IMG/VR virus record: IMGVR_UViG_3300028891_000010 | Span: 1 to 63,046 of that record | Length of the DNA: 63,046 nt | Source of the DNA: a virus | Lineage: Duplodnaviria; Caudoviricetes | Strand: one strand, 5' to 3' | Shown here: in pieces, positions 1 through 63,046 of the stretch | Layout of the letters: every line of letters starts with the position of its first letter | Numbering within the stretch: position 1 is the first letter of the stretch | Program-made: the position numbers and the translations under genes | Notes under the pieces: model-generated | Databases searched by the model: none | What the model saw: the letters and a program-made list of their open reading frames with translations, nothing else | Told to the model about the DNA's origin: nothing

Positions 1-1
1 A

Positions 2-124
2 TTTAATTATGATGATTTCTGCTTTTATTGTGATAAATACTTAAATGATAATGAGAAACACTATTACAATACAGTTATAGGAAAAGTTGTAGTATGTAAG
101 AATTGTTTAAGTAGGCTTGAATGA
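2..124 (+). CDS. partial small Cys-rich (zinc-finger-like) protein, 5' truncated
   Basis: Frame 2 reads FNYDDFCFYC...VCKNCLSRLE* with two CxxC; stop overlaps the next ATG (ATGA). Confidence 0.5.
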   Translation, partial: FNYDDFCFYCDKYLNDNEKHYYNTVIGKVVVCKNCLSRLE

Positions 125-399
125 ATATTAGTAAAACAATTACTGAAGTTTGCCGTAAATTAGATATTAATTATAAATCTCCTTTTCTAGACCAGTATAA
201 GGAGGATTTAAAAACCCTCGCTGATACCTATCTACAACTTAAACAGATTATAGAGCGGCTATACGAGATAGAAAAAAGATACAGTCAAGTTAATCATTTA
301 AGGCAAGTTTTGGAAGAGGATATTAAACTACTTTTAAAAATAGATCATGATATTATTAAAGAAGCACAAGAGCTAAAAAAACTAAGAAGGGAGGAGTAA
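121..399 (+). CDS. hypothetical coiled-coil protein
   Basis: 92-aa ORF translationally coupled on both sides. Confidence 0.6.
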   Translation: MNISKTITEVCRKLDINYKSPFLDQYKEDLKTLADTYLQLKQIIERLYEIEKRYSQVNHLRQVLEEDIKLLLKIDHDIIKEAQELKKLRREE

Positions 400-809
400 T
401 GAAGGGTATATTACAAGAAGTATCAGGGCATATAGTAAAAATCGATAATACGTATTATGATGCATCTCAAGTGACTCACTTCTTACCTAAAAATACTGGT
501 ATAGAAGTGGAGTACAGTGTAGGAGACGGCAATCAGCTTATTTATATTAAGCCTACTGGAGTACAAAAGGCATCTAAACCATTTACACCTAAGAAAGTAT
601 CTCGGCAGTATAAACAACAACCTAGTCAACCTAAGCAGTCTAATCAGCCTAGTGACAACAGAGGAGAAAAGATAGCTAAGCAGCTGTTACTAAAGATAGC
701 TGATAATAAAACTAACAACTTTAGTTATAACTCTATTGATGAAGCTTTAGACGCTCTGGATCAAACCTATCAAAAACTTAAAGAAAAGTATTTGGACGAG
801 CTTAAATAA
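399..809 (+). CDS. hypothetical protein, possibly ssDNA-binding
   Basis: SD GGAGGAG; beta-rich N-terminus, Q/P-rich linker, helical C-terminus; upstream of the replication genes. Function is inference. Confidence 0.5.
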   Translation: MKGILQEVSGHIVKIDNTYYDASQVTHFLPKNTGIEVEYSVGDGNQLIYIKPTGVQKASKPFTPKKVSRQYKQQPSQPKQSNQPSDNRGEKIAKQLLLKIADNKTNNFSYNSIDEALDALDQTYQKLKEKYLDELK

Positions 810-819
810 GGGAGGTATT

Positions 820-1134
820 ATGGATTTAGAAAACATGACTTTGTGTGAGTACCGTAATTGTTTGGATCACTTAAAAAAGCTAACTGTTAAAGCATGTAAA
901 AGATACAAAATCTTCCAACTATGTAGTAATCCCGTAGATAGAGAGGATATAGTTCACGATGTATGCATTAATGCATTTTTAAAAGCTGTTAAAACGTACA
1001 ATGCAAAGAAAAGCTCGTTTGATACTTATTTTTATTATAAAGCGTCCAGCTTAGCAAGAGTAGCAGCTATAAAGCTAAAACCAAGATACAAAATAATTAA
1101 CACCTTTCCTTTAAAAATAGAGAAAATATGTTAA
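820..1134 (+). CDS. sigma70 region-2-like protein (no region 4)
   Basis: DREDIVHDVCINAFLKAVKTYNAKKSSFDTYFY resembles sigma region 2; SD GGAGGT. Confidence 0.6.
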   Translation: MDLENMTLCEYRNCLDHLKKLTVKACKRYKIFQLCSNPVDREDIVHDVCINAFLKAVKTYNAKKSSFDTYFYYKASSLARVAAIKLKPRYKIINTFPLKIEKIC

Positions 1135-3284
1135 AAAATATAGGGTTTTTAATAAAAGAAGTTAAAAAGCATTTAGAAGAGTATCTTAACGAACACGGAA
1201 TAGACACTTCTAAAAAACTCTTCAAGTGCCCAAATCATAGGCTAGGACATAAGCACAGTGATGCTAAGCCCTCTTGTAACTTCTATCCTGATAAGACTAC
1301 GTTTAGGTGCTTTGCATGCAGCTATAAGTCTGGAGATATATTTGATGCTGTTCACCTACTAGAAGGAAAAGATATTACGGGAGAAAACTTTATTGAGGTA
1401 TTAAAGTACTTATGCAATAAATACAATATATCCTACGAAGAAACTACTACAGAAGAAGAGAAGTTTTATAACGAATGCAAAGAGTTCTTAAACAAATTAG
1501 TTGACATAGCTCATCAAAACTTACTAAAAGAACTAAAGAACAATAAAAAATTAGAAAACTTTTTAAAATCTAAACACTGGTACGAATCAGTAGAATATTT
1601 TAAGTTAGGTTATCTTAGTAAAACACCAGCTTTACAGGTGAATAGAGAAATATTATCTTATTTAAATATTAAAAACATAACAAGCTTAGCTAATCGCATT
1701 ATAATTCCTATTTATAGCTACAATGGGAATATAGCTGGTCTGACTCTAAGAAACCTAAGTGAGAATGGCCCTAAGTACACCCACTACCTAATGTATAATA
1801 TACGTAATCTGTTATTTAATATCCACAATATTAGCAGTAATGAAGTCTATGTAGTTGAAGGGCCCTCATCAGTTATAACACTACACTCCTTTGGAGTAAA
1901 TAATGCAGTAGCCACGTTTGGAAATCATTTTCACAAAAAGCAATACGAACTACTTGTAAAGAAAAGAATTAGTAAATTGACACTTATATACGATGGAGAC
2001 AACGGAGGATTGGAGGGAATAAGAAACTCACTGGGAGTTATTTCTAGATACGATATAGATGCATATATAGCTTTTTTACCCGACAAGCTAGATCCAGGGG
2101 ATTATATTATTCAGAGCAAAAGTCTATCAGGCGTTAATACCAAACCACTAATAAATTACCTCATAGAGCAGTATAAAATTAATATAAGCGACAAATACAT
2201 TGAAAAGTGCCTAATGACTTATATCAGTTCTATTACAGACTTAGTTAAAAAAGAAGAAACTATTAATTTAGTATCTAAACAAACTAAAATAAATAAAAGT
2301 ACTTTAACAGATTTGCTAGATTTATATAGCAAAAAGCTAGATTCTATTAGCATTAGTGAACTATTGAAAGAGAGAGAATCTTTATTAGTTACTTTAAACG
2401 AATATGAAAAATGGTCCTGGAGCAGAGGTCAACTGTTAGGCTTAAAGAGTTACAAGTCGTTCGATAATAAGCTGGATGGTATACAAAATGGCTTGATATT
2501 AGTCGGAGGAGTGCCAAATATAGGTAAGAGTGCGTTATTATTGTCACTATTGGTCAAGTTAGTCACTCTAAACGAGAATGTATATGCTATATACTTTACT
2601 ATCGATGATCCTTTATACGTCACTATTTCTAGATTAATAGCTAATATTTCTAACTTGCCTATTAACATAGTGTCCAATCCTAACTTTAAGATTATTAAAG
2701 CAAATTTACCTGAAGAAGTCAAGAAGGATTACATAGCGAGAAGAGAAAAAGCATTAGAGTTTTTAAGAGATAAAACAACTATATTAAACATTAAAGACAG
2801 TTCTGAAGGAAGTACTATTGAAGCTGTAGTGGAAAAAGTTAAGAATATACATCCTTTAGTAGAGCATAAACAACTAGTAGTATTTATAGATAACTTACAC
2901 AATCTTAGAAGCGAAAAATATATTAGTGACAGGCATCTATATTCGTTAATATCAAGTGAGTTAAATAATTTATCTAACGCGTATAAATGTCCTATTATAG
3001 CATCTACTCATGTCACTAAAGAGTCTATGAGAAAGGGCGACGTAGATAACACTGCTATTAAAGAAACGGTAGAGCTAATATACGATGCCAAGCTCATAAC
3101 TTTTTTACACTCGGAAGAAGATTTGGAAGAATCAGAAGTCAGAGATGATGTAGATGTAAGTATCATTATATCTAAGAACAAATTTTCATCTTTTAAAGGT
3201 AGAATTCCTTTTAGATTCTGCCGTTCTGTCTCTAAGATAGAGGAGGTTGATGTAAAGAATGAGTCAAATGAATTATTCACATGA
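1128..3284 (+). CDS. DNA primase-helicase (CHC2 Zn finger, TOPRIM, DnaB-like SF4 helicase)
   Basis: CPNH...CFAC zinc finger; VVEG and YDGDNGG TOPRIM motifs; DPGD; Walker A GVPNIGKS; VFIDNLH. Confidence 0.9.
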   Translation: MLKNIGFLIKEVKKHLEEYLNEHGIDTSKKLFKCPNHRLGHKHSDAKPSCNFYPDKTTFRCFACSYKSGDIFDAVHLLEGKDITGENFIEVLKYLCNKYNISYEETTTEEEKFYNECKEFLNKLVDIAHQNLLKELKNNKKLENFLKSKHWYESVEYFKLGYLSKTPALQVNREILSYLNIKNITSLANRIIIPIYSYNGNIAGLTLRNLSENGPKYTHYLMYNIRNLLFNIHNISSNEVYVVEGPSSVITLHSFGVNNAVATFGNHFHKKQYELLVKKRISKLTLIYDGDNGGLEGIRNSLGVISRYDIDAYIAFLPDKLDPGDYIIQSKSLSGVNTKPLINYLIEQYKINISDKYIEKCLMTYISSITDLVKKEETINLVSKQTKINKSTLTDLLDLYSKKLDSISISELLKERESLLVTLNEYEKWSWSRGQLLGLKSYKSFDNKLDGIQNGLILVGGVPNIGKSALLLSLLVKLVTLNENVYAIYFTIDDPLYVTISRLIANISNLPINIVSNPNFKIIKANLPEEVKKDYIARREKALEFLRDKTTILNIKDSSEGSTIEAVVEKVKNIHPLVEHKQLVVFIDNLHNLRSEKYISDRHLYSLISSELNNLSNAYKCPIIASTHVTKESMRKGDVDNTAIKETVELIYDAKLITFLHSEEDLEESEVRDDVDVSIIISKNKFSSFKGRIPFRFCRSVSKIEEVDVKNESNELFT

Positions 3285-3678
3285 TATATATTATATAAGG
3301 AGCAACAAAGATCTAACTGATCCGTTTGTAGCTGCTGATTTCGATAATACAATAGAGATGATTATGCCAGTAATCAGATGCGAAATAGTAGAAAAAGTAA
3401 ACTACAGTCTACCTGAAATTAGAGTAATCTTACCTCTTAGTGATTCTTTCCACATTCTAAGGCCTATTAAGTACAACTATATTTATGATTGTAAACGACA
3501 CTGGCTATTTTTATTCAAAGCACATGAAATCGTTAGACTACTCGATGTTAGTCGAAGTGTGTCTACTGCAGCAGGTACGGGAGATTATAAAAACATAGAC
3601 AAAGTAAATGCTATGTTACTCAACAATTACATATCTAAACATCTCTTTAAAGGATTTTGCGATGGTAGTAAAGATTAA
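3259..3678 (+). CDS. hypothetical protein
   Basis: 139-aa ORF packed between primase-helicase and dUTPase. Confidence 0.55.
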   Translation: MSQMNYSHDIYYIRSNKDLTDPFVAADFDNTIEMIMPVIRCEIVEKVNYSLPEIRVILPLSDSFHILRPIKYNYIYDCKRHWLFLFKAHEIVRLLDVSRSVSTAAGTGDYKNIDKVNAMLLNNYISKHLFKGFCDGSKD

Positions 3679-4081
3679 ATTATTACATTCATTAGCTAAA
3701 ATACCTACTAGGAAATATTCAGGAGATGCTGGCTATGATTTATATTCTGTAGAATGTAAAACTATTCCTCCAAGATCTATTGCAGAAGTTCAAACAGGGA
3801 TAGCTATAGAACTTCCTAAAGGATATTATGCAGAAATACATTCGCGTAGTGGATTAAGACTAAAAGGTATATTTCCACCTGTTGGGATAATAGACGAAGG
3901 CTATAGAAATGATTTACGAGTTATACTATATAATTTTACTGACAAGCCTTATCAAGTTAATATAGGTGATAGAGTAGCACAACTTATCGTAAAACCCAGA
4001 GTAGAAGTTAATTTTAAACAAGTAAGCGTATTAAATAAATCAGAAAGAGGTAGTCATGGATTTGGTTCCACAGGTAAATAA
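3662..4081 (+). CDS. dut: trimeric dUTPase
   Basis: Motifs AGYDL, RSGL, GIIDEGYR, GDRVAQL, RGSHGFGSTG; start placed at ATG 3662. Confidence 0.95.
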   Translation: MVVKIKLLHSLAKIPTRKYSGDAGYDLYSVECKTIPPRSIAEVQTGIAIELPKGYYAEIHSRSGLRLKGIFPPVGIIDEGYRNDLRVILYNFTDKPYQVNIGDRVAQLIVKPRVEVNFKQVSVLNKSERGSHGFGSTGK

Positions 4082-6359
4082 TTGCCAGGAGTGTGCATTG
4101 AGAAAAAATAGCAAACCTATACCTGGAGAAGGACCCATACCCACCGACATAATGATCATCGGTCTAGCTCCAGGATACGAGGAGATAAAGCAAAATAAAT
4201 TGTTTGTAGGTCCATCAGGTCAAAAATTAAACAGCACGCTACAAGAGATAGGTTTAAATAGAGATCAAATTTATATTACAAACATAGTAAAATGTGCTAA
4301 TACTCCAGGCAGAAAACTATCAAAAACATTTATTAAAAAATGCAGCAGTTTATGGTTAACTAAAGAAATTGAATTAGTTCAACCTAAAGTAATTTTAGCT
4401 TTAGGACAAGACGCAAGTAGTTTTTTTGGTAAAAAATTTGTAGTCAATAGTTACTTTTACAATAACAATTACAACTGCTGGATAGTAGTTACACATCATC
4501 CTGCAAGACTGCTAAGAACATATAACGACAAACTACATCAAGAACTTAAAATGGCGTTTATTATAGCAAAAAATTTACTGCATCAGTCTAATTCTAGTGT
4601 AATAAAATCTAACGCACAATACATTGAGAGTATTAGTATTGACGCTCTTAATAGATTAGGAACACTAGTGGCTATAGACTTAGAAACCACAGGACTAAAC
4701 TTTCTTACCGATTCTATAAGAGCAGTAGGAGTTAGTAATGGCAATACATCAATAGGATTTCCTTTTAACGAACAAAATAAAAAAGTATTTCAAGAGTGGT
4801 ATAGGGATAAATCTTTTATACTTCATAATGCTAAATTTGATTATAAATTCTTAAAGAAAGAAGACATTAAAATAGCAGTACATTTTGATACTAAATTAGC
4901 TCATTCAGTTATTGACAGAGACTCTCCTAATGGCTTATCTGAATTAGCCTTAAAATATTTACACACCAAACTAACTAAAGGAACTATTGATTTTGACGAT
5001 GCAGGTTATTCTAATATAGATGCAAAACAGTTATCTATTTATGCTGCTAATGACGCTTTTATGACTTATAAAATATATGAAATTCTTAAACCTATGATAG
5101 ATGTAGAATACAAGTTTGTGTATTACAACATCACTATTCCAACTATGTTATGGCTAGCAGATGCTGAATTTAGAGGAATAAAGGTAGATAGAGAAGAAAT
5201 TAAAAAAGAATTAGCTTATATGAAATTTAAACTAAAATCAATTGAGTCTGATATAAATAATCACCCTGTTGTTAAAAGCTATCTTGCTAAGAAAGGATTA
5301 AATAATCTTAATCTACGCTCACCTAAACAGTTATCAGAATTGTTATACAAGCGCTTGCAGTTACAATGCAATGATAAAAATACTTCTGAAGCTACTTTAG
5401 AATATTTATCTGAAAAATATCCTCAGTATACGTTTATAAAACAAATAGTAGAATACAGGCATTATTTTAAAGGATTTAGAACTTACTTAGAAAATCTATT
5501 AAAATTTAGTGAAGTGGATGGTAGAGTCCACCCTGACTACTCTCAGACTCGAACTTCAACGAGTCGTCTAGCTTGCCGTTCTCCAAATTTACAAAACATA
5601 CCTAAGTCAGCAGAGATATCAAAAATCATAAGAAAATGTTTTGTTGCTACTGAAGGCTATGTATTAATGCAAGCAGACTTTTCTCAAGCAGAGTTCAGAT
5701 GTCTCGGTCACTATTCAAAATGCTCCAATTTAATTAGACTAATAAATGAAAAGAAAGACATACATAGAATGCTAGCATCACTAGCATATGGTAAAGCTGA
5801 GTCGGAGATAAGTGACAATGAGAGAACCATTGCAAAGACCATAACTTTTGGAATAATGTATGGTCGAGGTGCTAAGTCTATAGCAGAGCAGTTTGGCATA
5901 TCTATTGAAGAAGCTCAGAAAATAAGAAATCTGTTTTTTGAAACTTTTCCAGAAGCTACTAGATGGATGCAGAAAGCTAAGGAATTTGCTAAGAAATACG
6001 GATTTGTTAAGACGTTAACAGGAAGAAAATTACCTTTGCCTAAAATATTTTCTAAAAACGAAGAAGAGGCTGCGTATGCAGGTAGATGCTCCGTAAACTA
6101 TCCTATACAGTCTACTGTGGCAGATATGACTAACCTTGCTGGAGCACTAATACATCATGAGTTTAAAAAACAAGGATTAGATGCTTATTTATTATTAAAT
6201 ATTCATGATGCTTTGGTTATAGAATGTCATAAGTCTGCAGTAGATAAAGTAAAAGAGCTGGTTATGGACATAATGAAAAATAAAGTTAAAGAGATTTTAA
6301 AACTAAGAGTAGATTTAGATGTTGATGTTAAAATAGGTAAAACACTTAATTTAGAATGA
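4056..6359 (+). CDS. polA: family A DNA polymerase with N-terminal uracil-DNA-glycosylase-like domain and 3'-5' exonuclease
   Basis: UDG-like CQEC..GEG..GLAPG..FVGPSG..TNIVKC..HHPA; exonuclease DLETTG, HNAKFD, YAAND; polymerase DFSQAEFR, KTITFGIMYG, IHDAL. Confidence 0.95.
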   Translation: MDLVPQVNNCQECALRKNSKPIPGEGPIPTDIMIIGLAPGYEEIKQNKLFVGPSGQKLNSTLQEIGLNRDQIYITNIVKCANTPGRKLSKTFIKKCSSLWLTKEIELVQPKVILALGQDASSFFGKKFVVNSYFYNNNYNCWIVVTHHPARLLRTYNDKLHQELKMAFIIAKNLLHQSNSSVIKSNAQYIESISIDALNRLGTLVAIDLETTGLNFLTDSIRAVGVSNGNTSIGFPFNEQNKKVFQEWYRDKSFILHNAKFDYKFLKKEDIKIAVHFDTKLAHSVIDRDSPNGLSELALKYLHTKLTKGTIDFDDAGYSNIDAKQLSIYAANDAFMTYKIYEILKPMIDVEYKFVYYNITIPTMLWLADAEFRGIKVDREEIKKELAYMKFKLKSIESDINNHPVVKSYLAKKGLNNLNLRSPKQLSELLYKRLQLQCNDKNTSEATLEYLSEKYPQYTFIKQIVEYRHYFKGFRTYLENLLKFSEVDGRVHPDYSQTRTSTSRLACRSPNLQNIPKSAEISKIIRKCFVATEGYVLMQADFSQAEFRCLGHYSKCSNLIRLINEKKDIHRMLASLAYGKAESEISDNERTIAKTITFGIMYGRGAKSIAEQFGISIEEAQKIRNLFFETFPEATRWMQKAKEFAKKYGFVKTLTGRKLPLPKIFSKNEEEAAYAGRCSVNYPIQSTVADMTNLAGALIHHEFKKQGLDAYLLLNIHDALVIECHKSAVDKVKELVMDIMKNKVKEILKLRVDLDVDVKIGKTLNLE

Positions 6360-6688
6360 TTTTTAAAATTCATTATAGTAAAGGCGTAAAAAAAGCTACT
6401 TTAAAACAAGTGCGTATTTCTAGAGATAAGAAATGGTTAATATGGATATTTGATTCTGACAATAACGAATATAGAGGTATTACTACATCGTACGTAGCTT
6501 ATGGTAATAAAGCGTATGTATGGTATTCTTTACTTGCAGGTTATTTTTTACCCCATGCCTATACTGTCAATATCGAGAACATTATAGGCAAAGAATGCTA
6601 TATTAAGCTAAGTAGCAAAAACATGGTAACAAGTATTATTCCCATTCAAAATAGCAATATAGACAAAGATGAAGATATATTTAAATAA
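6356..6688 (+). CDS. putative ssDNA-binding protein (DUF669-like)
   Basis: Beta-rich, IIGKECYIKL pattern, acidic tail ending DEDIFK; directly after the polymerase. Confidence 0.4.
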   Translation: MIFKIHYSKGVKKATLKQVRISRDKKWLIWIFDSDNNEYRGITTSYVAYGNKAYVWYSLLAGYFLPHAYTVNIENIIGKECYIKLSSKNMVTSIIPIQNSNIDKDEDIFK

Positions 6689-7205
6689 AGAATTACAAGA
6701 TGGAGTTTACATAGGCATAGATGCTGCTGCTAAAACAGGTTGGGCAGTAATATTTGTACGTAATAAGGTTGCTGATCTAATTGATTTTGGTTCTATTTCC
6801 TTAGAAAGAAATATACCCGAACTAGTTAAATTTGAAATATTCGAAAACACTTTTAATGTTCAGCTATCAAAATATCTTAAACACTCAGAAGTCACAATAG
6901 CCATAGAAGATTGTTTTTTAGGTAAATGGAATCCTAAAACTTTTAAATTACTTGCCAGACTAGAGGGATACTTAATCCATTATTTTAAAACTGTTAAAAG
7001 AAACGTCAACATAACTCTCATGCCTCCGTTAACAGCACGTAAAATAGTAGGAGCTAAAAAAATAAAAGGAAAGTATAGGAAAAAGAAGTTGGTAAATTTT
7101 GTAAATTTTCTACTAAAAAAACAACACTTTACTGAAAAACATCATGATATATGTGACGCTATTATATTAGCTCTGTCGGTTGCGATTAAAGAAGGTAAAA
7201 AATGA
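6669..7205 (+). CDS. ruvC: RuvC-like Holliday junction resolvase
   Basis: IGIDAAAKTGWAVI, IAIED, HDICDAIILA (RNase H-fold acidic motifs). Confidence 0.85.
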   Translation: MKIYLNKELQDGVYIGIDAAAKTGWAVIFVRNKVADLIDFGSISLERNIPELVKFEIFENTFNVQLSKYLKHSEVTIAIEDCFLGKWNPKTFKLLARLEGYLIHYFKTVKRNVNITLMPPLTARKIVGAKKIKGKYRKKKLVNFVNFLLKKQHFTEKHHDICDAIILALSVAIKEGKK

Positions 7206-7432
7206 CCCATACTAAAAAACAGATAATCAAAAAATTATACTTTTTATTGGAAAAATACAACTTACCTTTTATGAATTTATTAGTTACTGCTGTTTGCTTG
7301 CATAGAGGAATTTTTCCTAATACAGTTATTAATGAATTATCTGCTCTTAGTGATGCAGATGTCCTTAAAGCTCTTGAAACTTTTGAAAATAATCTTAAAG
7401 GTTTAAAACATAATACAGAGGAGGATGTATGA
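7202..7432 (+). CDS. hypothetical protein
   Basis: 76 aa with ATGA overlaps on both sides. Confidence 0.55.
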   Translation: MTHTKKQIIKKLYFLLEKYNLPFMNLLVTAVCLHRGIFPNTVINELSALSDADVLKALETFENNLKGLKHNTEEDV

Positions 7433-8424
7433 ATAAAAATATTGAAAAAATTATACACGCTATTAATAAGAAGTATGGAGATGGTACCATTACAGTGGGA
7501 GGCTTTGATAATATGCTTATAGAACGAGCTAGCAGTGGTATAGTAGCTTTAGACTTAGTGTTAGGGCTAGGAATCCCTCGTAGCAGTATAATAATGTTCT
7601 ACGGTAGAGAATCTTCTGCCAAGTCTAGTATTGCACTAAAGATGATATCTGAGTATCAAAAGAGAGGTGAGCTGTGTGCTTATATAGATATAGAACACTC
7701 CTTAAGCGCTGACTGGGCAGAGACACTAGGAGTTAATTTAAACGATTTAGTAATAGCTCAGCCAGACTCGTTAGAAAAATCCATTGATATTATTGATTCA
7801 CTTACTAGAAGTAAAGAATTTGGACTAATAGTATATGACTCATTAGCTATGGCAGTTCCTGAGGAAGAGCTAGAAAAATCAGCTTTTGACCAGCAGATGG
7901 CACTAAACGCTCGCTTAAACAGTAAGATGTGTAGAAAGTTAATTTCTGCACTGCAACCTGTTAATTTATCTGATAAGACTACCTATAATAAGACTACTGT
8001 ACTGCTGATAAATCAAGTACGCGAAGATGTTGGAAAGCCTTATGCTAGGGGCTATACTTATAGTGGAGGACATGCTTTAAGGCATACTGCACGCATAGTA
8101 GTAGACTTTACGAGGGGAGAGTACATAAAGAATAAAAATCAAGAGCCTATAGGAATAGAGATTAAATTCAGAACTACCAAAAACAAAACCTGGTACCCCT
8201 ATAGATCAGGCATAATAAAGTTTTATTTCGATGGACATATTGATAATAATGAAACCATTCTAATGGAGGCTAAAAAAATAGGTATTATAAAGCAATGCGG
8301 ATCTATATATGAGTACAACCATATCAAGGAAAGAGGTCTTGAGAATTTCCTAAAAGCCGTTTTAAAACAAAATCTTCTAAAGGAAATTTTAGAAAAGGTA
8401 TATAACTATTATAAGAAAGGATAG
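7429..8424 (+). CDS. recA: RecA/UvsX-like recombinase
   Basis: SSGIVALDLVLG, GRESSAKS, AYIDIEH, IVYDSLA, LINQVR, GGHALRH, KNK. Confidence 0.95.
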   Translation: MNKNIEKIIHAINKKYGDGTITVGGFDNMLIERASSGIVALDLVLGLGIPRSSIIMFYGRESSAKSSIALKMISEYQKRGELCAYIDIEHSLSADWAETLGVNLNDLVIAQPDSLEKSIDIIDSLTRSKEFGLIVYDSLAMAVPEEELEKSAFDQQMALNARLNSKMCRKLISALQPVNLSDKTTYNKTTVLLINQVREDVGKPYARGYTYSGGHALRHTARIVVDFTRGEYIKNKNQEPIGIEIKFRTTKNKTWYPYRSGIIKFYFDGHIDNNETILMEAKKIGIIKQCGSIYEYNHIKERGLENFLKAVLKQNLLKEILEKVYNYYKKG

Positions 8425-8428
8425 AAAA

Positions 8429-8857
8429 ATGAATAATGTAGATTTACAAGTTATATCTCGAGACACAATAGAAAAAGTAAAATCCTTATTCGACATCGTA
8501 AAGCAAATATCTAATGAGCTACTGCAAAATGCTGGAAGTAGTAATTTACATACTTACTACACTTATCTGGATAAACTTACAGCTATATATACTTCTTTAA
8601 TTGAGCATTATAAAAAGATAAGAGCACTAAAAAAGAACAAAGAAGCTGAGTATTATTATTCACTTAAGCTGCAAGCAGATTCAGAAAACAAAAAGTTCGT
8701 ATCTGCTGTAGCGGAGCAAGAGGCCAGTCTATACGTGGCTCCATTGCGCACTGCTAGAGATCTACTCGAAGGTTATGTAGATGCAGTAGCAAGGCTTATA
8801 GACACCTGTCGAACTCATTTATACGAATCAGTTAAGGATAAAAAATATGAACTTTAG
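8429..8857 (+). CDS. helical protein, possibly UvsY-like recombination mediator
   Basis: All-helical 142 aa directly after recA; inference from position and size. Confidence 0.35.
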   Translation: MNNVDLQVISRDTIEKVKSLFDIVKQISNELLQNAGSSNLHTYYTYLDKLTAIYTSLIEHYKKIRALKKNKEAEYYYSLKLQADSENKKFVSAVAEQEASLYVAPLRTARDLLEGYVDAVARLIDTCRTHLYESVKDKKYEL

Positions 8858-9098
8858 TAATTACCAAAGCGAGTTATATGTTTCTACCAATTTAAAAAAA
8901 GTGAAGTACGATGGTAGGATCTACGAAGTAAAGTCGGTAAAAATAATTGAACCAGATTCACTAGATTTTAGACATAAGTGTGTGGATGGGTGTAATTACT
9001 CTGTTAATTTTGATCAGTATATTACTTATCAAGATCAAAGCTATTATGTATTTTTTTGTAATAAATGTAAAACTTTATTTTTAAAACCCATGCTATGA
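8847..9098 (+). CDS. small zinc-ribbon protein
   Basis: HKCVDGC ... FCNKCK. Confidence 0.5.
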   Translation: MNFSNYQSELYVSTNLKKVKYDGRIYEVKSVKIIEPDSLDFRHKCVDGCNYSVNFDQYITYQDQSYYVFFCNKCKTLFLKPML

Positions 9099-9526
9099 TA
9101 GTCAATTACACTTATAATAATTTCGAAAAGGATGTTAAAAATTTACTACGTCGTATTAAATACAGTAAAATTAAGTTCAACACCATAGTAGCCGTTGCTA
9201 GGGGAGGTTTATTGCTTGGAGTTAAACTTTCTCACAAACTAAAAGTTCCTCTACTTATTGTGTCCGCAAGAAGCTATAATGGGTACAAACAGGAGAATCT
9301 TGTATTTAACGCATCTTTTACTCGCCCTTTAGAAAGTCCTGCTTTAATAGTAGATGATATCACAGACACTGGAAACACCCTACAAGCGATAGCCAATTAT
9401 ATAACTTCTATGGGTATTGAATGCAAAACAGCTACTTTATGCTATAAGGAGAAATCCATAATAAAACCTACTTGGTACTGTCGAAAAGTAAACAACAAAG
9501 ACTGGATTAAGTTTTTTTGGGAATGA
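9095..9526 (+). CDS. type I purine phosphoribosyltransferase (Gpt-like)
   Basis: VAVARGG, PRPP-binding LIVDDITDTGNT, C-terminal WIKFFWE. Confidence 0.9.
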   Translation: MIVNYTYNNFEKDVKNLLRRIKYSKIKFNTIVAVARGGLLLGVKLSHKLKVPLLIVSARSYNGYKQENLVFNASFTRPLESPALIVDDITDTGNTLQAIANYITSMGIECKTATLCYKEKSIIKPTWYCRKVNNKDWIKFFWE

Positions 9527-9759
9527 TTAAGGTACTAGATATTTTATCGGCTGTATTAACTCTTGTTTGTTTAAATCTAGTATATAAGTCTTACAAAATT
9601 TGGCTTTTGTATGTTATCTCTAGTATAATGTTTACTGTGGTGGTATGCTACAAACACTTACCTGGGTTAACGTTAATGGGGCTGTTCTTAATAGGAACTG
9701 GAATAAGTAACTATATAAAGGGGAGAAAACATGAACTTACCAGACGTACAAAACGTTAA
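9523..9759 (+). CDS. small 3-TM membrane protein (half-PnuC/SemiSWEET-like)
   Basis: Three hydrophobic segments; ATG 9523 overlaps the PRTase stop. Confidence 0.5.
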   Translation: MIKVLDILSAVLTLVCLNLVYKSYKIWLLYVISSIMFTVVVCYKHLPGLTLMGLFLIGTGISNYIKGRKHELTRRTKR

Positions 9760-10561
9760 AGTCAACTCAATTAAGATTAATAGAGTGGGCGTATCTAATG
9801 TTGACTTTCCCATTTATATTAAGTCTAAAAGTGGCGAAAAGGTACTATGTTACGCTAAAGTAAACATCTATATGTCTTTAAAGCGCAATTTGAGAGGGAT
9901 AAACATGAGCAGAGCAACTCAGGCTTTGATGAAATATAGGTATACCAGTTTTGACAGATGGGTACTGTGGAAGTTCTTGTATGATCTAAAAAAACGAAAC
10001 GACTCAGATGACGTTTATGCTGAAATCGCTTTTAAATATTTCACAGATAAAGAAGCACCAGTTACTAAAGAAAAATCAGTACTAGCACATGACTGTACTT
10101 TTATAGGGCATATTAACAAAAACAACCATTATACTTTTAGGCTAAGAGTAAGTGTTATAGGCACTAGTGTTTGTCCATGTTCACGTTCTATCTCAAGGGC
10201 AGGTGCTCATAATCAGCGCAGTATAGCAACTGTAACAGTAGAGACTAAAAAGAAGCGTACTCTATGGTTTGAAGATTTGATTAAACTTATAGAAAATCAA
10301 TTTTCTTGTAAAGTTTACTCTGTTTTAAAGAGACCAGATGAAAAATATGTCACAGAAAAAGGATACGAAAATGCCAAATTTGTAGAAGATATTGCTCGTG
10401 ATATAGCTTTAGCACTACAAAAAACTAATTTGTTGAGATGGTATAAAATAAAAGTAGAAAACGAAGAATCAATTCACACTCATAACGCTGCTGCTTATAT
10501 ATGTAGAAGACTCAAAGGAGGCAAAAAGTGGGTAGAAGCAAAACTAAAAGAGCTCAGATAG
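9731..10561 (+). CDS. folE2: GTP cyclohydrolase IB
   Basis: LPDVQ, INRVGV, GINMSR, CPCS, AHNQRS, LKRPDEKYVT, FVEDIAR, EESIHTHNA. Confidence 0.95.
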   Translation: MNLPDVQNVKVNSIKINRVGVSNVDFPIYIKSKSGEKVLCYAKVNIYMSLKRNLRGINMSRATQALMKYRYTSFDRWVLWKFLYDLKKRNDSDDVYAEIAFKYFTDKEAPVTKEKSVLAHDCTFIGHINKNNHYTFRLRVSVIGTSVCPCSRSISRAGAHNQRSIATVTVETKKKRTLWFEDLIKLIENQFSCKVYSVLKRPDEKYVTEKGYENAKFVEDIARDIALALQKTNLLRWYKIKVENEESIHTHNAAAYICRRLKGGKKWVEAKLKELR

Positions 10562-10905
10562 ACTGCTATATAGAAATAAAATTTTGTTTTGAAGGATTTC
10601 ATTTTTGGAAAGACGCACCTAAAGACGTAAGTTTTTTACGTAATTTACATAGACATTTGTTTCACGTAAGTGTTGTAGTTAAAGTAGATCATTTAAATCG
10701 TGATATTGAATACTTTCAACTGAAAAGAAAAGCTATAAAATTTACACCCAAATTACAGAAGATACTTAAGAAAGGTGCTAGCTGTGAAATGATAGCTTGT
10801 GAGTTATCTGAATATATTTATAGAGTGACTAAAAGTCCCTATATAAGAGTCAAAGTGAGTGAAGACGGGGAGAATTCGTCTATAGTTGAAAGGAGGCTAA
10901 TATGA
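10528..10905 (+). CDS. QueD paralogue, T-fold (DpdL-like, candidate CDG decarboxylase)
   Basis: FEGFHFW...LRNLHRHLFHV (LxxxHRHxF in place of QueD CxxxHGH), SCEMIA, VSEDGEN. Confidence 0.7.
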   Translation: MGRSKTKRAQIDCYIEIKFCFEGFHFWKDAPKDVSFLRNLHRHLFHVSVVVKVDHLNRDIEYFQLKRKAIKFTPKLQKILKKGASCEMIACELSEYIYRVTKSPYIRVKVSEDGENSSIVERRLI

Positions 10906-11696
10906 AGTGCTGTGCAATTCCTCCTAAGAAACATTTGGATTTAGCTCACGCTGGTGATTGGTATTTTTGCCTAGCTCAGTTATATTATAAAGATAAGAAC
11001 TATAGAAGGTTTTTTAAATCACTAAAACACAACGACTATGATTACATCATTTTGGATAATGGAGCTGCAGAACGTGATCAGATAAACGACGACACACTGC
11101 TAGATATAGTAGAAGATTTGAAGCCTAACGAGGTAATAGCTCCAGATACCTTATATGACGGACATGATACTTTACTACGCACTCGTAAATTTATTAAAAA
11201 GATGATCAAAAGAAGGCTAACTGTGGGTACAGATATAATGGGATGCCCTCAAGGATCTAATGTGAAAGAGTGGGTTAATTGCTACAAGGAAATGTTAGAC
11301 ATACCGCACATTGATGTTATAGGTCTTAGCAAGATATCTATTCCCTACTGCTGGAGTAAAGCAAAACACGACACAGCTATTGCTAAATCACGCAATAAAT
11401 GTATAGACTACCTAGTTAGTAAAGACCTCATAAGAAAACCTCTACATTTTTTAGGAATGGGAGATCCTAAAGAGTTTGAGCACTATGAAGACTTTGCTTA
11501 TGAATATAGAATATACTTTAGAAGTACTGATAGCTGCTACACTATACTTGCCGCATATCATAATATAGACTTTCATAAAGAATTTGAAAGAATAGAAACT
11601 GATAATTCATATTTTGATATAAAATTAACAGATAAGCAGATTAAGCTAGCTTTGAAAAATATTTGGTATTTAAGAAAAATCTTAAGGAGAGTATAG
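10902..11696 (+). CDS. TGT/DpdA-like TIM-barrel protein (candidate deazaguanine transglycosylase)
   Basis: ILDNGA, IAPD, CPQG, IGLS, LHFLG, RSTDS in TGT motif order; adjacent to folE2 and the QueD paralogue. Confidence 0.65.
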   Translation: MKCCAIPPKKHLDLAHAGDWYFCLAQLYYKDKNYRRFFKSLKHNDYDYIILDNGAAERDQINDDTLLDIVEDLKPNEVIAPDTLYDGHDTLLRTRKFIKKMIKRRLTVGTDIMGCPQGSNVKEWVNCYKEMLDIPHIDVIGLSKISIPYCWSKAKHDTAIAKSRNKCIDYLVSKDLIRKPLHFLGMGDPKEFEHYEDFAYEYRIYFRSTDSCYTILAAYHNIDFHKEFERIETDNSYFDIKLTDKQIKLALKNIWYLRKILRRV

Positions 11697-11697
11697 T

Positions 11698-11841
11698 ATG
11701 GTAGTTTTAGTGTGTGAAAAATGTGGTAAAGAGTACAGGATTCAGCATATAAATCCCATAGTAGAGGATGCTTGGTACTGTTATGAGTGTGGAGGTAATT
11801 TAGTTATTAAAAAAGAAGGAGGTGTTTCAAATGAGGCGTAG
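11698..11841 (+). CDS. 47-aa zinc-ribbon protein (not in the ORF track)
   Basis: MVVLVCEKCG...WYCYECGG; SD AGGAGA. Confidence 0.65.
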   Translation: MVVLVCEKCGKEYRIQHINPIVEDAWYCYECGGNLVIKKEGGVSNEA

Positions 11842-12019
11842 AGGAAAGATTTTTAAGGATTTTAAACCTGTAGAAACTAGCGATGATGTTACTACAGCAT
11901 TAAGAAAATTAAATGAAAATTTGAAGCTTATTTTAGAGCTCTTATGCGATTTAAGGGTGAACACGTCTGCTAAGCCAGAAAAGAAAGAAGAGAGTAGTAG
12001 TAGTGAGTCGAATTCCTAA
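11831..12019 (+). CDS. hypothetical protein
   Basis: SD AGGAGGTG before ATG 11831. Confidence 0.55.
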   Translation: MRRRGKIFKDFKPVETSDDVTTALRKLNENLKLILELLCDLRVNTSAKPEKKEESSSSESNS

Positions 12020-12296
12020 ATATTTGCAGCGAAATGTTAAAAGACAGGGACAAAAGGCAGAGAAAAGAGTTAAAAGAACTTTAAACAGTGGAGCTTTATG
12101 GTTTGATAAGGGAGACTTAAAAACTAGTAAGTATTTAATTGAAGTTAAGCATACCAATAAAAAAGGCTTTAGGATTACTGACAAGTTATTAAGAAAATTA
12201 ATAGATGAAGCTTACTCAGTTCATAAGGAACCTCTTTTGATAATTTATATCGGTAATTACAAAGTAATATCAAGGATAGAAAGAAATGAAATTTGA
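12003..12296 (+). CDS. PD-(D/E)XK nuclease, Hjc-like resolvase
   Basis: GQKAE...NSGA...KGDL...LIEVK. Confidence 0.7.
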   Translation: MSRIPKYLQRNVKRQGQKAEKRVKRTLNSGALWFDKGDLKTSKYLIEVKHTNKKGFRITDKLLRKLIDEAYSVHKEPLLIIYIGNYKVISRIERNEI

Positions 12297-12846
12297 AATT
12301 GATAAGTGTTTAAACAAGTCACAAAAAGAACTAGAAAATATATTTTTAACAGCTTTACGTAAAGTAGTGCCTAAATACTTTGAAATTAACTATTCAAAAA
12401 ACGAAGTACTTCTTGGTATTGGGCGAATAGCTCAACCGTTGAGCCATCCTATAAGTATAGATCTGACTTCTCTTGCGTGTAAGTACACTATAAGCGATGA
12501 GTTGGTTTATGGCAGTCAGATAGACATAGCACGTTTTGTGTTAGGATATATTGTTGACGAGATAACAACGTACGATATTAACTGCTATGTTGCAGTGGGA
12601 AATTATAAACACACTCTATACATTTCAAATCCTACCATTTCAGTTGAAAGATGTACCTTCTCTCTAGTGACTAAGATGTGCTTACACACACAAGCTGCTA
12701 TGGTAATATTTGTCAAATCTCTTGATAAAATTCCTATTAGTAATAAATTAAAAGCTATAGTAGAGCTAGAATCTAAAGGCTATTACAAGACTAAGATGTC
12801 TATAAAAGAAGCGGTAGAAGAATTATGTTTAATGCAAATGAAATAA
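12286..12846 (+). CDS. hypothetical protein
   Basis: 186-aa ORF overlapping both neighbours. Confidence 0.55.
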   Translation: MKFEIDKCLNKSQKELENIFLTALRKVVPKYFEINYSKNEVLLGIGRIAQPLSHPISIDLTSLACKYTISDELVYGSQIDIARFVLGYIVDEITTYDINCYVAVGNYKHTLYISNPTISVERCTFSLVTKMCLHTQAAMVIFVKSLDKIPISNKLKAIVELESKGYYKTKMSIKEAVEELCLMQMK

Positions 12847-13433
12847 CAGATCTTTTTAATAATATTTTTTTACAGGAACTATCATATAAACTAAGTGAAG
12901 TGGGATCTTCTACTTATGTTCACTCTGCATCTGTTTCCATACCTATATTTCGATGTAGCGTTGAGACTAAACATGCAGATATACATGCTCAACTGCATAT
13001 GGCATCTGAAGCTATCGTTTTAAGCGTACTAAATATCCACTGTACATTACCTTACTATGCAGCCCACTATGATAAAAATCGTTTAACAACAGCAATAAAG
13101 TATGCATTTAGTCAAGTGTATCACAACCTTTTAGATGTTCCGTTGAATTGTTTAATAGTTGAAGTTACTGATAAATTGTTTATTAATTGGTATATAAATC
13201 ATGTAACTACAGATGCAAACGTTAATACTCGCATAGATTTCAAAAGCGTGTATGGTTTAGGAGCCGTAATATATACTCCTATAGACATACTTAAAAAATT
13301 TCCTGGCAATCGTCTGAAACTAATTACTAATATATCACAAAACGGAGGGTATGTCCATACTTCAATAACTATTAAAGATATAAAGCAATTGCACGAAAAT
13401 GCACATACCAAGGTATATATTAGTAACAGGTGA
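12825..13433 (+). CDS. hypothetical protein, possibly a distant paralogue of the upstream gene
   Basis: Similar size and ends (ENIFL/NNIFL; NKLK..GYYKTKMSIK vs NRLK..GGYVHTSITIK). Confidence 0.55.
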   Translation: MFNANEITDLFNNIFLQELSYKLSEVGSSTYVHSASVSIPIFRCSVETKHADIHAQLHMASEAIVLSVLNIHCTLPYYAAHYDKNRLTTAIKYAFSQVYHNLLDVPLNCLIVEVTDKLFINWYINHVTTDANVNTRIDFKSVYGLGAVIYTPIDILKKFPGNRLKLITNISQNGGYVHTSITIKDIKQLHENAHTKVYISNR

Positions 13434-14331
13434 TTTTCATATTTGTAAAAATACCTATTCTGAAGTAGATAACTCTCTGAATCAGATACTACGTATTATA
13501 CGGACTAAAAACATATCTTACATAGCTATTTTAGGAGATATTTTTAACTCAGAACATCCTACTTTAGAAGATATTAGTAAATTTATTAGATTTACAACTT
13601 CTATTCCTAACCATATTCAGATTTATTTAGTAGAAGGTAACCATGAGAAAGAAAGAAAAGATAAGAAATTACTACAGTGGATTAGCTGGATAAGACCTAA
13701 TGTTATTTATTCGTCCGATATATTAGAAACTACTATTTTAAACAAAAAGATTATAATGATGCACGAAGCTTTTTTAGAAAGCGATATTCATGAAAAAGCT
13801 AAAAGCAATATATCTTACACTCAGTTTAAAGACTACGATATTATTTTATCAGGCCACGTTCACAAATATCAAGTTATAAGCGAGCAGCCATTAACAATAC
13901 ATCCAGGTAGTATATATTACTGTAATTTTAAAGAGGTGAATGATCCTGAAAAAGGGGTAGTAATTATTGATTTAAATACTTTACAGTATGAACTCATACC
14001 ATTAAAAGTAACTAAATTAAAGCAAATAGAATCTGATTTGACTAATGTTAAGAAAGTAATAAACCAATTGAATAGAAATGCTAAAGTCAAACTTATTCTA
14101 AATTTAAATTATGATGAATCTAAAAAAGTAAATGAAATTAACAAAATAATACAGTTAGGTAAATCTAAGTTTGTATCTTTTTCTTATGATATAAGAGTCA
14201 AAAAACTTGAAATTACTAAAGATACTACAACTAAAAAGAGAAGCTTATCTGATCTATTTAAAAAGTTCTGCAAAGATTTCAAAGTTGATAAAAAATATCA
14301 AGATCAACTAAAACAGTTGTTACCGCTATGA
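13399..14331 (+). CDS. sbcD: SbcD/Mre11-like nuclease
   Basis: GDFH, LGDIF, GNHE, SGHVH, HPGS. Confidence 0.9.
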   Translation: MHIPRYILVTGDFHICKNTYSEVDNSLNQILRIIRTKNISYIAILGDIFNSEHPTLEDISKFIRFTTSIPNHIQIYLVEGNHEKERKDKKLLQWISWIRPNVIYSSDILETTILNKKIIMMHEAFLESDIHEKAKSNISYTQFKDYDIILSGHVHKYQVISEQPLTIHPGSIYYCNFKEVNDPEKGVVIIDLNTLQYELIPLKVTKLKQIESDLTNVKKVINQLNRNAKVKLILNLNYDESKKVNEINKIIQLGKSKFVSFSYDIRVKKLEITKDTTTKKRSLSDLFKKFCKDFKVDKKYQDQLKQLLPL

Positions 14332-15815
14332 GATTACTGAAACTATATCTAAAAAACTTTATGTGCTATGAAGAGACAGAGGTAGTATTTCCTGAGTCTA
14401 AATTAGTCAATATATATGGCTTTGATTATGACAGAAATACTTCAAATGGTATAGGTAAATCTAGTTTAGTAGACGCTGTTATATTCTGTTTATTTGGGCG
14501 TTCAAGAACCACTTTACAAAACCTAATCAGAAAAGGTAAATCATTTTGTGCAGTAGGATTAGTATTTGAAAAAGATAATGATGTGTATGAGATTAATCGT
14601 AGATTTGATAGAAGCACTACTTTAAGAATCGTTAAAAATGATAAAACTATGCAATTTCATCGTATTAACCAAGCTCAGTCTTATATCAATGATGTATTAG
14701 GTATGAATTATGATAATTTTGTTAATTTTTCTATATTTGATGTATTAAGATTTGAAGATTTATCTTCTCTTAGTTTAGCTGACTTTAGAAAGCTTCTAAG
14801 AACTGTATTTAATTTTGAGTCTTTTGAAAACACATTAAATAAACTAAAAATAGATATCAAATCAGCAGAACAGTCTTTATCTTTAATTCCTTCTACCAGC
14901 CATTACTATTCAACTAAACGCTTATCTGTTGTACAGGAGGCAATGAAGTCAATAAAGCGCTATAAAGAGATTTTAGATAATCGCCAACATAAATTATTAA
15001 AATTAATAAGAACTTATGAGTCTGAGCTATCCAAATACAATACTATTACTGAGCGCAATAATAACAAGATTAAATGGTTAATGAATAAAGACACTTGCCC
15101 CACTTGTTTTAAGCCTTTAGATAATAAAGTAGATATTTTGAACAAATACCAGCAAGAAATTAACAACTGCCAACGAAAAACTCAGGAATTATCTAACAAA
15201 ATAGCTACAGCTCAAAAGTTGATAGATATAGTAAAAGAAAAATATGAAAAGCTATCAGATAAATTATTCAGACTAAATAAAAGAGAATACGAGCTAAATT
15301 CAGCTGAGAAATACCATAAGAATACTGAGTTTATTAAACAGAAGATAGATAATTTAAAAGTGTTATATGAATTAACTAATAAATTTGAAGAATATGTAAT
15401 TAGTCATACTATACAAAACTTAGAAGCTTTAATAAACAGCTATTTATCTTACCTAACAGATATATCTTGTAGAATTATTTATGAACACAGTGGTAAAACT
15501 GGTAAAATACTAGTAAAAATATATCGTAATAACTCTGAATTCTTATTTCAACAGCTTAGTTCAGGAGAAAAGATGCTTGTATCTTATGCGTTTAAACTAG
15601 CTATAAATACATTTGATTATAAAGATACTATATTGTTTATTGATGAAGGTTTAAGTAGACTAGATAAAAATAATCGTAATAAACTGCTAACTATGCTTCA
15701 GCAAGCACCCTTCAATCAGATATTTTTAATTAGTCACGATGATAATTTTAAAGACTTACCAACTATATTCATTGAAAAAAGAGATAATGTTAGCAACATA
15801 ATAACAAAATTATGA
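14328..15815 (+). CDS. sbcC: SbcC/Rad50-like ATPase
   Basis: NGIGKSS Walker A, coiled coil, CPTC zinc hook, LSSGE signature, FIDEG, ISH. Confidence 0.9.
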   Translation: MRLLKLYLKNFMCYEETEVVFPESKLVNIYGFDYDRNTSNGIGKSSLVDAVIFCLFGRSRTTLQNLIRKGKSFCAVGLVFEKDNDVYEINRRFDRSTTLRIVKNDKTMQFHRINQAQSYINDVLGMNYDNFVNFSIFDVLRFEDLSSLSLADFRKLLRTVFNFESFENTLNKLKIDIKSAEQSLSLIPSTSHYYSTKRLSVVQEAMKSIKRYKEILDNRQHKLLKLIRTYESELSKYNTITERNNNKIKWLMNKDTCPTCFKPLDNKVDILNKYQQEINNCQRKTQELSNKIATAQKLIDIVKEKYEKLSDKLFRLNKREYELNSAEKYHKNTEFIKQKIDNLKVLYELTNKFEEYVISHTIQNLEALINSYLSYLTDISCRIIYEHSGKTGKILVKIYRNNSEFLFQQLSSGEKMLVSYAFKLAINTFDYKDTILFIDEGLSRLDKNNRNKLLTMLQQAPFNQIFLISHDDNFKDLPTIFIEKRDNVSNIITKL

Positions 15816-16090
15816 GCGAGCAGCAGCTAGACTCTGGTTATACTCTTTGGCAATATAAAAAGGATAAGAGCATAGTAAAAGCAAAGTTTTTGCGCAAGTT
15901 TGTGCTAGTACAGCCTGTAGAAATAAAGTCGTTAGTATCTGATAGTTTGTTTGATTTCTTGATATTTCTAACTTCGACTAATCACAGTTATTTTGGATGG
16001 TATAAAGTATGTAAATCAATTTTTTATAAATATTTTGAATCCGTTCCTAAATTAAAACAAATTCTTTTAAAAGAAGGATTTGGTATATAA
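15812..16090 (+). CDS. hypothetical protein
   Basis: ATGA overlap with sbcC. Confidence 0.5.
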   Translation: MSEQQLDSGYTLWQYKKDKSIVKAKFLRKFVLVQPVEIKSLVSDSLFDFLIFLTSTNHSYFGWYKVCKSIFYKYFESVPKLKQILLKEGFGI

Positions 16091-16116
16091 CTATAATAAG
16101 AAGGAGGTAAATTATA

Positions 16117-16311
16117 ATGGAACGACAAAAAACAGAAGTTTACTTTGATGAACCTTTAGAACAAATAATTAGAACGATACTAGATAAATTTGACGCTGTT
16201 TCTAGTGGATTACGTTACTTAGAACAACGGATGAGATGGATGCATGAAGAAATAAGGCTGATACTATCTATAGTGTCAAAATTGAAAAAAGACAAAGAGA
16301 CTAGCAAGTAA
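16117..16311 (+). CDS. hypothetical protein
   Basis: SD AAGGAGGT. Confidence 0.6.
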   Translation: MERQKTEVYFDEPLEQIIRTILDKFDAVSSGLRYLEQRMRWMHEEIRLILSIVSKLKKDKETSK

Positions 16312-16330
16312 CTAGGGAGGTAAAAAATTT

Positions 16331-16798
16331 ATGGGTTGGAGTGGATATCTAGTAGACAAGAAAAATAAAATTCAATTTGAAATTTTTAAAACTACAGAAA
16401 GTGATTTTTTAGAGGCTGTTAATAGTGTGCTTGAAGCTCTTAAAAAGAACTACGAAATGCACGAAGATGAAGGGCTTTCTACATACGATATTCAGACTAA
16501 AAAAACACAAGATTTGACTGTAAAAGATATGTATGTATTTAATCAGTGCTTGGATATATCCTTCCACTTAAATCGACCTTTAGATGAATTATTGGCTGCT
16601 CTATACTATATATATACTATGCACCTGACATTAAAGAATAAAGAAGTACTAGGCCTCGATTCTAGATTTGATTTTTATACTGATAGTAACGAAGAAAAAT
16701 GTAAAAAGTATAAAGACTATAAATTAATAACTTGTTATATAAGCGAAGAAGAAGATATCGGCCTTGGTGAGATTGAAATTAACCCTGAGGAGGAATAG
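16331..16798 (+). CDS. hypothetical acidic protein
   Basis: SD GGAGGT; 155 aa. Confidence 0.6.
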   Translation: MGWSGYLVDKKNKIQFEIFKTTESDFLEAVNSVLEALKKNYEMHEDEGLSTYDIQTKKTQDLTVKDMYVFNQCLDISFHLNRPLDELLAALYYIYTMHLTLKNKEVLGLDSRFDFYTDSNEEKCKKYKDYKLITCYISEEEDIGLGEIEINPEEE

Positions 16799-16801
16799 AA
16801 T

Positions 16802-17929
16802 ATGAAAAAATGGACAGAAGAAGAACTTAAACTACTAGAAAAATGTTACAATGAGGGGTTAACATACAGACAAATAGCTCGCTTGCTAAATAGAAGTGAA
16901 GACGCCATAGATCACGCAGTACGCAACTATAGACATGTTCTCGAATTTAACAGATCTAGAGAGCCTAAAAAATACCCATATCGTCAAATATTTAGAGAAG
17001 TTAAAAGCTATATAGATGATAATTTAGAAGCAATAATCGAAAAGAACTTTCAGTATTTTAGTAGAGTTCCTTATAGGGGCACTTATAAAAAAGAGAAACA
17101 ATCTGAAGACTTAGTAGGTTTGTTGAGTGACATGCATATCGGCTCTACTAACAAAGCACCTATTACTGGGGGTGTCACTTTTAATGACGACATACTAAAG
17201 AAAGAAGTAGCTAATTACATACGAGGAGTTAAACGTTTTTACGAGCTTTATAAACCATCATACAATATAGAGCATTTTTATATATTTGATCTAGGTGATA
17301 TCGTTACGGGAGATAGAATTTATGAGGGACAGCTTTACGAAATAACCAGAAGTGTGGGCCAGCAAGTTGTAATTGCTTTGGATTATCTATCTCATGTAAT
17401 TGTAAAAATGTCCGAAATATTTCCACAGGTCACTTATATTAAGATGGTAGGAAACCATGGTAGGAGCTATAGTGATAGAAACGTTGCAGAGCCTATTGAG
17501 AATAATTTTGAGTATTTATTGGGACTATTACTTAAAGAACGATTTAAAAGCAATAAAAGAGTTAACGTAGTGCTCCCAAATGATTACTTTTATTCAGCCC
17601 AGATAAGAGGTCATAAATACCTGTTAATGCATGGCGATTATATAAGAGGCACAGTGCTTACTACCATAGAAAAAGCAGTTAAAGAAATAGCGTTACTTTT
17701 AGGAAGAGACTTTCATGAGGTTATTACCATAGGTCATTTTCACTCAACTCATGAGCTTCCCATTGGTTCTGAATCTACTTTACTAATAAATGGATGTTTT
17801 ATTTATAAGGATTCATACGCATACAAACGACTTAGAAAGTTTTCCGTTGCCAAGCAATTATTATTCAATATATCTAAAAAATCAGCACTGCACAATTTAC
17901 AAAAAATAGACTTGAGGTGGTCATTATGA
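16802..17929 (+). CDS. HTH domain plus calcineurin-like metallophosphoesterase
   Basis: KWTEEELKLL...YRQIARLLNRS HTH; SDMHIG, LGDIVTG, GNHG, MHGD, GHFH. Confidence 0.8.
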   Translation: MKKWTEEELKLLEKCYNEGLTYRQIARLLNRSEDAIDHAVRNYRHVLEFNRSREPKKYPYRQIFREVKSYIDDNLEAIIEKNFQYFSRVPYRGTYKKEKQSEDLVGLLSDMHIGSTNKAPITGGVTFNDDILKKEVANYIRGVKRFYELYKPSYNIEHFYIFDLGDIVTGDRIYEGQLYEITRSVGQQVVIALDYLSHVIVKMSEIFPQVTYIKMVGNHGRSYSDRNVAEPIENNFEYLLGLLLKERFKSNKRVNVVLPNDYFYSAQIRGHKYLLMHGDYIRGTVLTTIEKAVKEIALLLGRDFHEVITIGHFHSTHELPIGSESTLLINGCFIYKDSYAYKRLRKFSVAKQLLFNISKKSALHNLQKIDLRWSL

Positions 17930-18573
17930 ATAAGTTGATAGAATATACCAATCTAAACCCTGCTTTAAACAGCAAAGAAATAAAAGAATTTACACTACTA
18001 GCGGCAGAAAGACAGTATCGTTCTGTAGTACTCACTTACAACTGTTGCTCAGTAGCTAAAAAATTAGTGGATCAAAACAACTTAAACTTAAAAGTAGTGA
18101 CAGTACTTGGATTTCCTTTTGACAGATATAATAGAGATATATTACAATTTTATAATAAATTTTATGATGAAATAGACGTGCTTATTCCTATTCACTTATA
18201 CTACTATAATTATCCTCCCTTTTTAAATGAAATAGAGAAGCTACTAAAAACTATTCGTTCTAGTCTGCCTAATAAAAGAGTTAAGTTTATAATTGAAACC
18301 ACTCTAATGAGAGACAAACCCAGGCAGATTAAAGAGCTATGTAAGCTAGCTAAAAAGTGTGGTGTAGATGTTATAAAAACATGCTCTGGATTATTTAAAG
18401 TTCCTAATAGAACCTTTCAAAATTTAGTGGAGGAGGTTAACTTAATTAAAAAATACTGGAAAAAAGGCATTAAAGCTTCTGGAGGCATCAAAACAAGAGA
18501 TGAAGTAAAGCAATTAGCTAAATTAGGTGTAAAATATATAGGAACTTCAACAGATATATTCAAAGAAAAATGA
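17926..18573 (+). CDS. deoC: deoxyribose-phosphate aldolase-like protein
   Basis: VTVLGFP, DEID, KFIIET, VIKTCSG (Schiff-base Lys), IKASGGIKT, IGTS. Confidence 0.85.
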   Translation: MNKLIEYTNLNPALNSKEIKEFTLLAAERQYRSVVLTYNCCSVAKKLVDQNNLNLKVVTVLGFPFDRYNRDILQFYNKFYDEIDVLIPIHLYYYNYPPFLNEIEKLLKTIRSSLPNKRVKFIIETTLMRDKPRQIKELCKLAKKCGVDVIKTCSGLFKVPNRTFQNLVEEVNLIKKYWKKGIKASGGIKTRDEVKQLAKLGVKYIGTSTDIFKEK

Positions 18574-19472
18574 AAATTCTGGAGATTCATAATAGGGTAA
18601 ATACTATTGAAGAAGTAAAAGAAGTAGAAAAATACTTTGACGCCTTTTATGTAATGGGAATTTATGAACCTACACCTTTTAGTAAACAACACAACGAAAA
18701 TTTTGGATTAGATGGTAGTTTATTTGCTATTTGTGATTATGAATTTCAAGTTATAGATATTAAACTTTTAGAATATTTAAGAGAAACGAATAAATCTATA
18801 ATAGTAGATTTTATTCCTAATCACATAGGTAGAGATTTTAAAAACACAGGTTACGGTTTTAAAGATTTGCGTTGGGGAAATTATGAATGGATTGATACAA
18901 TACAATTAAATTATTCTTCAAGAAACGTTTATGATTTTATGCTATGGAATATTAGATACTTATTGAAAGAATGCCAATTTCATGGTTTGAGATTCGATAT
19001 GGCACACCTATTATTACAAAAGAACTATAACAGAAAACATCATGTATGTTTAGGTTATGAACCTTTAGAAGAATTAATAGAAATGGCAAAACAAATAAAT
19101 TCTAACTGTATTCTAATAGCCGAAGCCTATCAAGATTATGATGATTTAAAAAATTTAGGATTTGATTACGTTTATAGAGTAGAACCAAGAAGAGGGCATC
19201 ATTTTATAGCTACCGATACTGATTTAATTGTGATGGACAACCATGATGAAAAATTACTTTATTGGGAGTGTTATGGTAATTTAGATTGTTTAATATACAA
19301 ATTAAAAAATTTGACTTCCTATTACGGTAATACTCTTTGGTATCTTCCTGCTATAATGGGCTATACTAAAAGACCGTCAGCAAATTACTGGTATAATAAA
19401 CAATGGGATATAAATCCAAAAGTAAAGGAAATCTATTTAGAAGTTTTAGAAAATGAAAATTCTACGAAATAG
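18570..19472 (+). CDS. GH13 alpha-amylase-family catalytic domain
   Basis: Conserved regions I-IV: DFIPNH, GLRFDMAH, IAEAY, MDNHDE. Confidence 0.85.
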   Translation: MKILEIHNRVNTIEEVKEVEKYFDAFYVMGIYEPTPFSKQHNENFGLDGSLFAICDYEFQVIDIKLLEYLRETNKSIIVDFIPNHIGRDFKNTGYGFKDLRWGNYEWIDTIQLNYSSRNVYDFMLWNIRYLLKECQFHGLRFDMAHLLLQKNYNRKHHVCLGYEPLEELIEMAKQINSNCILIAEAYQDYDDLKNLGFDYVYRVEPRRGHHFIATDTDLIVMDNHDEKLLYWECYGNLDCLIYKLKNLTSYYGNTLWYLPAIMGYTKRPSANYWYNKQWDINPKVKEIYLEVLENENSTK

Positions 19473-19644
19473 AGCTAAATGTTTAATTTGCGGAGAAATA
19501 TTAGAAAGCAAACATAGGCATGATTTTAAGACTTGTAAATGTGGCAATTTAAGTGTAGATGGTGGAAAAGATTACATAAAACGAAGCGTAAAATATATTG
19601 ACAAATACAGAGATTTAAGTAAAGTAGAGAAGGAGAAAAAATGA
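19453..19644 (+). CDS. small zinc-binding phage protein
   Basis: NRAKCLICGE..S..RHDFKTCKCG..SVDGG pattern. Confidence 0.7.
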   Translation: MKILRNRAKCLICGEILESKHRHDFKTCKCGNLSVDGGKDYIKRSVKYIDKYRDLSKVEKEKK

Positions 19645-19886
19645 GGCAAGAAAAGCGATTAAAAGTATTAAAAGTATCTTTTATTGTATATCTTTATCCT
19701 GATGGAAAAGTAGATTATATAGCTCGGAAATGTGAATCACCCAACGCTTGTGAGGATTGTAAATTTAATAAAATCTGTGAAAATATAGAAACACTTATAA
19801 AGATTGCAGATTTAATAAACAAAACAAGAATTAAAAAAGCTAAAAGAACTAAATTGAAGAAAAGAAAGAAAGGAATTAGAAAGTAA
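19641..19886 (+). CDS. hypothetical basic protein
   Basis: SD AAGGAG; Cys cluster; Lys-rich tail. Confidence 0.55.
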   Translation: MRQEKRLKVLKVSFIVYLYPDGKVDYIARKCESPNACEDCKFNKICENIETLIKIADLINKTRIKKAKRTKLKKRKKGIRK

Positions 19887-20191
19887 TGGCTAAGAAAAGA
19901 AAAAGTAGATTAGAAAGACTGTGGAAAATAGAAGCAGACCCTTGGGTATGTTGTGACGTATGTAATACTGTAGTTAGTTATGGTATTGACTGTCCTTTAT
20001 GTGGAAAGCCTATAACAAGATTTTTTGGGTGTGAAAAAATAAAAGATAAAAATATTTTTTGTAAGTTTTGTAAAATTCAGTTTGAAATAATAGATTTTCA
20101 AAAGTTCTTAACACAAGTAAATAATGAGATAGAAAAACAAAGTAGGAAGCCCATTGTTTTGCAGATAAAATTATTAGAGCACGATGCCTAA
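19886..20191 (+). CDS. Cys-rich zinc-finger protein
   Basis: CDVC, CPLC, CKFC. Confidence 0.6.
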   Translation: MAKKRKSRLERLWKIEADPWVCCDVCNTVVSYGIDCPLCGKPITRFFGCEKIKDKNIFCKFCKIQFEIIDFQKFLTQVNNEIEKQSRKPIVLQIKLLEHDA

Positions 20192-20435
20192 ACGAAAAAA
20201 AAGTAGATTAGGTGGACATCATAATAATTTAGGAAGTAAAACTTGGAGAAAAAGAATTTATGCTAATGATGGAGAATTTGTAAAAGCTGGAAGTATTATT
20301 ATGAAAATAAATAAAAGTATTAAGTTAGGGGATAATGTTTATAGAAGTAAAAATATAATTCATTCCAAAATAGACGGAATTGTAAGAATAAAAGGAGATA
20401 GAGTATATGTTGATACGGAAAGGAAAAGAAGTTGA
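20184..20435 (+). CDS. rpmA: ribosomal protein bL27 homologue (divergent)
   Basis: DGEFVKAGSII..IKLGDNV..IIHSKIDGIVRI..VYV aligns with bL27 GGESVLAGSII..FHAGANV..TLFAKADGKVKF; length 83 aa matches. Confidence 0.75.
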   Translation: MPKRKKSRLGGHHNNLGSKTWRKRIYANDGEFVKAGSIIMKINKSIKLGDNVYRSKNIIHSKIDGIVRIKGDRVYVDTERKRS

Positions 20436-21078
20436 AGAGTGTTGTAGAGTAGAAGATAGTTTCTTTCATATTAATGATAGACATGGTTGGGATACACTTG
20501 TATATTGTGTATGGTGTAAATCTGTATATGTTTGGTTTAGAGGCTGTTTTATGGATTTTTATTCTAACAAGAATTACCCACCTTCTAAATGGTTTAACAA
20601 AAAAATAGGTGTTTTATCTCCCACAGCAGAAAAACTTGTTTATATTGTATCTTCTGATTTAAATAAGTCTAATATTAAAAAATTCTGTCGTATTCAAGAG
20701 AAAGATATTTTAGGTTTTAATATTCGTAAATGCATTGCAGGAGCTGGGGTGGGTTGTCCTACTCCCGATGACTTTGGTGAAGCTTATTTACCTTTTATCG
20801 AGATTGAAGGTGTAGGAGCATTAAGCATCGCATTTGAAATGCGACCTTGGGTTCATGTATCAACACGCTATCATAGTTTTGAAGAAATTATGAAATATAA
20901 AGATGCTTTTAAAGAAGATACAATTTCTGAGACTTTAGAATTAGGAGGACTTTATGATTTAGAACAAGCGAGAACTATAATTAAATTTGTTATTGCTTAC
21001 TTAAAAGGAGAAATTAAATTTCTTCCTGAATGGAAGACTACAGGATGGTATAAAGTAAGAAAAAGGAGGAAAAAGTAG
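20407..21078 (+). CDS. hypothetical protein
   Basis: 223-aa ORF in the accessory block. Confidence 0.55.
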   Translation: MLIRKGKEVEECCRVEDSFFHINDRHGWDTLVYCVWCKSVYVWFRGCFMDFYSNKNYPPSKWFNKKIGVLSPTAEKLVYIVSSDLNKSNIKKFCRIQEKDILGFNIRKCIAGAGVGCPTPDDFGEAYLPFIEIEGVGALSIAFEMRPWVHVSTRYHSFEEIMKYKDAFKEDTISETLELGGLYDLEQARTIIKFVIAYLKGEIKFLPEWKTTGWYKVRKRRKK

Positions 21079-21513
21079 ATGTTAAAAAGAATTGATTTAT
21101 TTAAAGCTAAAAGCATTATTGAAGGACTTGATTATTTAAATAAAATTTTTTCTTCTAAATTTATGTGGCATAAATTAGAAAAAAGAAAAATCACAGATAA
21201 AATTTTTAACATTACTTTAATTAGAGAAGAACCCGAAACGGGAGTAAATGGACATGGTTGTGAACATTTGTTAATTTTTTCTCAAACCCTTACAGACATT
21301 TTTTATAGCATAGAAAAAACTGAAATATTTAAAACTTATATAGCAATTAAAATTCTCTTTTTTCCTAATAGCCCTATTTTTGATAAAAATGATTTTGTAT
21401 TTGAAGAGGATGCTAATTTTATTTCGAAAAAAGTGAGATTTCTTTTATTAGATTTGCCTTGTGGAGAATACACTAAGAAAGAATTAGAAAAAATAGTAAG
21501 AAAAAGGAGGAAA
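21054..21513 (+). repeat. 19-bp direct repeat AGTAAGAAAAAGGAGGAAA at 21054-21072 and 21495-21513
   Basis: Identical copies at the 3' ends of consecutive genes, each containing the next SD. Confidence 0.8.
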
Positions 21514-21516
21514 TAA
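21079..21516 (+). CDS. hypothetical protein
   Basis: SD AGGAGG; 145 aa. Confidence 0.6.
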   Translation: MLKRIDLFKAKSIIEGLDYLNKIFSSKFMWHKLEKRKITDKIFNITLIREEPETGVNGHGCEHLLIFSQTLTDIFYSIEKTEIFKTYIAIKILFFPNSPIFDKNDFVFEEDANFISKKVRFLLLDLPCGEYTKKELEKIVRKRRK

Positions 21517-21681
21517 ATGTCTCTCAAAAGTAAAATATTGAGAATATTACGAAAAGAAGCAATATTATATGATGAAACAGAAGGAACTTATGCTATATTT
21601 AGTAGTGACGAGACATTTGAAAGAGTGGCAGAAAAGATTGCGGAAATGGTTAAGAGGAGCATTAAAAAGAAAAGGAGATAA
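21517..21681 (+). CDS. 54-aa hypothetical protein (not in the ORF track)
   Basis: SD AGGAGG; MSLKSKILRILRKEA...IKKKRR* fills the gap. Confidence 0.6.
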   Translation: MSLKSKILRILRKEAILYDETEGTYAIFSSDETFERVAEKIAEMVKRSIKKKRR

Positions 21682-21683
21682 AG

Positions 21684-22085
21684 ATGGATTTATCGCTTCG
21701 CTACATAAAAATGTGTGAAAAAGCGAAACAGTTACAAAAAGAATGGAAACCTAAAATTGGTGATTTTTATAATTGTGAAGGAGAAATATTTTTAAATGGA
21801 TTTGAAAAAGAAAAAGATTTTGAAAATTTTCTTAGAAAAACTGAAAAATGTTTCTGTGTTTTTAAACAAGACCAATTACAAGAAATACTTAACTTAAAAG
21901 TAATTAAATATGGATTACTAAACGAAATAGGTAACATTCTATATAGGGCTTATAAAGATAGATATGTTTCTGGATTTGCTTTTGATTCATTTGAACAACT
22001 ATGGCTTGCTTTTGTAATGTATAAAAAATATGGAAAAATTTGGGATAATAAAAAAGAAGAATGGATTAAGGAGGAAGAGAGATGA
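21684..22085 (+). CDS. hypothetical phage protein
   Basis: SD AAGGAG; YIKMCEKA..QDQLQE..SFEQLWLAFVM. Confidence 0.65.
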   Translation: MDLSLRYIKMCEKAKQLQKEWKPKIGDFYNCEGEIFLNGFEKEKDFENFLRKTEKCFCVFKQDQLQEILNLKVIKYGLLNEIGNILYRAYKDRYVSGFAFDSFEQLWLAFVMYKKYGKIWDNKKEEWIKEEER

Positions 22086-22270
22086 AATTTCATATTCATA
22101 TTTACGAAGTTAAATCAAAGTATGAAATAGATATAGAAGCAAATAATCCAATTGAAGCTAAAACAAAAGCTATTGAAATGTATAAAACAAACAAAGAGAA
22201 ACTTATAAAATGCGAAAAAGATTGTGACATAATAGTTTTAGCTTTTAATGAGAAAGGAGAAGAAGTATGA
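22082..22270 (+). CDS. hypothetical protein
   Basis: SD AGGAGG; ATGA overlaps. Confidence 0.6.
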   Translation: MKFHIHIYEVKSKYEIDIEANNPIEAKTKAIEMYKTNKEKLIKCEKDCDIIVLAFNEKGEEV

Positions 22271-22854
22271 AGAAAAACAAGAAGACAATATCGGGTAGAG
22301 GTACAAGACCAAAAACATGCAAACCTAAATGGATTTTAGAGAAGAACCAATCGAAAGCAAAACTTCATTATAATTTTAGACATAATCACTTAGTGCCTTT
22401 AGTAGGATTTAGAGTGGATTTATATGAAAACGAAGATGAGTATGGTTGGGGACGAATGGATGAAAGTGTAAGTTTTGTAGTAGAAAAAATAGAAAATAAT
22501 AAATTATATGTAAAAGTTTATCATATGAAACATATAGGAGAGTATAAACATATAGGAAAACACTTAGAAGATAGTCATAAGCTATATGAAGTAGATTTAA
22601 GTAAGGATTTTGATGAAAGTAATGTAAAAGAAGTAAAAGAAATAGATACTAAAGAGAAACTGTGGAAAGAATCATCTCTAGGTAATTTGTTAGAATTGTT
22701 GACAGGAGAAACTTTTCGAGTAGTTGAGAGTAGTCTAGAAGAAAGACTTTGGAGAGCAGTTAGTAAATCTTACGAATTTAAATTTATAGATTGTGGAAAC
22801 GGATGGTGTAAGCTTATTGAAGGTAGTTTTAAGAAAAGGAGAAAAAAGAAGTGA
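22267..22854 (+). CDS. hypothetical protein
   Basis: 195-aa ORF. Confidence 0.55.
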   Translation: MKKNKKTISGRGTRPKTCKPKWILEKNQSKAKLHYNFRHNHLVPLVGFRVDLYENEDEYGWGRMDESVSFVVEKIENNKLYVKVYHMKHIGEYKHIGKHLEDSHKLYEVDLSKDFDESNVKEVKEIDTKEKLWKESSLGNLLELLTGETFRVVESSLEERLWRAVSKSYEFKFIDCGNGWCKLIEGSFKKRRKKK

Positions 22855-22940
22855 GACTTGTAACTATAGCATTATTTCAATTTACTTGTATGTTATTGGG
22901 TTTCATAATAGGTCTTTTAATTTTTCGGAGGTACAAATGA
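22851..22940 (+). CDS. 29-aa single-TM peptide (not in the ORF track)
   Basis: GTG start overlapping the upstream stop; MRLVTIALFQFTCMLLGFIIGLLIFRRYK; stop overlaps the next ATG. Confidence 0.5.
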   Translation: MRLVTIALFQFTCMLLGFIIGLLIFRRYK

Positions 22941-23479
22941 ATGATGTCATTTTATTTGCTGAAAAAATTATAGAGTTCAAATCAGTGTATTTAGCAGGAG
23001 GTATTCAAAATCGCAATAATCCCGAAAGCTGGAGAGAGCCTTTAACTAAATTCTTTAAGTCCAATAATATAGAGGTGTACGATCCTGTAAAAGATAATGA
23101 GAATATTTTTAACCCAAGCGTGCTAGGTCTAGATGTTAAAACTCTAAGTGATTTAATGGGAGTGGACGAACTAAAACATGCTGTGCTACTGAAACAGACC
23201 GAACTAAATGATATGTACGTTGTCAAAAACAAAGCAGATCTAGTGGTATTTTATCTAGATGGGACTGAAAGCTTTGGAACTTGGACAGAGTTTTCTTGGG
23301 TTTATAGTTTAAAGAAGCCTTTTATAATAGTAAGAACTGAGCCTCGTAAAAAATTACCTGACTGGGTAAAGTGGAGACGATACTATGCTTTAATTATAGA
23401 TAGAATAGCGTTGGAATTTAGAAGTTTTGAAGAGTTAAAAAGATTTTTTATAGAATATTTAGGATTCAAAGATGTATAA
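22937..23479 (+). CDS. nucleoside 2-deoxyribosyltransferase-like protein
   Basis: SVYLAGGI, WR, YDP, ADLVVFYLDG..SFGTWTE; SD GGAGGT places the start at 22937. Confidence 0.75.
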   Translation: MNDVILFAEKIIEFKSVYLAGGIQNRNNPESWREPLTKFFKSNNIEVYDPVKDNENIFNPSVLGLDVKTLSDLMGVDELKHAVLLKQTELNDMYVVKNKADLVVFYLDGTESFGTWTEFSWVYSLKKPFIIVRTEPRKKLPDWVKWRRYYALIIDRIALEFRSFEELKRFFIEYLGFKDV

Positions 23480-23577
23480 CGGTTATTATTGCAGCCCCAC
23501 TCCTAAAGAACACTTAAATCAGGTTCAGTAAGATTTTATGGTGAGGGTGAAAAGATTAAATAAGAGGGAGGATACGA

Positions 23578-23952
23578 ATGAGATTAAGAGAAATAACTTT
23601 AACTTTTCATGAGTGTATTGAAGCAGGACACTGGGTACCAAATGACCCAGGGGTCTGCAGTCAAAGACATGGACATTCTTGGACTATAAATGTGTCTATA
23701 ATAGGCCTATATCACCCAACGCAGGGAATGCTAGTTAACTTTAGAGATGTTAAAAAAATTATACGAAGATTTGATCATACAACTCTAAACGATTACTTTA
23801 AGTTACCTACTGCTGAAAACCTAGCTAGATATTTTGCTATGAAAGTATTAAGACTAAATTCTGATAGTATCATTTCAGTTAAAGTTGACGTTGCTGAGAA
23901 GCAAGATAACAACATAGCTACTGCTATTATAGATAACTGGAGGTTTAGATGA
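23578..23952 (+). CDS. queD: 6-carboxy-5,6,7,8-tetrahydropterin synthase
   Basis: AGH, CSQRHGHSW, GMLVNF, FDHTTLND, PTAENLA. Confidence 0.9.
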   Translation: MRLREITLTFHECIEAGHWVPNDPGVCSQRHGHSWTINVSIIGLYHPTQGMLVNFRDVKKIIRRFDHTTLNDYFKLPTAENLARYFAMKVLRLNSDSIISVKVDVAEKQDNNIATAIIDNWRFR

Positions 23953-24296
23953 TGAAAGAAGGTGGTACTAAATACGATAATCAAAAACCTAAACTAGCTT
24001 TACTTCCTCCTGCAGCTATAGTTGAAGTAGGTAAAGTTTTCACTTTTGGAGCTAGTAAGTATGGTGAAAACAATTGGAGAGGTGGATTTAAATGGACTAG
24101 ATTACTAAGCGCATGTCTAAGACATATATTTGCTTTTTTAAAGGGAGAAGACTTAGACGAAGAAAGTGGATTAAATCATTTGGCCCATGCAACTGCTTGT
24201 CTACTAATGCTACTGGAATTATACTATACAAGAAAAGATCTAGATGATAGATATAAACATGAAAAGAAGAAAGAAAAAAAGAAAAAGAATAGTTAA
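23949..24296 (+). CDS. dATP/dGTP diphosphohydrolase (DUF5664-like)
   Basis: GGTKYDNQKP, VFTFGASKYGENNW, LRH, DLDEESGLNHLAHA. Confidence 0.85.
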   Translation: MMKEGGTKYDNQKPKLALLPPAAIVEVGKVFTFGASKYGENNWRGGFKWTRLLSACLRHIFAFLKGEDLDEESGLNHLAHATACLLMLLELYYTRKDLDDRYKHEKKKEKKKKNS

Positions 24297-24636
24297 GATA
24301 CCAGAAAAAATACACGAAATAATTAGCTATTTAGCTCATGCATTTAAAAATAGCTTTCTAGAAGAAGACGATCTAAAGCAGAATATGTACTTATGGTATT
24401 TAGAACGAATAAAAAAGAATAAGAAGCTAACTAACATAAAAAAGTTTACTCCAGGATATTGGTTTCTATGGTTTAAATGGAAGCTAAAAACATTATATAG
24501 AAAAGAAGTAAATAGAATTTGTAGAGAGTGGAATATTAAACTAGGAGATAGTGATGGTAGAACAAAACTACAATCTAAAATTGGATATCTCTCTTGTAAT
24601 TCACGATTTGAAGAAGAAACTGGGACAGAGATATAA
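24259..24636 (+). CDS. sigma region-2-like protein
   Basis: IISYLAHAF...EEDDLKQNMYLWYLE resembles ECF sigma region 2. Confidence 0.5.
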   Translation: MKRRKKKRKRIVKIPEKIHEIISYLAHAFKNSFLEEDDLKQNMYLWYLERIKKNKKLTNIKKFTPGYWFLWFKWKLKTLYRKEVNRICREWNIKLGDSDGRTKLQSKIGYLSCNSRFEEETGTEI

Positions 24637-24832
24637 GATACTTGAAGACTATTTAATGGGGTATAAAATAAGTGAAATATGCAAAAAGCATAGTCTTAGT
24701 AGATTTATAGTAACCAGTGTTCTCAAAGGGTGTCTAGAATATGCTCGTAAAATTTTAGAAGAGGAGGGAGTATATCATGCCAAGAAAAAGAGGAAGAAAA
24801 ATAGACGTTTACAAAAGAAGATTAGAAGTTAA
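24551..24832 (+). CDS. sigma region-4-like HTH protein
   Basis: RYKILEDYLMGYKISEICKKHSLSRFIV; own SD AGGAGA. Confidence 0.55.
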   Translation: MMVEQNYNLKLDISLVIHDLKKKLGQRYKILEDYLMGYKISEICKKHSLSRFIVTSVLKGCLEYARKILEEEGVYHAKKKRKKNRRLQKKIRS

Positions 24833-25310
24833 AAAATTATACTTGCAAGGATCTTCTTTATATGATATAGCTCAAAGACTCAACGTATCTGTCAGCACTA
24901 TAAAAAAAGATATACAAGAAATCAATAGATGGTATTTAGAAGCTGTAGAAAAAAACCCACACATATTAGAAAAGCAAGCTGTGTATATACTACGTCACTT
25001 GGATGAGTTAAGAATGGTTAAAGAAAGGCTATGGAAGCTTGCTGATGAAACAAGCACTTCAAAAGACGAAGTAAACGCCTTAAAAGCGATACTAGATGAG
25101 CTATCTCACGAAGCAAGAGTGTTAAGATTAATTGATGTATCCAAAACCATTAACAACTACATTAAGATAGATAAGATAGAAGTGCTAGTAAACGGAGCCA
25201 TTGAGGTAATTAAGGAGTTTGTTCCTCCTGACAGACAAAAATACGCATTAGAAAGACTAAAAAATTTAGGTCAAGAAATAATAGAGGGAGAAAAAATAGA
25301 TGCGAGATAA
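24777..25310 (+). CDS. terS: terminase small subunit (putative, HTH)
   Basis: N-terminal HTH LYLQGSSLYDIAQRLNVSVSTIKKDI, helical body, upstream of terL. Confidence 0.65.
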   Translation: MPRKRGRKIDVYKRRLEVKKLYLQGSSLYDIAQRLNVSVSTIKKDIQEINRWYLEAVEKNPHILEKQAVYILRHLDELRMVKERLWKLADETSTSKDEVNALKAILDELSHEARVLRLIDVSKTINNYIKIDKIEVLVNGAIEVIKEFVPPDRQKYALERLKNLGQEIIEGEKIDAR

Positions 25311-25611
25311 TAATAACAAATTTATTAAAAGCATCAATATAGAAAACAACATGAAATTAATAACTTTACTCACATGTAAAGAATTAATAGATCAGGCTTT
25401 AAGTGATCCTGTAGTTAACTTAATGCATGAGGGAGCCTTAATTACCTCAATAATGAGGTTATACTTATACGCTGAGATCATATACTTGCTTAGCAAAAAT
25501 TCCACTATTTATCAGGCAATACAGAGTCTTATATCTGATCTAAGCATTAAAGCTATTAAAGAGTTAAAAAAACCGAAAGACTCACAAGAGGGAGATAATG
25601 AACATCAATAA
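25300..25611 (+). CDS. hypothetical protein
   Basis: 103 aa between terS and terL. Confidence 0.5.
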   Translation: MRDNNNKFIKSINIENNMKLITLLTCKELIDQALSDPVVNLMHEGALITSIMRLYLYAEIIYLLSKNSTIYQAIQSLISDLSIKAIKELKKPKDSQEGDNEHQ

Positions 25612-27415
25612 GTTCAAAAATATCTGGAACTCTTCTATAGACAACGCTATTAAAAATATAGAGGAAGGAAAACATCTTTCTAAATTTAAAATAAAACCAG
25701 TTCCTCCTAAAGAGTTTTTTGAAGTCTGGTTAAAACAACCTCTCTTTCCTATGCAGTATGAAGTTTTAAATCAAGTATTTACTAATAATTATATGGATTG
25801 GAATACCAGTATAAATGAAATAGTTCTGATATGGGGCGAAGGGTCAGGAAAGGACTACACTATAGTCAGAACTTTAGTATATGTGTGTTACTGGTTATGC
25901 TGTCTTATGAGACCACAAGAATATTTCAAGTTAGGTAAAGATACACCTATTGTAATTGCTAATATGTCTGTAAATGAAGATCACGCTAAAGATGTGTTTT
26001 TTAGTCAGTTCACATCTTGTCTAAGAAGTGTTATAAATCCCGCAACTGGAAATAATTTTTTTGAGGAGTTAGGTGTGGATCTGAGAGAAGGAAAAGATAT
26101 ACAGACACGTAAAGTACTGTTGCCTAGTTACATAGAGGCTTATGCATTAGACCAAAGTAAGTACGCAGCAGAAGGTAAGAACGTATTGTTCGCAGTGTTC
26201 GACGAAATAGCTGAATTTAGGTTTGATAAGGCTAAACAAAGATACGAAAACTTAAAAAACACTGCTTTTTCTAGATTTCCAGAACATTATAAAATAGCTA
26301 TGTTATCCTATCCAAGAGACGAATATGACTTTTTAATGACTCATATGAAAGAAGTACAGAATTGGCCAGAAGAATTAAAATCTAAAGTCTACGTTAAAGT
26401 AGCTGCTCCCTGGGAGGTAAGATCTAAAGAAGGAGCTCATTCTGATTTAATTAAAAAGAGATTATATAAAACTAAAGCTGATTATATTCAGATGTATCGT
26501 ACTGATCCTGTTGATGCTATGAGAAGATATGAGTGTAAATTTCCTAAAACAGGTATTAATAGATTTTTAAAGAAGTTTGATATAGTGTTGAGTAAATGCG
26601 TTAATTTTGATAGATCTTCTCCTTTTATATGGGAGAGTATTGGTAAAGAAAAAGAAATATATTTAACTGAAAAAGAATTAAACGAAATTACATTACAGCC
26701 TTGGTTTAAAAACACTTATACTTACGAGATATATCAATTAGAGCAAAAACTATTAGAAAGGCCTAATGATGAGCAATTAAAAAAGAAATTAGAGTTAGAA
26801 CTTCAAAAACACGAAAATGCTCAATACTTTATACATATTGACTTATCGAGAGGAATAAAAGACTGTGCTGGTTTAGCCGTAATACATCCTTACTTTATAT
26901 CATCTACTATTACTGGGTACTATGTAGATTTAGTAATACAGATAAGACCAGAAGATGTAGAAATAGATTTTGAAGAAATAAGACGGTTTATATTCAAATT
27001 AAATGATAGGGGTTTTGATATAGCTAAAGTGACATTAGACGGATTCCAGAGCGCCGACTTTTGTCAAATAGTCAAGAAGAGAGGAATAGATAGTGACATT
27101 ATATCAGTAGATAGGTCTAAAAAACCTTACGATACTTTTAAAAGCTTGCTATACCAAGGTAAAGTAAACATGTATAATTACTTAGTTTTAGTGAGAGAGC
27201 TAAAAGAACTAATAGTAACTCCTAAAGGTAAAGTAGATCACCCTGAGGAATCCCAGCAACGATTGAAAGAAGAAGGACTTAAGGAGGGAAGTAAAGACTG
27301 CAGTGATGCTATTTGTGGAGCTATATATACTGCAGTACTACAAGAGGCTGAATTTGGACCTACTATAGTAGATGAATCTGATTTAGAAACACCCGATGTT
27401 GAAGATATACTATAA
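25598..27415 (+). CDS. terL: terminase large subunit
   Basis: Walker A GEGSGKD, Walker B AVFDE, nuclease HIDLS..DCAG, LDGFQS, DHP, SKDCSDA. Confidence 0.9.
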   Translation: MNINKFKNIWNSSIDNAIKNIEEGKHLSKFKIKPVPPKEFFEVWLKQPLFPMQYEVLNQVFTNNYMDWNTSINEIVLIWGEGSGKDYTIVRTLVYVCYWLCCLMRPQEYFKLGKDTPIVIANMSVNEDHAKDVFFSQFTSCLRSVINPATGNNFFEELGVDLREGKDIQTRKVLLPSYIEAYALDQSKYAAEGKNVLFAVFDEIAEFRFDKAKQRYENLKNTAFSRFPEHYKIAMLSYPRDEYDFLMTHMKEVQNWPEELKSKVYVKVAAPWEVRSKEGAHSDLIKKRLYKTKADYIQMYRTDPVDAMRRYECKFPKTGINRFLKKFDIVLSKCVNFDRSSPFIWESIGKEKEIYLTEKELNEITLQPWFKNTYTYEIYQLEQKLLERPNDEQLKKKLELELQKHENAQYFIHIDLSRGIKDCAGLAVIHPYFISSTITGYYVDLVIQIRPEDVEIDFEEIRRFIFKLNDRGFDIAKVTLDGFQSADFCQIVKKRGIDSDIISVDRSKKPYDTFKSLLYQGKVNMYNYLVLVRELKELIVTPKGKVDHPEESQQRLKEEGLKEGSKDCSDAICGAIYTAVLQEAEFGPTIVDESDLETPDVEDIL

Positions 27416-27422
27416 TAAAATA

Positions 27423-27432
27423 GTTTTCAATA
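27423..27432 (+). promoter_or_regulatory. late-gene motif GTTTTCAATA upstream of portal
   Basis: One of seven copies found just 5' of a late-gene SD. Confidence 0.7.
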
Positions 27433-27449
27433 AGGGAGGAGTGTAAACT

Positions 27450-28703
27450 ATGCCTTTCTGGTTTTTTAATTTCAAAAAAGGTAAAACAGAAGAGAAAGAG
27501 TCTCAGATATCCGAAACTGCTAGCGCTTATGGAGCTCACGACTACGTAGAACCTTCCTACGAGCAAATATCTCCTAATACTATTCAACAATTATATGATC
27601 GGTCTAATCTGCTAAAAAAATATGTAAAACTTATTATAGACGAGTGTTTGCGTTATGAATTTAAAGCACACCCTAAAAAAGAATATGAAAGTGATAGAGA
27701 AGCTAAAGAACAAGCTAAAGAAATAAACGATTTATTATCTTTTTGCAATATCTACGAAACTTTTAATGAAATACGAGAAAAATATTTAAAAGACTTACTA
27801 TTATATGGTTATGCAGGGGTAGAATTAGAGCCTACTGAAGGACATATAGTAAAAGCTATTTACGCTGTGCCAGGCTATGCTATTCGTTTAAATGTTGATG
27901 ATACAGGTGCAAACTTTAAAGATGATAAAAAAGCTTATATCCTATTAAATCCTAATGAACTTGAAGAAATTGTGGCTTATTACCCTGCAAATTCTTTTAT
28001 ATATTTTGTATTAGATAAAATGAGTGATAGGGTTTACGGATCTCCTCCTATCACTAGTATATACCAGGAAATTATGACTGATATTAACTCATCTAAAAAT
28101 CTTAAAGCTGGTTCTAATTCTTTAAAAGCAGGAGTGTTATGCTTGCCTAAAGCACCCAGAACTCTTTTAAAAGATATTATTAATAGATTATTATTGATGT
28201 GTAAGAAAGACGCTAGAGTTAAAATAGTAGCATCTAGTACTGATGGTAAGTTTTTAGACCTAACTAATCTAAATCCAAAAGATACAATAGAATTGCAAAA
28301 ATGGTTGCTACAAAAAGCTAACATCTTTAATATTCCTCCTCTTAAGTTAGGCTTAACTGCTGACATAGGCTCTACTAGTGCAAGAGAGCAGAGAGATGAT
28401 TTTAAAGCCTTAATAGAAGATTTTGTTAAGTATGAACTGTCTAAATGGAATGCTATACTATTAAAAGCTAAGTTAAAATATAATAAAATAGAAATAACCT
28501 GCCCTAACCTAGCCACCAAATTAGAATATGAAAGAGCAAGAATAGCAGTTAGACTAGTAAATGGAGGTATAATCACTCCTAACGAAGCTAGGGTTAGGTA
28601 TTTAGGCCTGCCCAAACTGAAAGATCCTGCCGCAGATCAGTTAATGAGAGGAAAACAAGCTGTTTCTAGCCACGCTTCTGAAAAGAGAGAAGTGAAGGAA
28701 TAA
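27450..28703 (+). CDS. portal protein (HK97-like)
   Basis: DLLLYGYA, YGSPPI, FNIPPLKLG, GIITPNEARVRYLGLP. Confidence 0.9.
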   Translation: MPFWFFNFKKGKTEEKESQISETASAYGAHDYVEPSYEQISPNTIQQLYDRSNLLKKYVKLIIDECLRYEFKAHPKKEYESDREAKEQAKEINDLLSFCNIYETFNEIREKYLKDLLLYGYAGVELEPTEGHIVKAIYAVPGYAIRLNVDDTGANFKDDKKAYILLNPNELEEIVAYYPANSFIYFVLDKMSDRVYGSPPITSIYQEIMTDINSSKNLKAGSNSLKAGVLCLPKAPRTLLKDIINRLLLMCKKDARVKIVASSTDGKFLDLTNLNPKDTIELQKWLLQKANIFNIPPLKLGLTADIGSTSAREQRDDFKALIEDFVKYELSKWNAILLKAKLKYNKIEITCPNLATKLEYERARIAVRLVNGGIITPNEARVRYLGLPKLKDPAADQLMRGKQAVSSHASEKREVKE

Positions 28704-28705
28704 GT

Positions 28706-31450
28706 TTAAAAAGTTAAATTTTCTCTTACTATCCTATACGTGTGCCTTGCTTTATACTGATTATAATAATTTATATTAGCTCTTATTACGCTAGGATCAA
28801 TAGTAATTCCTGTCATGCTTGGAAGAGTGGAGAGATGAATAGTGGTAGTTTTTTCTACAACATTGTAAGTTATTTCATATACTTTTAAATTAGAGCTTTC
28901 TGAGCTTGGAAGATTAGTATTTGTAATAGATATTAAGTCTCCTAAATTAATATTAGTATGGAGACCGTCTAAAACTAGAGTTCCTCCATATATAGGTTTG
29001 TAATACTCTGCTAACTTAGCAGCTATTATTTTCATTATTGATGTATCATCTACTTTCTGTTCCTGACTTTCTATCTTTTGAGCTTCAGGCATATGAAAAG
29101 TATAAGTACCTCCTGGATAGTTTGTATCAATATAAACTACCAGAGGCTTAGTCATATCTTTATAGGCGTAGTATATAAGCCAATACTCGTCTAGCTGATC
29201 TGATATACAGTTTCCGTTCCAATAACCAAATCTATCTCGATATGCCAACCACTTACCAAACACTAAAGTTCTACTGCTAGCGTAGACTAATCTACCCTCA
29301 ACTAGTTCAGCACCTTTCTTTTCTGGAAGTACTTGTCGGTTAGAGGTATCATAAGAAGTGTATTTATGCGTAGAATAGGAAGAACTTCCGTTTCTAAGTT
29401 GCTTCAAAATTTCATTTCTCTCTTTTACCGACACTACCAGATACACATCGTACCCCCCTATACCTCCAAACATAGAAGGGCGAGGTATAGCATACCAGCC
29501 ATTTCCTCCTTCCATATCTGAAAAAGAATCAACTATTTTAAAAGGACGATTGGGAGGACTAAATACAGCATACCTGCTAATTCCGCTAAACTTAGATACT
29601 TTTTCTTTAATTTCATAACCTCCTCCTCCAAGTACTACTATTTTAGAGCGACTAAAAGATAGATCTTGCATGGTGTTAAAAGATAATACTTTGTGAGTAC
29701 CTATCGATTCTCCTTCTGACGGTATTCTGAAAGAGTGAACAGTTCCGCTCAGTCTATCTATATGTAAATATCCGTTCTTATCAATCCAATAATAGTACTC
29801 TCCAGCTACACTACATAAGTAGTCTAAAACCATACTTAACGGTTCTGCTTGCCAGTTAACTTTAACTTTAACACCTGAAGGTAGATTATTATAAAAGTTA
29901 GTTACACCTGCTCTAATTAATATATCGTTTGCTATATACTTTATACCATGTTTAGTACTTTTATAGACTACTGGAGTATATAACTGACTAAAATAATGCT
30001 TCAAATCTCTACACTGATATACTATTTCTTGCCCATTAGGTCCCAGTCTTCTAGAAATAGAATAGACATAGCCTGCAAAAGAAGGTTGATAATCTCCATC
30101 TTGGTTAATAATATATCCATATACTTTTTCTCCTACACTTAACTTTAAAGTAGAGTCAAATTTAGCCACTTGAACTACAGTCATAGTACTTCCTGTTATA
30201 CTTAGCTCAATTGACTCTATATACAGGGCTTCTCCATTGGGATACACTCCGCTTTCAGATATAATACCTCCTCCACTACTTACTAAACTATTATAATCGC
30301 TACCAACCAAGTAAATACTATCAAAGGAAGTTACTATATCATTGTAGTGAGTGTGTGTTTTATTTAAGCCTGAGGATAGTGAGCCTTTAGTAGTACTTAC
30401 ATCACTATCACTATCTTTATCTCCTTTATCATCTCCTCCCTCTGGAGGCTCATCTGGTGGTTTTTTTCTTTCGTCTTTGTTAGAAACAAATATACCACCT
30501 CCCCCAGGCCATCCATCCTCACTAACGTAAGATATAGGGATCAAAAATACTTTAATGGTAGCGGGAAATTCTATATAATAGCAGTTATCACTTTCTTTAA
30601 CTGCTTTAGGGTGTATAGCCTCTACACTTAAAAGATTAAACTTAGTATTATATTTGTTGTTAGCAGTGTCGTATGTTTTCGTCCAGTTATATCTAAAAGC
30701 GATGTGTTTAGCATTAAATATTTGCTTGTGCTCGTTTTGACCTTTATCGTGATATGCTTTATTTAAATAGGTGGATAAATCAGTGATAACAAGAGCGTTT
30801 TCTGACTCGTATTTCATAGAAGGATCCATTATAGCTAAATTTTCACTATTCCAATCTGTGTCTCCCAATTGCCAGTTGACTATAGAATATTGATCTGGAT
30901 TTACATAATCAGAACTATCTGGATTGTAGAGAGGTTCTAACGTTTTTTTCCAATCTATTATATATTGCTGTTGTTTAATTAAATACACAGCATCTATACC
31001 TAATGAGTCTACTGAAGATCCCCATGTGTGCTTCCATATAAAACCTCTCCAGTGAGTAGCATCTACTTGTTTTATATTACCGTAATAGTAGTGGTAGGGA
31101 GTACTATCAGTCATTACTAATTTATCTCCATATTTACCACTACCTCCTTCATCATAAGGACTTACGCAATGGTATGCTCTTACTACTTCGCCAACATAGT
31201 TTTGCTCCGACTTTTTAGAATAGTGCACTTTAGAGTGATATGTTCCTTTATACAACGATCCCCATCCGCTTAATTCTTTCCAGCCTAGATATGGACTGTT
31301 AGTTTTATAGTTTTTGTCGGCATTTATACCTATAGTCTCGTAAGTAATTAAAGTACCATATAGAGGGAGCTCCTTTATTATAACTTCGTCAACTCTGAAT
31401 ATATTTTTTATTTTAGCTATTCTACCCTGTACTAAATCACTATTAATCAT
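28706..31450 (-). CDS. tail tip/hub protein
   Basis: 914 aa; hub-like FAGYV..YQCRD..YYYWIDKNGYLH, INLGDLISI; last gene of the tail block. Confidence 0.65.
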   Translation of the reverse strand: MINSDLVQGRIAKIKNIFRVDEVIIKELPLYGTLITYETIGINADKNYKTNSPYLGWKELSGWGSLYKGTYHSKVHYSKKSEQNYVGEVVRAYHCVSPYDEGGSGKYGDKLVMTDSTPYHYYYGNIKQVDATHWRGFIWKHTWGSSVDSLGIDAVYLIKQQQYIIDWKKTLEPLYNPDSSDYVNPDQYSIVNWQLGDTDWNSENLAIMDPSMKYESENALVITDLSTYLNKAYHDKGQNEHKQIFNAKHIAFRYNWTKTYDTANNKYNTKFNLLSVEAIHPKAVKESDNCYYIEFPATIKVFLIPISYVSEDGWPGGGGIFVSNKDERKKPPDEPPEGGDDKGDKDSDSDVSTTKGSLSSGLNKTHTHYNDIVTSFDSIYLVGSDYNSLVSSGGGIISESGVYPNGEALYIESIELSITGSTMTVVQVAKFDSTLKLSVGEKVYGYIINQDGDYQPSFAGYVYSISRRLGPNGQEIVYQCRDLKHYFSQLYTPVVYKSTKHGIKYIANDILIRAGVTNFYNNLPSGVKVKVNWQAEPLSMVLDYLCSVAGEYYYWIDKNGYLHIDRLSGTVHSFRIPSEGESIGTHKVLSFNTMQDLSFSRSKIVVLGGGGYEIKEKVSKFSGISRYAVFSPPNRPFKIVDSFSDMEGGNGWYAIPRPSMFGGIGGYDVYLVVSVKERNEILKQLRNGSSSYSTHKYTSYDTSNRQVLPEKKGAELVEGRLVYASSRTLVFGKWLAYRDRFGYWNGNCISDQLDEYWLIYYAYKDMTKPLVVYIDTNYPGGTYTFHMPEAQKIESQEQKVDDTSIMKIIAAKLAEYYKPIYGGTLVLDGLHTNINLGDLISITNTNLPSSESSNLKVYEITYNVVEKTTTIHLSTLPSMTGITIDPSVIRANINYYNQYKARHTYRIVRENLTF

Positions 31451-33288
31451 AAGCCCTCTATTTTATATGTTAAAGAAGATTCAAAATGAATTTGACCTTG
31501 CTTAATCTCGTTTCCATCAGAATCGAACACTCTTAATCTATAAAAATATGACTTAGATTCAGCTGGATATTTTAAAGGCATTTCGATTTCTTTACTACGC
31601 CCTACTATATCATAAACCTTGTATTTTAACGAGGTGTAAGCTGTGTAAACAGGCAACTTTAATGCGTAATAAATACGATTTGTTTCTTTTAGAGCTAATT
31701 CAGTGGGAGTAAAATCTAAATCTTCACTAATATCCCCCTCCACTCCAAATAAAAATCTCCATATTGGTATAAAAGTATCTGAACCTATATCTTCATAGCT
31801 TTTTATTAAGGTATCGTTTTCTTCTAACTCTCGAAGCTCTAATGTTAATGACTCTGTGTTAAATCCTATAGCTAATACTACTAAACCAGTGTCATAATCT
31901 AAAGAATCTCTAACTTTAAAAGTAGTAGAATCGAAACTATACTCTACTCCTCTATAATTTACTGTCCCTTCATCTATAGTAAGCTCATAAGTACTACTAT
32001 CATAAGAATAAGAAGAAAATCCTTCTATAAGACATGTAGGTTTATAAGTAGTAACTAATCCATCATCTACGTAGACTTCTACTCTATCTAAAGGTATTTC
32101 ATCATTATAGTTTAAAGTCATAGTAGAAAAATCTATAGAAGCATTTACTTCTGAAGCATAGTAAGTAATAGTTACTTCATCTGTTAATATTTTAGTACCG
32201 TAATCATCAAAATAGTACTTAATATACAGAGTATTTTCACCTTCTTTAGGAGGTAGATGTTCTATTCTTATAGTATTATGATTAACATCATATAGACCAT
32301 ACCAAGTGTTATTATCCCAAGAATAACAGTATTTTTTAACTGATAAATAAATAGTAAAAGAAAAAGCATCGTTTATATAAGTAGGATAATCACAAATATT
32401 ATATCTATATTCAAGCCTTTTGCTTACTGCTCTAAAAACACTATTTATGTCTTGAGCTTGAACTATTAGAGTATCTCCTGTTATATTAACGTCAGGAGCA
32501 GCTTCAAGTCTATTATCTCTGTATTCTCCTTCTATTTGTTTGTAAGTTAGTGTGTTTATAGTGTTAGTATCACTATCTAATAATAAAACATTATCTATTT
32601 GACATATAGGCTGATTTAACACCACTATCCATTTATCAGCAATACCAAATAAATAAGGACTTTCAAAATACACACCCCTATAAACATTAAACACTTTTAA
32701 AATTTCAAGAAAAGGAGGAAATGTTTTTTGCTTTATAGATATTTTTAAATCACTAGCGTTATTAGCTACTTCAGTTATCTTGATTTTTATTTTGTCATTA
32801 GTATAGACTAAAGAATCATCTAAAAGTAAGTAAGTATGATAGGATTTATTATTTGCGTTTATAGTTAAGCTCTTTTTAATAGTGTTGTTAAGATATATTT
32901 CTATTTTAGTCTGACCTGAATCTCCTGTATTATAAACATCAATAGTTACAGAGTCTAATAATCCAGCCACTGAAGTAGTAAAAGTAAATTCAGAAATAGT
33001 GGGAGTAGTTAGATGCAAAGGATAACTAATAAGATGGTGCAATCTTTGAGCTACTAAAAGTTTCCATTTGAATAGTAGAGATTTTTTTACTGCTTTTAAT
33101 AAATTCCAATAGAACCAAAAAGAAGATGTAATTCTTTTATATAGTATCCAATCAAAATAGAATTTAGAAGATTTAGTTTCTGCTTGTGCTTCTTCTAAAG
33201 TGAAATTTACACTATCTCCACTTGGAGGAGTATAAGATTTTAATCCAAAATTCGCATTGTTTCCAGAAGGTGGACTATATAATGGCAT
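31447..33288 (-). CDS. tail/structural protein
   Basis: 613 aa, beta-rich, N-terminal YxPPSG repeat, in the tail block. Confidence 0.55.
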   Translation of the reverse strand: MPLYSPPSGNNANFGLKSYTPPSGDSVNFTLEEAQAETKSSKFYFDWILYKRITSSFWFYWNLLKAVKKSLLFKWKLLVAQRLHHLISYPLHLTTPTISEFTFTTSVAGLLDSVTIDVYNTGDSGQTKIEIYLNNTIKKSLTINANNKSYHTYLLLDDSLVYTNDKIKIKITEVANNASDLKISIKQKTFPPFLEILKVFNVYRGVYFESPYLFGIADKWIVVLNQPICQIDNVLLLDSDTNTINTLTYKQIEGEYRDNRLEAAPDVNITGDTLIVQAQDINSVFRAVSKRLEYRYNICDYPTYINDAFSFTIYLSVKKYCYSWDNNTWYGLYDVNHNTIRIEHLPPKEGENTLYIKYYFDDYGTKILTDEVTITYYASEVNASIDFSTMTLNYNDEIPLDRVEVYVDDGLVTTYKPTCLIEGFSSYSYDSSTYELTIDEGTVNYRGVEYSFDSTTFKVRDSLDYDTGLVVLAIGFNTESLTLELRELEENDTLIKSYEDIGSDTFIPIWRFLFGVEGDISEDLDFTPTELALKETNRIYYALKLPVYTAYTSLKYKVYDIVGRSKEIEMPLKYPAESKSYFYRLRVFDSDGNEIKQGQIHFESSLTYKIEGL

Positions 33289-33290
33289 TT

Positions 33291-34460
33291 TTAACTACTT
33301 CCTTCTACTGGAGTTATATCCCATTTACTTTCTGCGTTATATTTTTGTCCTGTATCTGGGTCTGTATATTCTACTACTACATGATATTTTTTATTTGGGT
33401 CTAAATCTGTAATTTCATAATTTCCATTAGTGTCAGTAGTAGTATCTCCAGCATAGGAATTATCATCTTGACAAATACACCTAACTTTAGCTCCTTGAAC
33501 AGGATTTCCGTTTAAAGTAACTTGTCCTGATATGTAATAAGGTATTGTTTCCTCGTTCCCCACGCTCGAAGAGGGTTCAGGATCTGTGTATTTTCTAACT
33601 CTAATATTGTCATAGTATAGATTTCCAGCGTCTCCAGTTTCTTCATTCCAAATACGAGGAATTATAATGTAAACAGAGTTTCCTATTTCAGTTATAGACC
33701 AAGAACCTACTTGAGATTCATCTTGATAAAAAGAAAAACCACTTCCCTCTCTGATAATTTTAAAATTATACCAAGTATTTTCAGTCCAACTTCCTGTGTT
33801 AGCTAAATTAGACCAACTTCCACCTGTTCTCTTAAAACACCCAAAATACTTGTTACCGTTAAAGAAAGGAAAAAATCCATTTCCATCAGACTGATTACTG
33901 TCCATAATTCCTAAACCTAAATTATAATTACTTCCTACGTCTGATTTTCCTTTATACTCAAGTATAAAATCACCTGAAATACTATCCTGAGACTGACAAG
34001 TTTTACAAGGAGAGCCTTCTTCGTGCAGATAAAGCTTGTTATCTACTGTAATTTCTATAGTGTCGCTCGCAGAACCTGAGGATATATACCATTTACTTAG
34101 GTCTCCACTAAAGTCATCAAAAAATTCGAAGGTATTCACTCCATCACTTGCATCCGAAGCTGAAGAATTACCATAATACATGTAAATAGTCTTAGTAGAA
34201 GAAGCTAGAATAGAAGGAACTTTTACCCAAATAACAGCTTCCTGATTAGCAGAATCCCATTTTTCTATCCAATGATATAGTAAAGTAGAACCATCATCAT
34301 CAGTAAAACGAATATCACTACCATCATTATTAGCTTTAGAGAAATCAAAATTAGTGTTGTCTAAAGTAATTTTAACTTGATAATCGGTTAAATTATTAGA
34401 ATTAGAAGTATTATCTATTGTTATTTCTCTTCTATAAGACCAACTAGTTAACCAAGCCAT
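33291..34460 (-). CDS. DUF2341 plus ConA-like and Ig-like virion protein
   Basis: WSYRREITI..DYQVKI..DGSDIRFT..WIE.W..IWVKVP..YMYYGN; C-terminal ISGQV..PVQGAKV..TDTNGNY. Confidence 0.8.
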   Translation of the reverse strand: MAWLTSWSYRREITIDNTSNSNNLTDYQVKITLDNTNFDFSKANNDGSDIRFTDDDGSTLLYHWIEKWDSANQEAVIWVKVPSILASSTKTIYMYYGNSSASDASDGVNTFEFFDDFSGDLSKWYISSGSASDTIEITVDNKLYLHEEGSPCKTCQSQDSISGDFILEYKGKSDVGSNYNLGLGIMDSNQSDGNGFFPFFNGNKYFGCFKRTGGSWSNLANTGSWTENTWYNFKIIREGSGFSFYQDESQVGSWSITEIGNSVYIIIPRIWNEETGDAGNLYYDNIRVRKYTDPEPSSSVGNEETIPYYISGQVTLNGNPVQGAKVRCICQDDNSYAGDTTTDTNGNYEITDLDPNKKYHVVVEYTDPDTGQKYNAESKWDITPVEGSS

Positions 34461-34483
34461 CTTTTATCTACTCCTTTTATTTA

Positions 34484-34978
34484 TTATACCTCATCGTACT
34501 GATAATAAACAGTAAAATCTTCATAAGCTCCTTGTTCTGCTGCACTGTCTATTTCTAATTGAAATACTATGTAAGAAGTTTTATCACCTACATTATTTAA
34601 CTCTCCTGCTACAGATAACTTATTACTTTCAGTATAGTTAGAAAAATCATCTCTAGTACCCACAGTAGATTTAGTATTTACAGGCGTTTGATAAGAGTTC
34701 ACTGCGTCTTTATTAACTGTTATTTTCATACCAGAAGGAACGTTACCATCACACCATATCTTAAAGTTTTTACAGTATTGAGAGGGAGCTACATCACATC
34801 TAAAAAATAACCACACTTCATAAGAATAATTAGTTCCAGACTCAGGTATCTTTAGAGGCCAATCATCAGGAGTTTCTACATTGCTATCAATAGGTAAAAA
34901 ATAAAATTCATTCTTAGCTACTACAGTAGAAGAATATCCTAAACCTGATTGTTGACATGCACTAATTACTGCAGACAT
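34484..34978 (-). CDS. putative virion structural protein
   Basis: NYSYEVWL..VFQLEI..YQYDE; in the tail block. Confidence 0.55.
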   Translation of the reverse strand: MSAVISACQQSGLGYSSTVVAKNEFYFLPIDSNVETPDDWPLKIPESGTNYSYEVWLFFRCDVAPSQYCKNFKIWCDGNVPSGMKITVNKDAVNSYQTPVNTKSTVGTRDDFSNYTESNKLSVAGELNNVGDKTSYIVFQLEIDSAAEQGAYEDFTVYYQYDEV

Positions 34979-35286
34979 TTAGTTACCCTCCTGTATATTT
35001 GATATAGTCCCTTTACAAATTCAACAGCCTTTTCTTCACTATTAAATAAAGTATCTGTTTCTTTATGGTAAAAATATTGTTTGTCTTTATATCTAATGCA
35101 GTGTAATACAATATGAAAACTACTATTAAGTACGCCTATATGGCGTCTAAAAAAGACTAAATTTTCTTTGTTGTTTATTTTAAATAATGTAACGCCCTTA
35201 TAATTAACTTCAAAAGGAGCATCTATTTTCATAATTTCATCTATATCGTAAATTTTATCTTGTTTTATTATTCTTAATTTATTCAT
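34966..35286 (-). CDS. hypothetical protein
   Basis: ATG 35286 overlaps the upstream stop. Confidence 0.5.
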   Translation of the reverse strand: MNKLRIIKQDKIYDIDEIMKIDAPFEVNYKGVTLFKINNKENLVFFRRHIGVLNSSFHIVLHCIRYKDKQYFYHKETDTLFNSEEKAVEFVKGLYQIYRRVTKCLQ

Positions 35287-35672
35287 AAGCTCTTTACAAA
35301 AGTTATAGTTATATGGTTCCATCTACTACTTGTTTTACTACTTTTAATATCTAATATATAGCAGTCTGAGATGGTAAAAACACCTTCTATAACCAAATCA
35401 CCTTTTTTATTAGCTAGGTTATTAATTAAATTCACTATATACTGCTCTACCTCCAGCCTGTTATTTTTAACTACAAAAGTATCCACTGTTACAGTTAAAG
35501 ATCCACCTCCTAATTCGGAGGTATTCCATATTTTAATACCTTTAGCTCTTGGTATAATCCTGGTATGTACATTTCCTGAATAATCTACGTTAACCCACTC
35601 TGTTACTCCTAATTCGTATTCAGTGCTATTAACTACAAACTTAACTCTTTTATAATTACCAGGTACACTCAT
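35283..35672 (-). CDS. distal-tail-like protein
   Basis: 129 aa, tube-like beta pattern, directly after the tape measure. Confidence 0.5.
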   Translation of the reverse strand: MSVPGNYKRVKFVVNSTEYELGVTEWVNVDYSGNVHTRIIPRAKGIKIWNTSELGGGSLTVTVDTFVVKNNRLEVEQYIVNLINNLANKKGDLVIEGVFTISDCYILDIKSSKTSSRWNHITITFVKSL

Positions 35673-35674
35673 AA

Positions 35675-37933
35675 CTACCTTGCACTTTTAGATTCTGATG
35701 CTTCTAATTGTTTTTTTGTTTTCAGTACTGTATTTGTAATCCACTGAAGTCTTCTTTCTATACTTTGTAATAGTTCTACTGTATCATAGCTGTACCCTTC
35801 AAACCTTTCAGCTATACTGGCAGCAGCATCTCTAACTTGTTTCTGCGCCTCAGGTACCTTAGCAAACTCTATTTCAAAATAAGGTCCGAAAGGTACTAAT
35901 TGAGGGGCTAGTCCATATCGTCTTGATAATTGTACAGCCTGTTCATACCTTTGACGGTATTTTTCAGGTATATTCTCAAACTGACCTCGTAAAGCATATG
36001 CAGCGTAGCGCCGAAGAGTTTTATGATACTCCCAATGTGGAAGTTTTCGTTCTAACTCTGGTATAGGAGTCATTAATAATCCACGTATATAAGATCGAGG
36101 GCCTGGCAAGATAGCTCTAGATATAGCACCTAGTATTCCTGGTTGCCTTCTTGCTACTTCTGATCCCGTTGCAAATATTATTTCCCAAAAAGCAGTTCCT
36201 ATTTCACGAGCAGCTTTAGCTAAATGCTCTTTAATAAGATTTATAACAGGCTGCATTCTTTGAGCCAGTCTTTCTCGTATAGGAATCAGTCTTTTTTCTC
36301 TCTGTTCTTTGGATTCACCTTTAGCTATTGAGTCTAAATATTCAGTAATCAGTTTTCCCACATCTTCAAGCACGGGTCCAAAGGCATTTTCTACTCGTAC
36401 TCGTAATTCCTCTAAGGATTCATTTAGTTCTTCATTGCTAGTAATCCATTTAGATGTAGGATCTATTACTTTTTCACGTATTAGTTTATTTATAGGTCCT
36501 AAAACTGAAACTCCAAATGTGTTAGCTATTGAATCTCCTAACTTTCCTATAGCATTAGTTAAAGCTTCTGTCTGTGCCTCCCAAGTTTGCATGAGTTTTT
36601 CTACCATCTCTTTAGACTTACCCATGGATTCCTTAACTTGGCTCAAAATATCTTGAAAAGTCTCGAATTGAGCAGTAAGAGTGCCTAGTCCTCCAGCTCC
36701 CCTGATATTAGCAATATCTCTGTAAAGCAACATTAGCTCTTCTCTAGATGCTTTACCTGATTTCACTAAATCTAAAAAAGCTTTAACTATTTCAGAAGGA
36801 TATTTTATTCTACCACCAGCTCTTACAAAGTATCTGAATGTTTCTTCTGCAAATTCCTTTTCTGATTCGATCATATCTTTCAACTGAGCTTTTCTCTCTT
36901 GTATTTCAGCAAGTCTTTCTTTATCTCTTCTTTTTCTAGCAACGCTTTCTAAATCATATAACTTACTTAATTCTTTCTTATAATCCATTATACGTCTCGA
37001 AGCAGCTTTAAGTTCTTCTGCATATCGTCTTGATTTACCTGTTGCTTCATAAACTTCTACTCCATACTCAGTTAATAAACCTATAGTTGCTGAAGCAGGA
37101 GCCATAATTTCCAACAAAGCGCGTTTTAACCATCTTGCACCTTTATTACCCTTTACAGCTACAGATGTCATAGTCATTATAGATCCTATATACTCTCTTG
37201 CTACCTTCATACCTTTACCATATGCCATAGCCATAGCATAACCCACGTTACTTACTCCCTGCACTAAATCCTTTAAAGTACCAGTAGTTGAAGCAACACC
37301 TACTATGACTGCATCTGTAAATTCTTCCCACTGATCTTGAGAAATTCCAAAAGTACGAGCTAGACGTAGTATGTCTAAAGCCATGCTAGATACGTCTTCT
37401 CCTGTAATGGCATGAGCTCTAGATAATAACTCTAAGAACCGTTTGTATTCTTTAGTTTTTAAACCACTTTTAGCTAAATCTACTGAAAGTTTTCCTATTT
37501 GTCTGGCATTTAGCATTATAGCGTTTCCTGTGTAATAAGCTTGTTTTTTTAATTCCTGATAAGTTTTAGTAAAGTCTTCACCTCCCCTAGTCATTATAAC
37601 AGCTGATCTGGCTAAGTTTAGTCCCACCTTTTGTGCTTCTTCTATAGTTTTCTTAATCTCTTGTAGTCCACTACGAAACAAGTTAACTATACCATAAGCT
37701 ATAGTTCTAAATACAGCAGATTTTAAAGTTTGACCAAAGTGTCTTAAAGTCTTTTCTAACTTAGTTAATTTTCCGTAGAACCACCCCACAGCAAAAGCCA
37801 TTCCTCTAAAAGCTGCACTATGTTTTTTAAGATCTTTAATAGCAGTTTCTATCTCTTTAAGTCTTTTTTTAGCTTCTTCTGCTCTAACTCTAACTAATAA
37901 TTCTATTTCTGCTCCTAGAACTTTTTTGTGCAT
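35675..37933 (-). CDS. tape measure protein
   Basis: 752 aa helical, TP901-type core (LAKSG..AITGED..GNKGA); follows the chaperones. Confidence 0.85.
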   Translation of the reverse strand: MHKKVLGAEIELLVRVRAEEAKKRLKEIETAIKDLKKHSAAFRGMAFAVGWFYGKLTKLEKTLRHFGQTLKSAVFRTIAYGIVNLFRSGLQEIKKTIEEAQKVGLNLARSAVIMTRGGEDFTKTYQELKKQAYYTGNAIMLNARQIGKLSVDLAKSGLKTKEYKRFLELLSRAHAITGEDVSSMALDILRLARTFGISQDQWEEFTDAVIVGVASTTGTLKDLVQGVSNVGYAMAMAYGKGMKVAREYIGSIMTMTSVAVKGNKGARWLKRALLEIMAPASATIGLLTEYGVEVYEATGKSRRYAEELKAASRRIMDYKKELSKLYDLESVARKRRDKERLAEIQERKAQLKDMIESEKEFAEETFRYFVRAGGRIKYPSEIVKAFLDLVKSGKASREELMLLYRDIANIRGAGGLGTLTAQFETFQDILSQVKESMGKSKEMVEKLMQTWEAQTEALTNAIGKLGDSIANTFGVSVLGPINKLIREKVIDPTSKWITSNEELNESLEELRVRVENAFGPVLEDVGKLITEYLDSIAKGESKEQREKRLIPIRERLAQRMQPVINLIKEHLAKAAREIGTAFWEIIFATGSEVARRQPGILGAISRAILPGPRSYIRGLLMTPIPELERKLPHWEYHKTLRRYAAYALRGQFENIPEKYRQRYEQAVQLSRRYGLAPQLVPFGPYFEIEFAKVPEAQKQVRDAAASIAERFEGYSYDTVELLQSIERRLQWITNTVLKTKKQLEASESKSAR

Positions 37934-38256
37934 TACTTTATCCTCTTTATATCAGTTTTCAAAACTTTAGCTAATTTTTCTAAATTTTTTATCTCGTCTT
38001 CTTTATGATCTTTTTCTACTTTAAAGGGGTCTTTAAGATTAGGAGATATCTTACCTGAAAAACCCTTGGCTACGTTTAACTGTTGCAATTGATCTTCTAG
38101 ATTCCGTCTAAATCTTATTGTTTTTAAGAGATTGATTACGACATTCTGAGGCAGATTTAAGATATACTCCATACTCCAGCCATATTCTTTAGCTAGAGTA
38201 TCTACTACCATGTAAATATAAGCATCCGTATATCGTAAAAGTAATTCTTTTAACAT
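37933..38256 (-). CDS. tail assembly chaperone (second)
   Basis: LAKEYGWSMEYILNLP; between tail tube and tape measure. Confidence 0.7.
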   Translation of the reverse strand: MLKELLLRYTDAYIYMVVDTLAKEYGWSMEYILNLPQNVVINLLKTIRFRRNLEDQLQQLNVAKGFSGKISPNLKDPFKVEKDHKEDEIKNLEKLAKVLKTDIKRIK

Positions 38257-38558
38257 TATGCATTAGTTATAGTTTTAACTAACTCACTAAAAGGATCTAC
38301 TAAAGCAAAGGTTAATATTTTACGCATAGACTGAGCATCTATTAAATTATCCACATCTTCTCTTTTAAAAGAAGGCTCTGATCTGGATATAATATAGTAA
38401 ACTAGATCTCCTTGAATTTTAAAATAGTCTATGTTAGTGCTTTCTTCGGAAGGAAAAAACTTTAAACACTCGCGTCTTTCTTTAAGGGTGAGAGATCTAA
38501 TAGTAATTTTAGATCCATTAACTAAAGTTACAGTAAGCTTTTCAGGTTCTATGTTCAT
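38256..38558 (-). CDS. tail assembly chaperone (first)
   Basis: KITIRSLTLKE; SD GGAGGTG; synteny. Confidence 0.65.
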   Translation of the reverse strand: MNIEPEKLTVTLVNGSKITIRSLTLKERRECLKFFPSEESTNIDYFKIQGDLVYYIISRSEPSFKREDVDNLIDAQSMRKILTFALVDPFSELVKTITNA

Positions 38559-38590
38559 TTTCACCTCCCTCTACCTTATCAAAAATTAGA

Positions 38591-38965
38591 TTATGAACTG
38601 TAAGCTTTTCTTAACTCTAATCTATAAGTTACAAATCCATCTTGAGTAGAAGCTATTTCCCAAGAAATGGCTTTACAATTCTTTAAAGTCAATCCTGAAA
38701 TACCTCTTTCAGGATCAGCTGCAGAAGCTAACAAAGTAACATCTACATAGTTGTTAGTTAGTATAGTGTCAGGATCTAATCCTTTGCTCCACTCTGCGTA
38801 TTCTACGGTAATAGTAATAGCCCTGTTGCCTATTTCAATAGCCAAAGGATCCATATAACCTCCACCGTAAAAGTCAACAGCACCACCATCATATCTAACT
38901 GTAATTCCAGAACATTTGGCAATTATGTCACTTCCTATTTGGATACGACCTACTGAGAATTTCAT
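38591..38965 (-). CDS. tail tube protein
   Basis: 124 aa beta-rich, strong SD, late motif upstream, synteny. Confidence 0.6.
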   Translation of the reverse strand: MKFSVGRIQIGSDIIAKCSGITVRYDGGAVDFYGGGYMDPLAIEIGNRAITITVEYAEWSKGLDPDTILTNNYVDVTLLASAADPERGISGLTLKNCKAISWEIASTQDGFVTYRLELRKAYSS

Positions 38966-39003
38966 CTAATTCACCTCCTTTTAGACAGTATAAGCTCCTC
39001 CTA

Positions 39004-39013
39004 TATTGAAAAC
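39004..39013 (-). promoter_or_regulatory. late-gene motif GTTTTCAATA upstream of tail tube
   Basis: tattgaaaac on the + strand. Confidence 0.7.
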
Positions 39014-39014
39014 T

Positions 39015-39443
39015 TTAGGAGCTTTCAGTAATTACAAACCTAAAAACTATAGCAAGCTCATAATAATGTATATTGCTATAATAAGTAAAGTCAGTGTCTA
39101 GTTTTTGTACCCAATACACACTATTGCTAGCATTATCTAAAGTACTTCCTTTAAGATCTAATAGTTCTAGAACCCTATTAGCAATCTGATGTAATGTTTT
39201 AATAGGATTACTTACTGTATCTTTAACTAAAATATAAATCGTAAATTTACCATCCGATGTTTTAGCTTCCTGATCAAACGGTACTGTTTCACCTCTTTCA
39301 TAGGACACGTTTATTTGTTTGGAATAAGTATCATCAAAATTAAAAGTGGTAAACACAGGGCAGTCACTAGAGCTAGAAGCTTCTAGTAAGGATTGTATTT
39401 CTGAATCGTTTCTTAATATTGCTATTATTAAATCTGTTATCAT
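39015..39443 (-). CDS. tail terminator/completion protein
   Basis: Size and synteny. Confidence 0.6.
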   Translation of the reverse strand: MITDLIIAILRNDSEIQSLLEASSSSDCPVFTTFNFDDTYSKQINVSYERGETVPFDQEAKTSDGKFTIYILVKDTVSNPIKTLHQIANRVLELLDLKGSTLDNASNSVYWVQKLDTDFTYYSNIHYYELAIVFRFVITESS

Positions 39444-39919
39444 AACCCTAGATATCTGTTTAAACTCATATCTACATAACGATCAAAATGCTCTGTTAAC
39501 CATACCTCTCCAAAATAAGTAAAATGAAGACCTCTCTTATAGAATCCCCTTGCTCTCTTAGCGTAAACTACCTCTCCCGTAGGAGTTGTCCATTTCATAA
39601 CTTTTTTACGTCTTGGAAATCTTATAGGTATAGTAGCATCCACATCTGCATAAAAAGAATACCATAGTTTAGACCATATACGAAGGTATACTGCAGGACC
39701 TGATTGTATTCTAGTAGATACTCTAAAAGAGTCTCTTAAGTGAGGCCTCTTCAGGTGGCTAACAGGTATTATTTGTTTTAGATATAGTTTGTAGCAGTCG
39801 TGGCCCAATCGAGAAACATCATGTCTTAACTTTCCACAGAAAGAGAACATACCTCGAGAAAATAACCACTTTAATCTTTTCAGCTGTACGTCTTTAATTT
39901 TCAAATCTACTTGCAGCAT
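39440..39919 (-). CDS. neck/tail-completion protein (HK97 gp10-like)
   Basis: Basic; HLRDSF, IRFPRRKKVMKW..VVYAKR; synteny. Confidence 0.6.
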   Translation of the reverse strand: MLQVDLKIKDVQLKRLKWLFSRGMFSFCGKLRHDVSRLGHDCYKLYLKQIIPVSHLKRPHLRDSFRVSTRIQSGPAVYLRIWSKLWYSFYADVDATIPIRFPRRKKVMKWTTPTGEVVYAKRARGFYKRGLHFTYFGEVWLTEHFDRYVDMSLNRYLGL

Positions 39920-40248
39920 TATTCCACCTTAACTATATATATTTTTAAATGATGCTGTCTTCCTCCATCATCCTCCACAGCAACTACCAGATACTGCTTA
40001 TTATCTATTTCAATTACATCATCAGGATCTATATCGGTTCTATAATCGCAGTAAACTACTTTAGTGATTACGTACGTTTTACCTGCTCTTTTGATTTCCA
40101 ACGACTCTCTTAGAGGCTGTACGGCGCATTTTAGAGATGATATAGATTCACTTAAAGTAAAAGATCGCTCTCCAAACTCATTAACAGAGCCTTTAGATTT
40201 AGTATAAACTTTAGCTGTTTTATTTAATAATTTACTACTTACTCCCAT
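39919..40248 (-). CDS. head closure protein (SPP1 gp16-like)
   Basis: NEFGE..DIDPDDVIEIDNKQYLV..HHLKI. Confidence 0.75.
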   Translation of the reverse strand: MGVSSKLLNKTAKVYTKSKGSVNEFGERSFTLSESISSLKCAVQPLRESLEIKRAGKTYVITKVVYCDYRTDIDPDDVIEIDNKQYLVVAVEDDGGRQHHLKIYIVKVE

Positions 40249-40835
40249 TAGTATACTTCAGATACGTTTCCACCCTTTTTAACTAGCATACATAAATAAT
40301 CCACCCACTCATCCAAAGATTTGAATTTAGATGCTTTAATGTTAGCATATTTTACTGCATAATCTCCTATTTTTTCAGATACTATAGTTTGGGACGATAT
40401 AGCTTTATCTGGTCTTAATGAGTAGTATTGGTTTACTGTTAAAACTATTAAAAAGAGCTTTACTATGCTAGTAACATTTTCAGAAGTCCATCCTATTTTA
40501 AAAGTAACTTTTACAGTGTAATTTTCTTTCAATTTAGTATCAAATATTATTATACCTTCATTTTTAATAACTCTATACTCGGTAGATTCTATAGTTTCTT
40601 CATCTGCACTAGCTGATGTTTTATAACTAATTGATTCTATACTGGTTATGGGATATAAATCAAGCCTTAAAATATCTGTATCTTCGTAAATAAAAAACTC
40701 TTGAGTTCTAGTTTCTTCTTCTAAGAAACCTAACATAGCTTTAGCTTGTGCTTCTGCATAAGGTATTAAAGAGTCTAAAGCTGAATCTGTTAAGCCTGTG
40801 ATATTGGTAATATCAGATAGAGTTATTAAGTTCAT
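40248..40835 (-). CDS. head-tail connector protein
   Basis: LITLSDI, YPITSIESI, VSEKIGDYAVKY. Confidence 0.75.
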   Translation of the reverse strand: MNLITLSDITNITGLTDSALDSLIPYAEAQAKAMLGFLEEETRTQEFFIYEDTDILRLDLYPITSIESISYKTSASADEETIESTEYRVIKNEGIIIFDTKLKENYTVKVTFKIGWTSENVTSIVKLFLIVLTVNQYYSLRPDKAISSQTIVSEKIGDYAVKYANIKASKFKSLDEWVDYLCMLVKKGGNVSEVY

Positions 40836-41341
40836 TATTTCCTCCTCGTATTATTGGTAAACAACCAATAAGGAATAAATTTGTAATCTAGCTTACCTTT
40901 TAATATTAGCTCTTTTAAAAACAAATTAAAATTATCTGATTTGCAGTTTTTCACATCTTTTGATAAGAATATAAACAGTCCAGAATCTGCTAATCGATAA
41001 TTATCGAAACTTAATTTATTATTTTTAATAGACCAAGTCTTAGAACCTTTTAATTTTTTTAAAAAAACTATACTTTTATTAGTATTCCTGTAAGTATTAA
41101 GAAGTTCTTTATAGGAAGAAGGAGGAAAAATACGCAAACCAAAACTAACTGCAAACTTATCAAATACCTCTGCATGCTCTCTTATTCTTTTCATAGTATC
41201 TTTTATTTCGCATCTTTCGTACTGATTGTCTTTAAAACGAGCATATACTTTAACGAAATCACCTTTTAAATAATCAGATAACTTACGCCCTAAAAGATAT
41301 GATTTAATATCCTTTTCGTTTAAAAACACCAACAAAACCAT
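40835..41341 (-). CDS. degenerate sugar-phosphate nucleotidyltransferase-like protein
   Basis: FAVSFG..DSGLFIF..GKLDY..YW resembles the C-terminal half of NTP transferases. Confidence 0.35.
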   Translation of the reverse strand: MVLLVFLNEKDIKSYLLGRKLSDYLKGDFVKVYARFKDNQYERCEIKDTMKRIREHAEVFDKFAVSFGLRIFPPSSYKELLNTYRNTNKSIVFLKKLKGSKTWSIKNNKLSFDNYRLADSGLFIFLSKDVKNCKSDNFNLFLKELILKGKLDYKFIPYWLFTNNTRRK

Positions 41342-41356
41342 ACAACCTCTCCCTTA

Positions 41357-41366
41357 AATTGAAAAC
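41357..41366 (-). promoter_or_regulatory. late-gene motif GTTTTCAATT
   Basis: Just upstream of the SD of the gene starting at 41341. Confidence 0.65.
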
Positions 41367-43024
41367 TATACTTTACTATAAAAAACTCTATGAAGATGTT
41401 TAATACTATTTATAGCGTTAAGACTAGTATCACCTATATAGTTTGGATCAATAGGTCTAAAGCCTTCTATAGAAAAGTGATAATCCCACCATTCTTTAGG
41501 CTTTAAGTTAATGTGAGTTTTGTCTATATCGTTATCAGCCTTTGCTATTTGATTTTCGTAGCCTAATACTAGAAACAGATATAACAAACATCCTTTTTTA
41601 CACACTCGTTTAAGTTCTTTTACAAGTAATGGTACTAATTCTGTTGGTAAATGCTCTAAAACTTGCTGAGAATAAATCAGGTCAAAATAGTTATCGGGAA
41701 ACATACGAAGGTCATGTATTGAAGAAACAAATAATTTATTTTTTAAATTTAGTTTTTCTTTTCCTACTTCAATAGCATACTTAGATATATCAACTCCTAT
41801 AAAATCTTTGTTTCTCTTATTCACTAAATAAACAAAATAACCTCCACCACAACCTAGCTCTAACCCTCGCTTAAAAGGGACTTTAGATATCATATCCGCT
41901 AAAACTTTTTGTACTTCGGTTTTAACTACTGCGTTACTATAATTAGATTTAGTCTTTCGAGTCCAGTACTCCCTATCAAAATAACTAGTTATTTCTTGAA
42001 GTTTGTTGTGCCCATACTTGGCTTGAAGATGTCTATAAAAAAAAGATATAAAAAGCTTTTCACAGTCCTTTAGCTTACTCTCGTTTATAGTAGCTCTTTC
42101 AAAGCTGCATTGTAATGGGTTGTTTAAAAAATCTTTGAACTTATATACTTTAAGACCTAAGTATTCTAATATGGTAGATCTACTATCTATTAGAATGTGA
42201 ATGGTAGGTACTCCAAACACAGTAGCTAGAACAGAACCATGAACTCTAAGAGATATTACCTGATTAGCATGAGAATATAATTTAACTAAAGATTTAGGAT
42301 CATTTACACATATAATATCTGGAAAATACTGCTTAAATATATAGTAATCAGTTAAATCATGTGCTATGTGTAAAATAGGTCTAGTTCTATCCAGTTTCTG
42401 AGATAGTATTTTTAAACTCTTTGTAATTCTACTATTCCACTTCCCTAGATTTTTTACTACCACTAAGTTAACAGACTTATTTTCAAATTTAATACCGTAA
42501 TAAAAGGGAGTATAACATACAGAATCATAAAGTAAAAAGTTTTGTATGTCACATTCATCTAAAATTTGTTTGGTTATGGGGCTCCTAGAAATTATCAAAT
42601 CATATACATTAAAGTTTCCTTGTATAAAGTCTCTATGACTGCCTACTATAGTATTGATATTTTTATAGTTCACGGAATCTTGATTTACTATACCTATCCA
42701 TAAGTTAGCGATTCTTTTATTGATTTTCTTAGCTAATCGAAGTTTATCGTAAAAAGGCCTGTTAAAATATACAGGTATTTTATGACTTAGCTGAGGAGTA
42801 CCACATAGTATAATATAATCAATATCCTCTATAAGTTTTAACCACTCGTTATTATCCATTTTGTACACATTAAAAATATTAGCATATCGAAATATAGGAA
42901 AATTGCAGAGCTCTTTTTCTGCTTGTAGTATTAAATATTCTATACCTTTACCTATTAGAATGTCTCCTGGATTTGGATTTTCATAACTAGTATCTGTGAT
43001 TAATAAATATTTTCTAATATTCAT
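41366..43024 (-). CDS. polysaccharide pyruvyltransferase-like domain fused to class I SAM methyltransferase
   Basis: NPGDILI, GTPQ, SLRVHGSVLATVFGVP; LELGCGGG, GVDIS, FDLIYSQQVLEH. Confidence 0.8.
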   Translation of the reverse strand: MNIRKYLLITDTSYENPNPGDILIGKGIEYLILQAEKELCNFPIFRYANIFNVYKMDNNEWLKLIEDIDYIILCGTPQLSHKIPVYFNRPFYDKLRLAKKINKRIANLWIGIVNQDSVNYKNINTIVGSHRDFIQGNFNVYDLIISRSPITKQILDECDIQNFLLYDSVCYTPFYYGIKFENKSVNLVVVKNLGKWNSRITKSLKILSQKLDRTRPILHIAHDLTDYYIFKQYFPDIICVNDPKSLVKLYSHANQVISLRVHGSVLATVFGVPTIHILIDSRSTILEYLGLKVYKFKDFLNNPLQCSFERATINESKLKDCEKLFISFFYRHLQAKYGHNKLQEITSYFDREYWTRKTKSNYSNAVVKTEVQKVLADMISKVPFKRGLELGCGGGYFVYLVNKRNKDFIGVDISKYAIEVGKEKLNLKNKLFVSSIHDLRMFPDNYFDLIYSQQVLEHLPTELVPLLVKELKRVCKKGCLLYLFLVLGYENQIAKADNDIDKTHINLKPKEWWDYHFSIEGFRPIDPNYIGDTSLNAINSIKHLHRVFYSKV

Positions 43025-44346
43025 AGCTTTTTAAGATATTTAACGATTGTTTCTGGTTTAATTGACCTCATACAAGCGTCTTTAATTCTATTACATAGGC
43101 ATTTATCAGGATCTATGCTTTGACGATCATCACATTTAAAGCAAGGTACACTAGGTCTAATAGGTATGCAATTTTCATAAGTAGAGCATCTCCATTCTGG
43201 TCTAATAGGTCCAAATAAAGCTACTGTTTTTTTATCAAATGCTCCTGCTATATGTAAAACACTAGTATCTACTGTTATAACGTAATCTGCTTGTTTTACT
43301 ATAGCAAATAGCTGTCTTATATTAGTTTTTTTCTGTAAATTAATACAGTTATGAAAATCAAATTCTTGCGTTCCTACTACTATGGGAGTGTAACCTTCTG
43401 ATTTCAGTAAGTTAATAAGTTGTTGAGTTAAATCTGAAGGATACGTTCTGTTGGAACCTACTGCGTACCAACATATAGCAACTGTGTTTTTGTAGTTTTT
43501 TAGTAAATCCCTAGCATGTTCTTTTTCTTCGTCGCTGAGTACTATAATTGGTTTTTTAATCAGTAAGTCTTTGGGATTTAAACCACATAAATAAGCTGTC
43601 GAATAAATTCTATGTTGCCTATTATAAAACTGTTTATAATTGCTTAACCGATATGATAATATAACAAAGCTGTGATATTGATGGATAGGAACATCTTGTC
43701 TTAAATAATAAACTTTGTCTATAAAGTCTAAATTATCAAAAATACACATTCTATTTCTATCCACTATATAGGAAACTTTCCAACCTTTCTTATGCAGTGT
43801 ATAAGCAGCAGGTAAAGACATTAATACGTCTCCTAATCCGTCAAAGGTTTCTATTAAAAAGCGTTTGTTTTGTTTTAGGTCTTTTTTAATAGATTGTAAC
43901 ATAGGTAATTCGTCTGGAGATTTAATCACTGGTAAGATAAAGCCCCAGTGGGTAGCAAATAGTTTAGCTACCTGTCTAGCTCTTGGAGTGTCATTACTAA
44001 AAACAGCTTTAAAAACAGCTGGGTTTTTAAACAATAAATGAGAAAACCATCTAAAATCCGTTTCTATATAAATTATATTATCGTGAATTATACGATTATC
44101 AGGAAGTTTAGTGCAGACGTATATTATTCCTATATTGCGTCTTAAGATAGATTTGATAAATTTAACATCTAATTTTTTACCATAGTGGTGAAATCCAAAA
44201 CCCACTATATAATAATCGCAGTCTAAAGGTAGGAATACAGAAGTTCCTGTACTGGCATATAAGAACTTATGATTTGTAACGGATTTATAATAAGTAGTAA
44301 CTGTATGCCAATTTGGATTATGAGCTAAATATAAAATGGGAGACAT
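43021..44346 (-). CDS. glycosyltransferase family 9
   Basis: GLGDVLMSLP, RTYP, ITVDTSVLHIAGAFDKKTVALFGP, CM.SI. Confidence 0.85.
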   Translation of the reverse strand: MSPILYLAHNPNWHTVTTYYKSVTNHKFLYASTGTSVFLPLDCDYYIVGFGFHHYGKKLDVKFIKSILRRNIGIIYVCTKLPDNRIIHDNIIYIETDFRWFSHLLFKNPAVFKAVFSNDTPRARQVAKLFATHWGFILPVIKSPDELPMLQSIKKDLKQNKRFLIETFDGLGDVLMSLPAAYTLHKKGWKVSYIVDRNRMCIFDNLDFIDKVYYLRQDVPIHQYHSFVILSYRLSNYKQFYNRQHRIYSTAYLCGLNPKDLLIKKPIIVLSDEEKEHARDLLKNYKNTVAICWYAVGSNRTYPSDLTQQLINLLKSEGYTPIVVGTQEFDFHNCINLQKKTNIRQLFAIVKQADYVITVDTSVLHIAGAFDKKTVALFGPIRPEWRCSTYENCIPIRPSVPCFKCDDRQSIDPDKCLCNRIKDACMRSIKPETIVKYLKKL

Positions 44347-44370
44347 TAAAACTCCTTCTACTTTTATGTC

Positions 44371-44391
44371 AAAAACCTCCTAACGGAGGTT
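44371..44391 (-). terminator. intrinsic terminator after the major capsid gene
   Basis: Minus strand AACCTCC-GTTA-GGAGGTT running into a T tract, 8 nt after the capsid stop. Confidence 0.75.
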
Positions 44392-44399
44392 ACTTATTT

Positions 44400-45386
44400 T
44401 TATGAATTAGGATTATACAGAGCAACTATTCCTTCATAAGTTCCAGAAGAGTTTTTCAAAACAGGTTTAAAATCTACTTCTTCAGCAATAATGATTCTCT
44501 TCTTGAACTCGTCAACTAAATCTTTTGTTCTGAAAGCCACATTCTTCCTAATTCCAATGATGAAAGCATCTTTTCTAACTAACACTGCACAGTTTCCAGC
44601 ATACTTATCGTCAAGATATGTGGTCTCTAAAACTTTAACTCCTAAAATCGGAGGTAGATGTCCTGTCTTCAAAACATCAGTATCTACACGATACTCTTGA
44701 CTGTAGACTCTATCAGTCTTTCTTAAGTTAGTAGCAAACTTAGAACCACATACCAACACTAAATTCACTGGCTCTTTTCCGTAAACTCCCAGAGCATTCT
44801 TAGCATCTGCGATCTTATCTACTAAATTATCAGAGCTAGAAAAAGTAATTGGAGATGTGGCCGCTGCTAAGGTTCCCTCTCCCTTAGCTACTGTCCAGAT
44901 ACCATCGAAAGCTTTATCATATGTCTGATTCCCAGATGCATAAACTCCTTTAATCATGGCGATCTCTTCAGCAGCCGCTAACTGAGTAGTTAATGTCTGT
45001 CTGATGTATTTAGCCAAGTCCACGATTGCTGTTTCGAGATCATCTTCAATAACATCAACATAAGCTACTAAGAGTCTAGGAGTTAAGATTACTGAACCAG
45101 TGCTGAATGTTTGCTCATTAAGAGCAGATGCAATGCTAGTCCCATACCCTATAGTCTTAACGTTATTAGAACCGTAAGTAAGCACAGGAATAGTAAGGTT
45201 TCTAGCACTCTTAGGAACCTGAATGCTAGGAAACAAACGTCTGATGATATTTTTCTCTTTAATCTCCTCAATAACCTTCTTAGCTATGGGGCGAGGAAGA
45301 TCATCACCACTAGGAGAATCCAACTGACCTAAATCATCTGCTTTAATTAAATCCAATAATTTTTTCTCAAGATCCTTTTTATTCAT
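44400..45386 (-). CDS. major capsid protein (HK97 fold)
   Basis: 328 aa; LP.PIA..VIE.I; LAAAEEIAMIKG; FDGI; follows the protease; SD AGGAGGTG. Confidence 0.9.
   Translation of the reverse strand: MNKKDLEKKLLDLIKADDLGQLDSPSGDDLPRPIAKKVIEEIKEKNIIRRLFPSIQVPKSARNLTIPVLTYGSNNVKTIGYGTSIASALNEQTFSTGSVILTPRLLVAYVDVIEDDLETAIVDLAKYIRQTLTTQLAAAEEIAMIKGVYASGNQTYDKAFDGIWTVAKGEGTLAAATSPITFSSSDNLVDKIADAKNALGVYGKEPVNLVLVCGSKFATNLRKTDRVYSQEYRVDTDVLKTGHLPPILGVKVLETTYLDDKYAGNCAVLVRKDAFIIGIRKNVAFRTKDLVDEFKKRIIIAEEVDFKPVLKNSSGTYEGIVALYNPNS
45285..45344 (-). repeat. capsid N-terminal segment KADDLGQLDSPSGDDLPRPI, second copy at 49850-49909
   Basis: 20 bp identical (45325-45344 vs 49890-49909); 14 of 20 residues identical. 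Confidence 0.9.
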
Positions 45387-45408
45387 TTATATGCACCTCC
45401 TTTCAAGA

Positions 45409-45936
45409 TTACTTTCTCTGTATGTATTTTAAGAACAGTTCGTCTACGTCCTCTTCGCTCTCTTTTTTCTCTTCTTTTTTAATGTCTTCTTTCTTAATAA
45501 CAGATTTCTTTTCGGCTACGACCTCTATTGTTTTAACCTTCTCTTTAACCAACTTAATTAAATCATCTAACTTTTTAGAAATTTCTGCAGTAGCTTCTCC
45601 TAGCTTATCCAGCTTCTCAAGTATGTCTTTACCATAGTAGTAATAATAAGGTTTAGTTGCATCTTCTTCCTTTTTTTCTTCTAGTAAGTCTTTAATTTCC
45701 TCTTCAGATAAATCTTTGTTTTCTTCTTCATCCTTGTTGCCTGTATCTTCTGATTCCTGCTTCTCCTCTTCGTGTTTTGAATCTTCTTGTTTGTGCTCTT
45801 CTTTTTTCTCTTGCTCTTCATCCTTAGATTCGTTTTCCTTAGTCTCAATTTCTTTCTTTTCTTCTGTATCCTTTTTTTCCTCTTCCTCTTGTGTTTGCTC
45901 TAATTGTTTCTGTTCTAATTTTTCCTTATCTCCCAT
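45409..45936 (-). CDS. nested scaffold protein from an internal in-frame start
   Basis: AAAGGAGGTGAAGGT-ATG at 45936, in frame with the protease. Confidence 0.6.
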   Translation of the reverse strand: MGDKEKLEQKQLEQTQEEEEKKDTEEKKEIETKENESKDEEQEKKEEHKQEDSKHEEEKQESEDTGNKDEEENKDLSEEEIKDLLEEKKEEDATKPYYYYYGKDILEKLDKLGEATAEISKKLDDLIKLVKEKVKTIEVVAEKKSVIKKEDIKKEEKKESEEDVDELFLKYIQRK

Positions 45937-46488
45937 ACCTTCACCTCCTTTATATAGATTCTCTAAGGCCTTTACCAATGACAATACTCGTGCTCCTGGA
46001 TTAGCTGGAACTCCTACAAAGGAAACCTCGTACAGTTCAATCTTTTTAATAACATGAATTTTATCAAAAGGACAGTCTTTATCAACCAAACCTCTCCTAA
46101 TAGCTTCATCTTTAGTAATAGTCTCATCGTCTATTACTCTCCCACCGATAGAAAGCTTACTAATAATACCTTCTTTAAGTTTAATTCTCAATTCCTTAGC
46201 CCAGGAACTTATAAATATTTTAAGTTTAAGGCCGATATCATCAACTGTGGATTCTACTATTCTTCCTACTGCGTTTTTTAAATCATAATTATGACCATAA
46301 AAAGCTGTGCTATTTACATTAACTAAATGTTTAGAGGCTTCTCTCAAAGCATCTGCAATTATGATATCACCTTGTCTATCTAGTGCAGTAGTAGATGCAT
46401 AGCACTCTACGTAAAAATCAGTATCTTCTGTACCTTCTGACTTTAATATATCAGCATAAAATTTAAATATCTTTTTAGACCTAATCAT
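45409..46488 (-). CDS. HK97-type prohead protease fused to acidic scaffold
   Basis: YASTTALDRQGD, YGHN, LSIGG, LYEVSFVGVPANP; Glu/Lys-rich C-terminus. Confidence 0.9.
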   Translation of the reverse strand: MIRSKKIFKFYADILKSEGTEDTDFYVECYASTTALDRQGDIIIADALREASKHLVNVNSTAFYGHNYDLKNAVGRIVESTVDDIGLKLKIFISSWAKELRIKLKEGIISKLSIGGRVIDDETITKDEAIRRGLVDKDCPFDKIHVIKKIELYEVSFVGVPANPGARVLSLVKALENLYKGGEGMGDKEKLEQKQLEQTQEEEEKKDTEEKKEIETKENESKDEEQEKKEEHKQEDSKHEEEKQESEDTGNKDEEENKDLSEEEIKDLLEEKKEEDATKPYYYYYGKDILEKLDKLGEATAEISKKLDDLIKLVKEKVKTIEVVAEKKSVIKKEDIKKEEKKESEEDVDELFLKYIQRK

Positions 46489-46508
46489 AGTGCTACACCT
46501 CCTCCTAA

Positions 46509-46518
46509 TATTGAAAAC
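46509..46518 (-). promoter_or_regulatory. late-gene motif GTTTTCAATA upstream of prohead protease
   Basis: Followed by SD AGGAGGAGGTG. Confidence 0.7.
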
Positions 46519-46523
46519 TTGGT

Positions 46524-48362
46524 CTAAATATGGAAATTTAAATATTTATATAAACTACTATATATTAACTCTACGTCTTCCAAAAGTATAATATCTATAT
46601 TTTTCTTTTTGCCTCCAAAGTAGTGTTCTTCATACTCTCTTTGCTTCTTTTCTTTAGGCTTATAACATATCCAAATTCTCCTACCTCCTATAGGAGCATA
46701 CATAAATACTATCCAGTCATTAAGAAGTTTTCCTTTAAATTTAAATAATTTAAAATGTCTTCCGTGAGGAGAAGTCTGCCTTCCTGCAAACCACTCTCCA
46801 TAATCATGTCTCCAGAAGAAAGCATATGCATTAGGAGTGCTTCCTATACTATTTGGTGAAACTACAAATGGTTCTTTTGCTCCTATATTTAGCCAACTAT
46901 TATGTACTACAAGCAAACCTGTTAAAAAGCTTTCATCCTCTTCTACCTGAAAATCGTAAAGTCTGATAGAAGTTTTGGAATTGTTCTCTAAGCTTTTTTT
47001 ATTGATAGAATAATACCAGAAATTCTCATCTTCTTCTTTTGGAGAGCTATAAGAACATACTTTTTTGTGAAACTCTACTATGTACGTTGTGTGTTTAGGA
47101 ATTATGGTATGTTTTTTATTAAGTCTGATAATCTCATTTGTATGTTTGGTATCTATTTTTCTTAATGTTGGATAATAACCTAAGCGCATTCCTATATACA
47201 ACACTTGCCCTATTAGATGTCTAGAAACTGATGTGTAACTATAAGCATCGTAAGTTTTGATGTTTTTCAACTTAGTCCCGTCGCTATCCATTAAACCTTT
47301 AAAAACAGCTTTTAGTTTATTATCAGGTAAATATAAAACCCACGAAGGTAGTTTTTTGAACCAAGATTTATATCCTAATCTATGAAGTTCTTCTTTAGAA
47401 GCACAATAGCAGTTCTCCTTTAACCACGTTACTAAACCTGAATCATAAAAACGTAAACTAGGATTTGTATTATAACAGACTCCTACATGATCTACTTTGA
47501 ACAGTTTTTTAGTTAGTTGTATAAGTTTATTAGCCTCATCTGTATTAGCACATTCTATACTAACTCCATGGCTTGCCATGTAAGTAGAACTTTTGCTAGA
47601 GATATTATGCGATGTGCTTACGTGACCATCTCCCACATAAAAACCTAACCAATAGCAGAAGTCTTCATTCACTGGAACTCTTTTAGTATATCCTGGAGGT
47701 ATAGTTAATTCTATATAATTAACATCTTTTATTTCAGGTTTAGGTTTAGGTAACAATAGTAAATCTTTGCTAGGACTAATCTCTCTTTCTAATTTTAAAC
47801 CATCTTTGGTAAATATACGGTGGTTGTTAAAATATATAGCAAAGTTACTACCATCAGGTTTTATATAGCAAAATCTATTTGATACTCCTTTTTCCATTAC
47901 TTTATCTTTAAACTGATTTCCAGGAGTAGTCCAGTGGCCTCCTTCAAAGTAAGAAGCTAGTTTTTTCTTTTTAGGATCTGTATAAGGAACTAGTCTTAAG
48001 TCTTGATGTATGCTTACTGGATCTAATAAAGCTATGATGTGTTTGATTTCTTTAGGTAAAGATTTAAATTTTTCTTCGTCTTTTAGTACTTTATCAATTA
48101 ATTTAGTTAGTTTCTTAGAACTTTTACCTTCTTGAGAGGCTTCTTTTATAGCTGATTTCCAGGAAAAGTTATAGTGTTTTTCAACTTTTTCTATTTTATT
48201 ACTATCTAAAAAATAATCTCTATCTAAACCAAACTTTTTCATATCAGATTTAGTAATATAGTCTATTAATTCAACTCTTACGCCACGTATATGAGTCTGA
48301 ACACAGTATTTTCCTGTCATGCCTTCTTCAATTGTCCATTGACCTGTATTTACTTTTATCAT
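46524..48362 (-). CDS. LigD 3'-phosphoesterase-like protein containing an intein
   Basis: VQTHIRG, IHQDLRL, HWT, DYGEW, FKFKGKLL..W follow the LigD PE motif order; central intein motifs. Confidence 0.6.
   Translation of the reverse strand: MIKVNTGQWTIEEGMTGKYCVQTHIRGVRVELIDYITKSDMKKFGLDRDYFLDSNKIEKVEKHYNFSWKSAIKEASQEGKSSKKLTKLIDKVLKDEEKFKSLPKEIKHIIALLDPVSIHQDLRLVPYTDPKKKKLASYFEGGHWTTPGNQFKDKVMEKGVSNRFCYIKPDGSNFAIYFNNHRIFTKDGLKLEREISPSKDLLLLPKPKPEIKDVNYIELTIPPGYTKRVPVNEDFCYWLGFYVGDGHVSTSHNISSKSSTYMASHGVSIECANTDEANKLIQLTKKLFKVDHVGVCYNTNPSLRFYDSGLVTWLKENCYCASKEELHRLGYKSWFKKLPSWVLYLPDNKLKAVFKGLMDSDGTKLKNIKTYDAYSYTSVSRHLIGQVLYIGMRLGYYPTLRKIDTKHTNEIIRLNKKHTIIPKHTTYIVEFHKKVCSYSSPKEEDENFWYYSINKKSLENNSKTSIRLYDFQVEEDESFLTGLLVVHNSWLNIGAKEPFVVSPNSIGSTPNAYAFFWRHDYGEWFAGRQTSPHGRHFKLFKFKGKLLNDWIVFMYAPIGGRRIWICYKPKEKKQREYEEHYFGGKKKNIDIILLEDVELIYSSLYKYLNFHI
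46899..47905 (-). mobile_element. LAGLIDADG intein, N-terminal block A not recognisable
   Basis: Block B NNHRIFT, C WLGFYVGDG, E FKGLMDSDG, H TSVSRHLI, F LYDFQVE, G VVHN|S. Upstream boundary approximate. Confidence 0.85.
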
Positions 48363-49627
48363 GACTTTAACCTAGCAGCTAGATTCTTAATGGTTTTTAA
48401 TATGTAAGGATACCCACTTATTTCTTTGTCAAAAGACTTGTTAAAGCTAAATTTGTCATGAAGGTTTTTTATCTCTCTCAAGGACTGTTTTAGAAGCTCT
48501 AAAGTAACCTTTTTACCGTTACTCAGTAAGAAAGATCTAACTATAACCTCTTTCAGATGTGCAGGAGTTAATCCTTCAGATATCCTAGCAATACATGCAA
48601 GAGATTTTTTCTTATTTTCTATATCTATATTTTCACTGTATCTCCAAAGAATTTTAAATCTAAGAACTGCATCAGGTAGCTTAAACTCAATAATATCGTC
48701 AAATCTTCCAGGACGATCTATTAAAGTTTTGGGAAGCCTTTCAGGAAAATTAGTAGTTAGTATAGTTAGTATTCCTTCGTTAGGTACCAATCCATCCATC
48801 TGAGTCTTAATAGTGTCTAGTGTTGGTCCTTGTAAGCATCTATCAATGTCCTCTATAAAAAGTATTGACGGCTGTAACTCTCTAGCCATATCGAATAAGT
48901 AGGAAGTTTTCAAATGCATAAAGTCTGTTGCAGTTACCCATATAAAAGTAGCGTTTTTAACAGTATTCATTATAATTTTTCCTGACAAGGTTTTTCCAGT
49001 GCCAGGAACACCTGAAAAAATAACACCTCGTTTAAAAGGAATATTTGCTTTTTCATATTTCTCTTTGTGATTAAAGAAACTAAATACTGTGTCATTCAGC
49101 TTTTGAAGAGTACTCTTATCTAGAATTATCTTATTACTATCTATACTGGATAATGGTAAGAATTTTCCAAATGGAGTTATTTTTTCGTTCTTCCAAGGAT
49201 TATTATTATTGACGAAACGATGAATGTCCTTTACAAAGGAATCAATAAACGAGTAGTCCTTATCTCTACCATAAATAACAAGCTTTTGACAGTCAAAGGC
49301 AGGGTAAAAATGAATTACCAAAGGAACAGTGTCTTTAACGATAATAAACCCACTTACTAATAACCTTTCTTTAGTGTCTCTACCTACTTCAAGCAGTTCA
49401 TAAGTAGCGGGAACGTATGTTTCGTTATACTTTAAATTAATTATCTTCACTTCTTTTTCTTTCACTGCATTTTTTAGTCCTTTAGAGTAAAGAGCTACCT
49501 TATAAAAAGGAATCTGGATATCCAAACGAGTCTGACCGAAAACATCTACTCCTAAGATTTTTTCTAAGACTCTATCTAGCAAGCTTTTAGAACCCATGCC
49601 TTGGGGTAACTGAATTTCCTTTTTCAT
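48359..49627 (-). CDS. AAA+ ATPase from an internal in-frame start (422 aa)
   Basis: AAAAGGAGGTATAGAG-ATG at 49627, in frame with the long ORF. Confidence 0.55.
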   Translation of the reverse strand: MKKEIQLPQGMGSKSLLDRVLEKILGVDVFGQTRLDIQIPFYKVALYSKGLKNAVKEKEVKIINLKYNETYVPATYELLEVGRDTKERLLVSGFIIVKDTVPLVIHFYPAFDCQKLVIYGRDKDYSFIDSFVKDIHRFVNNNNPWKNEKITPFGKFLPLSSIDSNKIILDKSTLQKLNDTVFSFFNHKEKYEKANIPFKRGVIFSGVPGTGKTLSGKIIMNTVKNATFIWVTATDFMHLKTSYLFDMARELQPSILFIEDIDRCLQGPTLDTIKTQMDGLVPNEGILTILTTNFPERLPKTLIDRPGRFDDIIEFKLPDAVLRFKILWRYSENIDIENKKKSLACIARISEGLTPAHLKEVIVRSFLLSNGKKVTLELLKQSLREIKNLHDKFSFNKSFDKEISGYPYILKTIKNLAARLKS

Positions 49628-52600
49628 CTCTATACCTCCTTTTGATATTAACAATTCACAAAGAGGAGCTCTGTTAATAATTGTATAAGAGTTAATTTTA
49701 TCAGCTTTAACTCTCTGTAGCTTGCCTCCACAAATAGGACATATTAAATTGTTAGGAAGTTCTTCATCGCTATCTATAGTATAGTCACACTTTTCACATC
49801 TATAAACGTATTTAGGTTTTTCTTTAGAAGGTTTTGTAGGTTCTGTAGATACAGGCCAAGGTAAAGGATCACCATGAGGAGAAGTTATTTGACCTAAATC
49901 ATCTGCTTTTAATAAAGCTTCATAAAAAGACTGTGCTTTTTCTACACTCATTCTATCTATAACTAAATAACTATCAGGCTCTTTCTTATTGGGTTTAAGT
50001 GTAATAACTCTACTCTGAAAAAGAGTATAACGAATTTTGCTGTTAACTTTTTCTTTTTTATACTCAGTAGCTGCTATGTTTAATATCTGCCCTACTTCAG
50101 CCTTGATCTCAGTATTAAAGGTTTTTCCAAGAACTCCATACCATTTACCGTTTAGCTCTTTTATAGGTGTAAACAAGTCTTTTTTATCTTGAGGTATTCC
50201 GTAACCTACTGTGTAATTATAAACATTTTTATTTTTGACTTTGTGAACTTCTAAGACTATTGTATCTGCCTCATAGCTATACTTCGCTTTTACCCATGTC
50301 ATAGTCTTACCATCTAACTCATAAACTCCACTATAAGCTTTTATCATTAATCCATCTATTCCATTTAATCCTCCTAAACGATAAGATCCTAAGTGATGCT
50401 TTAAATAGTTAAATTTCTTTACTAATTGTTCTTTAGTCTTAATATCAAATCCAGGACATAGTACAAAGTGCTTTTTGAATTTTTTAGAGACCTCTTTTAA
50501 AACTTTTAGTCTTTCCGATAAAGGTTTATTGTGTAAATCTTCTCCATTGTAATAAAGAATGTCGAATACAAATACTCTAACATTCTCATCAGATCCTGGT
50601 TTTTTAGCTTGAGACCACTTCATTAAATCGTGTCTAGATAACCATCTATTTTTATTAGGATCCCATTCCATTAGTTCTCCATCTAAAATAATACCTGAAT
50701 CATGTAAAGTTGATAGTTCTTTAACTAAACTAGGAAGCTTACTTGATACATCTTTCATAGCATCTTCAAAGTAGATTAAACTTTTTTTGTTAGCATCTTG
50801 AGAAGCAATCATTCGAAAGCCATCAATTTTATATTCTGCTCTAACTTTACCTTCTTGCTCTACATAAAACTTACAGAAGTACTCCCAAGCTTCTTCTGGA
50901 TCAAAGTATTCAAGTTCGTGGTAAGAGCTAGCGGTTGCTTTCAAAGGAGGAAATCTCATAAGAGGTTTAAGCTTTTTGTCTTTTTGGATAGACTTACCTA
51001 CTCCAGGTCTATCACATCTTCTCATTTCTCCATTGCACCGAGGACACTTAATATCCTTACAGTGGTTATCAGATATCATCTTATAGCCGCAGTCTAAACA
51101 CTCACAGCAGAACTTCTCTTTTTTGAAATGAAGTATAAATTTACCATCGTAGTATCTAAAAGTAGCTGGTCTTATTATAACTGCGTCGTATTTATTTTTA
51201 ATTGAGCTTAAAAAACTCCACAGTTTACTCTTTTTAACTATCCATCTAATAGGCAAATAAAAAGGTCTATCTGCTTTGTTTAACCATTTCTTGTGCATGA
51301 ACAATAATCTATTTATAATGATTTCTTTAAATAAGTTATCGCTTCTATACGCTAACAAGTCAGTAATAATCTCCTTATTATTATCCGTTATTACATGCTC
51401 ATAAATTAGTCTGTTTTTCTTATCAACTACTATTCCATGCTTGCCTTTGATAAGAGGCTCTATTACATACGTATCAGACTTGAAAGGAAGTTTTGGAATA
51501 ATTTTACAAGATTTATAAAATTTAGTATAGTCAGGAAGTCTAGGGTTAACTATATTGGGTGAGTCTTTTTTCTTTAATATCAAATCATATACATTTAAAA
51601 CATCACCATGAGATATCTCATTTCCTATATAGTGAGGATTGTATTTTTTTAAAAACTGTTTAATGGCTTTGTATATGACTTCTGGGGATATTATATCTAA
51701 ATCATTAGGATCACTCTTGTGTAAAGACGAACCAACAAATCTAACTATATTGCTCTTAATAACTATCTCATCCTGCAGCTCATTCCATATCTCATAAACT
51801 TTTATTTCTCTTCCTAGAATACGATATGTTTTTTTATCTAGATCATTAATTACACGATGTTTTAATCCTCTCCTAAACATTTCTTTAACTACTAAAACAT
51901 GAACTTGAAGAACTTTATTAGTTTTCTTAATGGCCCATAACTGATGACACCTTAAGTGAACCATTAGTAACTCTTTTTTAGAAATTTTTCTAAGTATATC
52001 GGGATTGTTTAGGATAGTATCGAAGCCCGGCTTCAAAACAAACTCGTCTCTTTGACTATATAATTTATTTAAGTCTATTAATAGCTTTTCGCCTTCTTTA
52101 GCTGTCCTTATTTCTACTATTTTACAGTTAGGATGTTCTTTTTTATATTTTTTAAGTCTTTCTTTTAATATTTTGTTGGCTTTACTAAATTCGGGCCACT
52201 GATTTCCCATTCCAGTAAACAGAGTATATTTATTATTTAGACTTAGTATGAAATCTAAATGTTCCAATACAGCTACATGATTATTCAAAGGTATTTGATG
52301 ATCCCAGTAAGCACCATCTAAAATAGCTAAGATGTTATTAGAAAAATACTTAAGTTCATATTCGTCCCATATTGGACCTCCATCTGACATATATACAAAA
52401 ACGTTATCTATATTATAAGCAACAGTAGGAAAACGAGGATCGTGAAATACTTTTAAAGCTTTTATAGTGTGATCTACTATTTTGAAAGGTTTTTTAGTAC
52501 CAATAGGAACAAATAAATAGTTGCTATAGGATTTTTCAGACCATCTTAGTTTAATTCTTTCAAAGACTTGAGGTAAAGCGTATAGTTCGACTGTTTTGTT

Positions 52601-52846
52601 ATTTTCTTCTAAGAATTTGTTAAAAGTTGGTATTCCGTCTACTGCATCAGAGTGAAAGTGACTAATTAATACATGAGTCACATCTAAAAGCTCTTCTTTA
52701 GTTGCTTTTTCTAATATATCTTTACCTACATCTATCAAAATAGTAACGGGAGGAGATATGATAAGACAAGAAGGCTTATACTTTCCTAAATAAGACTTGG
52801 GAGGTTTGGTTGTTTCTGCTCCTGTTCCTAGTATTTTTATAATCAT
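48359..52846 (-). CDS. 1495-aa multidomain protein: MBL-fold hydrolase, NTase-like, Zn ribbon, ATP-dependent DNA ligase, capsid-like peptide, Zn ribbon, AAA+ ATPase
   Basis: ILGTG, SHFHSDAVDG; VGS..DLD; EYKIDG, ILDGEL, VFDILY, DGLMIK, WVKAK; GVPGTGKT, FIEDID, TTNFP, RPGRFD. Confidence 0.85.
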   Translation of the reverse strand: MIIKILGTGAETTKPPKSYLGKYKPSCLIISPPVTILIDVGKDILEKATKEELLDVTHVLISHFHSDAVDGIPTFNKFLEENNKTVELYALPQVFERIKLRWSEKSYSNYLFVPIGTKKPFKIVDHTIKALKVFHDPRFPTVAYNIDNVFVYMSDGGPIWDEYELKYFSNNILAILDGAYWDHQIPLNNHVAVLEHLDFILSLNNKYTLFTGMGNQWPEFSKANKILKERLKKYKKEHPNCKIVEIRTAKEGEKLLIDLNKLYSQRDEFVLKPGFDTILNNPDILRKISKKELLMVHLRCHQLWAIKKTNKVLQVHVLVVKEMFRRGLKHRVINDLDKKTYRILGREIKVYEIWNELQDEIVIKSNIVRFVGSSLHKSDPNDLDIISPEVIYKAIKQFLKKYNPHYIGNEISHGDVLNVYDLILKKKDSPNIVNPRLPDYTKFYKSCKIIPKLPFKSDTYVIEPLIKGKHGIVVDKKNRLIYEHVITDNNKEIITDLLAYRSDNLFKEIIINRLLFMHKKWLNKADRPFYLPIRWIVKKSKLWSFLSSIKNKYDAVIIRPATFRYYDGKFILHFKKEKFCCECLDCGYKMISDNHCKDIKCPRCNGEMRRCDRPGVGKSIQKDKKLKPLMRFPPLKATASSYHELEYFDPEEAWEYFCKFYVEQEGKVRAEYKIDGFRMIASQDANKKSLIYFEDAMKDVSSKLPSLVKELSTLHDSGIILDGELMEWDPNKNRWLSRHDLMKWSQAKKPGSDENVRVFVFDILYYNGEDLHNKPLSERLKVLKEVSKKFKKHFVLCPGFDIKTKEQLVKKFNYLKHHLGSYRLGGLNGIDGLMIKAYSGVYELDGKTMTWVKAKYSYEADTIVLEVHKVKNKNVYNYTVGYGIPQDKKDLFTPIKELNGKWYGVLGKTFNTEIKAEVGQILNIAATEYKKEKVNSKIRYTLFQSRVITLKPNKKEPDSYLVIDRMSVEKAQSFYEALLKADDLGQITSPHGDPLPWPVSTEPTKPSKEKPKYVYRCEKCDYTIDSDEELPNNLICPICGGKLQRVKADKINSYTIINRAPLCELLISKGGIEMKKEIQLPQGMGSKSLLDRVLEKILGVDVFGQTRLDIQIPFYKVALYSKGLKNAVKEKEVKIINLKYNETYVPATYELLEVGRDTKERLLVSGFIIVKDTVPLVIHFYPAFDCQKLVIYGRDKDYSFIDSFVKDIHRFVNNNNPWKNEKITPFGKFLPLSSIDSNKIILDKSTLQKLNDTVFSFFNHKEKYEKANIPFKRGVIFSGVPGTGKTLSGKIIMNTVKNATFIWVTATDFMHLKTSYLFDMARELQPSILFIEDIDRCLQGPTLDTIKTQMDGLVPNEGILTILTTNFPERLPKTLIDRPGRFDDIIEFKLPDAVLRFKILWRYSENIDIENKKKSLACIARISEGLTPAHLKEVIVRSFLLSNGKKVTLELLKQSLREIKNLHDKFSFNKSFDKEISGYPYILKTIKNLAARLKS

Positions 52847-54260
52847 TTAAATTATTATTTCTTGAAAGCTACAGCCTACTTTATTAGGTACTTTGATCCT
52901 AAACAATCGATTATTTATGTTTACTATATAATAACTACCAGATTCCATATTTTCATTTTCAACTAACTTAAGTTCAAAGTATCCATTAGAATTAGAATAA
53001 AAAGTCTTAGTTTCGTTAATTAATATTATATTATCCCTGTATCTGACAGTACTTTTACACAGAGATACTTTAATTGGCACATTATCTATATCAGATAAAT
53101 CATTTGCAATATCTGTAATCCAACCAGTGACAGTGCATACAGTAATATCGTCTTTATCACTTCCTACGTAGTCATAGTTTACTTCTAACTCGCTTAATTC
53201 TGGTGAATTAAATCCATCAGAATGCAGTATAGCTTTAACATATACTTCTGATGGGTTGCCAGGAAAATTATTTAAGTTGTTATTAACCTCATCTATCGTA
53301 TTTGCTTGAGAATAACTTCCATCGGACTGAACCCAACTACTTCCATTCCAGTAATAATCAGTATCATTCACCTTTATGATATACTTAATATCAGTCCCTG
53401 AAGGTTTAGTACTAGTTTCTGATAAAGAGATAATCTCGTCTGTCCGAATTGATGACTTAGGATATATAATTGGGTTACTAGTAGAATAAGGAAGCTGACC
53501 GTTTCCTGAATTATATCTTATAGCTATATCATCAGAAGATAATACTCGTGTATATATAAGCAGCTCATCGATTAGTCCTTTAAATAAAAGACGTGGCTGT
53601 TGTGCACTGCCCCATCCTCCTATGAGGAGATCAATATCAACTTGTATAGTCTCACTAAGAGTATCTTTAAGTATAGTTAGAGAGACTTGAGAGCCATCGA
53701 CGTACATCTTTACTCCTGATGCAGATGAGCTACCGTCATAAGTAACCACTAAATGATGCCAATTTCCATCATTGTATGTATATCCGGTTTGAACAAATAT
53801 ATAGTTTTCTGGAGTAGGATAAGTATTCACTAAGTAAAATCTAATTCTACCTCCTGAGTCTATCATTATATTCCATCCTCTATAGTCACTAGAGGCCTTT
53901 CTTCGAGCTATAATCTGTTGACTGATAGATTCTGATGTTTTAAACCAACACTCCACGCTAAAAGGTTGGTCTCTTTCAAAATTACATATGTTTCCACAGT
54001 CAACATATGCATCTCCATCAAAATTTATACAGTTTCCTATCTTTCCAGTAGTCCAACTTTCTTTGTTTAATGTGCCGTTTCTATTATTTCCTGAAAAGTC
54101 CTTAACTATCAGTCCCCCCCCCCTCTTGCATAGAGTACCAAGTATACGCGTTCGTAACAGTAGTTTTTAACTTAACTACACTATTAGAAACAGTAATTTT
54201 AGCACTATCAAAGTTATAATTAGAAGGGTTATCAAAAGGATAGGTTACTTTTAAAGCCAT
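52847..54260 (-). pseudogene. LamG/ConA-like virion protein interrupted by a G10 tract (470 aa if G9)
   Basis: ATG 54260 with SD AGGAGG; G10 at 54114-54123 gives a stop at 54102-54104; removing one G joins KDFSGNNRNG..FSVECWFKT..WHHLVVTYDG..IDELLIY. Confidence 0.85.
54114..54123 (-). repeat. G10 homopolymer
   Basis: Ten consecutive C on the + strand. Confidence 0.95.
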
Positions 54261-54270
54261 ATTGCCTCCT

Positions 54271-54705
54271 TTAAGTTGAAAACGTAAGTAGTATTAAAGT
54301 AGTATTCAGAATAAATCCTCTACTTAGTTCTTCTATCCAATCACTATGTTTTAATGAATATTTATTAACTAAATAGTTAATTAATCCTAGTAAAAGAGAG
54401 CAAACTATGCATCTTAGAATAAATCCCACTATATTTCCGCCGAAGAAGATGTAAGGTAAGTAAGCTAAAGAACACATAAAGCCGTGAAAGTATAAATTAT
54501 CATAACTGAATAATCTATCCCAATAAGTAGTTAAAGAACCGAAATAAAGTAGAAAAGAAATTAAATGTATATAAAAAGGAGCTTTAATTTTTAGTAAAGA
54601 TAGAGTTAGTAATCCTATTAAAGGAACTCCTAAATCTCTTATTTTGGTGTTAAATATTCCACCTAATCGGTATAAAAAAGCTGAAATTAAAGATAGAATA
54701 AGCAT
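54271..54705 (-). CDS. multi-pass membrane protein
   Basis: Several hydrophobic segments; LYRLGG..RDLGVP..TTYWD..EELSRG. Confidence 0.65.
   Translation of the reverse strand: MLILSLISAFLYRLGGIFNTKIRDLGVPLIGLLTLSLLKIKAPFYIHLISFLLYFGSLTTYWDRLFSYDNLYFHGFMCSLAYLPYIFFGGNIVGFILRCIVCSLLLGLINYLVNKYSLKHSDWIEELSRGFILNTTLILLTFST
54274..54283 (-). promoter_or_regulatory. late-gene motif GTTTTCAACT
   Basis: Just upstream of the LamG gene SD. Confidence 0.6.
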
Positions 54706-54914
54706 TATAATTTTCCTTCTTTTTTTAGTTCTTCTATTGCTTGTCTTTCTAAAATCTCTTTTTTCTTTTCTTCTATCATCTCTCTAATTCTTATCTCTTC
54801 TTCTGCCTTCTTTGCTTCTTCTAATCTTTTCTGATATTCTTCATCACTTATTTCCTCAAAAACTTCTTCTATTTTGCCTGCCCTTACATCAACTCTTAGT
54901 CTTCTTATTTTCAT
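54705..54914 (-). CDS. small fibre-associated protein
   Basis: Charged 69-aa ORF after the fibre gene. Confidence 0.55.
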   Translation of the reverse strand: MKIRRLRVDVRAGKIEEVFEEISDEEYQKRLEEAKKAEEEIRIREMIEEKKKEILERQAIEELKKEGKL

Positions 54915-54915
54915 A

Positions 54916-56103
54916 CTATCCCCTCCTTGCTTTAAAAAGTATAAATCTTGAATCTGCTCCTATTCCATTTGTTTGTTGAGCCTGAATTCTTATTGATGTT
55001 ATATTTGTGTCAGTCGTATTCTTTGCTATCGCTTTCGCTATATATTTGATTGAAGATGGGGATTCATAATTCATACTAAATATACAGCGAATATGATTAT
55101 CGGGTTTTAAGGATATTGTGAATTCGCCTTCACACGTTTCACCAGCCGCAGCATACAGACAGGATGGGTCATTACTGCGACCTGCATTTGCGTTTGAACC
55201 GTTCCCTTGTAAGTATTGGTTATAGTAGTTTGTATTGGTTGTATCACCATTGAAGTATATGTAGAAGTTCTCTCCACTACCTGTAGGATTTTTAACCGAA
55301 GCAAATAATATATAAAACCACGCACTATCTCCATCCAAGTTATCAAAGTCTATAGAGTCGCAATTAGAACTAACTTCAACTTCACTTACCTTTTCCATTA
55401 AGTTAGGAGCTAAATTTACTACTTCTTTTAACTGAGAAGCTGAAACTTGATTAGCTCCTCCATAGTCAAGATATTGATCTTTGTTTTGTTCGTGTTTTTT
55501 ATCTACTGCATCGGCAACATCTGTTTTTGTTTTTCCTCCAATTGTTTCTACTGTTGCATTTCCCACTGTTCCAGACAAGTCTCCTCCTGCTGACTCACTT
55601 CCTGCTGTATGAGCTTTACTTACTGCATCTGCTACTTCTGTATCAGTGTTTGTTGAAACTTCTAAACCAGTTTCATCTGATTTTACTTTAAATAACTTAC
55701 CTGCTAAACCTGAATAGGAGTTTGGAGTATCTTCTAAATCAGTGAATTTAGCTACTGCTGTCGCTACTTCTCTAAACCACCCCCTTTGCGGAGTATAAAA
55801 TAAACTATCCTTGGATGATAAAGATACTCTCTTTAAGACTTTCTGGCTTGTTCCGTCATCTATCTTAATAACTACATTATGACTTGTGTCGTCTGCATTA
55901 TAAATGCTAACAAAACGAACAAGCCTTTTTCCAGAAGAAGGACTGTTAACTAGTGTTACATCAGTAGTATCGTTAGTAGTTCCTTCAGTACTTCCAACTT
56001 CATCATTAGCAGTATCGATATAAGATGCATAAAAATGAAGTTGGGTTGTAGCTGTTCCTTCTAATACTATCTTTAATGTGTGGCTTGTATCTAGTACTAT
56101 CAT
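54916..56103 (-). CDS. putative tail fibre/receptor-binding protein
   Basis: FTDLEDTPNSYSG..KVKSDETGLE, VADAVxKxH repeats, beta-rich C-terminal domain. Confidence 0.6.
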   Translation of the reverse strand: MIVLDTSHTLKIVLEGTATTQLHFYASYIDTANDEVGSTEGTTNDTTDVTLVNSPSSGKRLVRFVSIYNADDTSHNVVIKIDDGTSQKVLKRVSLSSKDSLFYTPQRGWFREVATAVAKFTDLEDTPNSYSGLAGKLFKVKSDETGLEVSTNTDTEVADAVSKAHTAGSESAGGDLSGTVGNATVETIGGKTKTDVADAVDKKHEQNKDQYLDYGGANQVSASQLKEVVNLAPNLMEKVSEVEVSSNCDSIDFDNLDGDSAWFYILFASVKNPTGSGENFYIYFNGDTTNTNYYNQYLQGNGSNANAGRSNDPSCLYAAAGETCEGEFTISLKPDNHIRCIFSMNYESPSSIKYIAKAIAKNTTDTNITSIRIQAQQTNGIGADSRFILFKARRG

Positions 56104-56104
56104 G

Positions 56105-56479
56105 TTAATTATAAAACCACTTTTTCCAAAGATATCTCTGCTCTACCGCATTCTTAATTTCTTGAGCTGTAGCGCTATAATTCCCATCATCTATACTTTC
56201 AGCTTTATCTACAATACCATCATTATTAGTATCATATACTGATTTTAACATATCTCCAGAGCCTGAACCTGATGTAGGGTATCCTAAATTATGCCACTTA
56301 TTGTCTTCTTTCCAATACTGATAAACTTTATTTTCACTTCTTACATATCTACATTCTCCATCTAAAGGAAGGTCAATGTTGTTTAATTCATCTAAAGAAT
56401 CTACTGGCTCTCTCCATACTATCGGAACTATTGCAGATTCATCTACTTTATTTGTGATAGGGTTATAGTTAATTTTCAT
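56105..56479 (-). CDS. virion/fibre-associated protein
   Basis: GSGDMLKSVYDTNNDGIVDKAE, a motif typical of phage fibres. Confidence 0.55.
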   Translation of the reverse strand: MKINYNPITNKVDESAIVPIVWREPVDSLDELNNIDLPLDGECRYVRSENKVYQYWKEDNKWHNLGYPTSGSGSGDMLKSVYDTNNDGIVDKAESIDDGNYSATAQEIKNAVEQRYLWKKWFYN

Positions 56480-56482
56480 TTT

Positions 56483-57151
56483 TTAAAACTCCCACTTGTA
56501 GTAAAGAATAATTCTTTTATCTCCTTCTTTAAAACCTATTCCATAACCCAAACCTAAATAACTATTATCTATTTTTTTAAATTCTATTTTATAAGACACG
56601 CCACCGTAAAATCCTTTGTTAGTAAGAAAAGTATCTAATCTCCATTTAAACCATTTAAAAAGTTGTAATCCAGCTCCTACTTCTCCTTTTTTCTTGCTAT
56701 AACCTAAGATTCCGATGGGTTTTATTTCTACTCCGTAGGGCTTTAACCTCTCTCTTAAAACGGGTATATCTTTAACTTTTATAGTTTTTAAAATAGTCTT
56801 CTTATCCCTATCTACTACTTCCGCCGTTCCATCTTTTTTAATATGAAGATAGTGTTCGTTTAACTTAATAAAAGTCTCTTTTCCTTTCAAATCAAAAGTA
56901 GGTATCCTTTCTCTTAATCCCATATATTTTCCCCAACCGAATACTGCTAAAATTATAATAGAGTAAATAATTAGTTTTCTTAAATTAAAAAAGTGATAAA
57001 AATCTTTAACCCATAACACAGGCTCGTTTAGTTTAAAGAACTTTTTAAATTTATTCTTATCAAAAAATTCCTCTCTCACCTCGTTAAACAGAAACTTTCT
57101 AAAAGAAACTATTATTATTCCTATTAAGACACCTATTAGTATTTGAATCAT
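56483..57151 (-). CDS. membrane protein with N-terminal TM helices and C-terminal beta strands (lysis-related?)
   Basis: Two hydrophobic helices; Gly/aromatic strands ending YYKWEF. Confidence 0.55.
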   Translation of the reverse strand: MIQILIGVLIGIIIVSFRKFLFNEVREEFFDKNKFKKFFKLNEPVLWVKDFYHFFNLRKLIIYSIIILAVFGWGKYMGLRERIPTFDLKGKETFIKLNEHYLHIKKDGTAEVVDRDKKTILKTIKVKDIPVLRERLKPYGVEIKPIGILGYSKKKGEVGAGLQLFKWFKWRLDTFLTNKGFYGGVSYKIEFKKIDNSYLGLGYGIGFKEGDKRIILYYKWEF

Positions 57152-57177
57152 TTAAAAACCTCTATTTTAACTTAATT

Positions 57178-57375
57178 CTAAGCAGCTCCTTTTTCCTCTT
57201 TGCTCTTAAAAACAGGTTTACCAAACATTAGCTTTATTTTATAGATCTCTAAACAACTAGGGCATCGTTTATAGATGTATTTACTAGTCCAATTTTCTTC
57301 TGATTTTACACAGTAAGTTTGTAAAGCAATTCCACATTTTTTACATTTAAAAATTTCTTCGTTGAGTAATTTCAA
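57178..57375 (-). CDS. small zinc-finger protein
   Basis: CKKC ... CPSC. Confidence 0.5.
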   Translation of the reverse strand: MKLLNEEIFKCKKCGIALQTYCVKSEENWTSKYIYKRCPSCLEIYKIKLMFGKPVFKSKEEKGAA

Positions 57376-57558
57376 CTATTTACCCCACTTCAAGTAGCAA
57401 AACATTATTACTACAAGTAAAAAATAAATAGCATTAATTATCTTTGTGGATCTATGGTTGTGAAGGTGATTAGTAAAATGCTTGTCTAGATTCTGTAATT
57501 TAACCTCTAAGACAGCAATTCTTTCTAAAATCTCTACAAAATACTTCTTAACGTCCAT
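57376..57558 (-). CDS. small coiled-coil plus TM protein (holin-like)
   Basis: ILERIAVLEVKLQNL..TNHL then a C-terminal TM; SD GGGAGG. Confidence 0.55.
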   Translation of the reverse strand: MDVKKYFVEILERIAVLEVKLQNLDKHFTNHLHNHRSTKIINAIYFLLVVIMFCYLKWGK

Positions 57559-58813
57559 TTAAATTCCTCCCATTATTGAAAACTTTAAAAAGTGCACTCA
57601 AGATGGAATTAAATCTCACTGTATGTAGGCAGTTTTGATTATTAGTTTTAATACATTCTGCTTTATTAGCATCTATCGCCTCATTGCAACAATAGCAAGA
57701 TACTTTAGGTATTAATGAAACTACATTATCATACGCTCTCCATTTATGGTAAATAGTAGATGGTAAAAATACTGTAGGCTTATTAAAAGCAGCTGCTATA
57801 TGTAAAGTAGATGTGTCTACTGTTAGTACTAAATCCGAACTGTATGCTACTGAAAAAAATGTTCTAATATCTAATTGACCTGTTAAATTTAGGCAATTAT
57901 TATAGGCCTTTCGATTGTATCCAGTAATTACTACGTTAAAACTTTTAGACAAATAATCAATCAAAGGTTGTTGCATTCTATCAGGATAGCTTCTTCTCAC
58001 ATCAAAAGATTCAAAAGTAATAAGCAGCTTAGGACTTTTAACACCTTTTAAAAGAGTTTCACCTTTTTTTATTTCATCTTCTGTAAGTATAATTTCTGGT
58101 TTACTTATCACTAGTTCGTCGTTTTTTAATCCACACATATTAGCAGTAGCATAAATACGGTGTTGCCTGCAGACTAAATTACTATAATTAGATAATTTAA
58201 AACTTATATCATAAAAACGCTTGTAAAATAACAGACTAAATTCCTTGGGATTGGTATATATACGATTTATATAAGGTAGATTTTGCAAAACTACTTCTCT
58301 TCCAGGCCATACTAAAAAGTCTACAGTGTAACCTTTAGAGTAATAAGTTTTAGCTGTGGGAGTGCACATCAGTAGATCTCCTATACCATCGTAAGTTTTA
58401 ATTAGAATAGCCTTACTAATTAGTTTTTTAAGAGCAATTATTCTTTCCAGATCTTTTAGTTTGTATATCTTTAATCCTGTGAATTGACTAAATGCATTCG
58501 CTAATACTTTACCTTTCTCTCCTACTCCATAAACTGCTTTAAATATAAACGGATCCATAAAAAGAGTATGTATATACCAGTGAGAATTAACATGAATTAT
58601 AGCAAGTTTTTTATCTGAAATAGGTTCTCTGGTATCTAAGGTAACTATTACTACTGAGATATTATTATTTAGTATATTTTTAACTTTAGACACTAAGTCT
58701 TCATATAGTAGATCTGCAAAAATTAAGACTACTGCGTCTCCATCTATACTAAAACATCTATCTCTAAATGGCTGATTAATTTTAACCTTTTTTGTTATTA
58801 GCTCTACTTTCAT
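57548..58813 (-). CDS. glycosyltransferase family 9 (second paralogue)
   Basis: GIGDLLMCTP, RQHRIY, RSYP, LTVDTSTLHIAAAFNKPTV. Confidence 0.85.
   Translation of the reverse strand: MKVELITKKVKINQPFRDRCFSIDGDAVVLIFADLLYEDLVSKVKNILNNNISVVIVTLDTREPISDKKLAIIHVNSHWYIHTLFMDPFIFKAVYGVGEKGKVLANAFSQFTGLKIYKLKDLERIIALKKLISKAILIKTYDGIGDLLMCTPTAKTYYSKGYTVDFLVWPGREVVLQNLPYINRIYTNPKEFSLLFYKRFYDISFKLSNYSNLVCRQHRIYATANMCGLKNDELVISKPEIILTEDEIKKGETLLKGVKSPKLLITFESFDVRRSYPDRMQQPLIDYLSKSFNVVITGYNRKAYNNCLNLTGQLDIRTFFSVAYSSDLVLTVDTSTLHIAAAFNKPTVFLPSTIYHKWRAYDNVVSLIPKVSCYCCNEAIDANKAECIKTNNQNCLHTVRFNSILSALFKVFNNGRNLNGR
57574..57583 (-). promoter_or_regulatory. late-gene motif GTTTTCAATA
   Basis: Upstream of the SD of the gene starting at 57558. 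Confidence 0.65.
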
Positions 58814-59186
58814 ATTTACCTAGCTCATAATTCCATTTAGATATTCTATCTGCTAGGTCTATTATCATCTCTTCATTTAGATATCTATAAGGTGGAAAAC
58901 ATCTATCATCTATTAACAAATCATACTTAGGCTTATCCATAACTAATGCATCATATGGAATTTTATAATCCTCCAACCACTGCTCTGTAGCATGCCTAGC
59001 TACTGGATGTCTATGGGTGAATATTACTATTTTACATCCTTTCTCTTTAAGTCTTTTAACTAATTCTACCATGTATTTCTTAGGTTTTCTATCATAGCAT
59101 TCACCTACGTTCTTAGAAGAAGATACAGGTTCACATAGAGTGTTATCTAAATCAATTGCTATTATTGGAAGATTTATTTCTTCCAT
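58782..59186 (-). CDS. HAD-family phosphatase
   Basis: IAIDLDNTLC, IFTHR, KPKYDLLIDDR. Confidence 0.8.
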   Translation of the reverse strand: MEEINLPIIAIDLDNTLCEPVSSSKNVGECYDRKPKKYMVELVKRLKEKGCKIVIFTHRHPVARHATEQWLEDYKIPYDALVMDKPKYDLLIDDRCFPPYRYLNEEMIIDLADRISKWNYELGKYESRANNKKG

Positions 59187-59623
59187 GCTTTGTCAGGTTT
59201 AATAAATTTAATATTCCAGATCCAGTCCTCTTTCAACACCTTCTCTATAAAGTATCTACAGCACCTAATTACATCTTCTTCAGTTATAGGTGCAAATTTT
59301 TTTAGTGTGAATATTCTATCAAAGTAAAAAGGAGTAATACTTGCTGACTCTACATCGAAATATTCATAAAATCCTGTGTCTTTCATATAAAAGCTATATC
59401 TAGCTTCAAAAGTTTTGAATGCTCTTAAAGTTATTATTTCAAATAAGTATTGATAGTTCTTTTCGTCCTCTTTATCGATTGCTACTATACCTAAGAAATG
59501 ACGTTTATTCTTTTTCCATTCCCAGGAAGTAATATAAAGCATCTGATCGTTCTTATCATAGAGCTTACAAAGAGATTTTTTCAAGTCCCTAAGTGCTTTC
59601 TTGGTCTTCTTTCTTACTATCAT
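59174..59623 (-). CDS. hypothetical protein
   Basis: SD AAAGGAGG places the start at 59623. Confidence 0.55.
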   Translation of the reverse strand: MIVRKKTKKALRDLKKSLCKLYDKNDQMLYITSWEWKKNKRHFLGIVAIDKEDEKNYQYLFEIITLRAFKTFEARYSFYMKDTGFYEYFDVESASITPFYFDRIFTLKKFAPITEEDVIRCCRYFIEKVLKEDWIWNIKFIKPDKAWKK

Positions 59624-59942
59624 CTTGATTTGCCTCCTTTTGAGCAGGTTGTTCGTTAGTAGTTTCGGTTTTCTCGTTTGGCGAAGACGGCACTTTATTA
59701 GGGTCATAGTAACCTGGTGGAGTCTGAGGTTTTACTAGTTTACCCGATAGTTCTTTAGAATAGTCTTTACTAACTTGTTCTTTAAGTTGTTCTAATAAAG
59801 AGACTACTTCCATTAGATAGTAAGAAGCTTTTACTATTAATTTTCGATGCTCTCTATAAGGTGAATAAAGTCTCCATAATATTCTCATTAAATGATCAGC
59901 TTTCTTCAGTTGTGTCTCTATACGTCTCGGTGTTAGATACAT
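59589..59942 (-). CDS. hypothetical protein
   Basis: 117 aa; SD GGAGGT. Confidence 0.55.
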   Translation of the reverse strand: MYLTPRRIETQLKKADHLMRILWRLYSPYREHRKLIVKASYYLMEVVSLLEQLKEQVSKDYSKELSGKLVKPQTPPGYYDPNKVPSSPNEKTETTNEQPAQKEANQDDSKKEDQEST

Positions 59943-61542
59943 CTTCTACCTCCTTCAAACTTATCTTTTCCTGTTCTTCATTTATATTAACGCCTTTTAG
60001 TTTAGCAAATTTCTCTGTTAATTGGCCCCAAAAAGATATAGCGTTAAAATAAAATCTAACTTTTCTTGTTAAAGGTGATTCATGTATTATATGTCTAGCT
60101 ATTTTACCATTTCTTAACCAATAGCCTCCTGTATTGGTGATAATTATAGTAGTTACTGCGTCAAATGAATTGACTCCTAATTGATACAAAGTAACTATTC
60201 TTTCTGGATTACCTACTCCAAATCCATGAACAAACTGTATTTTATTCTTTATCTCTTGAAATTCTTTGCTTTTAGTTACATAAGATATCCATTCTACTTG
60301 GTTTTTTAAAGATGTAGTAGCTATACCTCCAAATGCTAATGCTATGTTGTCCTGTTCAAATATCTTTAAATCTATGTATCTTTTTAAACACTCTAGATAT
60401 TCCTCTTTGTTGTTGCCTTGTAATACGAATACTTTAGTAGTTTTAAATGAGGGCTTCCAGTCTCTGAATTTAATAGCATTTTTAATAGTCATGTCTACAG
60501 CCTCTTGAGGTGTGATTTTCCAGTGCTCAAATAAGAATGGAAAGGTAGGTATGTCTAAAGAAGTGCATATTTCTGGTTTAATATTCTCATAAAACGCTAT
60601 TAACTCATCTATTTTAGAAAAGAAATCCCACTGTTTATGCTTCATGCAAGTAAACGCTCCACAATCTAGAAATAATCCATCTAACTTATCTCTATTTAAC
60701 AGGACGTTAGAGAACTGCTTTGCTATACCTCTATCGTGCATAATTGTAAATGCACTATATAGTAAACGTTTACTTGGTAAATATTCTATATCTCTAGCGT
60801 CAAATCCGTAGTCTCCTATAAAGTGAAATCTTAAGTCGCTTGGTACTATCTGCTCTTTTATATCAAATCTACCCGCTTTTCCTTTACGTTTTAATACATC
60901 CTCCACACTTATTCCTAGTCTTTCAGCTATTTCATAGGCATTGCATATTCTATTTACATAGTGTTTAACATTGGTCCTCTTTATTTCTTCTCTTTCCAAC
61001 TTCCGCAGCAAATTAAGTTTTTCCATCTTATTAGGTAATTTCTTAATCCACACGAATGCCGCTAGTGTTAATACTCCCTTATTAACGTACTCTTGTATTT
61101 CTTCTGGTTCCTCCAATATAGACATAATATTACTTATATTAGATACTGATTTACCTGTGACCTTGGATAAGTCCTCTAGTTTGTAATTAAATTGTTCTTT
61201 TAGATACTTATAGCCCCTAGCTTCCTCCAGTAGAGTTAGATCCTCTCGCTGTATGTTCTCTAATAGAGTTAACTCGTATGCCGTCTTATCATCACACTCT
61301 ATTACCCTTGCTTTTATATTGTCCCTTTTTAGTATCTGGTGTGCTCTATATCTTCTCTCCCCTGCTATTATAGTATAATTATTTTCCCCTATTTTCCTAA
61401 CTACTATAGGTTGTAGTAATCCATTTAATTTTATATTTTCGGCTAATTCTCTTAATTTAGTCTTATCAAAATTAATTCTTGGTTGGTAGGGGTTTCTATG
61501 AATTTGATTTAAGGGAAGGTTAAATACTCCTAAATCTTTCAT
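59896..61542 (-). CDS. ParB/Spo0J domain fused to TGT/DpdA-like domain
   Basis: NPYQPR..GLLQPIVV..IIAGERRYRA..ENIQREDL plus HTH; then FLDCGAF, SLDIP, VLQG, AFGG, VHGFG, NSFD. Confidence 0.85.
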   Translation of the reverse strand: MKDLGVFNLPLNQIHRNPYQPRINFDKTKLRELAENIKLNGLLQPIVVRKIGENNYTIIAGERRYRAHQILKRDNIKARVIECDDKTAYELTLLENIQREDLTLLEEARGYKYLKEQFNYKLEDLSKVTGKSVSNISNIMSILEEPEEIQEYVNKGVLTLAAFVWIKKLPNKMEKLNLLRKLEREEIKRTNVKHYVNRICNAYEIAERLGISVEDVLKRKGKAGRFDIKEQIVPSDLRFHFIGDYGFDARDIEYLPSKRLLYSAFTIMHDRGIAKQFSNVLLNRDKLDGLFLDCGAFTCMKHKQWDFFSKIDELIAFYENIKPEICTSLDIPTFPFLFEHWKITPQEAVDMTIKNAIKFRDWKPSFKTTKVFVLQGNNKEEYLECLKRYIDLKIFEQDNIALAFGGIATTSLKNQVEWISYVTKSKEFQEIKNKIQFVHGFGVGNPERIVTLYQLGVNSFDAVTTIIITNTGGYWLRNGKIARHIIHESPLTRKVRFYFNAISFWGQLTEKFAKLKGVNINEEQEKISLKEVEDVSNTETYRDTTEES

Positions 61543-61560
61543 AACTTCCTCTACTTCTTA

Positions 61561-61570
61561 TATTGAAAAC
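61561..61570 (-). promoter_or_regulatory. late-gene motif GTTTTCAATA at the head of the minus-strand arm
   Basis: Upstream of the ParB-TGT gene. Confidence 0.7.
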
Positions 61571-61837
61571 GCTATTTTTTATAGAAATTTTACAAAAATA
61601 TATAAATTTTTTATTACTTCTTTATGTATAATAAAATACAAATATCTGTATAAAAATATACAATTATGTTAACCAATATTAAGTAAGTTAACATGAGTTT
61701 ATTTTTATTCATTATTGTATATTAATAATATACGTAAATTTAATAAATTGAACTGGTATAATTAACGCTGGTGAATAATACGATATTTTAAAGAAAATTC
61801 AAACCGCTTTCATTCTTCTTTTTTTTCTGAAACAATC

Positions 61838-61866
61838 TTGATTTTCTCTTTGAAATATGGTATAAT
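61838..61866 (+). promoter_or_regulatory. sigma70-type promoter
   Basis: TTGATT-17 nt-TATAAT. Confidence 0.65.
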
Positions 61867-61962
61867 ATAAGTTTGTTTATATTAAATGTTTTCTTCTTTA
61901 TATCCTTGAAAAGAAGTAATTATTTTTATATTTTTATACACAAAAATTTTTAGTGATTAATC

Positions 61963-61991
61963 TTGATTTTTTTGATAATATATGTTATATT
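61963..61991 (+). promoter_or_regulatory. sigma70-type promoter with extended -10
   Basis: TTGATT-17 nt-TATATT with TG; ATG at 62001 would be nearly leaderless. Confidence 0.55.
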
Positions 61992-62000
61992 ATAATCGCA

Positions 62001-62153
62001 ATGGAAAAAGAAAAGAAAATTAGAGAATTAGCAAAAAAAACATTAGAGTTATTAGAAGAATTAGAAAAGTATATTAAATTAGATTGTTATGGAATAGAAT
62101 TACAGGACGAATTATATTTATTATTAGAATACGGAAGAAAATATTATGAATAA
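62001..62153 (+). CDS. hypothetical early protein
   Basis: MEKEKKIRELAKK; start placed after the promoter. Confidence 0.5.
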   Translation: MEKEKKIRELAKKTLELLEELEKYIKLDCYGIELQDELYLLLEYGRKYYE

Positions 62154-62676
62154 AAAGAAAATCAAGAGAACGAAGATTGAGAATATTAAAATAGTATATT
62201 GTAAAAATATTGATTTGATAACAAAGCACTATAAGAAAAAATGGAATAGTAATTGTTGCAAAATAGTAGGATACTGCAATCATCAGACCAATACTATTAT
62301 TACATCTGATACAAAGACAATACTACACGAATTATTTCATATTATACAAGGTCAAGTTATACATCATTTTGAAACTATTTATCCTTGCATATATATGAGA
62401 TTTATAATAGAAGAAAGAGAAAAACTAAAAATGGTATATAAGAAAGACAAAAGATATTTAAACTATAGATTAAGAGAAAATGAAATATTAGCATATTACA
62501 CAGAAAATACTTTTGATGTTTTAGTTGATATTAAACAGTTTACTGCCAACTTGAGAAAATTAAAAAGATTGTATTCTATGAATACTTTCAAAGGCTTATT
62601 ATTAAGGATATTAGCAAGATATAAATATTTCACTAAATTATATGAAATTTTAAAGGAGTTAAATAGAGATGTTTAG
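62146..62676 (+). CDS. HExxH metallopeptidase-like protein
   Basis: GYC..NTIII..TILHELFHIIQ..ENEILAY. Confidence 0.6.
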   Translation: MNKKKIKRTKIENIKIVYCKNIDLITKHYKKKWNSNCCKIVGYCNHQTNTIITSDTKTILHELFHIIQGQVIHHFETIYPCIYMRFIIEEREKLKMVYKKDKRYLNYRLRENEILAYYTENTFDVLVDIKQFTANLRKLKRLYSMNTFKGLLLRILARYKYFTKLYEILKELNRDV

Positions 62677-62742
62677 TTCAGGAGATAGAATATTGTTTAT
62701 TTTAAGAATGAGTTTTAGTTTGGGGTATATTATATTTTTAAT

Positions 62743-62934
62743 ATGGCTTTTAATAATGGTATTGTAGATTTTATGAATAAAAAGAAAATAGCAATTAAGA
62801 TAATGCCAAGTAAAATAAGAGGCTATAGTTTTGAATATCATTTTATAAGCAAAAGAGAATATATTGAGTATAACTTAAGAAGATATTTACGGATAATTGA
62901 ATATTTAAGAAAAAGAGGTCTAATATGCTTATAA
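62743..62934 (+). CDS. hypothetical protein
   Basis: Short ORF; start uncertain. Confidence 0.4.
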   Translation: MAFNNGIVDFMNKKKIAIKIMPSKIRGYSFEYHFISKREYIEYNLRRYLRIIEYLRKRGLICL

Positions 62935-62965
62935 TTGGTCTAATTTTGATTATATTGAGCTTAAC

Positions 62966-63046
62966 CTGTCTCTTATACACATCTGACGCTGCCGACGAAG
63001 GCTTAGGTGTAGATCTCGGTGGTCGCCGTATCATTAAAAAAAAAAA
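62966..63046 (+). other. Illumina Nextera adapter read-through (artefact)
   Basis: CTGTCTCTTATACACATCT GACGCTGCCGACGA, index AGGCTTAG, GTGTAGATCTCGGTGGTCGCCGTATCATT, poly-A. Confidence 0.99.

What the first reader, a model, noticed from the sequence alone, without database searches (positions are those of the whole stretch)
20184..20435. Phage-encoded ribosomal protein bL27 with a replaced N-terminal tail
Seen: the core aligns with bL27, but the N-terminus is MPKRKKSRLGGHHNN rather than AHKKAGGSTRNGRDS, and resembles the start of the upstream gene (MAKKRKSRL). Known: the bL27 tail reaches the peptidyl-transferase centre, and commonly reported phage ribosomal proteins are bS21, bL12, bL9 and HPF. 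Inference: it may remodel or inhibit host ribosomes.
Basis: partly seen in the sequence, partly recalled or inferred. Interest (0 to 1): 0.7.

Follow-up and report, generated by a model that had tools for sequence, protein, structure and literature searches.

The report
Phage copy of divergent ribosomal protein bL27
An uncultivated tailed phage carries a small gene for a very divergent version of ribosomal protein bL27, and the same odd version is the only bL27 found in one family of Omnitrophota bacteria, so its unusual tail belongs to a lineage rather than being a phage-made swap.

Summary
The ORF at 20184-20435 (+, 83 aa) is real and lies inside a tailed-phage genome. It passes the Pfam Ribosomal_L27 threshold (25.5 vs 20.5 bits) but falls far below the NCBIfam equivalog cut-off (21 vs 90.35). 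Its AlphaFold model matches only ribosome chains. It is under purifying selection.

The N-terminal tail is not a foreign replacement. Profile-profile alignment runs from residue 6 to 80 against canonical bL27. The tail is 34 residues long (canonical 32), strongly basic, and at least as conserved as the core.

The gene belongs to a rare lineage (10 hits among 1.84 billion representatives) with its own motifs (GSKxWRxR, NxY, IHAK). In 9 of 234 genomes of one Candidatus Omnitrophota order, this lineage is the only L27-like gene detected. In the two genomes checked, rplU is followed directly by obg.

Best reading: a bL27 of this lineage that enters the host 50S subunit during infection. This step is inferred, not shown. 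Host and direction of transfer are unresolved. A phage bL27 has already been reported for the cyanophage PhiMa05, so I rate this a new variant of a known kind.

The parts
20184..20435 (+). Gene for an 83-aa divergent bL27 homologue of the 'A4 lineage'. The stop codon is included. The ATG overlaps the stop of the upstream ORF.
   Evidence: dN/dS is 0.31-0.43 in the three full-length pairs.
20184..20255 (+). Codons 1-24, the basic N-terminal tail. Within the 34 residues that precede the core AG motif the net charge is +8. In the phage clade, 15 of these 24 positions are invariant.
   Evidence: AlphaFold confidence is low here (block means 61 and 54), as expected for an extended tail.
20256..20411 (+). 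Codons 25-76, the beta-strand core of the L27 fold. It keeps the AGSII, GxNV and DGxV motifs but lacks the canonical RQRGT and DDTLF motifs.
   Evidence: (block pLDDT 83-94).
19886..20191 (+). Upstream 101-aa Cys-rich ORF. Zinc-ribbon Pfam hits are all below their cut-offs. Its first 28 nt / 9 codons copy the ancestral 5' end of the L27-like gene.
20407..21516 (+). Two-ORF cassette (223 aa and 145 aa) that is present here and, for its first ORF, in L002. It is absent in L003 and in a contig of run X5. Its left junction lies inside the last codons of the L27-like gene, so the protein's C-terminal ~9 residues differ between variants.
   Evidence: joint 20406 to 21517.

Best explanation
The gene encodes a true but strongly diverged homologue of bacterial large-subunit ribosomal protein bL27. 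It belongs to a small, fast-evolved lineage, here called A4, after the alignment A4 built from it. This lineage has its own conserved signature (G-S-K-x-W-R-x-R in the proximal tail, N-x-Y and I-H-A-K in the core, two one-residue loop deletions). The same lineage is the only L27-like gene found in one family of Candidatus Omnitrophota bacteria. There it presumably serves as the working bL27.

The phage copy keeps a long, very basic, highly conserved N-terminal tail.

Inferred mechanism: the phage makes it together with its replication and nucleotide-metabolism genes. The protein takes the bL27 place at the base of the central protuberance of host 50S subunits, with its tail threading toward the peptidyl-transferase centre. 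This would keep ribosome assembly and elongation going, or tune them, while the host is being taken over.

Shown: homology over the whole length, fold, phage context, purifying selection, and cellular sole-copy relatives.

Inferred: ribosome incorporation, benefit to the phage, and a host with an A4-type (possibly Omnitrophota-like) ribosome.
For: Homology and fold:
- PF01016 scores above its gathering score.
- All 25 PDB sequences hit at E<=1 are named L27; the best is 7jil_W at E 0.0014.
- hhalign of A4 against canonical Omnitrophota/Firmicute bL27 gives 98.0%, E 1.6e-13, 75 columns.
- The AlphaFold2 model has pLDDT 79.9.
- All 50 listed Foldseek hits are chains of ribosome entries, with TM 0.49-0.65. 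Seven of them are chains that names L27.

Real phage gene:
- Hallmark phage genes lie on both sides.
- The same gene is found on four further metagenome contigs next to homologues of the window's small ORFs.
- A 151-nt contig from an independent study is identical to 20186-20336, and a diverged copy occurs in another run.

Selection:
- dN/dS is 0.31-0.43 for the full-length pairs.
- Invariant positions are 15/24 in the tail and 25/52 in the core.

Cellular relatives:
- Relatives of P0011 sit among ordinary bacterial genes in two Candidatus Omnitrophota MAGs.
- The A4 profile is strong (75.9-102.7 bits) in 9 of 234 genomes of that order, and in 8 of 10 genomes of one family.
- PF01016 hits 75 of 101 sampled genomes of the order but 0 of those 9.
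- A profile of the order's other L27 type finds only the A4 gene itself in 7 of the 9 and nothing in 2. The positive control scores 128.5 bits.
- In G001 and G002, rplU is followed directly by an Obg N-terminus.
- pN is below pS in 36 of 36 cellular pairs.

Tree: the A4 clade has support 99/98 and the phage clade 100/99.

Tail length is 34 against the canonical 32, and the tail's net charge is +8.
Against: - The score is far below the NCBIfam equivalog cut-off (21 vs 90.35 bits).
- Only 14 of 31 positions invariant in the canonical alignment are kept. The NGRDS, RQRGT and DDTLF motifs are all lost.
- The host is unknown.
- The phage protein is only about 35-44% identical to any non-phage member.
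- The window's GC is 31%, against 36-46% around the Omnitrophota A4 genes.
- The MAGs are incomplete, so 'only L27' means 'none other found'.
- The provenance (virus or cell) of the six other metagenomic A4 lineages could not be established.
- No other translation gene, tRNA or Rfam RNA occurs in the window, so there is no translation module to support the role.
Confidence: 0.5

Rival explanations
1. Ribosome modifier or inhibitor. The protein occupies the bL27 site, but its altered, more basic and two-residue-longer tail changes events at the peptidyl-transferase centre. For example, it could alter how tmRNA-SmpB or particular tRNAs are admitted, so that ribosomes favour phage messages or host translation is damped.
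For: - The tail is the best-conserved part in the phage clade (15/24 invariant).
- It is more basic than canonical tails (+8 vs +4 to +6).
- The distal 16 residues are specific to the phage clade.
- The bL27 N-terminus was recently proposed to gate tmRNA-SmpB (PMC13450312, abstract only).
Against: - Nothing here distinguishes modification from plain replacement.
- The proximal tail and core signatures are shared with cellular sole-copy proteins, which argues for ordinary function.
- No toxicity or inhibition data exist.
Confidence: 0.2
2. Neofunctionalised small basic nucleic-acid binder. The L27 fold has been recruited for a non-ribosomal task in the phage, such as binding phage RNA or DNA or another partner. 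It no longer enters ribosomes.
For: - The canonical rRNA-contact motifs are lost.
- The score is only 25.5 bits, against 115.3 bits for a canonical Omnitrophota bL27.
- The gene sits in a mosaic region of small ORFs with recombination junctions at both of its ends.
- The L27-type fold also occurs in non-ribosomal RNA-binding proteins: L010 gave weak sub-threshold ECR1_N/RRP4 hits.
Against: - The same lineage replaces rpmA in nine bacterial genomes.
- The long conserved basic tail is a bL27 hallmark with no obvious use elsewhere.
- Homology covers the full length, not only the fold.
Confidence: 0.15
3. Artefact or dead passenger: a chimeric assembly, or a decaying fragment of a host gene without function.
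For: - One relative (L002) carries an extra A in an A-run that breaks the frame.
- The window is a metagenome-assembled record, estimated 68% complete.
Against: - Intact copies occur on several independent contigs with phage neighbours.
- Contigs of runs X1 and X2 span 19000-20448 without a difference, though these runs may be the source of the window. Independent runs X3 and X5 also hold the gene.
- dN/dS is well below 1.
Confidence: 0.03

Closest known systems
Canonical bacterial bL27 (rpmA; Pfam PF01016, NCBIfam TIGR00062)
   Same: - Same fold, size (about 80 aa) and high pI.
- Long basic Gly/Ser/Asn-rich N-terminal tail followed by a small beta core.
- AGSII, GxNV and DGxV motifs kept.
- Alignable from canonical residue 4 to 80.
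   Different: - 25.5 bits against 115.3 bits for a canonical Omnitrophota protein.
- Below the TIGR00062 cut-off.
- 14 of 31 invariant positions kept; NGRDS, RQRGT and DDTLF are replaced.
- Two one-residue deletions in loops, and a tail 2 residues longer.
- Not in an rplU-rpmA-obg operon.
A4-type L27 of a Candidatus Omnitrophota family (loci L010, L011, L027-L033)
   Same: - Same lineage in the tree, with support 99/98.
- Shared GSKxW[RH]QR, NxY and IHAK signature and short loops.
- Stand-alone gene outside the rplU-obg operon.
   Different: - About 35% identity to the window protein.
- The tail is 30 rather than 34 residues, and its distal part is different.
- Chromosomal, and the only L27-like gene found there.
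- Below the Pfam threshold (18.6 bits).
bL27 of jumbo cyanophage PhiMa05 (PMC13157829; passages read)
   Same: A phage-encoded bL27. The authors also argue for gene flow between phage and bacterial genomes, and for viral copies being the only copies in some bacterial genomes.
   Different: - PhiMa05 is a jumbo phage with six ribosomal proteins, and its bL27 was already annotated as such in GenBank.
- Here a phage of about 63 kb or more carries bL27 alone, in a highly diverged form.
- I did not compare the two sequences. tblastn of the window protein against 50,697 phage records found nothing at E<=0.01.
Virus-encoded ribosomal proteins bS21, bL12, bL9, bL31, bL33 (Mizuno et al. 2019, PMC6375957; abstract and passages read)
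   Same: A ribosomal-protein homologue in a bona fide viral genome, under purifying selection, proposed to replace the cellular version.
   Different: - That paper stresses loosely bound, exchangeable proteins.
- 'L27' and 'bL27' do not occur in its main text. Its supplementary list of the 14 proteins could not be seen.
Firmicute bL27 with a Prp-cleaved N-terminal extension (example L008: rplU, Prp, rpmA, obg)
   Same: 38% identity over 64 residues to that protein.
   Different: There is no N-terminal pro-sequence of that kind and no Prp gene nearby. The 8-12 residue extension in Firmicutes is described in the abstract of bioRxiv 10.64898/2026.08.10.744006 (search listing only).

Membership tests
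bL27 (Pfam PF01016 Ribosomal_L27) | Match to the family profile at or above the curated gathering score | tested here: met
   25.5 bits vs 20.5, residues 7-75 on profile positions 4-76 of 79. The six-frame search gives 24.8 bits.
bL27 equivalog (NCBIfam TIGR00062) | Score at or above the equivalog cut-off | tested here: not met
   21 bits vs 90.35.
bL27 | L27 fold: a small beta core | tested here: met
   The model has mean pLDDT 79.9, with the core blocks at 83-94. All 50 listed Foldseek matches are ribosome chains, with TM 0.49-0.65. Caveat: one canonical row was in the 15-row input alignment.
bL27 | Long basic N-terminal tail preceding the core | tested here: met
   34 residues precede the AG motif, against 32 in 9 of 10 canonical Omnitrophota rows. 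Tail net charge is +8 against +4 to +6.
bL27 | Canonical conserved motifs (start A-H-K-K, N-G-R-D-S, R-Q-R-G-T, D-D-T-L-F) | tested here: not met
   14 of the 31 invariant columns of alignment A5 are kept, and 3 of the 9 in the tail. All four motifs are changed.
bL27 | Gene in the rplU-rpmA(-obg) neighbourhood | tested here: not met
   The neighbours are small phage ORFs. For comparison, 11 of 11 canonical Omnitrophota loci have L21 and Obg beside L27, while 0 of 9 A4-type and 0 of 11 short-tail loci do.
bL27 | Physical component of the 50S subunit, with its tail near the peptidyl-transferase centre | not testable with these tools
   No RNA-protein modelling or experiment is available. Inferred only from the sole-copy cellular relatives.
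Virus-encoded ribosomal protein (sense of Mizuno et al. 2019) | Ribosomal-protein homologue inside a genuine viral genome, not cellular contamination | tested here: met
   Phage hallmark genes lie on both sides. The window is a virus record. The same gene with phage-type neighbours occurs on other contigs.
Virus-encoded ribosomal protein | Purifying selection | tested here: met
   dN/dS is 0.31, 0.33 and 0.43 in the three full-length pairs. All 10 pairs examined are at or below 0.43.
Prp-processed Firmicute-type bL27 | N-terminal pro-peptide removed by the Prp protease, with a Prp gene nearby | tested here: not met
   The alignment to the L008 protein starts after its extension. The five neighbouring ORFs and 30 further ORFs scanned against Pfam gave no Peptidase_Prp hit.

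The most novel reading that the evidence does not exclude
The A4 lineage is a mobile, phage-carried form of a core ribosomal protein. On this reading, phages evolved and spread this bL27, and one such copy displaced the native rpmA in an Omnitrophota family.

This would explain several observations:
- That family has rplU directly followed by obg.
- Its L27 sits at varying, non-syntenic places.
- Its L27 does not group inside the order's own short-tail L27 type.

The mirror reading would be equally notable: this would be the first phage lineage tied to an Omnitrophota-type ribosome, having captured its host's aberrant bL27.
Probability: 0.18. Interest if true: 0.85.

Novelty: new variant of a known kind. 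Interest (0 to 1): 0.6.

Why it matters
bL27 is described as universally conserved in bacteria, with its N-terminus beside the catalytic centre of the ribosome (PMC13450312, abstract).

Here a phage carries a bL27 so diverged that standard annotation would barely name it. Following it led to a bacterial family whose only detectable L27 is of the same aberrant lineage. It also led to a whole Omnitrophota order (234 genomes held) whose sampled members have their L27 gene outside the rplU-obg operon, most of them in a short-tail form.

If the phage protein enters ribosomes, viral ribosomal proteins would extend from peripheral, exchangeable proteins to one that reaches the peptidyl-transferase centre. 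It would also give a natural series of tail variants for testing what the bL27 tail does. The shared lineage raises the testable question of whether core ribosomal proteins move between phages and cells.

Tried and rejected
**Searches for relatives that found nothing**
- tblastn of the window protein and of P0011 against 50,697 phage records: no match.
- IMG/VR scans with A1, P0009, P0010, P0014, P0011 and P0013: pattern hits, but no confirmed relative.
- Species-representative genomes scanned with A1: 86 pattern hits, none confirmed.
- PHROGs: only phrog_27091 at E 0.087.

**Provenance of the other A4 lineages**
- The origin of P0009, P0010, P0012, P0013, P0014 and P0017 could not be established.
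- The listing of cluster members gave sources and contig lengths only.

**Host link**
- The DNA polymerase is at most 28% identical to any cultured phage's.
- The major head protein found one 11-kb IMG/VR relative at 86% identity.
- The 605-aa terminase-like protein has homologues in 2 of 234 genomes of the Omnitrophota order (41-45% over the C-terminal part, 27-29% overall). No other gene is shared at better than E 1e-7 across three 20-kb stretches. I count this as no real link.
- ESM Atlas: the three nearest clusters are L27 clusters whose commonest taxon is Candidatus Omnitrophota, at score 0.87. That is below the 0.9 lead level.
- I did not try CRISPR spacer matching.

**Expression and context**
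- No RNA holder was listed.
- The promoter/terminator scan was uninformative: 56 promoter-like sites against 49.3 expected, and no terminator near the gene.
- No tRNA and no Rfam family occur in the window.

**Ideas rejected**
- In-situ divergence of the order's short-tail L27 into the A4 type is not supported. No neighbours are shared between A4 and short-tail loci. The phage-clade profile aligns better and longer with canonical bL27 (97.1%, 70 columns) than with the short-tail type (92.6%, 49 columns). It is not excluded either, because the short-tail profile sees the A4 genes at 21-36 bits while Pfam does not.
- The idea that tail-shortened lineages lack tmRNA is rejected. RF00023 scores above its cut-off in 92 of 101 genomes of the order.

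- Complex prediction was not used, because the partner would be rRNA.
- Supplementary tables of Mizuno et al. 2019 and of the PhiMa05 paper could not be seen. They may list further viral L27 genes.

**Literature searches for prior reports**
- 'Omnitrophota' + 'L27': 0 papers.
- 'virus-encoded ribosomal' + 'L27': 0 papers.
- 'ribosomal protein' + 'L27' + 'phage-encoded': 8 papers. By title and abstract start in the listing, only the PhiMa05 paper looked relevant; the other seven were not read.

Full report
**What is there**

The window is an IMG/VR virus record of 63,046 bases. It is linear and estimated 68% complete, with GC 27-35% along its length.

Large ORFs match phage families:
- primase-helicase (1128-3284)
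- family A DNA polymerase (4056-6359)
- UvsX-like recombinase (7429-8424)
- SbcC- and SbcD-like nucleases
- portal (27450-28703)
- tape measure (35675-37933, minus strand)
- major head protein (44400-45386, minus strand)
- head protease

The finding lies in the plus-strand arm among replication and nucleotide-metabolism genes and many small ORFs.

The ORF 20184-20435 is 83 aa and starts with ATG. Its ATG overlaps the stop of the upstream ORF, and its end overlaps the next ORF by 29 nt.

**Is it bL27?**

- Pfam Ribosomal_L27 matches residues 7-75 at 25.5 bits (cut-off 20.5).
- The NCBIfam equivalog model gives 21 bits against a cut-off of 90.35.
- A profile of the protein and its seven close relatives hits 25 distinct PDB sequences at E<=1. 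All are named L27; the best is the Flavobacterium johnsoniae chain 7jil_W at E 0.0014.
- An AlphaFold2 model has mean pLDDT 79.9. The core scores 83-94 and the first 20 residues 54-61.
- The model matches ribosome entries in all 50 listed Foldseek rows (TM 0.49-0.65). Seven of these are chains that names L27.
- Profile-profile comparison of the wider family with ten canonical bL27 proteins gives 98.0% probability, E 1.6e-13, over 75 columns. The canonical set is nine Omnitrophota proteins and one from a Firmicute-type operon. The alignment runs from residue 6 of the phage protein (canonical residue 4) to residue 80.

So it is a homologue over its whole length, but a remote one. A canonical Omnitrophota bL27 scores 115.3 bits on the same Pfam model. 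By my reading of the alignment, only 14 of the 31 columns invariant in the canonical set are kept. The N-G-R-D-S, R-Q-R-G-T and D-D-T-L-F motifs are all changed.

**The tail**

- The tail aligns with the canonical tail.
- It has 34 residues before the core A-G motif, against 32 in 9 of 10 canonical rows.
- It is even more basic: net +8 against +4 to +6.
- Within the phage clade (8 sequences), 15 of 24 tail positions are invariant, against 25 of 52 core positions.
- dN/dS is below 1 in both parts: tail 0.37-0.40, core 0.21-0.43.
- The proximal tail motif G-S-K-x-W-R-x-R is shared across the family, including its cellular members.
- Two distant members still begin M-S-H-K-K-A-G-G and M-S-H-K-A-S-S. 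This links the lineage to canonical starts.

The relatives of the window protein begin M-A-K-K-R-K. After removal of the initiator Met (recalled rule, not tested), that gives a small residue followed by a basic cluster, as in canonical bL27.

**A rare lineage**

- A word-indexed search of 5.8 billion proteins gave 8 hits among 9 candidates, at 67-100% identity.
- An exhaustive profile search of 1.84 billion cluster representatives gave only 10 proteins at E<=0.001.
- In a maximum-likelihood tree of 45 proteins (82 columns, so many forks are unresolved), this 'A4' family of 23 rows is one clade with support 99/98 on a long branch.
- The six phage-clade rows are one clade (100/99), next to three metagenomic proteins of unknown origin (81/91).
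- A third clade (91/74) holds nine Omnitrophota genes together with P0011 and P0016.

**Cellular members**

Relatives of P0011 lie in two MAGs titled Candidatus Omnitrophota, among ordinary bacterial genes. By my reading, the neighbours include a 607-aa MnmG-like ORF, a 445-aa glutamate-dehydrogenase-like ORF, a response regulator, a LemA-like ORF and a formate-dehydrogenase-like ORF. I did not run these through a profile search.

Distribution of the A4 profile:

| Set searched | Genomes with a strong A4 match |
|---|---|
| GTDB order of those MAGs, sample (75.9-102.7 bits) | 9 of 101 |
| Same order, all genomes held (E<=1e-8) | 9 of 234 |
| One family in that order | 8 of 10 |
| Phylum sample, first | 1 of 151 |
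| Phylum sample, second | 2 of 401 |

- Pfam L27 hits 75 of the 101 sampled genomes of the order, but none of those nine.
- A profile of the order's other L27 type finds only the A4 gene itself in seven of the nine and nothing in two. The control genome scores 128.5 bits.
- In the two genomes examined, the L21 gene is followed directly by the start of obg, with no rpmA between them.
- The cellular A4 genes are under strong constraint: pN 0.12-0.39 against pS 0.46-0.99 in 36 of 36 pairs.

The simplest reading is that A4 proteins are the working bL27 of that bacterial family. These are incomplete MAGs, so 'only copy' means 'none other found'.

**Origin and host**

These remain open.
- The phage clade is about 35-44% identical to any non-phage member.
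- No Omnitrophota genome sampled has a phage-clade-like gene.
- The A4 genes sit at varying loci that share no neighbours with the order's short-tail L27 loci.
- The phage-clade profile resembles canonical bL27 more than the short-tail type.
- Yet the short-tail profile recognises the A4 genes, while Pfam does not.

Both capture from an A4-bearing host and displacement of a cellular rpmA by a phage-borne copy remain possible.

Attempts to tie the phage to Omnitrophota gave only weak hints:
- a distant terminase-like homologue in 2 of 234 genomes;
- a sub-threshold ESM Atlas lead.

**Contiguity and mosaicism**

- Contigs of two runs that may be the window's source cover 19000-20448 without a difference.
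- An independent run holds an identical 151-nt piece inside the gene.
- Another independent run holds a copy with 29 differences in 223 nt. That copy joins position 20406 directly to 21517.
- Locus L003 shows the same arrangement: the L27-like gene is followed at once by the homologue of the ORF at 21517.
- The two ORFs at 20407-21516 are therefore an indel cassette. Its junction lies in the last codons of the gene, which explains the two kinds of C-terminus among relatives.
- At the other end, the upstream Cys-rich ORF begins with the same nine residues, and nearly the same 28 nt, as the L27-like gene of relatives.
- In L002-L004 the upstream neighbours are different genes.

I read this as a footprint of cassette insertion by short homology at the gene's 5' end. 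This is inference.

**Function**

The PhiMa05 paper summarises bL27 as involved in 50S assembly and in placing tRNA acceptor ends at the peptidyl-transferase centre (passage). A 2026 paper proposes that its N-terminus keeps tmRNA-SmpB from interfering with elongation (abstract).

My best explanation is replacement or supplementation of host bL27 by the phage copy. I rate it about 0.5, given:
- a full-length, selected homologue;
- a highly conserved basic tail;
- sole-copy cellular relatives.

The rivals are a ribosome-modifying role of the altered tail (0.2) and a non-ribosomal role of the fold (0.15).

**Novelty**

- A phage bL27 is already in print for the jumbo cyanophage PhiMa05 (PMC13157829).
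- Mizuno et al. 2019 do not mention L27 in their main text. Their supplement was not visible.
- No paper in the searchable library holds both 'Omnitrophota' and 'L27'.

I therefore rate this a new variant of a known kind. The added value is the lineage link to aberrant cellular bL27.

Noticed in passing
Loci L034-L046 (genomes of the GTDB order of G001, Candidatus Omnitrophota): Most members of this order (234 genomes held) carry a 'short-tail' bL27. It has about 23 residues before the core motif instead of 32, lacks the A-H-K-K ... N-G-R-D-S part, and scores only 20-42 bits on PF01016. The gene is not next to rplU/obg in 0 of 11 loci, against 11 of 11 canonical Omnitrophota loci. tmRNA is still present above its cut-off in 92 of 101 genomes.
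   Followed up: partly
L012 and L013 (G002, G001): In the two A4-type genomes examined, rplU is followed directly by obg. The usual rpmA between them is missing.
   Followed up: partly
L002:404-440: One relative of the L27-like gene has one extra A in the A-run of codons 5-7, giving an early stop. It is either a sequencing error in a homopolymer or a broken copy.
   Followed up: no
window 20407-21516: Two ORFs (223 and 145 aa, no family match) form a cassette. It is precisely absent in L003 and in a contig of run X5.
   Followed up: partly
window 19886-19913: The upstream Cys-rich ORF starts with the same nine codons as the L27-like gene of related phages. This looks like a duplicated gene start left by recombination.
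   Followed up: partly
window 19641-22854: Many small ORFs here end in runs of K/R (for example ...KRRKK) just before the next start codon. This is probably because purine-rich ribosome-binding sites lie inside the preceding coding sequence.
   Followed up: no
window 3608-4081, 9095-10561, 22793-24296: A set of nucleotide and base-modification genes: dUTPase, a phosphoribosyltransferase, GTP cyclohydrolase FolE2, a nucleoside 2-deoxyribosyltransferase-like protein, PTPS/QueD, and the N-domain of dATP/dGTP diphosphohydrolase. This suggests modified DNA bases.
   Followed up: no
window 41366-44346 (minus strand): A family 9 glycosyltransferase, and a polysaccharide pyruvyl-transferase fused to a methyltransferase, sit between the head and head-tail genes. 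This is unusual for a structural module.
   Followed up: no
L051 (G203:C13) and L053 (G213:C18): Two Omnitrophota MAGs hold a 549/548-aa homologue (27-29% identity overall) of the window's 605-aa terminase-like protein. This points to phage-derived DNA in those bins. No other gene matched better than E 1e-7.
   Followed up: partly
window 19453-19644: A 63-aa ORF matches Pfam DUF7695 strongly (86.4 bits).
   Followed up: no

Follow-up and report, generated by a model that had tools for sequence, protein, structure and literature searches.

Prohead proteases operate inside the procapsid, and their targets include several head proteins with related cut sites; T4 has a portable targeting peptide. 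In HK97 and T5, the S78-type proteases gp4 and pb11 cut the capsid proteins gp5 and pb8 after a lysine and before a small residue, at the start of the N-arm, with 103 and 159 residues, respectively, preceding the cut. A C-terminal piece of HK97 gp4 is said to target proteins into proheads, and we know of no copies of the capsid junction in non-capsid proteins of either phage. Protease-scaffold fusions cut at sites related to those of other head proteins are found at the herpesvirus assemblin release and maturation sites and in P2 gpO-type self-processing; to our knowledge, these sites include no copies of the capsid's own junction and do not occur in DNA-repair or ATPase proteins. Encapsulins, which come without protease, portal or tail genes, load enzymes into an HK97-fold shell by short, portable peptides that are usually terminal, bind a shell pocket, stay uncut and are unlike the shell protein.

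For T5, the N-terminal scaffolding domain is described as being removed by pb11 (PMC5292684). The T4 capsid targeting sequence (CTS), found on internal proteins and Alt, is described as bringing unrelated proteins into the prohead, being removed by the prohead protease gp21 and being able to carry foreign proteins (PMC3012670, PMC7411985); it is given as N-terminal on its cargo, 10–20 residues long and removed after loading (PMC7411985). Staphylococcal phage 80alpha is reported to have a Prp cleavage motif shared by the capsid protein, the scaffold protein and host L27 and, according to the authors, by further non-homologous phage proteins (PMC5744158). The 80alpha motif is cut by a host cysteine protease, and the shared part is the removed N-terminal 13–14 residues, always N-terminal in the cases presented (PMC5744158).

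We analysed a 63,046-nt stretch of tailed-phage DNA, IMG/VR record IMGVR_UViG_3300028891_000010 (the window), whose head module contains the following features.

44400–45386, minus strand: HK97-fold major capsid protein, 328 aa (Pfam Phage_capsid, E = 2.3e-16; PDB profile matches are T5-type capsids)
45285–45344, minus strand: capsid N-terminal motif KADDLGQLDSPSGDDLPRPI, aa 15–34, with a putative maturation cut at K15/A16
45409–46488, minus strand: S78 prohead protease (aa 1 to ~185) fused to an E/K-rich scaffold (Pfam Peptidase_S78, PF04586, E = 2.3e-11; PHROG head maturation protease), directly upstream of the capsid gene
46524–48362, minus strand: 612-aa ORF; in relatives, its homologue is the C-terminal domain of the polyproteins. 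It is split by a LAGLIDADG (intein-like) insert and begins in overlap (ATGA) with the stop of the 1495-aa ORF
48359–52846, minus strand: 1495-aa multi-domain ORF with a metallo-beta-lactamase fold, a middle region with a zinc finger, an ATP-dependent DNA ligase, the motif, a zinc ribbon, a Bcs1/YjoB-like N-domain and an AAA domain
49850–49909, minus strand: motif copy KADDLGQITSPHGDPLPWPV, aa 980–999 of the 1495-aa ORF, in a disordered linker after the ligase region, with a putative cut at K980/A981

The window resembles HK97 and T5 in its protease family and capsid fold. It differs from them in that 15 residues precede the putative capsid cut, the scaffold is fused to the protease and the junction sequence recurs in proteins other than the capsid.

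A first-pass annotation of this DNA had reported that a capsid N-terminal peptide recurs in the 1495-aa ORF, and its coordinates, residue numbers and degree of similarity proved exact: 14 of 20 residues are identical, and the two sites have in common an identical run of 20 nt, AAAGCAGATGATTTAGGTCA. With up to two mismatches allowed, this run has no window site beyond these two, and it was matched in 0 of 100 shuffles. By BLASTP, the ORF product and the capsid align with 18/33 identities (E = 2e-7). A six-frame scan of the whole window gave no further 20-mer scoring at least 25 against either motif peptide, the mutual score of the two peptides being 76. We set aside two further resemblances. 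A methionine 14 residues upstream in both window proteins is a coincidence: it belongs to the helix at the ligase C-terminus, which is also present in the motif-less proteins of L003 and L004. A K-x-D-x-L-G-E stretch of weak resemblance in the scaffold of the window was not counted as a copy because it belongs to a conserved coiled coil and the motif profile gave it no score.

Homology supports well the proposal that K15/A16 (K/ADD) is the capsid maturation site, which we regard as putative. The nearest solved capsid relative is T5 pb8 (E = 4.9e-14), cut at K159/A160 to leave a mature chain of 299 aa from a precursor of 458 aa. HMMER aligns T5 mature residue 14 with profile position 28, and an ungapped 13-residue extension of that alignment puts T5 K159/A160 exactly on window K15/A16. 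HK97 gp5 is cut at K103/S104, with the mature PDB chain 1ohg_A comprising residues 104–385; like T5, it matches K15/A16 in having a P1 lysine and a small P1′ residue. The comparison with HK97 was built on these cut-site residues, as hhalign of the capsid profile against gp5 gave a probability of 1.8% and no usable alignment, and a hand alignment anchored on the RRL motif displaces the equivalent site by ~7 residues; the exact K15/A16 bond therefore rests mainly on T5. All 27 of 27 capsid homologues keep the motif, with K15, L19 and G20 invariant and alanine at P1′ in most. In the AlphaFold model, K15/A16 falls between a helix at residues 3–15 and the N-arm helix at 32–45, with pLDDT <50 at 16–26. 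A capsid-profile scan of genome contigs found no relative, and a phage collection held no close cultured relative, the best capsid matches being T5-like Vibrio phages at 27% identity.

The 1495-aa ORF that carries the copy has the following parts.

52214–52744, minus strand: metallo-beta-lactamase-fold domain, aa 35–211 (Pfam Lactamase_B_2, E = 1.6e-10)
50282–50857, minus strand: ATP-dependent DNA ligase adenylation domain, aa 664–855 (Pfam DNA_ligase_A_M, E = 1.9e-27)
49709–49816, minus strand: zinc ribbon after the motif, aa 1011–1046 (Pfam; folded in the AlphaFold model, pLDDT ~86)
49625–49640, minus strand: internal Shine-Dalgarno AGGAGGT (49634–49640), 6-nt spacer and ATG (49625–49627, M1074), ahead of the AAA core
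48362–49627, minus strand: AAA core, aa 1074–1495, a ~200-aa N-domain and an AAA domain (Pfam AAA, aa 1275–1389; AlphaFold pLDDT ~90)

Beyond the adenylation domain, the ligase region of relatives ends at the equivalent of ~aa 978, which upholds the placement of the motif copy directly after the ligase. Pfam and PDB sequence searches returned no family for the middle region or for the domain that follows the ligase (L003 aa 990–1290); a first impression that the latter was LigD phosphoesterase-like found no support in them and was dropped. In the AAA core, one classical AAA domain comes after a Bcs1-type N-domain, which identifies the core as Bcs1/YjoB-like. Its top Foldseek matches are YjoB (7w42_B, 430 columns) and Bcs1 (9gs2_A, 420 columns), and YjoB was also matched by sequence (E = 1.3e-20). 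AlphaFold gives pLDDT <50 over aa 966–1009, a flexible segment in which the putative cut at K980 would be accessible, and a helix at aa 970–981 runs through K980. In both window proteins, the motif is modelled as a disordered stretch immediately after a helix.

The idea that the motif is portable is borne out by relatives, in which it recurs in several non-capsid contexts. It stands ahead of a Bcs1/YjoB-like AAA core in the window, L012, P0032, P0033 and P0034, at the ligase/Zn-AAA boundary in the window, the N-domain/Zn-AAA boundary in L012, P0032 and P0033, and the MBL-mid/AAA boundary in P0034; in L001 it separates the ligase from a Zn-downstream domain. The pairing of motif and zinc ribbon recurs in L001, L012, P0032 and P0033. 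Protease-scaffold proteins also carry it, in mid-scaffold in L005 and at the end of the protease domain in P0213. In each of these proteins, the copy sits between modules. A profile of the capsid N-terminus matched only capsids and motif-copy proteins (E 3e-9 to 5e-7), the next best match having E of at least 0.11. An all-against-all search within 43 loci detected short capsid-to-non-capsid similarities only in L001/L007 and L012 pairs, those of the window and L005 falling below its filters, and showed no analogous copy in the distant AAA-bearing phages L026–L042.

These relatives bear on whether the copy could be a scar without function, left when the capsid gene and a neighbour underwent recombination or gene conversion. 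The identical 20-nt run, the use of the same codon at 11 of the 14 identical residues in the window, and the recombination-prone setting, with its inteins, zinc-ribbon inserts and domain shuffling, would all suit such an origin; we nonetheless judge it very improbable. AAA orthologues that retain the copy are only 53–58% identical overall, with flanking linkers that cannot be aligned. In L012, 18/22 residues are identical to its own capsid, yet identical codons occur at only 9/18, so that synonymous sites have diverged while the residues were kept. L001 has kept 20/20 motif residues after loss of the AAA core, and there are at least three separate placements (AAA-linked, mid-scaffold and protease-domain end). 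Retention of the motif in all capsid homologues, its several contexts and the codon divergence in L012 argue that the copy is neither chance nor relic.

Retention among relatives, a check that the annotation had set, gave a mixed result. While L001, L012 and P0032–34 keep the copy, a homologous polyprotein or AAA gene occurs without it in L003, L004, L016, L017, L019, P0035, P0036 and P0043, so the copy is dispensable. The whole records of L003 and L004 hold a single motif each and lack the AAA, and an IMG/VR search for loci related to P0043 found none. Co-variation of copy and cognate capsid, another check named in the annotation, is seen at the level of two capsid subtypes and no finer: in the three known copy–capsid pairs, the cognate capsid ranks 5/30 (window), 3/30 (L012) and 14/30 (L005).

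In five of the six non-capsid contexts, similarity begins exactly at the lysine, and the upstream sequence is unconserved. The residues ending at this lysine are LLK, KNK, IAK, FFK and TEK in AAA-linked copies and EEK in the L005 scaffold, followed by A/E-D-[DN]-L-G-Q. The six AAA-linked linkers all have K, D, L, G, Q, G, P and P between variable flanks, and the shared stretch extends ~20 residues past the lysine, through LP[KRW]P at the start of the N-arm.

With somewhat better than even confidence, we propose that the motif is a portable prohead-protease cleavage junction and perhaps a docking element too. The peptide would be a copy of the capsid maturation junction, consisting of the P1 lysine and roughly 20 residues from the start of the mature N-arm, and would act as a short linear motif where disordered linkers join the folded modules of head-module proteins. 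Its most likely reader would be the partner that reads the capsid junction, presumably the phage's own S78 protease-scaffold. We infer that this protease would cut K980/A981, splitting the beta-lactamase-fold/ligase part (aa 1–980) from a zinc-ribbon/AAA fragment (aa 981–1495) that would start ADDLGQ..., with an N-terminus as in the mature capsid. Because prohead proteases act inside the procapsid, the polyprotein, or at least its AAA part, would enter it, and the motif may aid that entry, serving both to cut and to dock in the manner of T4 targeting sequences. The presence of the same copy in other head-assembly proteins of relatives gives it the look of a movable tag for cutting or docking.

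We count as support for cleavage that the AAA module belongs with the prohead protease: 49 of 153 proteins in the AAA-module family carry an S78 domain, L026 has protease, AAA and scaffold in one ORF, and, of 17 IMG/VR loci, 9 more have the AAA gene as the immediate upstream neighbour of the protease gene. With their places in or at the end of the protease-scaffold, the copies of L005 and P0213 fit the assemblin and P2 gpO pattern. Counting against it, residues P2–P5, hydrophobic in capsids, are unconserved in the non-capsid copies, the K-to-DLGQ spacing differs in P0213, and the relatives listed above do without the copy. A complex prediction of the protease domain (22-row alignment) with the linker (6-row alignment), run without controls, scored 0.00 against a mark of 0.32 and is weighed on neither side of the question of binding.

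The ~20 shared prime-side residues exceed the typical need of a protease site, which hints at a binding role. Docking might even be the sole function, the copy mimicking the first part of the capsid N-arm and tethering an uncut protein (the ligase-AAA protein in the window, the scaffold in L005 and P0213) to the inner surface of the capsid or to whichever partner binds the segment. Conservation up to LP[KRW]P would fit, as would the similarity in L005 that extends into the N-arm helix (LPKPIAEEKVVEEI vs LPKPMADKVIEEI) and the disordered, accessible state of the motif in the AlphaFold model. In relatives, moreover, the AAA module is joined to head assembly through direct fusion to protease or scaffold, and a tether would serve the same job. 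We consider docking alone unlikely, since most copies start exactly at the T5/HK97 P1 residue, a start that pure docking does not need. The scaffolds, whose C-terminal tails proved conserved when compared, already own this tail of capsid-binding type, so a second tether in L005 and P0213 would be less economical than a cut site. Free docking sites would probably also be scarce, as each capsid subunit brings its own N-arm.

Some other protein might read both sequences, to which we give a low probability. One candidate is the AAA, which would take the capsid N-terminus as substrate and bear its own copy as a tethered pseudo-substrate; five of seven distinct protein contexts do lie directly upstream of the AAA core. 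AlphaFold, however, leaves the motif undocked on the N-domain (pLDDT 33–39 vs ~90 for the domain), and copies also occur in the AAA-less proteins of L001, L005 and P0213. The other is a GT9-like glycosyltransferase, for which the motif would be acceptor or dock. In the window, L001, L002 and L026, its gene comes directly after that of the capsid, and most motif variants have S/T-P or T-G in mid-motif, but none of the invariant residues K, D, L, G, Q, G and P is Ser or Thr, and the capsids P0026 and P0028 have no Ser/Thr within the motif at all.

Read as a protease junction, the motif invites comparison with the known tags. Like the T4 CTS, it is a short portable peptide on unrelated proteins, with cutting by the prohead protease proposed here. 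The CTS, in contrast, is N-terminal, binds the scaffolding core and is discarded; the window motif is internal (aa 980–999 of 1495; aa 86, 201, 549 and 410 in relatives), resembles the shell's retained N-arm and would mostly remain on the downstream fragment, and its protease family and site rule are different. With 80alpha it has in common that one short motif is found on capsid, scaffold and non-homologous proteins; the shared part in the window is, by contrast, internal and on the retained side. An encapsulin cargo peptide is a poor match, as the phage has portal, protease and tape-measure genes and an internal peptide. In the literature that we searched, no phage was described that had placed a copy of its own capsid maturation junction in linkers within enzymes and scaffolds.

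Should the junction be cut or bound in the way we propose, it would be a sequence-readable marker of procapsid-resident accessory proteins in these uncultured phages, a 20-residue candidate tag for protein loading or release in HK97-fold shells and a second route, by motif and not by fusion, that links Bcs1/YjoB-like AAA modules to the protease. More speculatively, and in our view doubtful, a self-copied load-and-cut tag would bring the ligase/nuclease-fold polyprotein and Bcs1-like AAA into the procapsid, where the protease would cut them into working parts. The virion would then carry DNA-repair enzymes and an ATP-driven chaperone, and the tag, having arisen by self-copying, would correspond in the HK97 lineage to the T4 targeting sequence and would be nature's own design for the protein loading of HK97-fold shells.

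Bcs1/YjoB-like AAA modules are widespread in phage head operons. A point against the cleavage reading is that the internal ribosome site ahead of the AAA core means that the AAA could be produced without cleavage, and the core may also be made alone from M1074; the stand-alone AAA homologues in L019 and P0036 begin at the equivalent point.

The window is a nearly complete, 63-kb genome of an uncultured tailed phage (GC 31%), with the primase-helicase, UDG-PolA fusion, SbcC-like ATPase and portal genes on the plus strand and the tail and head genes on the minus strand. In downstream order, the head-gene run reads:

48359-52846, minus: 1495-aa ORF (the polyprotein), with a metallo-beta-lactamase fold (aa 35-211), a middle part given no family, an ATP-dependent ligase (aa 664-855), a zinc ribbon (aa 1011-1046) and an AAA domain (aa 1275-1389)
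46524-48362, minus: 612-aa ORF
45409-46488, minus: S78 prohead protease fused to an E/K-rich scaffold
44400-45386, minus: HK97-fold capsid gene
downstream of the capsid gene, minus: glycosyltransferase-like and head-tail genes

The first-pass annotation had paired capsid residues 15-34 with polyprotein residues 980-999 (49850-49909, minus strand), and both peptides were recovered there, with 14 of 20 residues identical and an identical run of 20 nt. By BLASTP, the two proteins share 18/33 identities (E 2e-7). The 20-mer occurs twice only in the window and in 0 of 100 shuffles, and a six-frame scan of the window found no third segment scoring ≥25, the pair itself scoring 76. In the AlphaFold model of the polyprotein, a helix reaching K980 directly precedes a disordered stretch (aa 966-1009 disordered; pLDDT 33-39 across the motif), and the zinc ribbon and AAA module fold confidently.

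The 27 capsid homologues recovered, at 43-100% identity, all retain the N-terminal pattern L-x-D-L-I-K-A-D-D-L-G-Q ... L-P-[KR]-P, with K15, L19 and G20 invariant. The closest solved capsids are T5-type (E 4.9e-14). In the T5 alignment, profile positions 27/28 correspond to residue 14 of the mature chain and residue 172/173 of the precursor, whose record places the cut at K159|A160 (458 minus 299 = 159); ungapped extension sets T5 GQRHLK|AVNQSSSVEVSSE over window LLDLIK|ADDLGQLDSPSGD. The HK97 cut is K103|S104. The predicted window capsid has a helix at 3-15, disorder at 16-26 and an N-arm helix at 32-45. Motif conservation, the T5 and HK97 cuts and this helix-disorder-helix layout make K|ADD a well-supported putative maturation site. 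The earlier proposal, that K|ADD is this site and the copied peptide a cleavage or docking tag, is thus partly upheld, its capsid half being supported by homology.

A capsid N-terminus profile, run on six-frame translations of 25 related loci and the window (280 kb), matched every capsid and only four proteins besides: the window polyprotein (3.2e-7), the polyprotein of L001/L007 (1.9e-7), a stand-alone 652-aa AAA protein of L012 (3.4e-9) and the protease-scaffold of L005/L020 (4.8e-7). The next-best match in a smaller sequence set had E 0.11. Three further copies came from database homologues of the L012 AAA protein: P0032 (KEDDLGQLDSPSGDDMPRPVTS), P0033 and P0034 (KADNLGQVPDATGSRYLPKPS, without a zinc ribbon); the homologue P0035 has none. 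Of 153 AAA N-domain family proteins, only P0031-34 contain the motif; of 54 protease-scaffold homologues, two contain it, namely P0184 (the L005 protein) and P0213, where it is located at the protease domain's very end. P0043 (1788 aa), a separate lineage that combines metallo-beta-lactamase fold, ligase and AAA in one protein, has no KADDLGQ-type motif at its ligase-AAA junction. By eye, P0038 and P0054 appear to carry a ligase-like stretch ahead of the AAA module.

Compared with their own capsids, the window copy has 14/22 identical residues, 11 of the 14 with the same codon, and the L012 copy 18/22, with 9 of 18. The six AAA-linked linkers all have K, D, L, G, Q, G, P and P, between flanks that cannot be aligned. 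Copies have several placements, from at least three separate events. We count the codon divergence, invariant residues, several placements and predicted disorder as evidence that the copy is functional; that it is a recombination scar is very improbable.

Other features tie the AAA module, which is Bcs1/YjoB-like, to head assembly. Its N-domain family comprises 480 clusters at E ≤ 0.001, and 49 of the 153 AAA-family proteins examined also contain an S78 protease domain. Both domains share one ORF in L026 and in P0037, P0039, P0041, P0045, P0047-P0051 and P0055; in L026 (9362-11761), protease, AAA and scaffold form a single 799-aa ORF adjoining a related capsid gene. The AAA gene lies immediately ahead of the protease gene in L030-L038 (9 of 17 IMG/VR loci, four near-identical), and in the other seven loci BLAST detected no protease.

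From sequence comparison, we somewhat favour reading the copy as a portable prohead-protease junction, cut after lysine, that would separate modules of head-resident multi-domain proteins, because the T5 cut matches exactly, similarity begins at P1 in most copies, the copy sits between domains, and the scaffold copies resemble release or maturation sites. Against it, P2-P5 are not conserved and the conserved prime side is long; an N-arm mimic that only docks is a possible, if rather unlikely, alternative. Moreover, some relatives keep a copy (L001, L012, P0032-34) but many do without one, so it is dispensable; an internal translation start lies in front of the AAA core; and co-variation with the cognate capsid holds at the subtype level and not beyond (cognate ranks 5/30, 3/30 and 14/30). 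A different reader of the motif, for instance the AAA module or the glycosyltransferases encoded nearby, seems less likely still than docking.

The proposed junction would resemble known systems in working by a shared cleavage motif: the CTS and gp21 of T4 (PMC3012670, PMC7411985), SPN3US (PMC7411985), and 80alpha, whose capsid, scaffold and L27 share a motif cut by Prp (PMC5744158). Unlike in those systems, the window copy is internal to a ligase/AAA polyprotein and mirrors the part of the capsid's own junction that would be retained. It lacks the features that define the T4 CTS (N-terminal, discarded) and those of an encapsulin loading peptide, and no description of such a capsid-junction copy came up in the literature searched.

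No motif intervenes in L003, L004, L016, L017, L018/L019 and L022: there the ligase runs straight into the domain whose counterpart in the window is the separate 612-aa ORF. The motif-zinc ribbon-N-domain-AAA unit is its own gene or gene part in L012, P0032 and P0033, and L019 has an AAA gene without the motif upstream of its polyprotein gene. Given that direct joint and the free-standing unit in relatives, the window arrangement appears to stem from insertion of the unit into the linker between ligase and downstream domain. In L001, the AAA core appears to have been lost afterwards, with the motif (20/20 residues) and ribbon left in frame. A strong internal Shine-Dalgarno element in canonical arrangement (AGGAGGT-N6-ATG; 49625-49640, minus strand) leads into M1074, the point from which stand-alone AAA homologues start. 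The AAA core may therefore be made on its own as well, which points to a long and a nested short AAA product of the 1495-aa ORF.

Protease-scaffold C-termini (window 45409-45540 and 17 relatives) share the tail K-V-K-T-I-E-V ... E-K-K-[ST]-[VIL]-[IV]-K ... acidic-x-F-[LF]-K; in it, K-K-[ST] is a possible further Lys|small-residue cut site, and the tail's end is probably the capsid-binding part. The protease-scaffold ORF at L006:8244-9968 (same as L024) has about 190 additional N-terminal residues, whose start resembles, by eye, the polyprotein beta-lactamase-fold domain without an HxHxDH signature.

A zinc-finger cassette of about 40 aa (C-E-C-L-x-C-G ... C-P-x-C-G-G-E-M-R-R-x-D-R-P-G-x-G-K-S) precedes the ligase in the window polyprotein (aa about 580-620; about 50990-51110) and is found inside the AAA domain in L012:709-2667 (aa about 395-437) and P0032; identity is 62% across 40 aa, and the pattern is that of a mobile mini-insert. 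Further zinc ribbons are scattered among the head-module proteins of these phages. LAGLIDADG, intein-like inserts occupy differing sites in window 46524-48362 (about aa 154-487), L001:3-3314 and L004:3964-8847: in the window and L022 the insert (end ...VVHN|S) falls within the domain that follows the ligase, and in L001 and L004 it lies within the ligase, directly after KxDGWR.

The window and three relatives (L001, L002, L026) have a GT9-like (heptosyltransferase family) gene directly 3' of the capsid gene; a second GT9-like gene and a fusion of pyruvyl-transferase and methyltransferase are encoded in the window too. These genes lie at window 43021-44346, 41366-43024 and 57548-58813, L001:5386-6714, L002:978-4202 and L026:12844-14190; virion glycosylation is possible. 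Two unusual fusions occur in the window, at 59896-61542 and 4056-6359: the first joins ParB N-terminal and HTH domains to a tRNA-guanine-transglycosylase-like domain, possibly serving DNA base modification, and the second a uracil-DNA-glycosylase-superfamily domain to a family A DNA polymerase.

Follow-up and report, generated by a model that had tools for sequence, protein, structure and literature searches.

A phage gene described here joins a ParB module and a TGT/DpdA-like barrel on one polypeptide. The barrel is a catalytically plausible DpdA-like domain, and the gene is a real, conserved fusion as judged from its sequence, its homologues and a predicted structure. In the reading that we favour with moderate confidence, the product would be a DpdA-type enzyme that exchanges guanine in DNA and is built on a ParB switch, the one-chain counterpart of bacterial DpdA and DpdB. 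This predicted single-protein version of a two-protein system appears to have been undescribed until now. Indeed, a literature search found no paper describing a ParB-DpdA fusion, and the term 'ParB' is absent from the main texts of PMC6884629 and PMC10516641.

A ParB module followed by a TGT/DpdA-like barrel

The fusion gene runs from ATG to stop at positions 59896 to 61542 on the minus strand of the window, that is, the whole stretch of 63,046 nucleotides that was analysed. It encodes 548 amino acids with the domain order ParB_N, HTH, linker and barrel. A preliminary description had placed a ParB and a TGT-type barrel on one chain, and this is borne out by the Pfam domains, by the motifs located by translation and by the AF2 fold. 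Structure prediction, one of the checks that it had proposed, gave a confident model (pLDDT 92.5) whose barrel is best matched, among TGT folds, by DpdA 7ui4. Model confidence is lower around the linker (residues 218-237; 60832 to 60891, minus strand), with pLDDT of 85 for the 10-residue block 211-220 and of 73 for the block 221-230.

The ParB N-terminal (NTPase) domain covers residues 8-98 (61249 to 61521, minus strand) and matches ParB_N PF02195 with an E-value of 3.3e-28 (98 bits versus a Pfam cut-off of 26.3). The HTH DNA-binding domain follows at residues 100-198 (60949 to 61245, minus strand), where HTH_ParB PF17762 matches with an E-value of 2.1e-14 (54 bits, cut-off 22.6). The NCBIfam model parB_part TIGR00180 scored 144.6 bits with the fusion (cut-off 58.45), and the NCBIfam Noc model scored 162 bits with the ParB module. 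Translation located a QPR box at residues 20-22 (61477-61485), a GERRYRA box at residues 61-67 (61342-61362) and an ENIQR box at residues 95-99 (61246-61260), all on the minus strand, the last extending one residue beyond the N-domain. The corresponding QPR, GERRxRA and ENxxR motifs are invariant across 12 close homologues. When the N-domain was compared with CDP-bound M. xanthus ParB (7bnk; phmmer E 3.5e-35), the nucleotide motifs aligned, and E62 of the fusion coincided with the residue changed in the E93A entry. On sequence, the ParB nucleotide-binding and hydrolysis motifs are intact. Foldseek matches of the HTH region were Noc 7nfu and ParB 6t1f and 6sdk. The identity of the ParB module is 36-39% to chromosomal ParB and Noc structures and 26% to KorB.

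The earlier claim of a complete Spo0J-like ParB goes a little too far. The GERRYRA box and the HTH are present, but the C-terminal dimerisation domain is absent from the fusion; residues 238-515 form instead a TGT-type barrel with a hairpin-helix. The fusion resembles the Spo0J, Noc and KorB clamps (6sdk, 7bnk, 7nfu, 8qa9) in the fold and motifs of the N-domain, in the HTH domain and in the linker, whereas it carries an enzyme barrel where those clamps have their dimerisation domain.

The (beta/alpha)8 barrel spans residues 238-472 (60127 to 60831, minus strand). The TGT profile PF01702 matches residues 308-481 with an E-value of 1e-8 (35.1 bits versus a Pfam gathering cut-off of 26.3), the match being partial (profile positions 112-274 of 357). 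In Foldseek searches, the best TGT-type PDB fold match was the DNA preQ0 insertase DpdA, 7ui4 (E 8.5e-10, 302 columns). Matches to arcTGT (E 9.2e-9) and to bacterial TGT (E 1.3e-8) were also obtained, and the TGT-fold set spanned 8.5e-10 to 1e-7. The two Asp motifs seen earlier, DCGAF and SFD, were confirmed by translation, with D293 at 60664-60666 and D461 at 60160-60162; D330 lies at 60553-60555 (all minus strand). All of 19 fused homologues, whose overall identity falls as low as 24%, retain D293, D330, Q375, G376, H439 and D461. In a wider set of 75 sequences, D461 never varies, and D293 and D330 do so only rarely. D293 and D461 are predicted to be catalytic and D330 and Q375 to recognize the base, the barrel aspartates presumably being equivalent, residue by residue, to those of Z. 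mobilis TGT. The aspartates of TGT and DpdA are described in PMC10164549 as general acid/base, base-recognition residue and nucleophile. The same source reports that the three active-site aspartates of bacterial DpdA are invariant and that mutating the two catalytic ones abolishes exchange.

The fused barrel shares these three aspartates with bacterial DpdA but differs from it by the lack of a Zn site and by scores below the cut-offs of DpdA models. PMC10164549 describes a structural Zn site, CxCx2Cx22H, as conserved both in TGTs and in the DpdA of bacteria. The fusion lacks it: no CxCxxC occurs there, and cysteines are found only at positions 83, 200, 294, 299, 326 and 385. The NCBIfam DpdA model NF041059 gave 38.4 bits, far under its cut-off of 200, and a six-frame search of the window with the bacterial DpdA family PF23859 (E<=10) gave no match.

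Beyond the barrel, residues 473-515 (59998 to 60126, minus strand) form a hairpin and then a long helix in the AF2 model. This family-specific element has conserved residues W475, R477, H484, I486, R496, F499, N500 and W505. A homodimer model of residues 232-535, two-fold with an interface at residues 474-510, scored 0.55, the best of three controls reaching 0.00. Such a score was reached by 20 of 30 solved one-chain pairs and by 1 of 23 solved single chains, counts that apply only roughly here since our own alignment was supplied. Model runs had at least 64% of contacts in common and a partner pLDDT of at least 86. Our reading is that the barrel takes the place of the ParB C-terminal dimerisation domain. 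The dimer model may, however, simply recall solved TGT homodimers, and bacterial DpdA is a monomer according to PMC10164549.

Relatives of the fusion and comparison with known systems

The fused form was found in nine out of nine close homologues, and the ParB N-domain is present in 19 of the 84 barrel-matching representatives of 50%-identity clusters. A syntenic relative (G001) encodes the fusion at 57% identity, together with QueC and a DpdA3-type gene. Stand-alone relatives of the barrel occur on two unrelated viral contigs, in each case beside a C5 DNA methylase. By sequence comparison, the fusion defines an unnamed, putative DpdA-like branch having stand-alone and ParB-fused forms.

No GenBank phage record contained a full-length match to the fusion. 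With tblastn, the fused barrel had no match to GenBank phage DpdA at E<=1e-5 and one weak match, to an archaeal virus, at E<=1. A search for related loci with one alignment kept 80 loci, 79 of which matched the ParB part alone, the other (L004) being a true relative; the same search with the C-domain by itself found none. Long matches at five loci (L013, L029, L030, L033 and L041) turned out not to be fusions: these loci contain tandem ParB genes without a barrel. A metagenome scan returned three near-identical short loci and nothing else. Two scans of genome contigs found no relative, hence no host or prophage lead. In the ESM Atlas, a sub-threshold lead (score 0.77) pointed to a ParB_N/DUF6610 cluster.

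The parallel with DpdA and DpdB drawn in the preliminary description is apt. Bacterial DpdA is reported to need the ParB-like ATPase DpdB, and the Dpd system of Salmonella Montevideo (7ui4) is likewise a TGT-fold DNA transglycosylase working with a ParB-superfamily NTPase (PMC10164549). There the two functions reside on two proteins encoded in a defence island, whereas the phage genome studied here has both on one chain. The NTPases also differ. DpdB is described as DndB-like, of the DGQQR type, with a DndB/SspE-like C-terminal helical domain (PMC10164549), while the fusion has a canonical Spo0J/Noc-type module, GERRYRA followed by HTH_ParB, without DGQQR.

Among phages, DpdA1 to DpdA4 are comparable TGT-like enzymes linked to 7-deazaguanine genes (PMC6884629, PMC10516641). 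The idea that DpdA4 of HVTV-1 conceals a ParB fusion was examined and discarded; the N-terminus of this protein is acidic and holds no ParB domain. An arrangement with separate genes is described for cluster B mycobacteriophages. In CRB2, as described in PMC6392294, a ParB-superfamily gene proposed as a dpdB homologue stands beside a phage DpdA gene; the two are one gene in the fusion. Phages also carry ParB_N-DNA methyltransferase fusions, in which a ParB N-domain is likewise joined to a DNA-modifying enzyme and which PMC12783734 describes as being of unknown function. Such proteins appear among the PHROG and tblastn matches of the fusion. They methylate, whereas the fusion would exchange a base, and its long form has the full HTH_ParB too.

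7-deazaguanine genes, gene position and DNA sites

The preliminary description had also counted two dissimilar TGT-like proteins in the genome, and the second one could be identified. The open reading frame at 10902 to 11696 (plus strand) is 36.4% identical over 98% of its length (tblastn) to CGPG_00065 of Cellulophaga phage phiST, named DpdA3 in PMC10516641. Its similarity to the fused barrel family is confined to the profile level (hhalign probability 96.7, E 4.7e-10, 19% identity). This gene was found only by a home-made barrel HMM and then confirmed with tblastn; searches of the window with PF01702, NF041059, PF23859 and PF20314 returned the fusion itself or nothing. By this comparison, two widely divergent predicted DNA transglycosylases coexist in some phages.

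The DpdA3 homologue adjoins homologues of DpdL and FolE2. The former, a proposed CDG decarboxylase (10528 to 10905, plus strand), is 36% identical to phiST CGPG_00067 (blastp) and carries LRNLHRHLF, fitting the DpdL motif LxxxHRHxF given in PMC10516641. The latter, a GTP cyclohydrolase I type 2 (9731 to 10561, plus strand), matches PF02649 with an E-value of 1.5e-79. Further on, a six-frame search found QueD, of the PTPS family (23578 to 23952, plus strand; PF01242, E 1.7e-21). As annotated, the window encodes part of a 7-deazaguanine pathway: FolE2, QueD, DpdL and DpdA3. QueE and QueC are not encoded in the window, nor was ParA found there (PF13614 and PF01656 searches), the viral record being estimated as 68% complete.

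The fusion gene heads a minus-strand block that also encodes the prohead protease, the major head protein and the tape measure; as a matter of gene order and strand, it can be called the first gene of a late arm, as proposed earlier. Gene order is the one observation that points to late control. Promoter and terminator scans were at chance level, with 57 promoter sites in the window for 54.6 expected. Unlike for the ParB clamps, no partner site was recognized. Using consensus sequences, we found no parS site with up to three mismatches in the window, and six NBS sites, none with fewer than two mismatches. No convincing palindrome is conserved between the window and its syntenic relative. Therefore, the phage-specific loading site put forward in the preliminary description is without support. 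Modification of phage DNA only, before packaging, is a speculation. A perfect 14-bp palindrome lies inside the fusion gene; it belongs to a group of five such GC-containing palindromes that the window contains, and the list of perfect palindromes for the relative does not include it.

Possible modes of action of the fusion protein

In our preferred reading, two copies of the fusion would pair via the C-terminal hairpin-helix of the barrel, at the usual place of the ParB dimerisation domain. Binding of an NTP, probably CTP, at the N-domains would close the dimer onto DNA. The tethered barrels would then flip guanines out and put in their place a 7-deazaguanine base, which is probably either plain 7-deazaguanine or one of its precursors, for instance CDG. 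The ParB module could either slide from a loading site or hold the DNA in an NTP-gated manner, the role suggested for DpdB. We count in favour of a DpdA-kind transglycosylase on a ParB switch the motifs, the aspartates, the fold, the recurrent fusion, the DpdB precedent, the dimer model, the gene context, the methylase neighbours of stand-alone barrel relatives and the absence of ParA from the window. Counted against it are the missing Zn site, the sub-cut-off DpdA scores, the monomeric state of DpdA, the absence of parS, QueE and QueC from the window and the incomplete record.

A more specific version makes the fusion a CTP-gated sliding clamp whose gate is the base-exchange enzyme dimer, and which would load on phage DNA, encircle it and move along it, converting guanines processively. 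From motif conservation and the dimer model we infer CTP use and sliding, and this version is possible though rather doubtful.

The fusion could also be a helper of DpdA3, its ParB module driving DNA opening with an NTP, as DpdB would for bacterial DpdA, and its barrel pairing with DpdA3 or handing substrate to it. The window and the syntenic relative each contain both genes, DpdA depends on DpdB in bacteria (PMC10164549), and DpdA3 could not be made active alone in E. coli, for which missing partners were suggested (PMC10516641). However, the fused barrel retains all catalytic residues, needless in a mere scaffold. Moreover, phiST DNA is reported as fully modified (PMC10516641), yet phiST, although it has DpdA3, is absent among the listed GenBank phage tblastn matches to the fusion, a point that also counts against our preferred reading. 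We regard the helper role as unlikely.

Slightly less likely still is a ParB/KorB-like regulator or genome organiser, the barrel of which would bind a 7-deazaguanine ligand or only dimerise, without exchange. The closeness of the ParB module to chromosomal ParB and Noc, the KorB-type clamps among the fold matches, the position of the gene at the head of a strand block, the modelled barrel dimer and the lost Zn site would all suit such a role. Against it stand the invariance of D293, D461, D330 and Q375 across the divergent homologues, the DNA-modification neighbourhoods of stand-alone barrel relatives and the lack of ParA in the window.

Finally, action on host nucleic acid, either DNA via host parS or tRNA, for takeover or anti-defence, is improbable. 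In its favour, the ParB module is nearer to chromosomal ParB/Noc than to phage ParB-nuclease families and no phage-borne parS was found. Against it, the DNA-binding HTH speaks against tRNA, and the phage's own 7-deazaguanine genes point to self-protection, the documented role of these bases (PMC6884629).

The tie between a DpdA-type transglycosylase and a ParB-type NTPase was known from one bacterial system, and the fusion lends it independent support. The CTP-clamp cycle of canonical ParB is well understood. The NTPase of the fusion being a canonical ParB, the role of the partner in base exchange is therefore testable in one well-modelled polypeptide. If the sliding clamp proved true, it would represent a new route to processivity and to self/non-self targeting for a DNA-modifying enzyme, and it could explain why ParB_N is so widely fused to DNA-modifying enzymes of phages.

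Domain organization of the ParB-TGT protein

The gene at positions 59896-61542 (minus strand) is an ATG-to-stop ORF of 548 amino acids. Pfam assigned residues 8-98 to ParB_N (E 3.3e-28), residues 100-198 to HTH_ParB (E 2.1e-14) and residues 308-481 to TGT (E 1e-8; 35.1 bits, gathering score 26.3). The protein passed the NCBIfam ParB/RepB/Spo0J domain model (144.6 bits, cut-off 58.45), and the NCBIfam DpdA equivalog scored it at 38.4 bits, below its 200-bit cut-off. Many ParB families of PHROGs matched, and a queuine tRNA-ribosyltransferase family did so weakly. The motifs named in the preliminary description were indeed found: GERRYRA at 61-67, D293 in LDCGAF and D461 in SFD.

Residues 4-187 aligned with CDP-bound Myxococcus xanthus ParB 7bnk (phmmer, PDB; E 3.5e-35), with QPR, GERRxRA and ENxQR coinciding and E62 at the position mutated in the E93A entry. 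For the ParB half, Foldseek returned 7bnk, Noc 7nfu and B. subtilis ParB 6sdk at 36-39% identity, and the three motifs were invariant across the 12 closest homologues. Because of this alignment, these matches and the invariant motifs, the ParB half is assigned to the canonical Spo0J/Noc type. In contrast, DpdB, the ParB-like NTPase that accompanies the bacterial DNA preQ0 insertase DpdA, is described in PMC10164549 as of the DndB-like DGQQR type, to which the present ParB half does not belong. The protein also differs from ParB in having no C-terminal dimerisation domain; instead, after a 20-residue linker of lower model confidence, the chain runs into the TGT/DpdA-like barrel (residues 238-472). 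No ParA-type ATPase was detectable in the window.

An AF2 model computed from a 75-row alignment was confident (mean pLDDT 92.5, pTM 0.70). Its top TGT-type PDB match was DpdA 7ui4 (E 8.5e-10, 302 columns, 20% identity), with archaeosine TGT (9.2e-9) and bacterial TGT (1.3e-8) ranking behind. Across 19 fused homologues, with overall identities as low as 24%, the invariant residues were D293, D330, Q375, G376, G405, H439, F441, G442, P446 and D461. In 75 sequences including stand-alone forms, H439 and D461 were still invariant and D293, D330 and Q375 nearly so. We take the aspartates of the fusion to be equivalent to individual residues of the Z. mobilis TGT. In bacterial DpdA, the three corresponding aspartates are presented as general acid/base, base-recognition residue and nucleophile, and mutation of the two catalytic ones abolished exchange (PMC10164549). 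The same paper terms the structural Zn site conserved in TGTs and DpdA, whereas this site is absent from the fusion sequence.

Distribution of the fusion and of stand-alone barrels

With the barrel as query, nine proteins of 478-562 amino acids were matched in a 5.8-billion-sequence collection. Precomputed annotation gave ParB_N and HTH_ParB in all nine and a TGT match in eight. When 1.84 billion cluster representatives were searched exhaustively, 84 matched the barrel. Using an HMM built from the family, a ParB N-domain was seen to precede the barrel in 19 of the 84, comprising 10 long forms (about 500-590 amino acids) and 9 short forms (421-481). Pfam, run on 10 of the 84, placed ParB_N above the gathering score in four (P0021, P0037, P0038 and P0039) and additionally found HTH_ParB in P0021. 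The remaining representatives were mostly stand-alone barrels of about 250-310 amino acids.

The fusion is rare in deposited phages. None of 67 matching GenBank phage records covered at least 80% of it, and each of the matches listed fell on the ParB part; a short-form representative likewise had full cover in none of 58 records. The barrel alone gave a single weak match at E<=1 among GenBank phages, to an archaeal virus. IMG/VR scans produced one true relative, the contig G001, a metagenome scan produced three near-identical short loci, and two scans of species-representative genomes returned no relative.

Stand-alone barrels occur in two unrelated GC-rich viral contigs (L097 4549-6811; L100 1575-3767), in both of which a C5 cytosine DNA methylase lies about 0.4-0.5 kb from the barrel gene. 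QueC and DpdA3 are absent from both contigs, as is every other 7-deazaguanine synthesis gene tested. Because of the nearby methylase and the absence of QueC and DpdA3, these barrels fit a DNA-modification role dependent on a host-made base.

Genome context and the second TGT-like gene

The window is a linear 63,046-bp IMG/VR record of about 68% completeness (CheckV). A sequencing artefact, Nextera adapter and then poly-A, makes up the final 81 bases of the record (62966-63046); ORFs 62843-63034 and 62843-63046 (minus strand) reach into this stretch and derive in part from adapter. The viral contig G001 (67 kb) shares synteny with the window across most genes, and its copy of the fusion gene, 57% identical, begins 36 bases from one end of the contig. 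In the window the fusion is the first gene of a minus-strand block that also contains the prohead protease, the major head protein and the tape measure; gene order therefore agrees with its being the first gene of the structural arm. The portal ends the plus-strand block, and the ORF upstream of it, which has no family match, is by position probably the terminase. A promoter scan was at chance level.

In the window and the three short loci, the genes after the fusion are the same: they encode proteins of 117, 177 and 60 aa, a HAD-type phosphatase and a GT9-like glycosyltransferase. Of these, G001 keeps only the 117-aa and 60-aa proteins near the fusion. The structural arm holds two paralogous GT9 (heptosyltransferase-like) glycosyltransferases (57548-58813 and 43021-44346), one adjoining the major head protein, a HAD/PNKP-type phosphatase (58782-59186) and a pyruvyl-transferase-methyltransferase fusion (41366-43024). 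The first two enzymes downstream of the fusion gene are kept in the short loci (L090-L092). These sugar/phosphate enzymes could serve virion glycosylation or DNA hypermodification.

The family A DNA polymerase (4056-6359) carries an N-terminal uracil-DNA-glycosylase-superfamily domain (residues 23-161). A 1495-aa protein (48359-52846; 1627 aa in G001) is recognisable only in a C-terminal ATPase-like region, residues ~1225-1465. The primase-helicase has 718 aa in the window (1128-3284) versus 1096 in G001 (56726-60016), and the probable terminase 605 (25598-27415) versus 953 (35220-38081); as both G001 proteins are much longer, inteins or other insertions are suggested there. The far end of G001 (L088 3798-6039 = G001 63798-66039) encodes an M42 aminopeptidase and an MFS/BT1 (folate-biopterin transporter family) protein, either host flank or auxiliary genes tied to pterin/deazapurine supply.

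Family models found no TGT-like gene in the window besides the fusion. The barrel HMM weakly matched ORF 10902-11696 (plus strand) and its G001 counterpart. This ORF is 36.4% identical, over 98% of its length, to CGPG_00065 of Cellulophaga phage phiST, named DpdA3 by Hutinet et al. 2023 (PMC10516641). Profiles of the fused-barrel and DpdA3 families aligned over 192 columns (probability 96.7, E 4.7e-10) with catalytic motifs coinciding. Since this kinship amounts to 19% identity at profile level, the claim of two dissimilar TGT-like proteins holds. phiST was not among the GenBank phage matches listed for the fusion or its barrel.

Upstream of the DpdA3 gene, ORF 10528-10905 matches phiST CGPG_00067 (DpdL) and has the LxxxHRHxF signature; FolE2 adjoins, completing a phiST-like FolE2-DpdL-DpdA3 set (9731-11696), with QueD at 23578-23952. 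QueC and a radical-SAM QueE were not detectable in the window. G001 has QueC (L087 8214-8831) and a diverged DpdA3-like gene, and no match to DpdL. The two phages probably carry different 7-deazaguanines, 7-deazaguanine itself being predicted for the window; phiST DNA is reported as fully modified (PMC10516641). A purine phosphoribosyltransferase-like gene (9095-9526) lies beside FolE2, a nucleoside 2-deoxyribosyltransferase-like gene (22793-23479) among the 7-deazaguanine genes and a dATP/dGTP diphosphohydrolase (N-domain) gene (23949-24296) next to QueD; the trio hints at dGTP depletion or at a route on the nucleotide level.

Proposed mechanism and relation to DpdA-DpdB

The fusion would unite DpdA and DpdB in one chain: it would be a DNA guanine transglycosylase, and its ParB NTP switch would gate the enzyme's access to duplex DNA. 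Modelled as a homodimer, residues 232-535 scored 0.55, versus 0.00 for the best of three controls. In calibration, 20 of 30 proteins whose solved structure is a one-chain pair, and 1 of 23 whose solved structure is a single chain, attained this mark; the counts are only rough because the author's own alignment was used. Model runs shared at least 64% of contacts, and partner pLDDT was at least 86; the interface is formed by the conserved C-terminal hairpin-helix (474-510) and residues 250-256. As TGT homodimers are already solved, the score may reflect likeness to these rather than binding. Bacterial DpdA is described as a monomer (PMC10164549). If the modelled dimer is real, the barrel pair would sit exactly where ParB has its C-terminal gate, so that a closed ring around DNA would be topologically possible.

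Neither a parS nor an NBS consensus was found in the window, and its comparison with G001 gave no shared palindrome. The fusion gene itself contains AGTAAACGTTTACT, a perfect palindrome of 14 bp (60761-60774). This palindrome is one of five GC-containing perfect 14-mers in the window, is not among the G001 perfect palindromes listed, and is probably due to chance.

Overall, the observation made in the preliminary description is confirmed and its interpretation partly supported. DNA transglycosylase activity is predicted with modest confidence; the full sliding-clamp reading, with predicted loading, CTP use and sliding, appears doubtful.

That DpdA and DpdB work as partners is established for bacteria (PMC10164549). 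In mycobacteriophage CRB2 a ParB-superfamily gene has been noted next to a phage DpdA (PMC6392294), and fusions of ParB_N to phage DNA methyltransferases are on record, with function given as unknown (PMC12783734). A full-text literature search returned no description of a ParB-DpdA/TGT fusion. Neither of the phage DpdA papers (PMC6884629 and PMC10516641) uses the word ParB in its main text; the supplementary protein lists of both might include such proteins. HVTV-1 DpdA4 was ruled out as a ParB fusion on examination of the protein. Association between a DpdA-type transglycosylase and a ParB-type NTPase is known; what is new is their union in one chain, where the ParB module is canonical and the barrel belongs to an unnamed branch.
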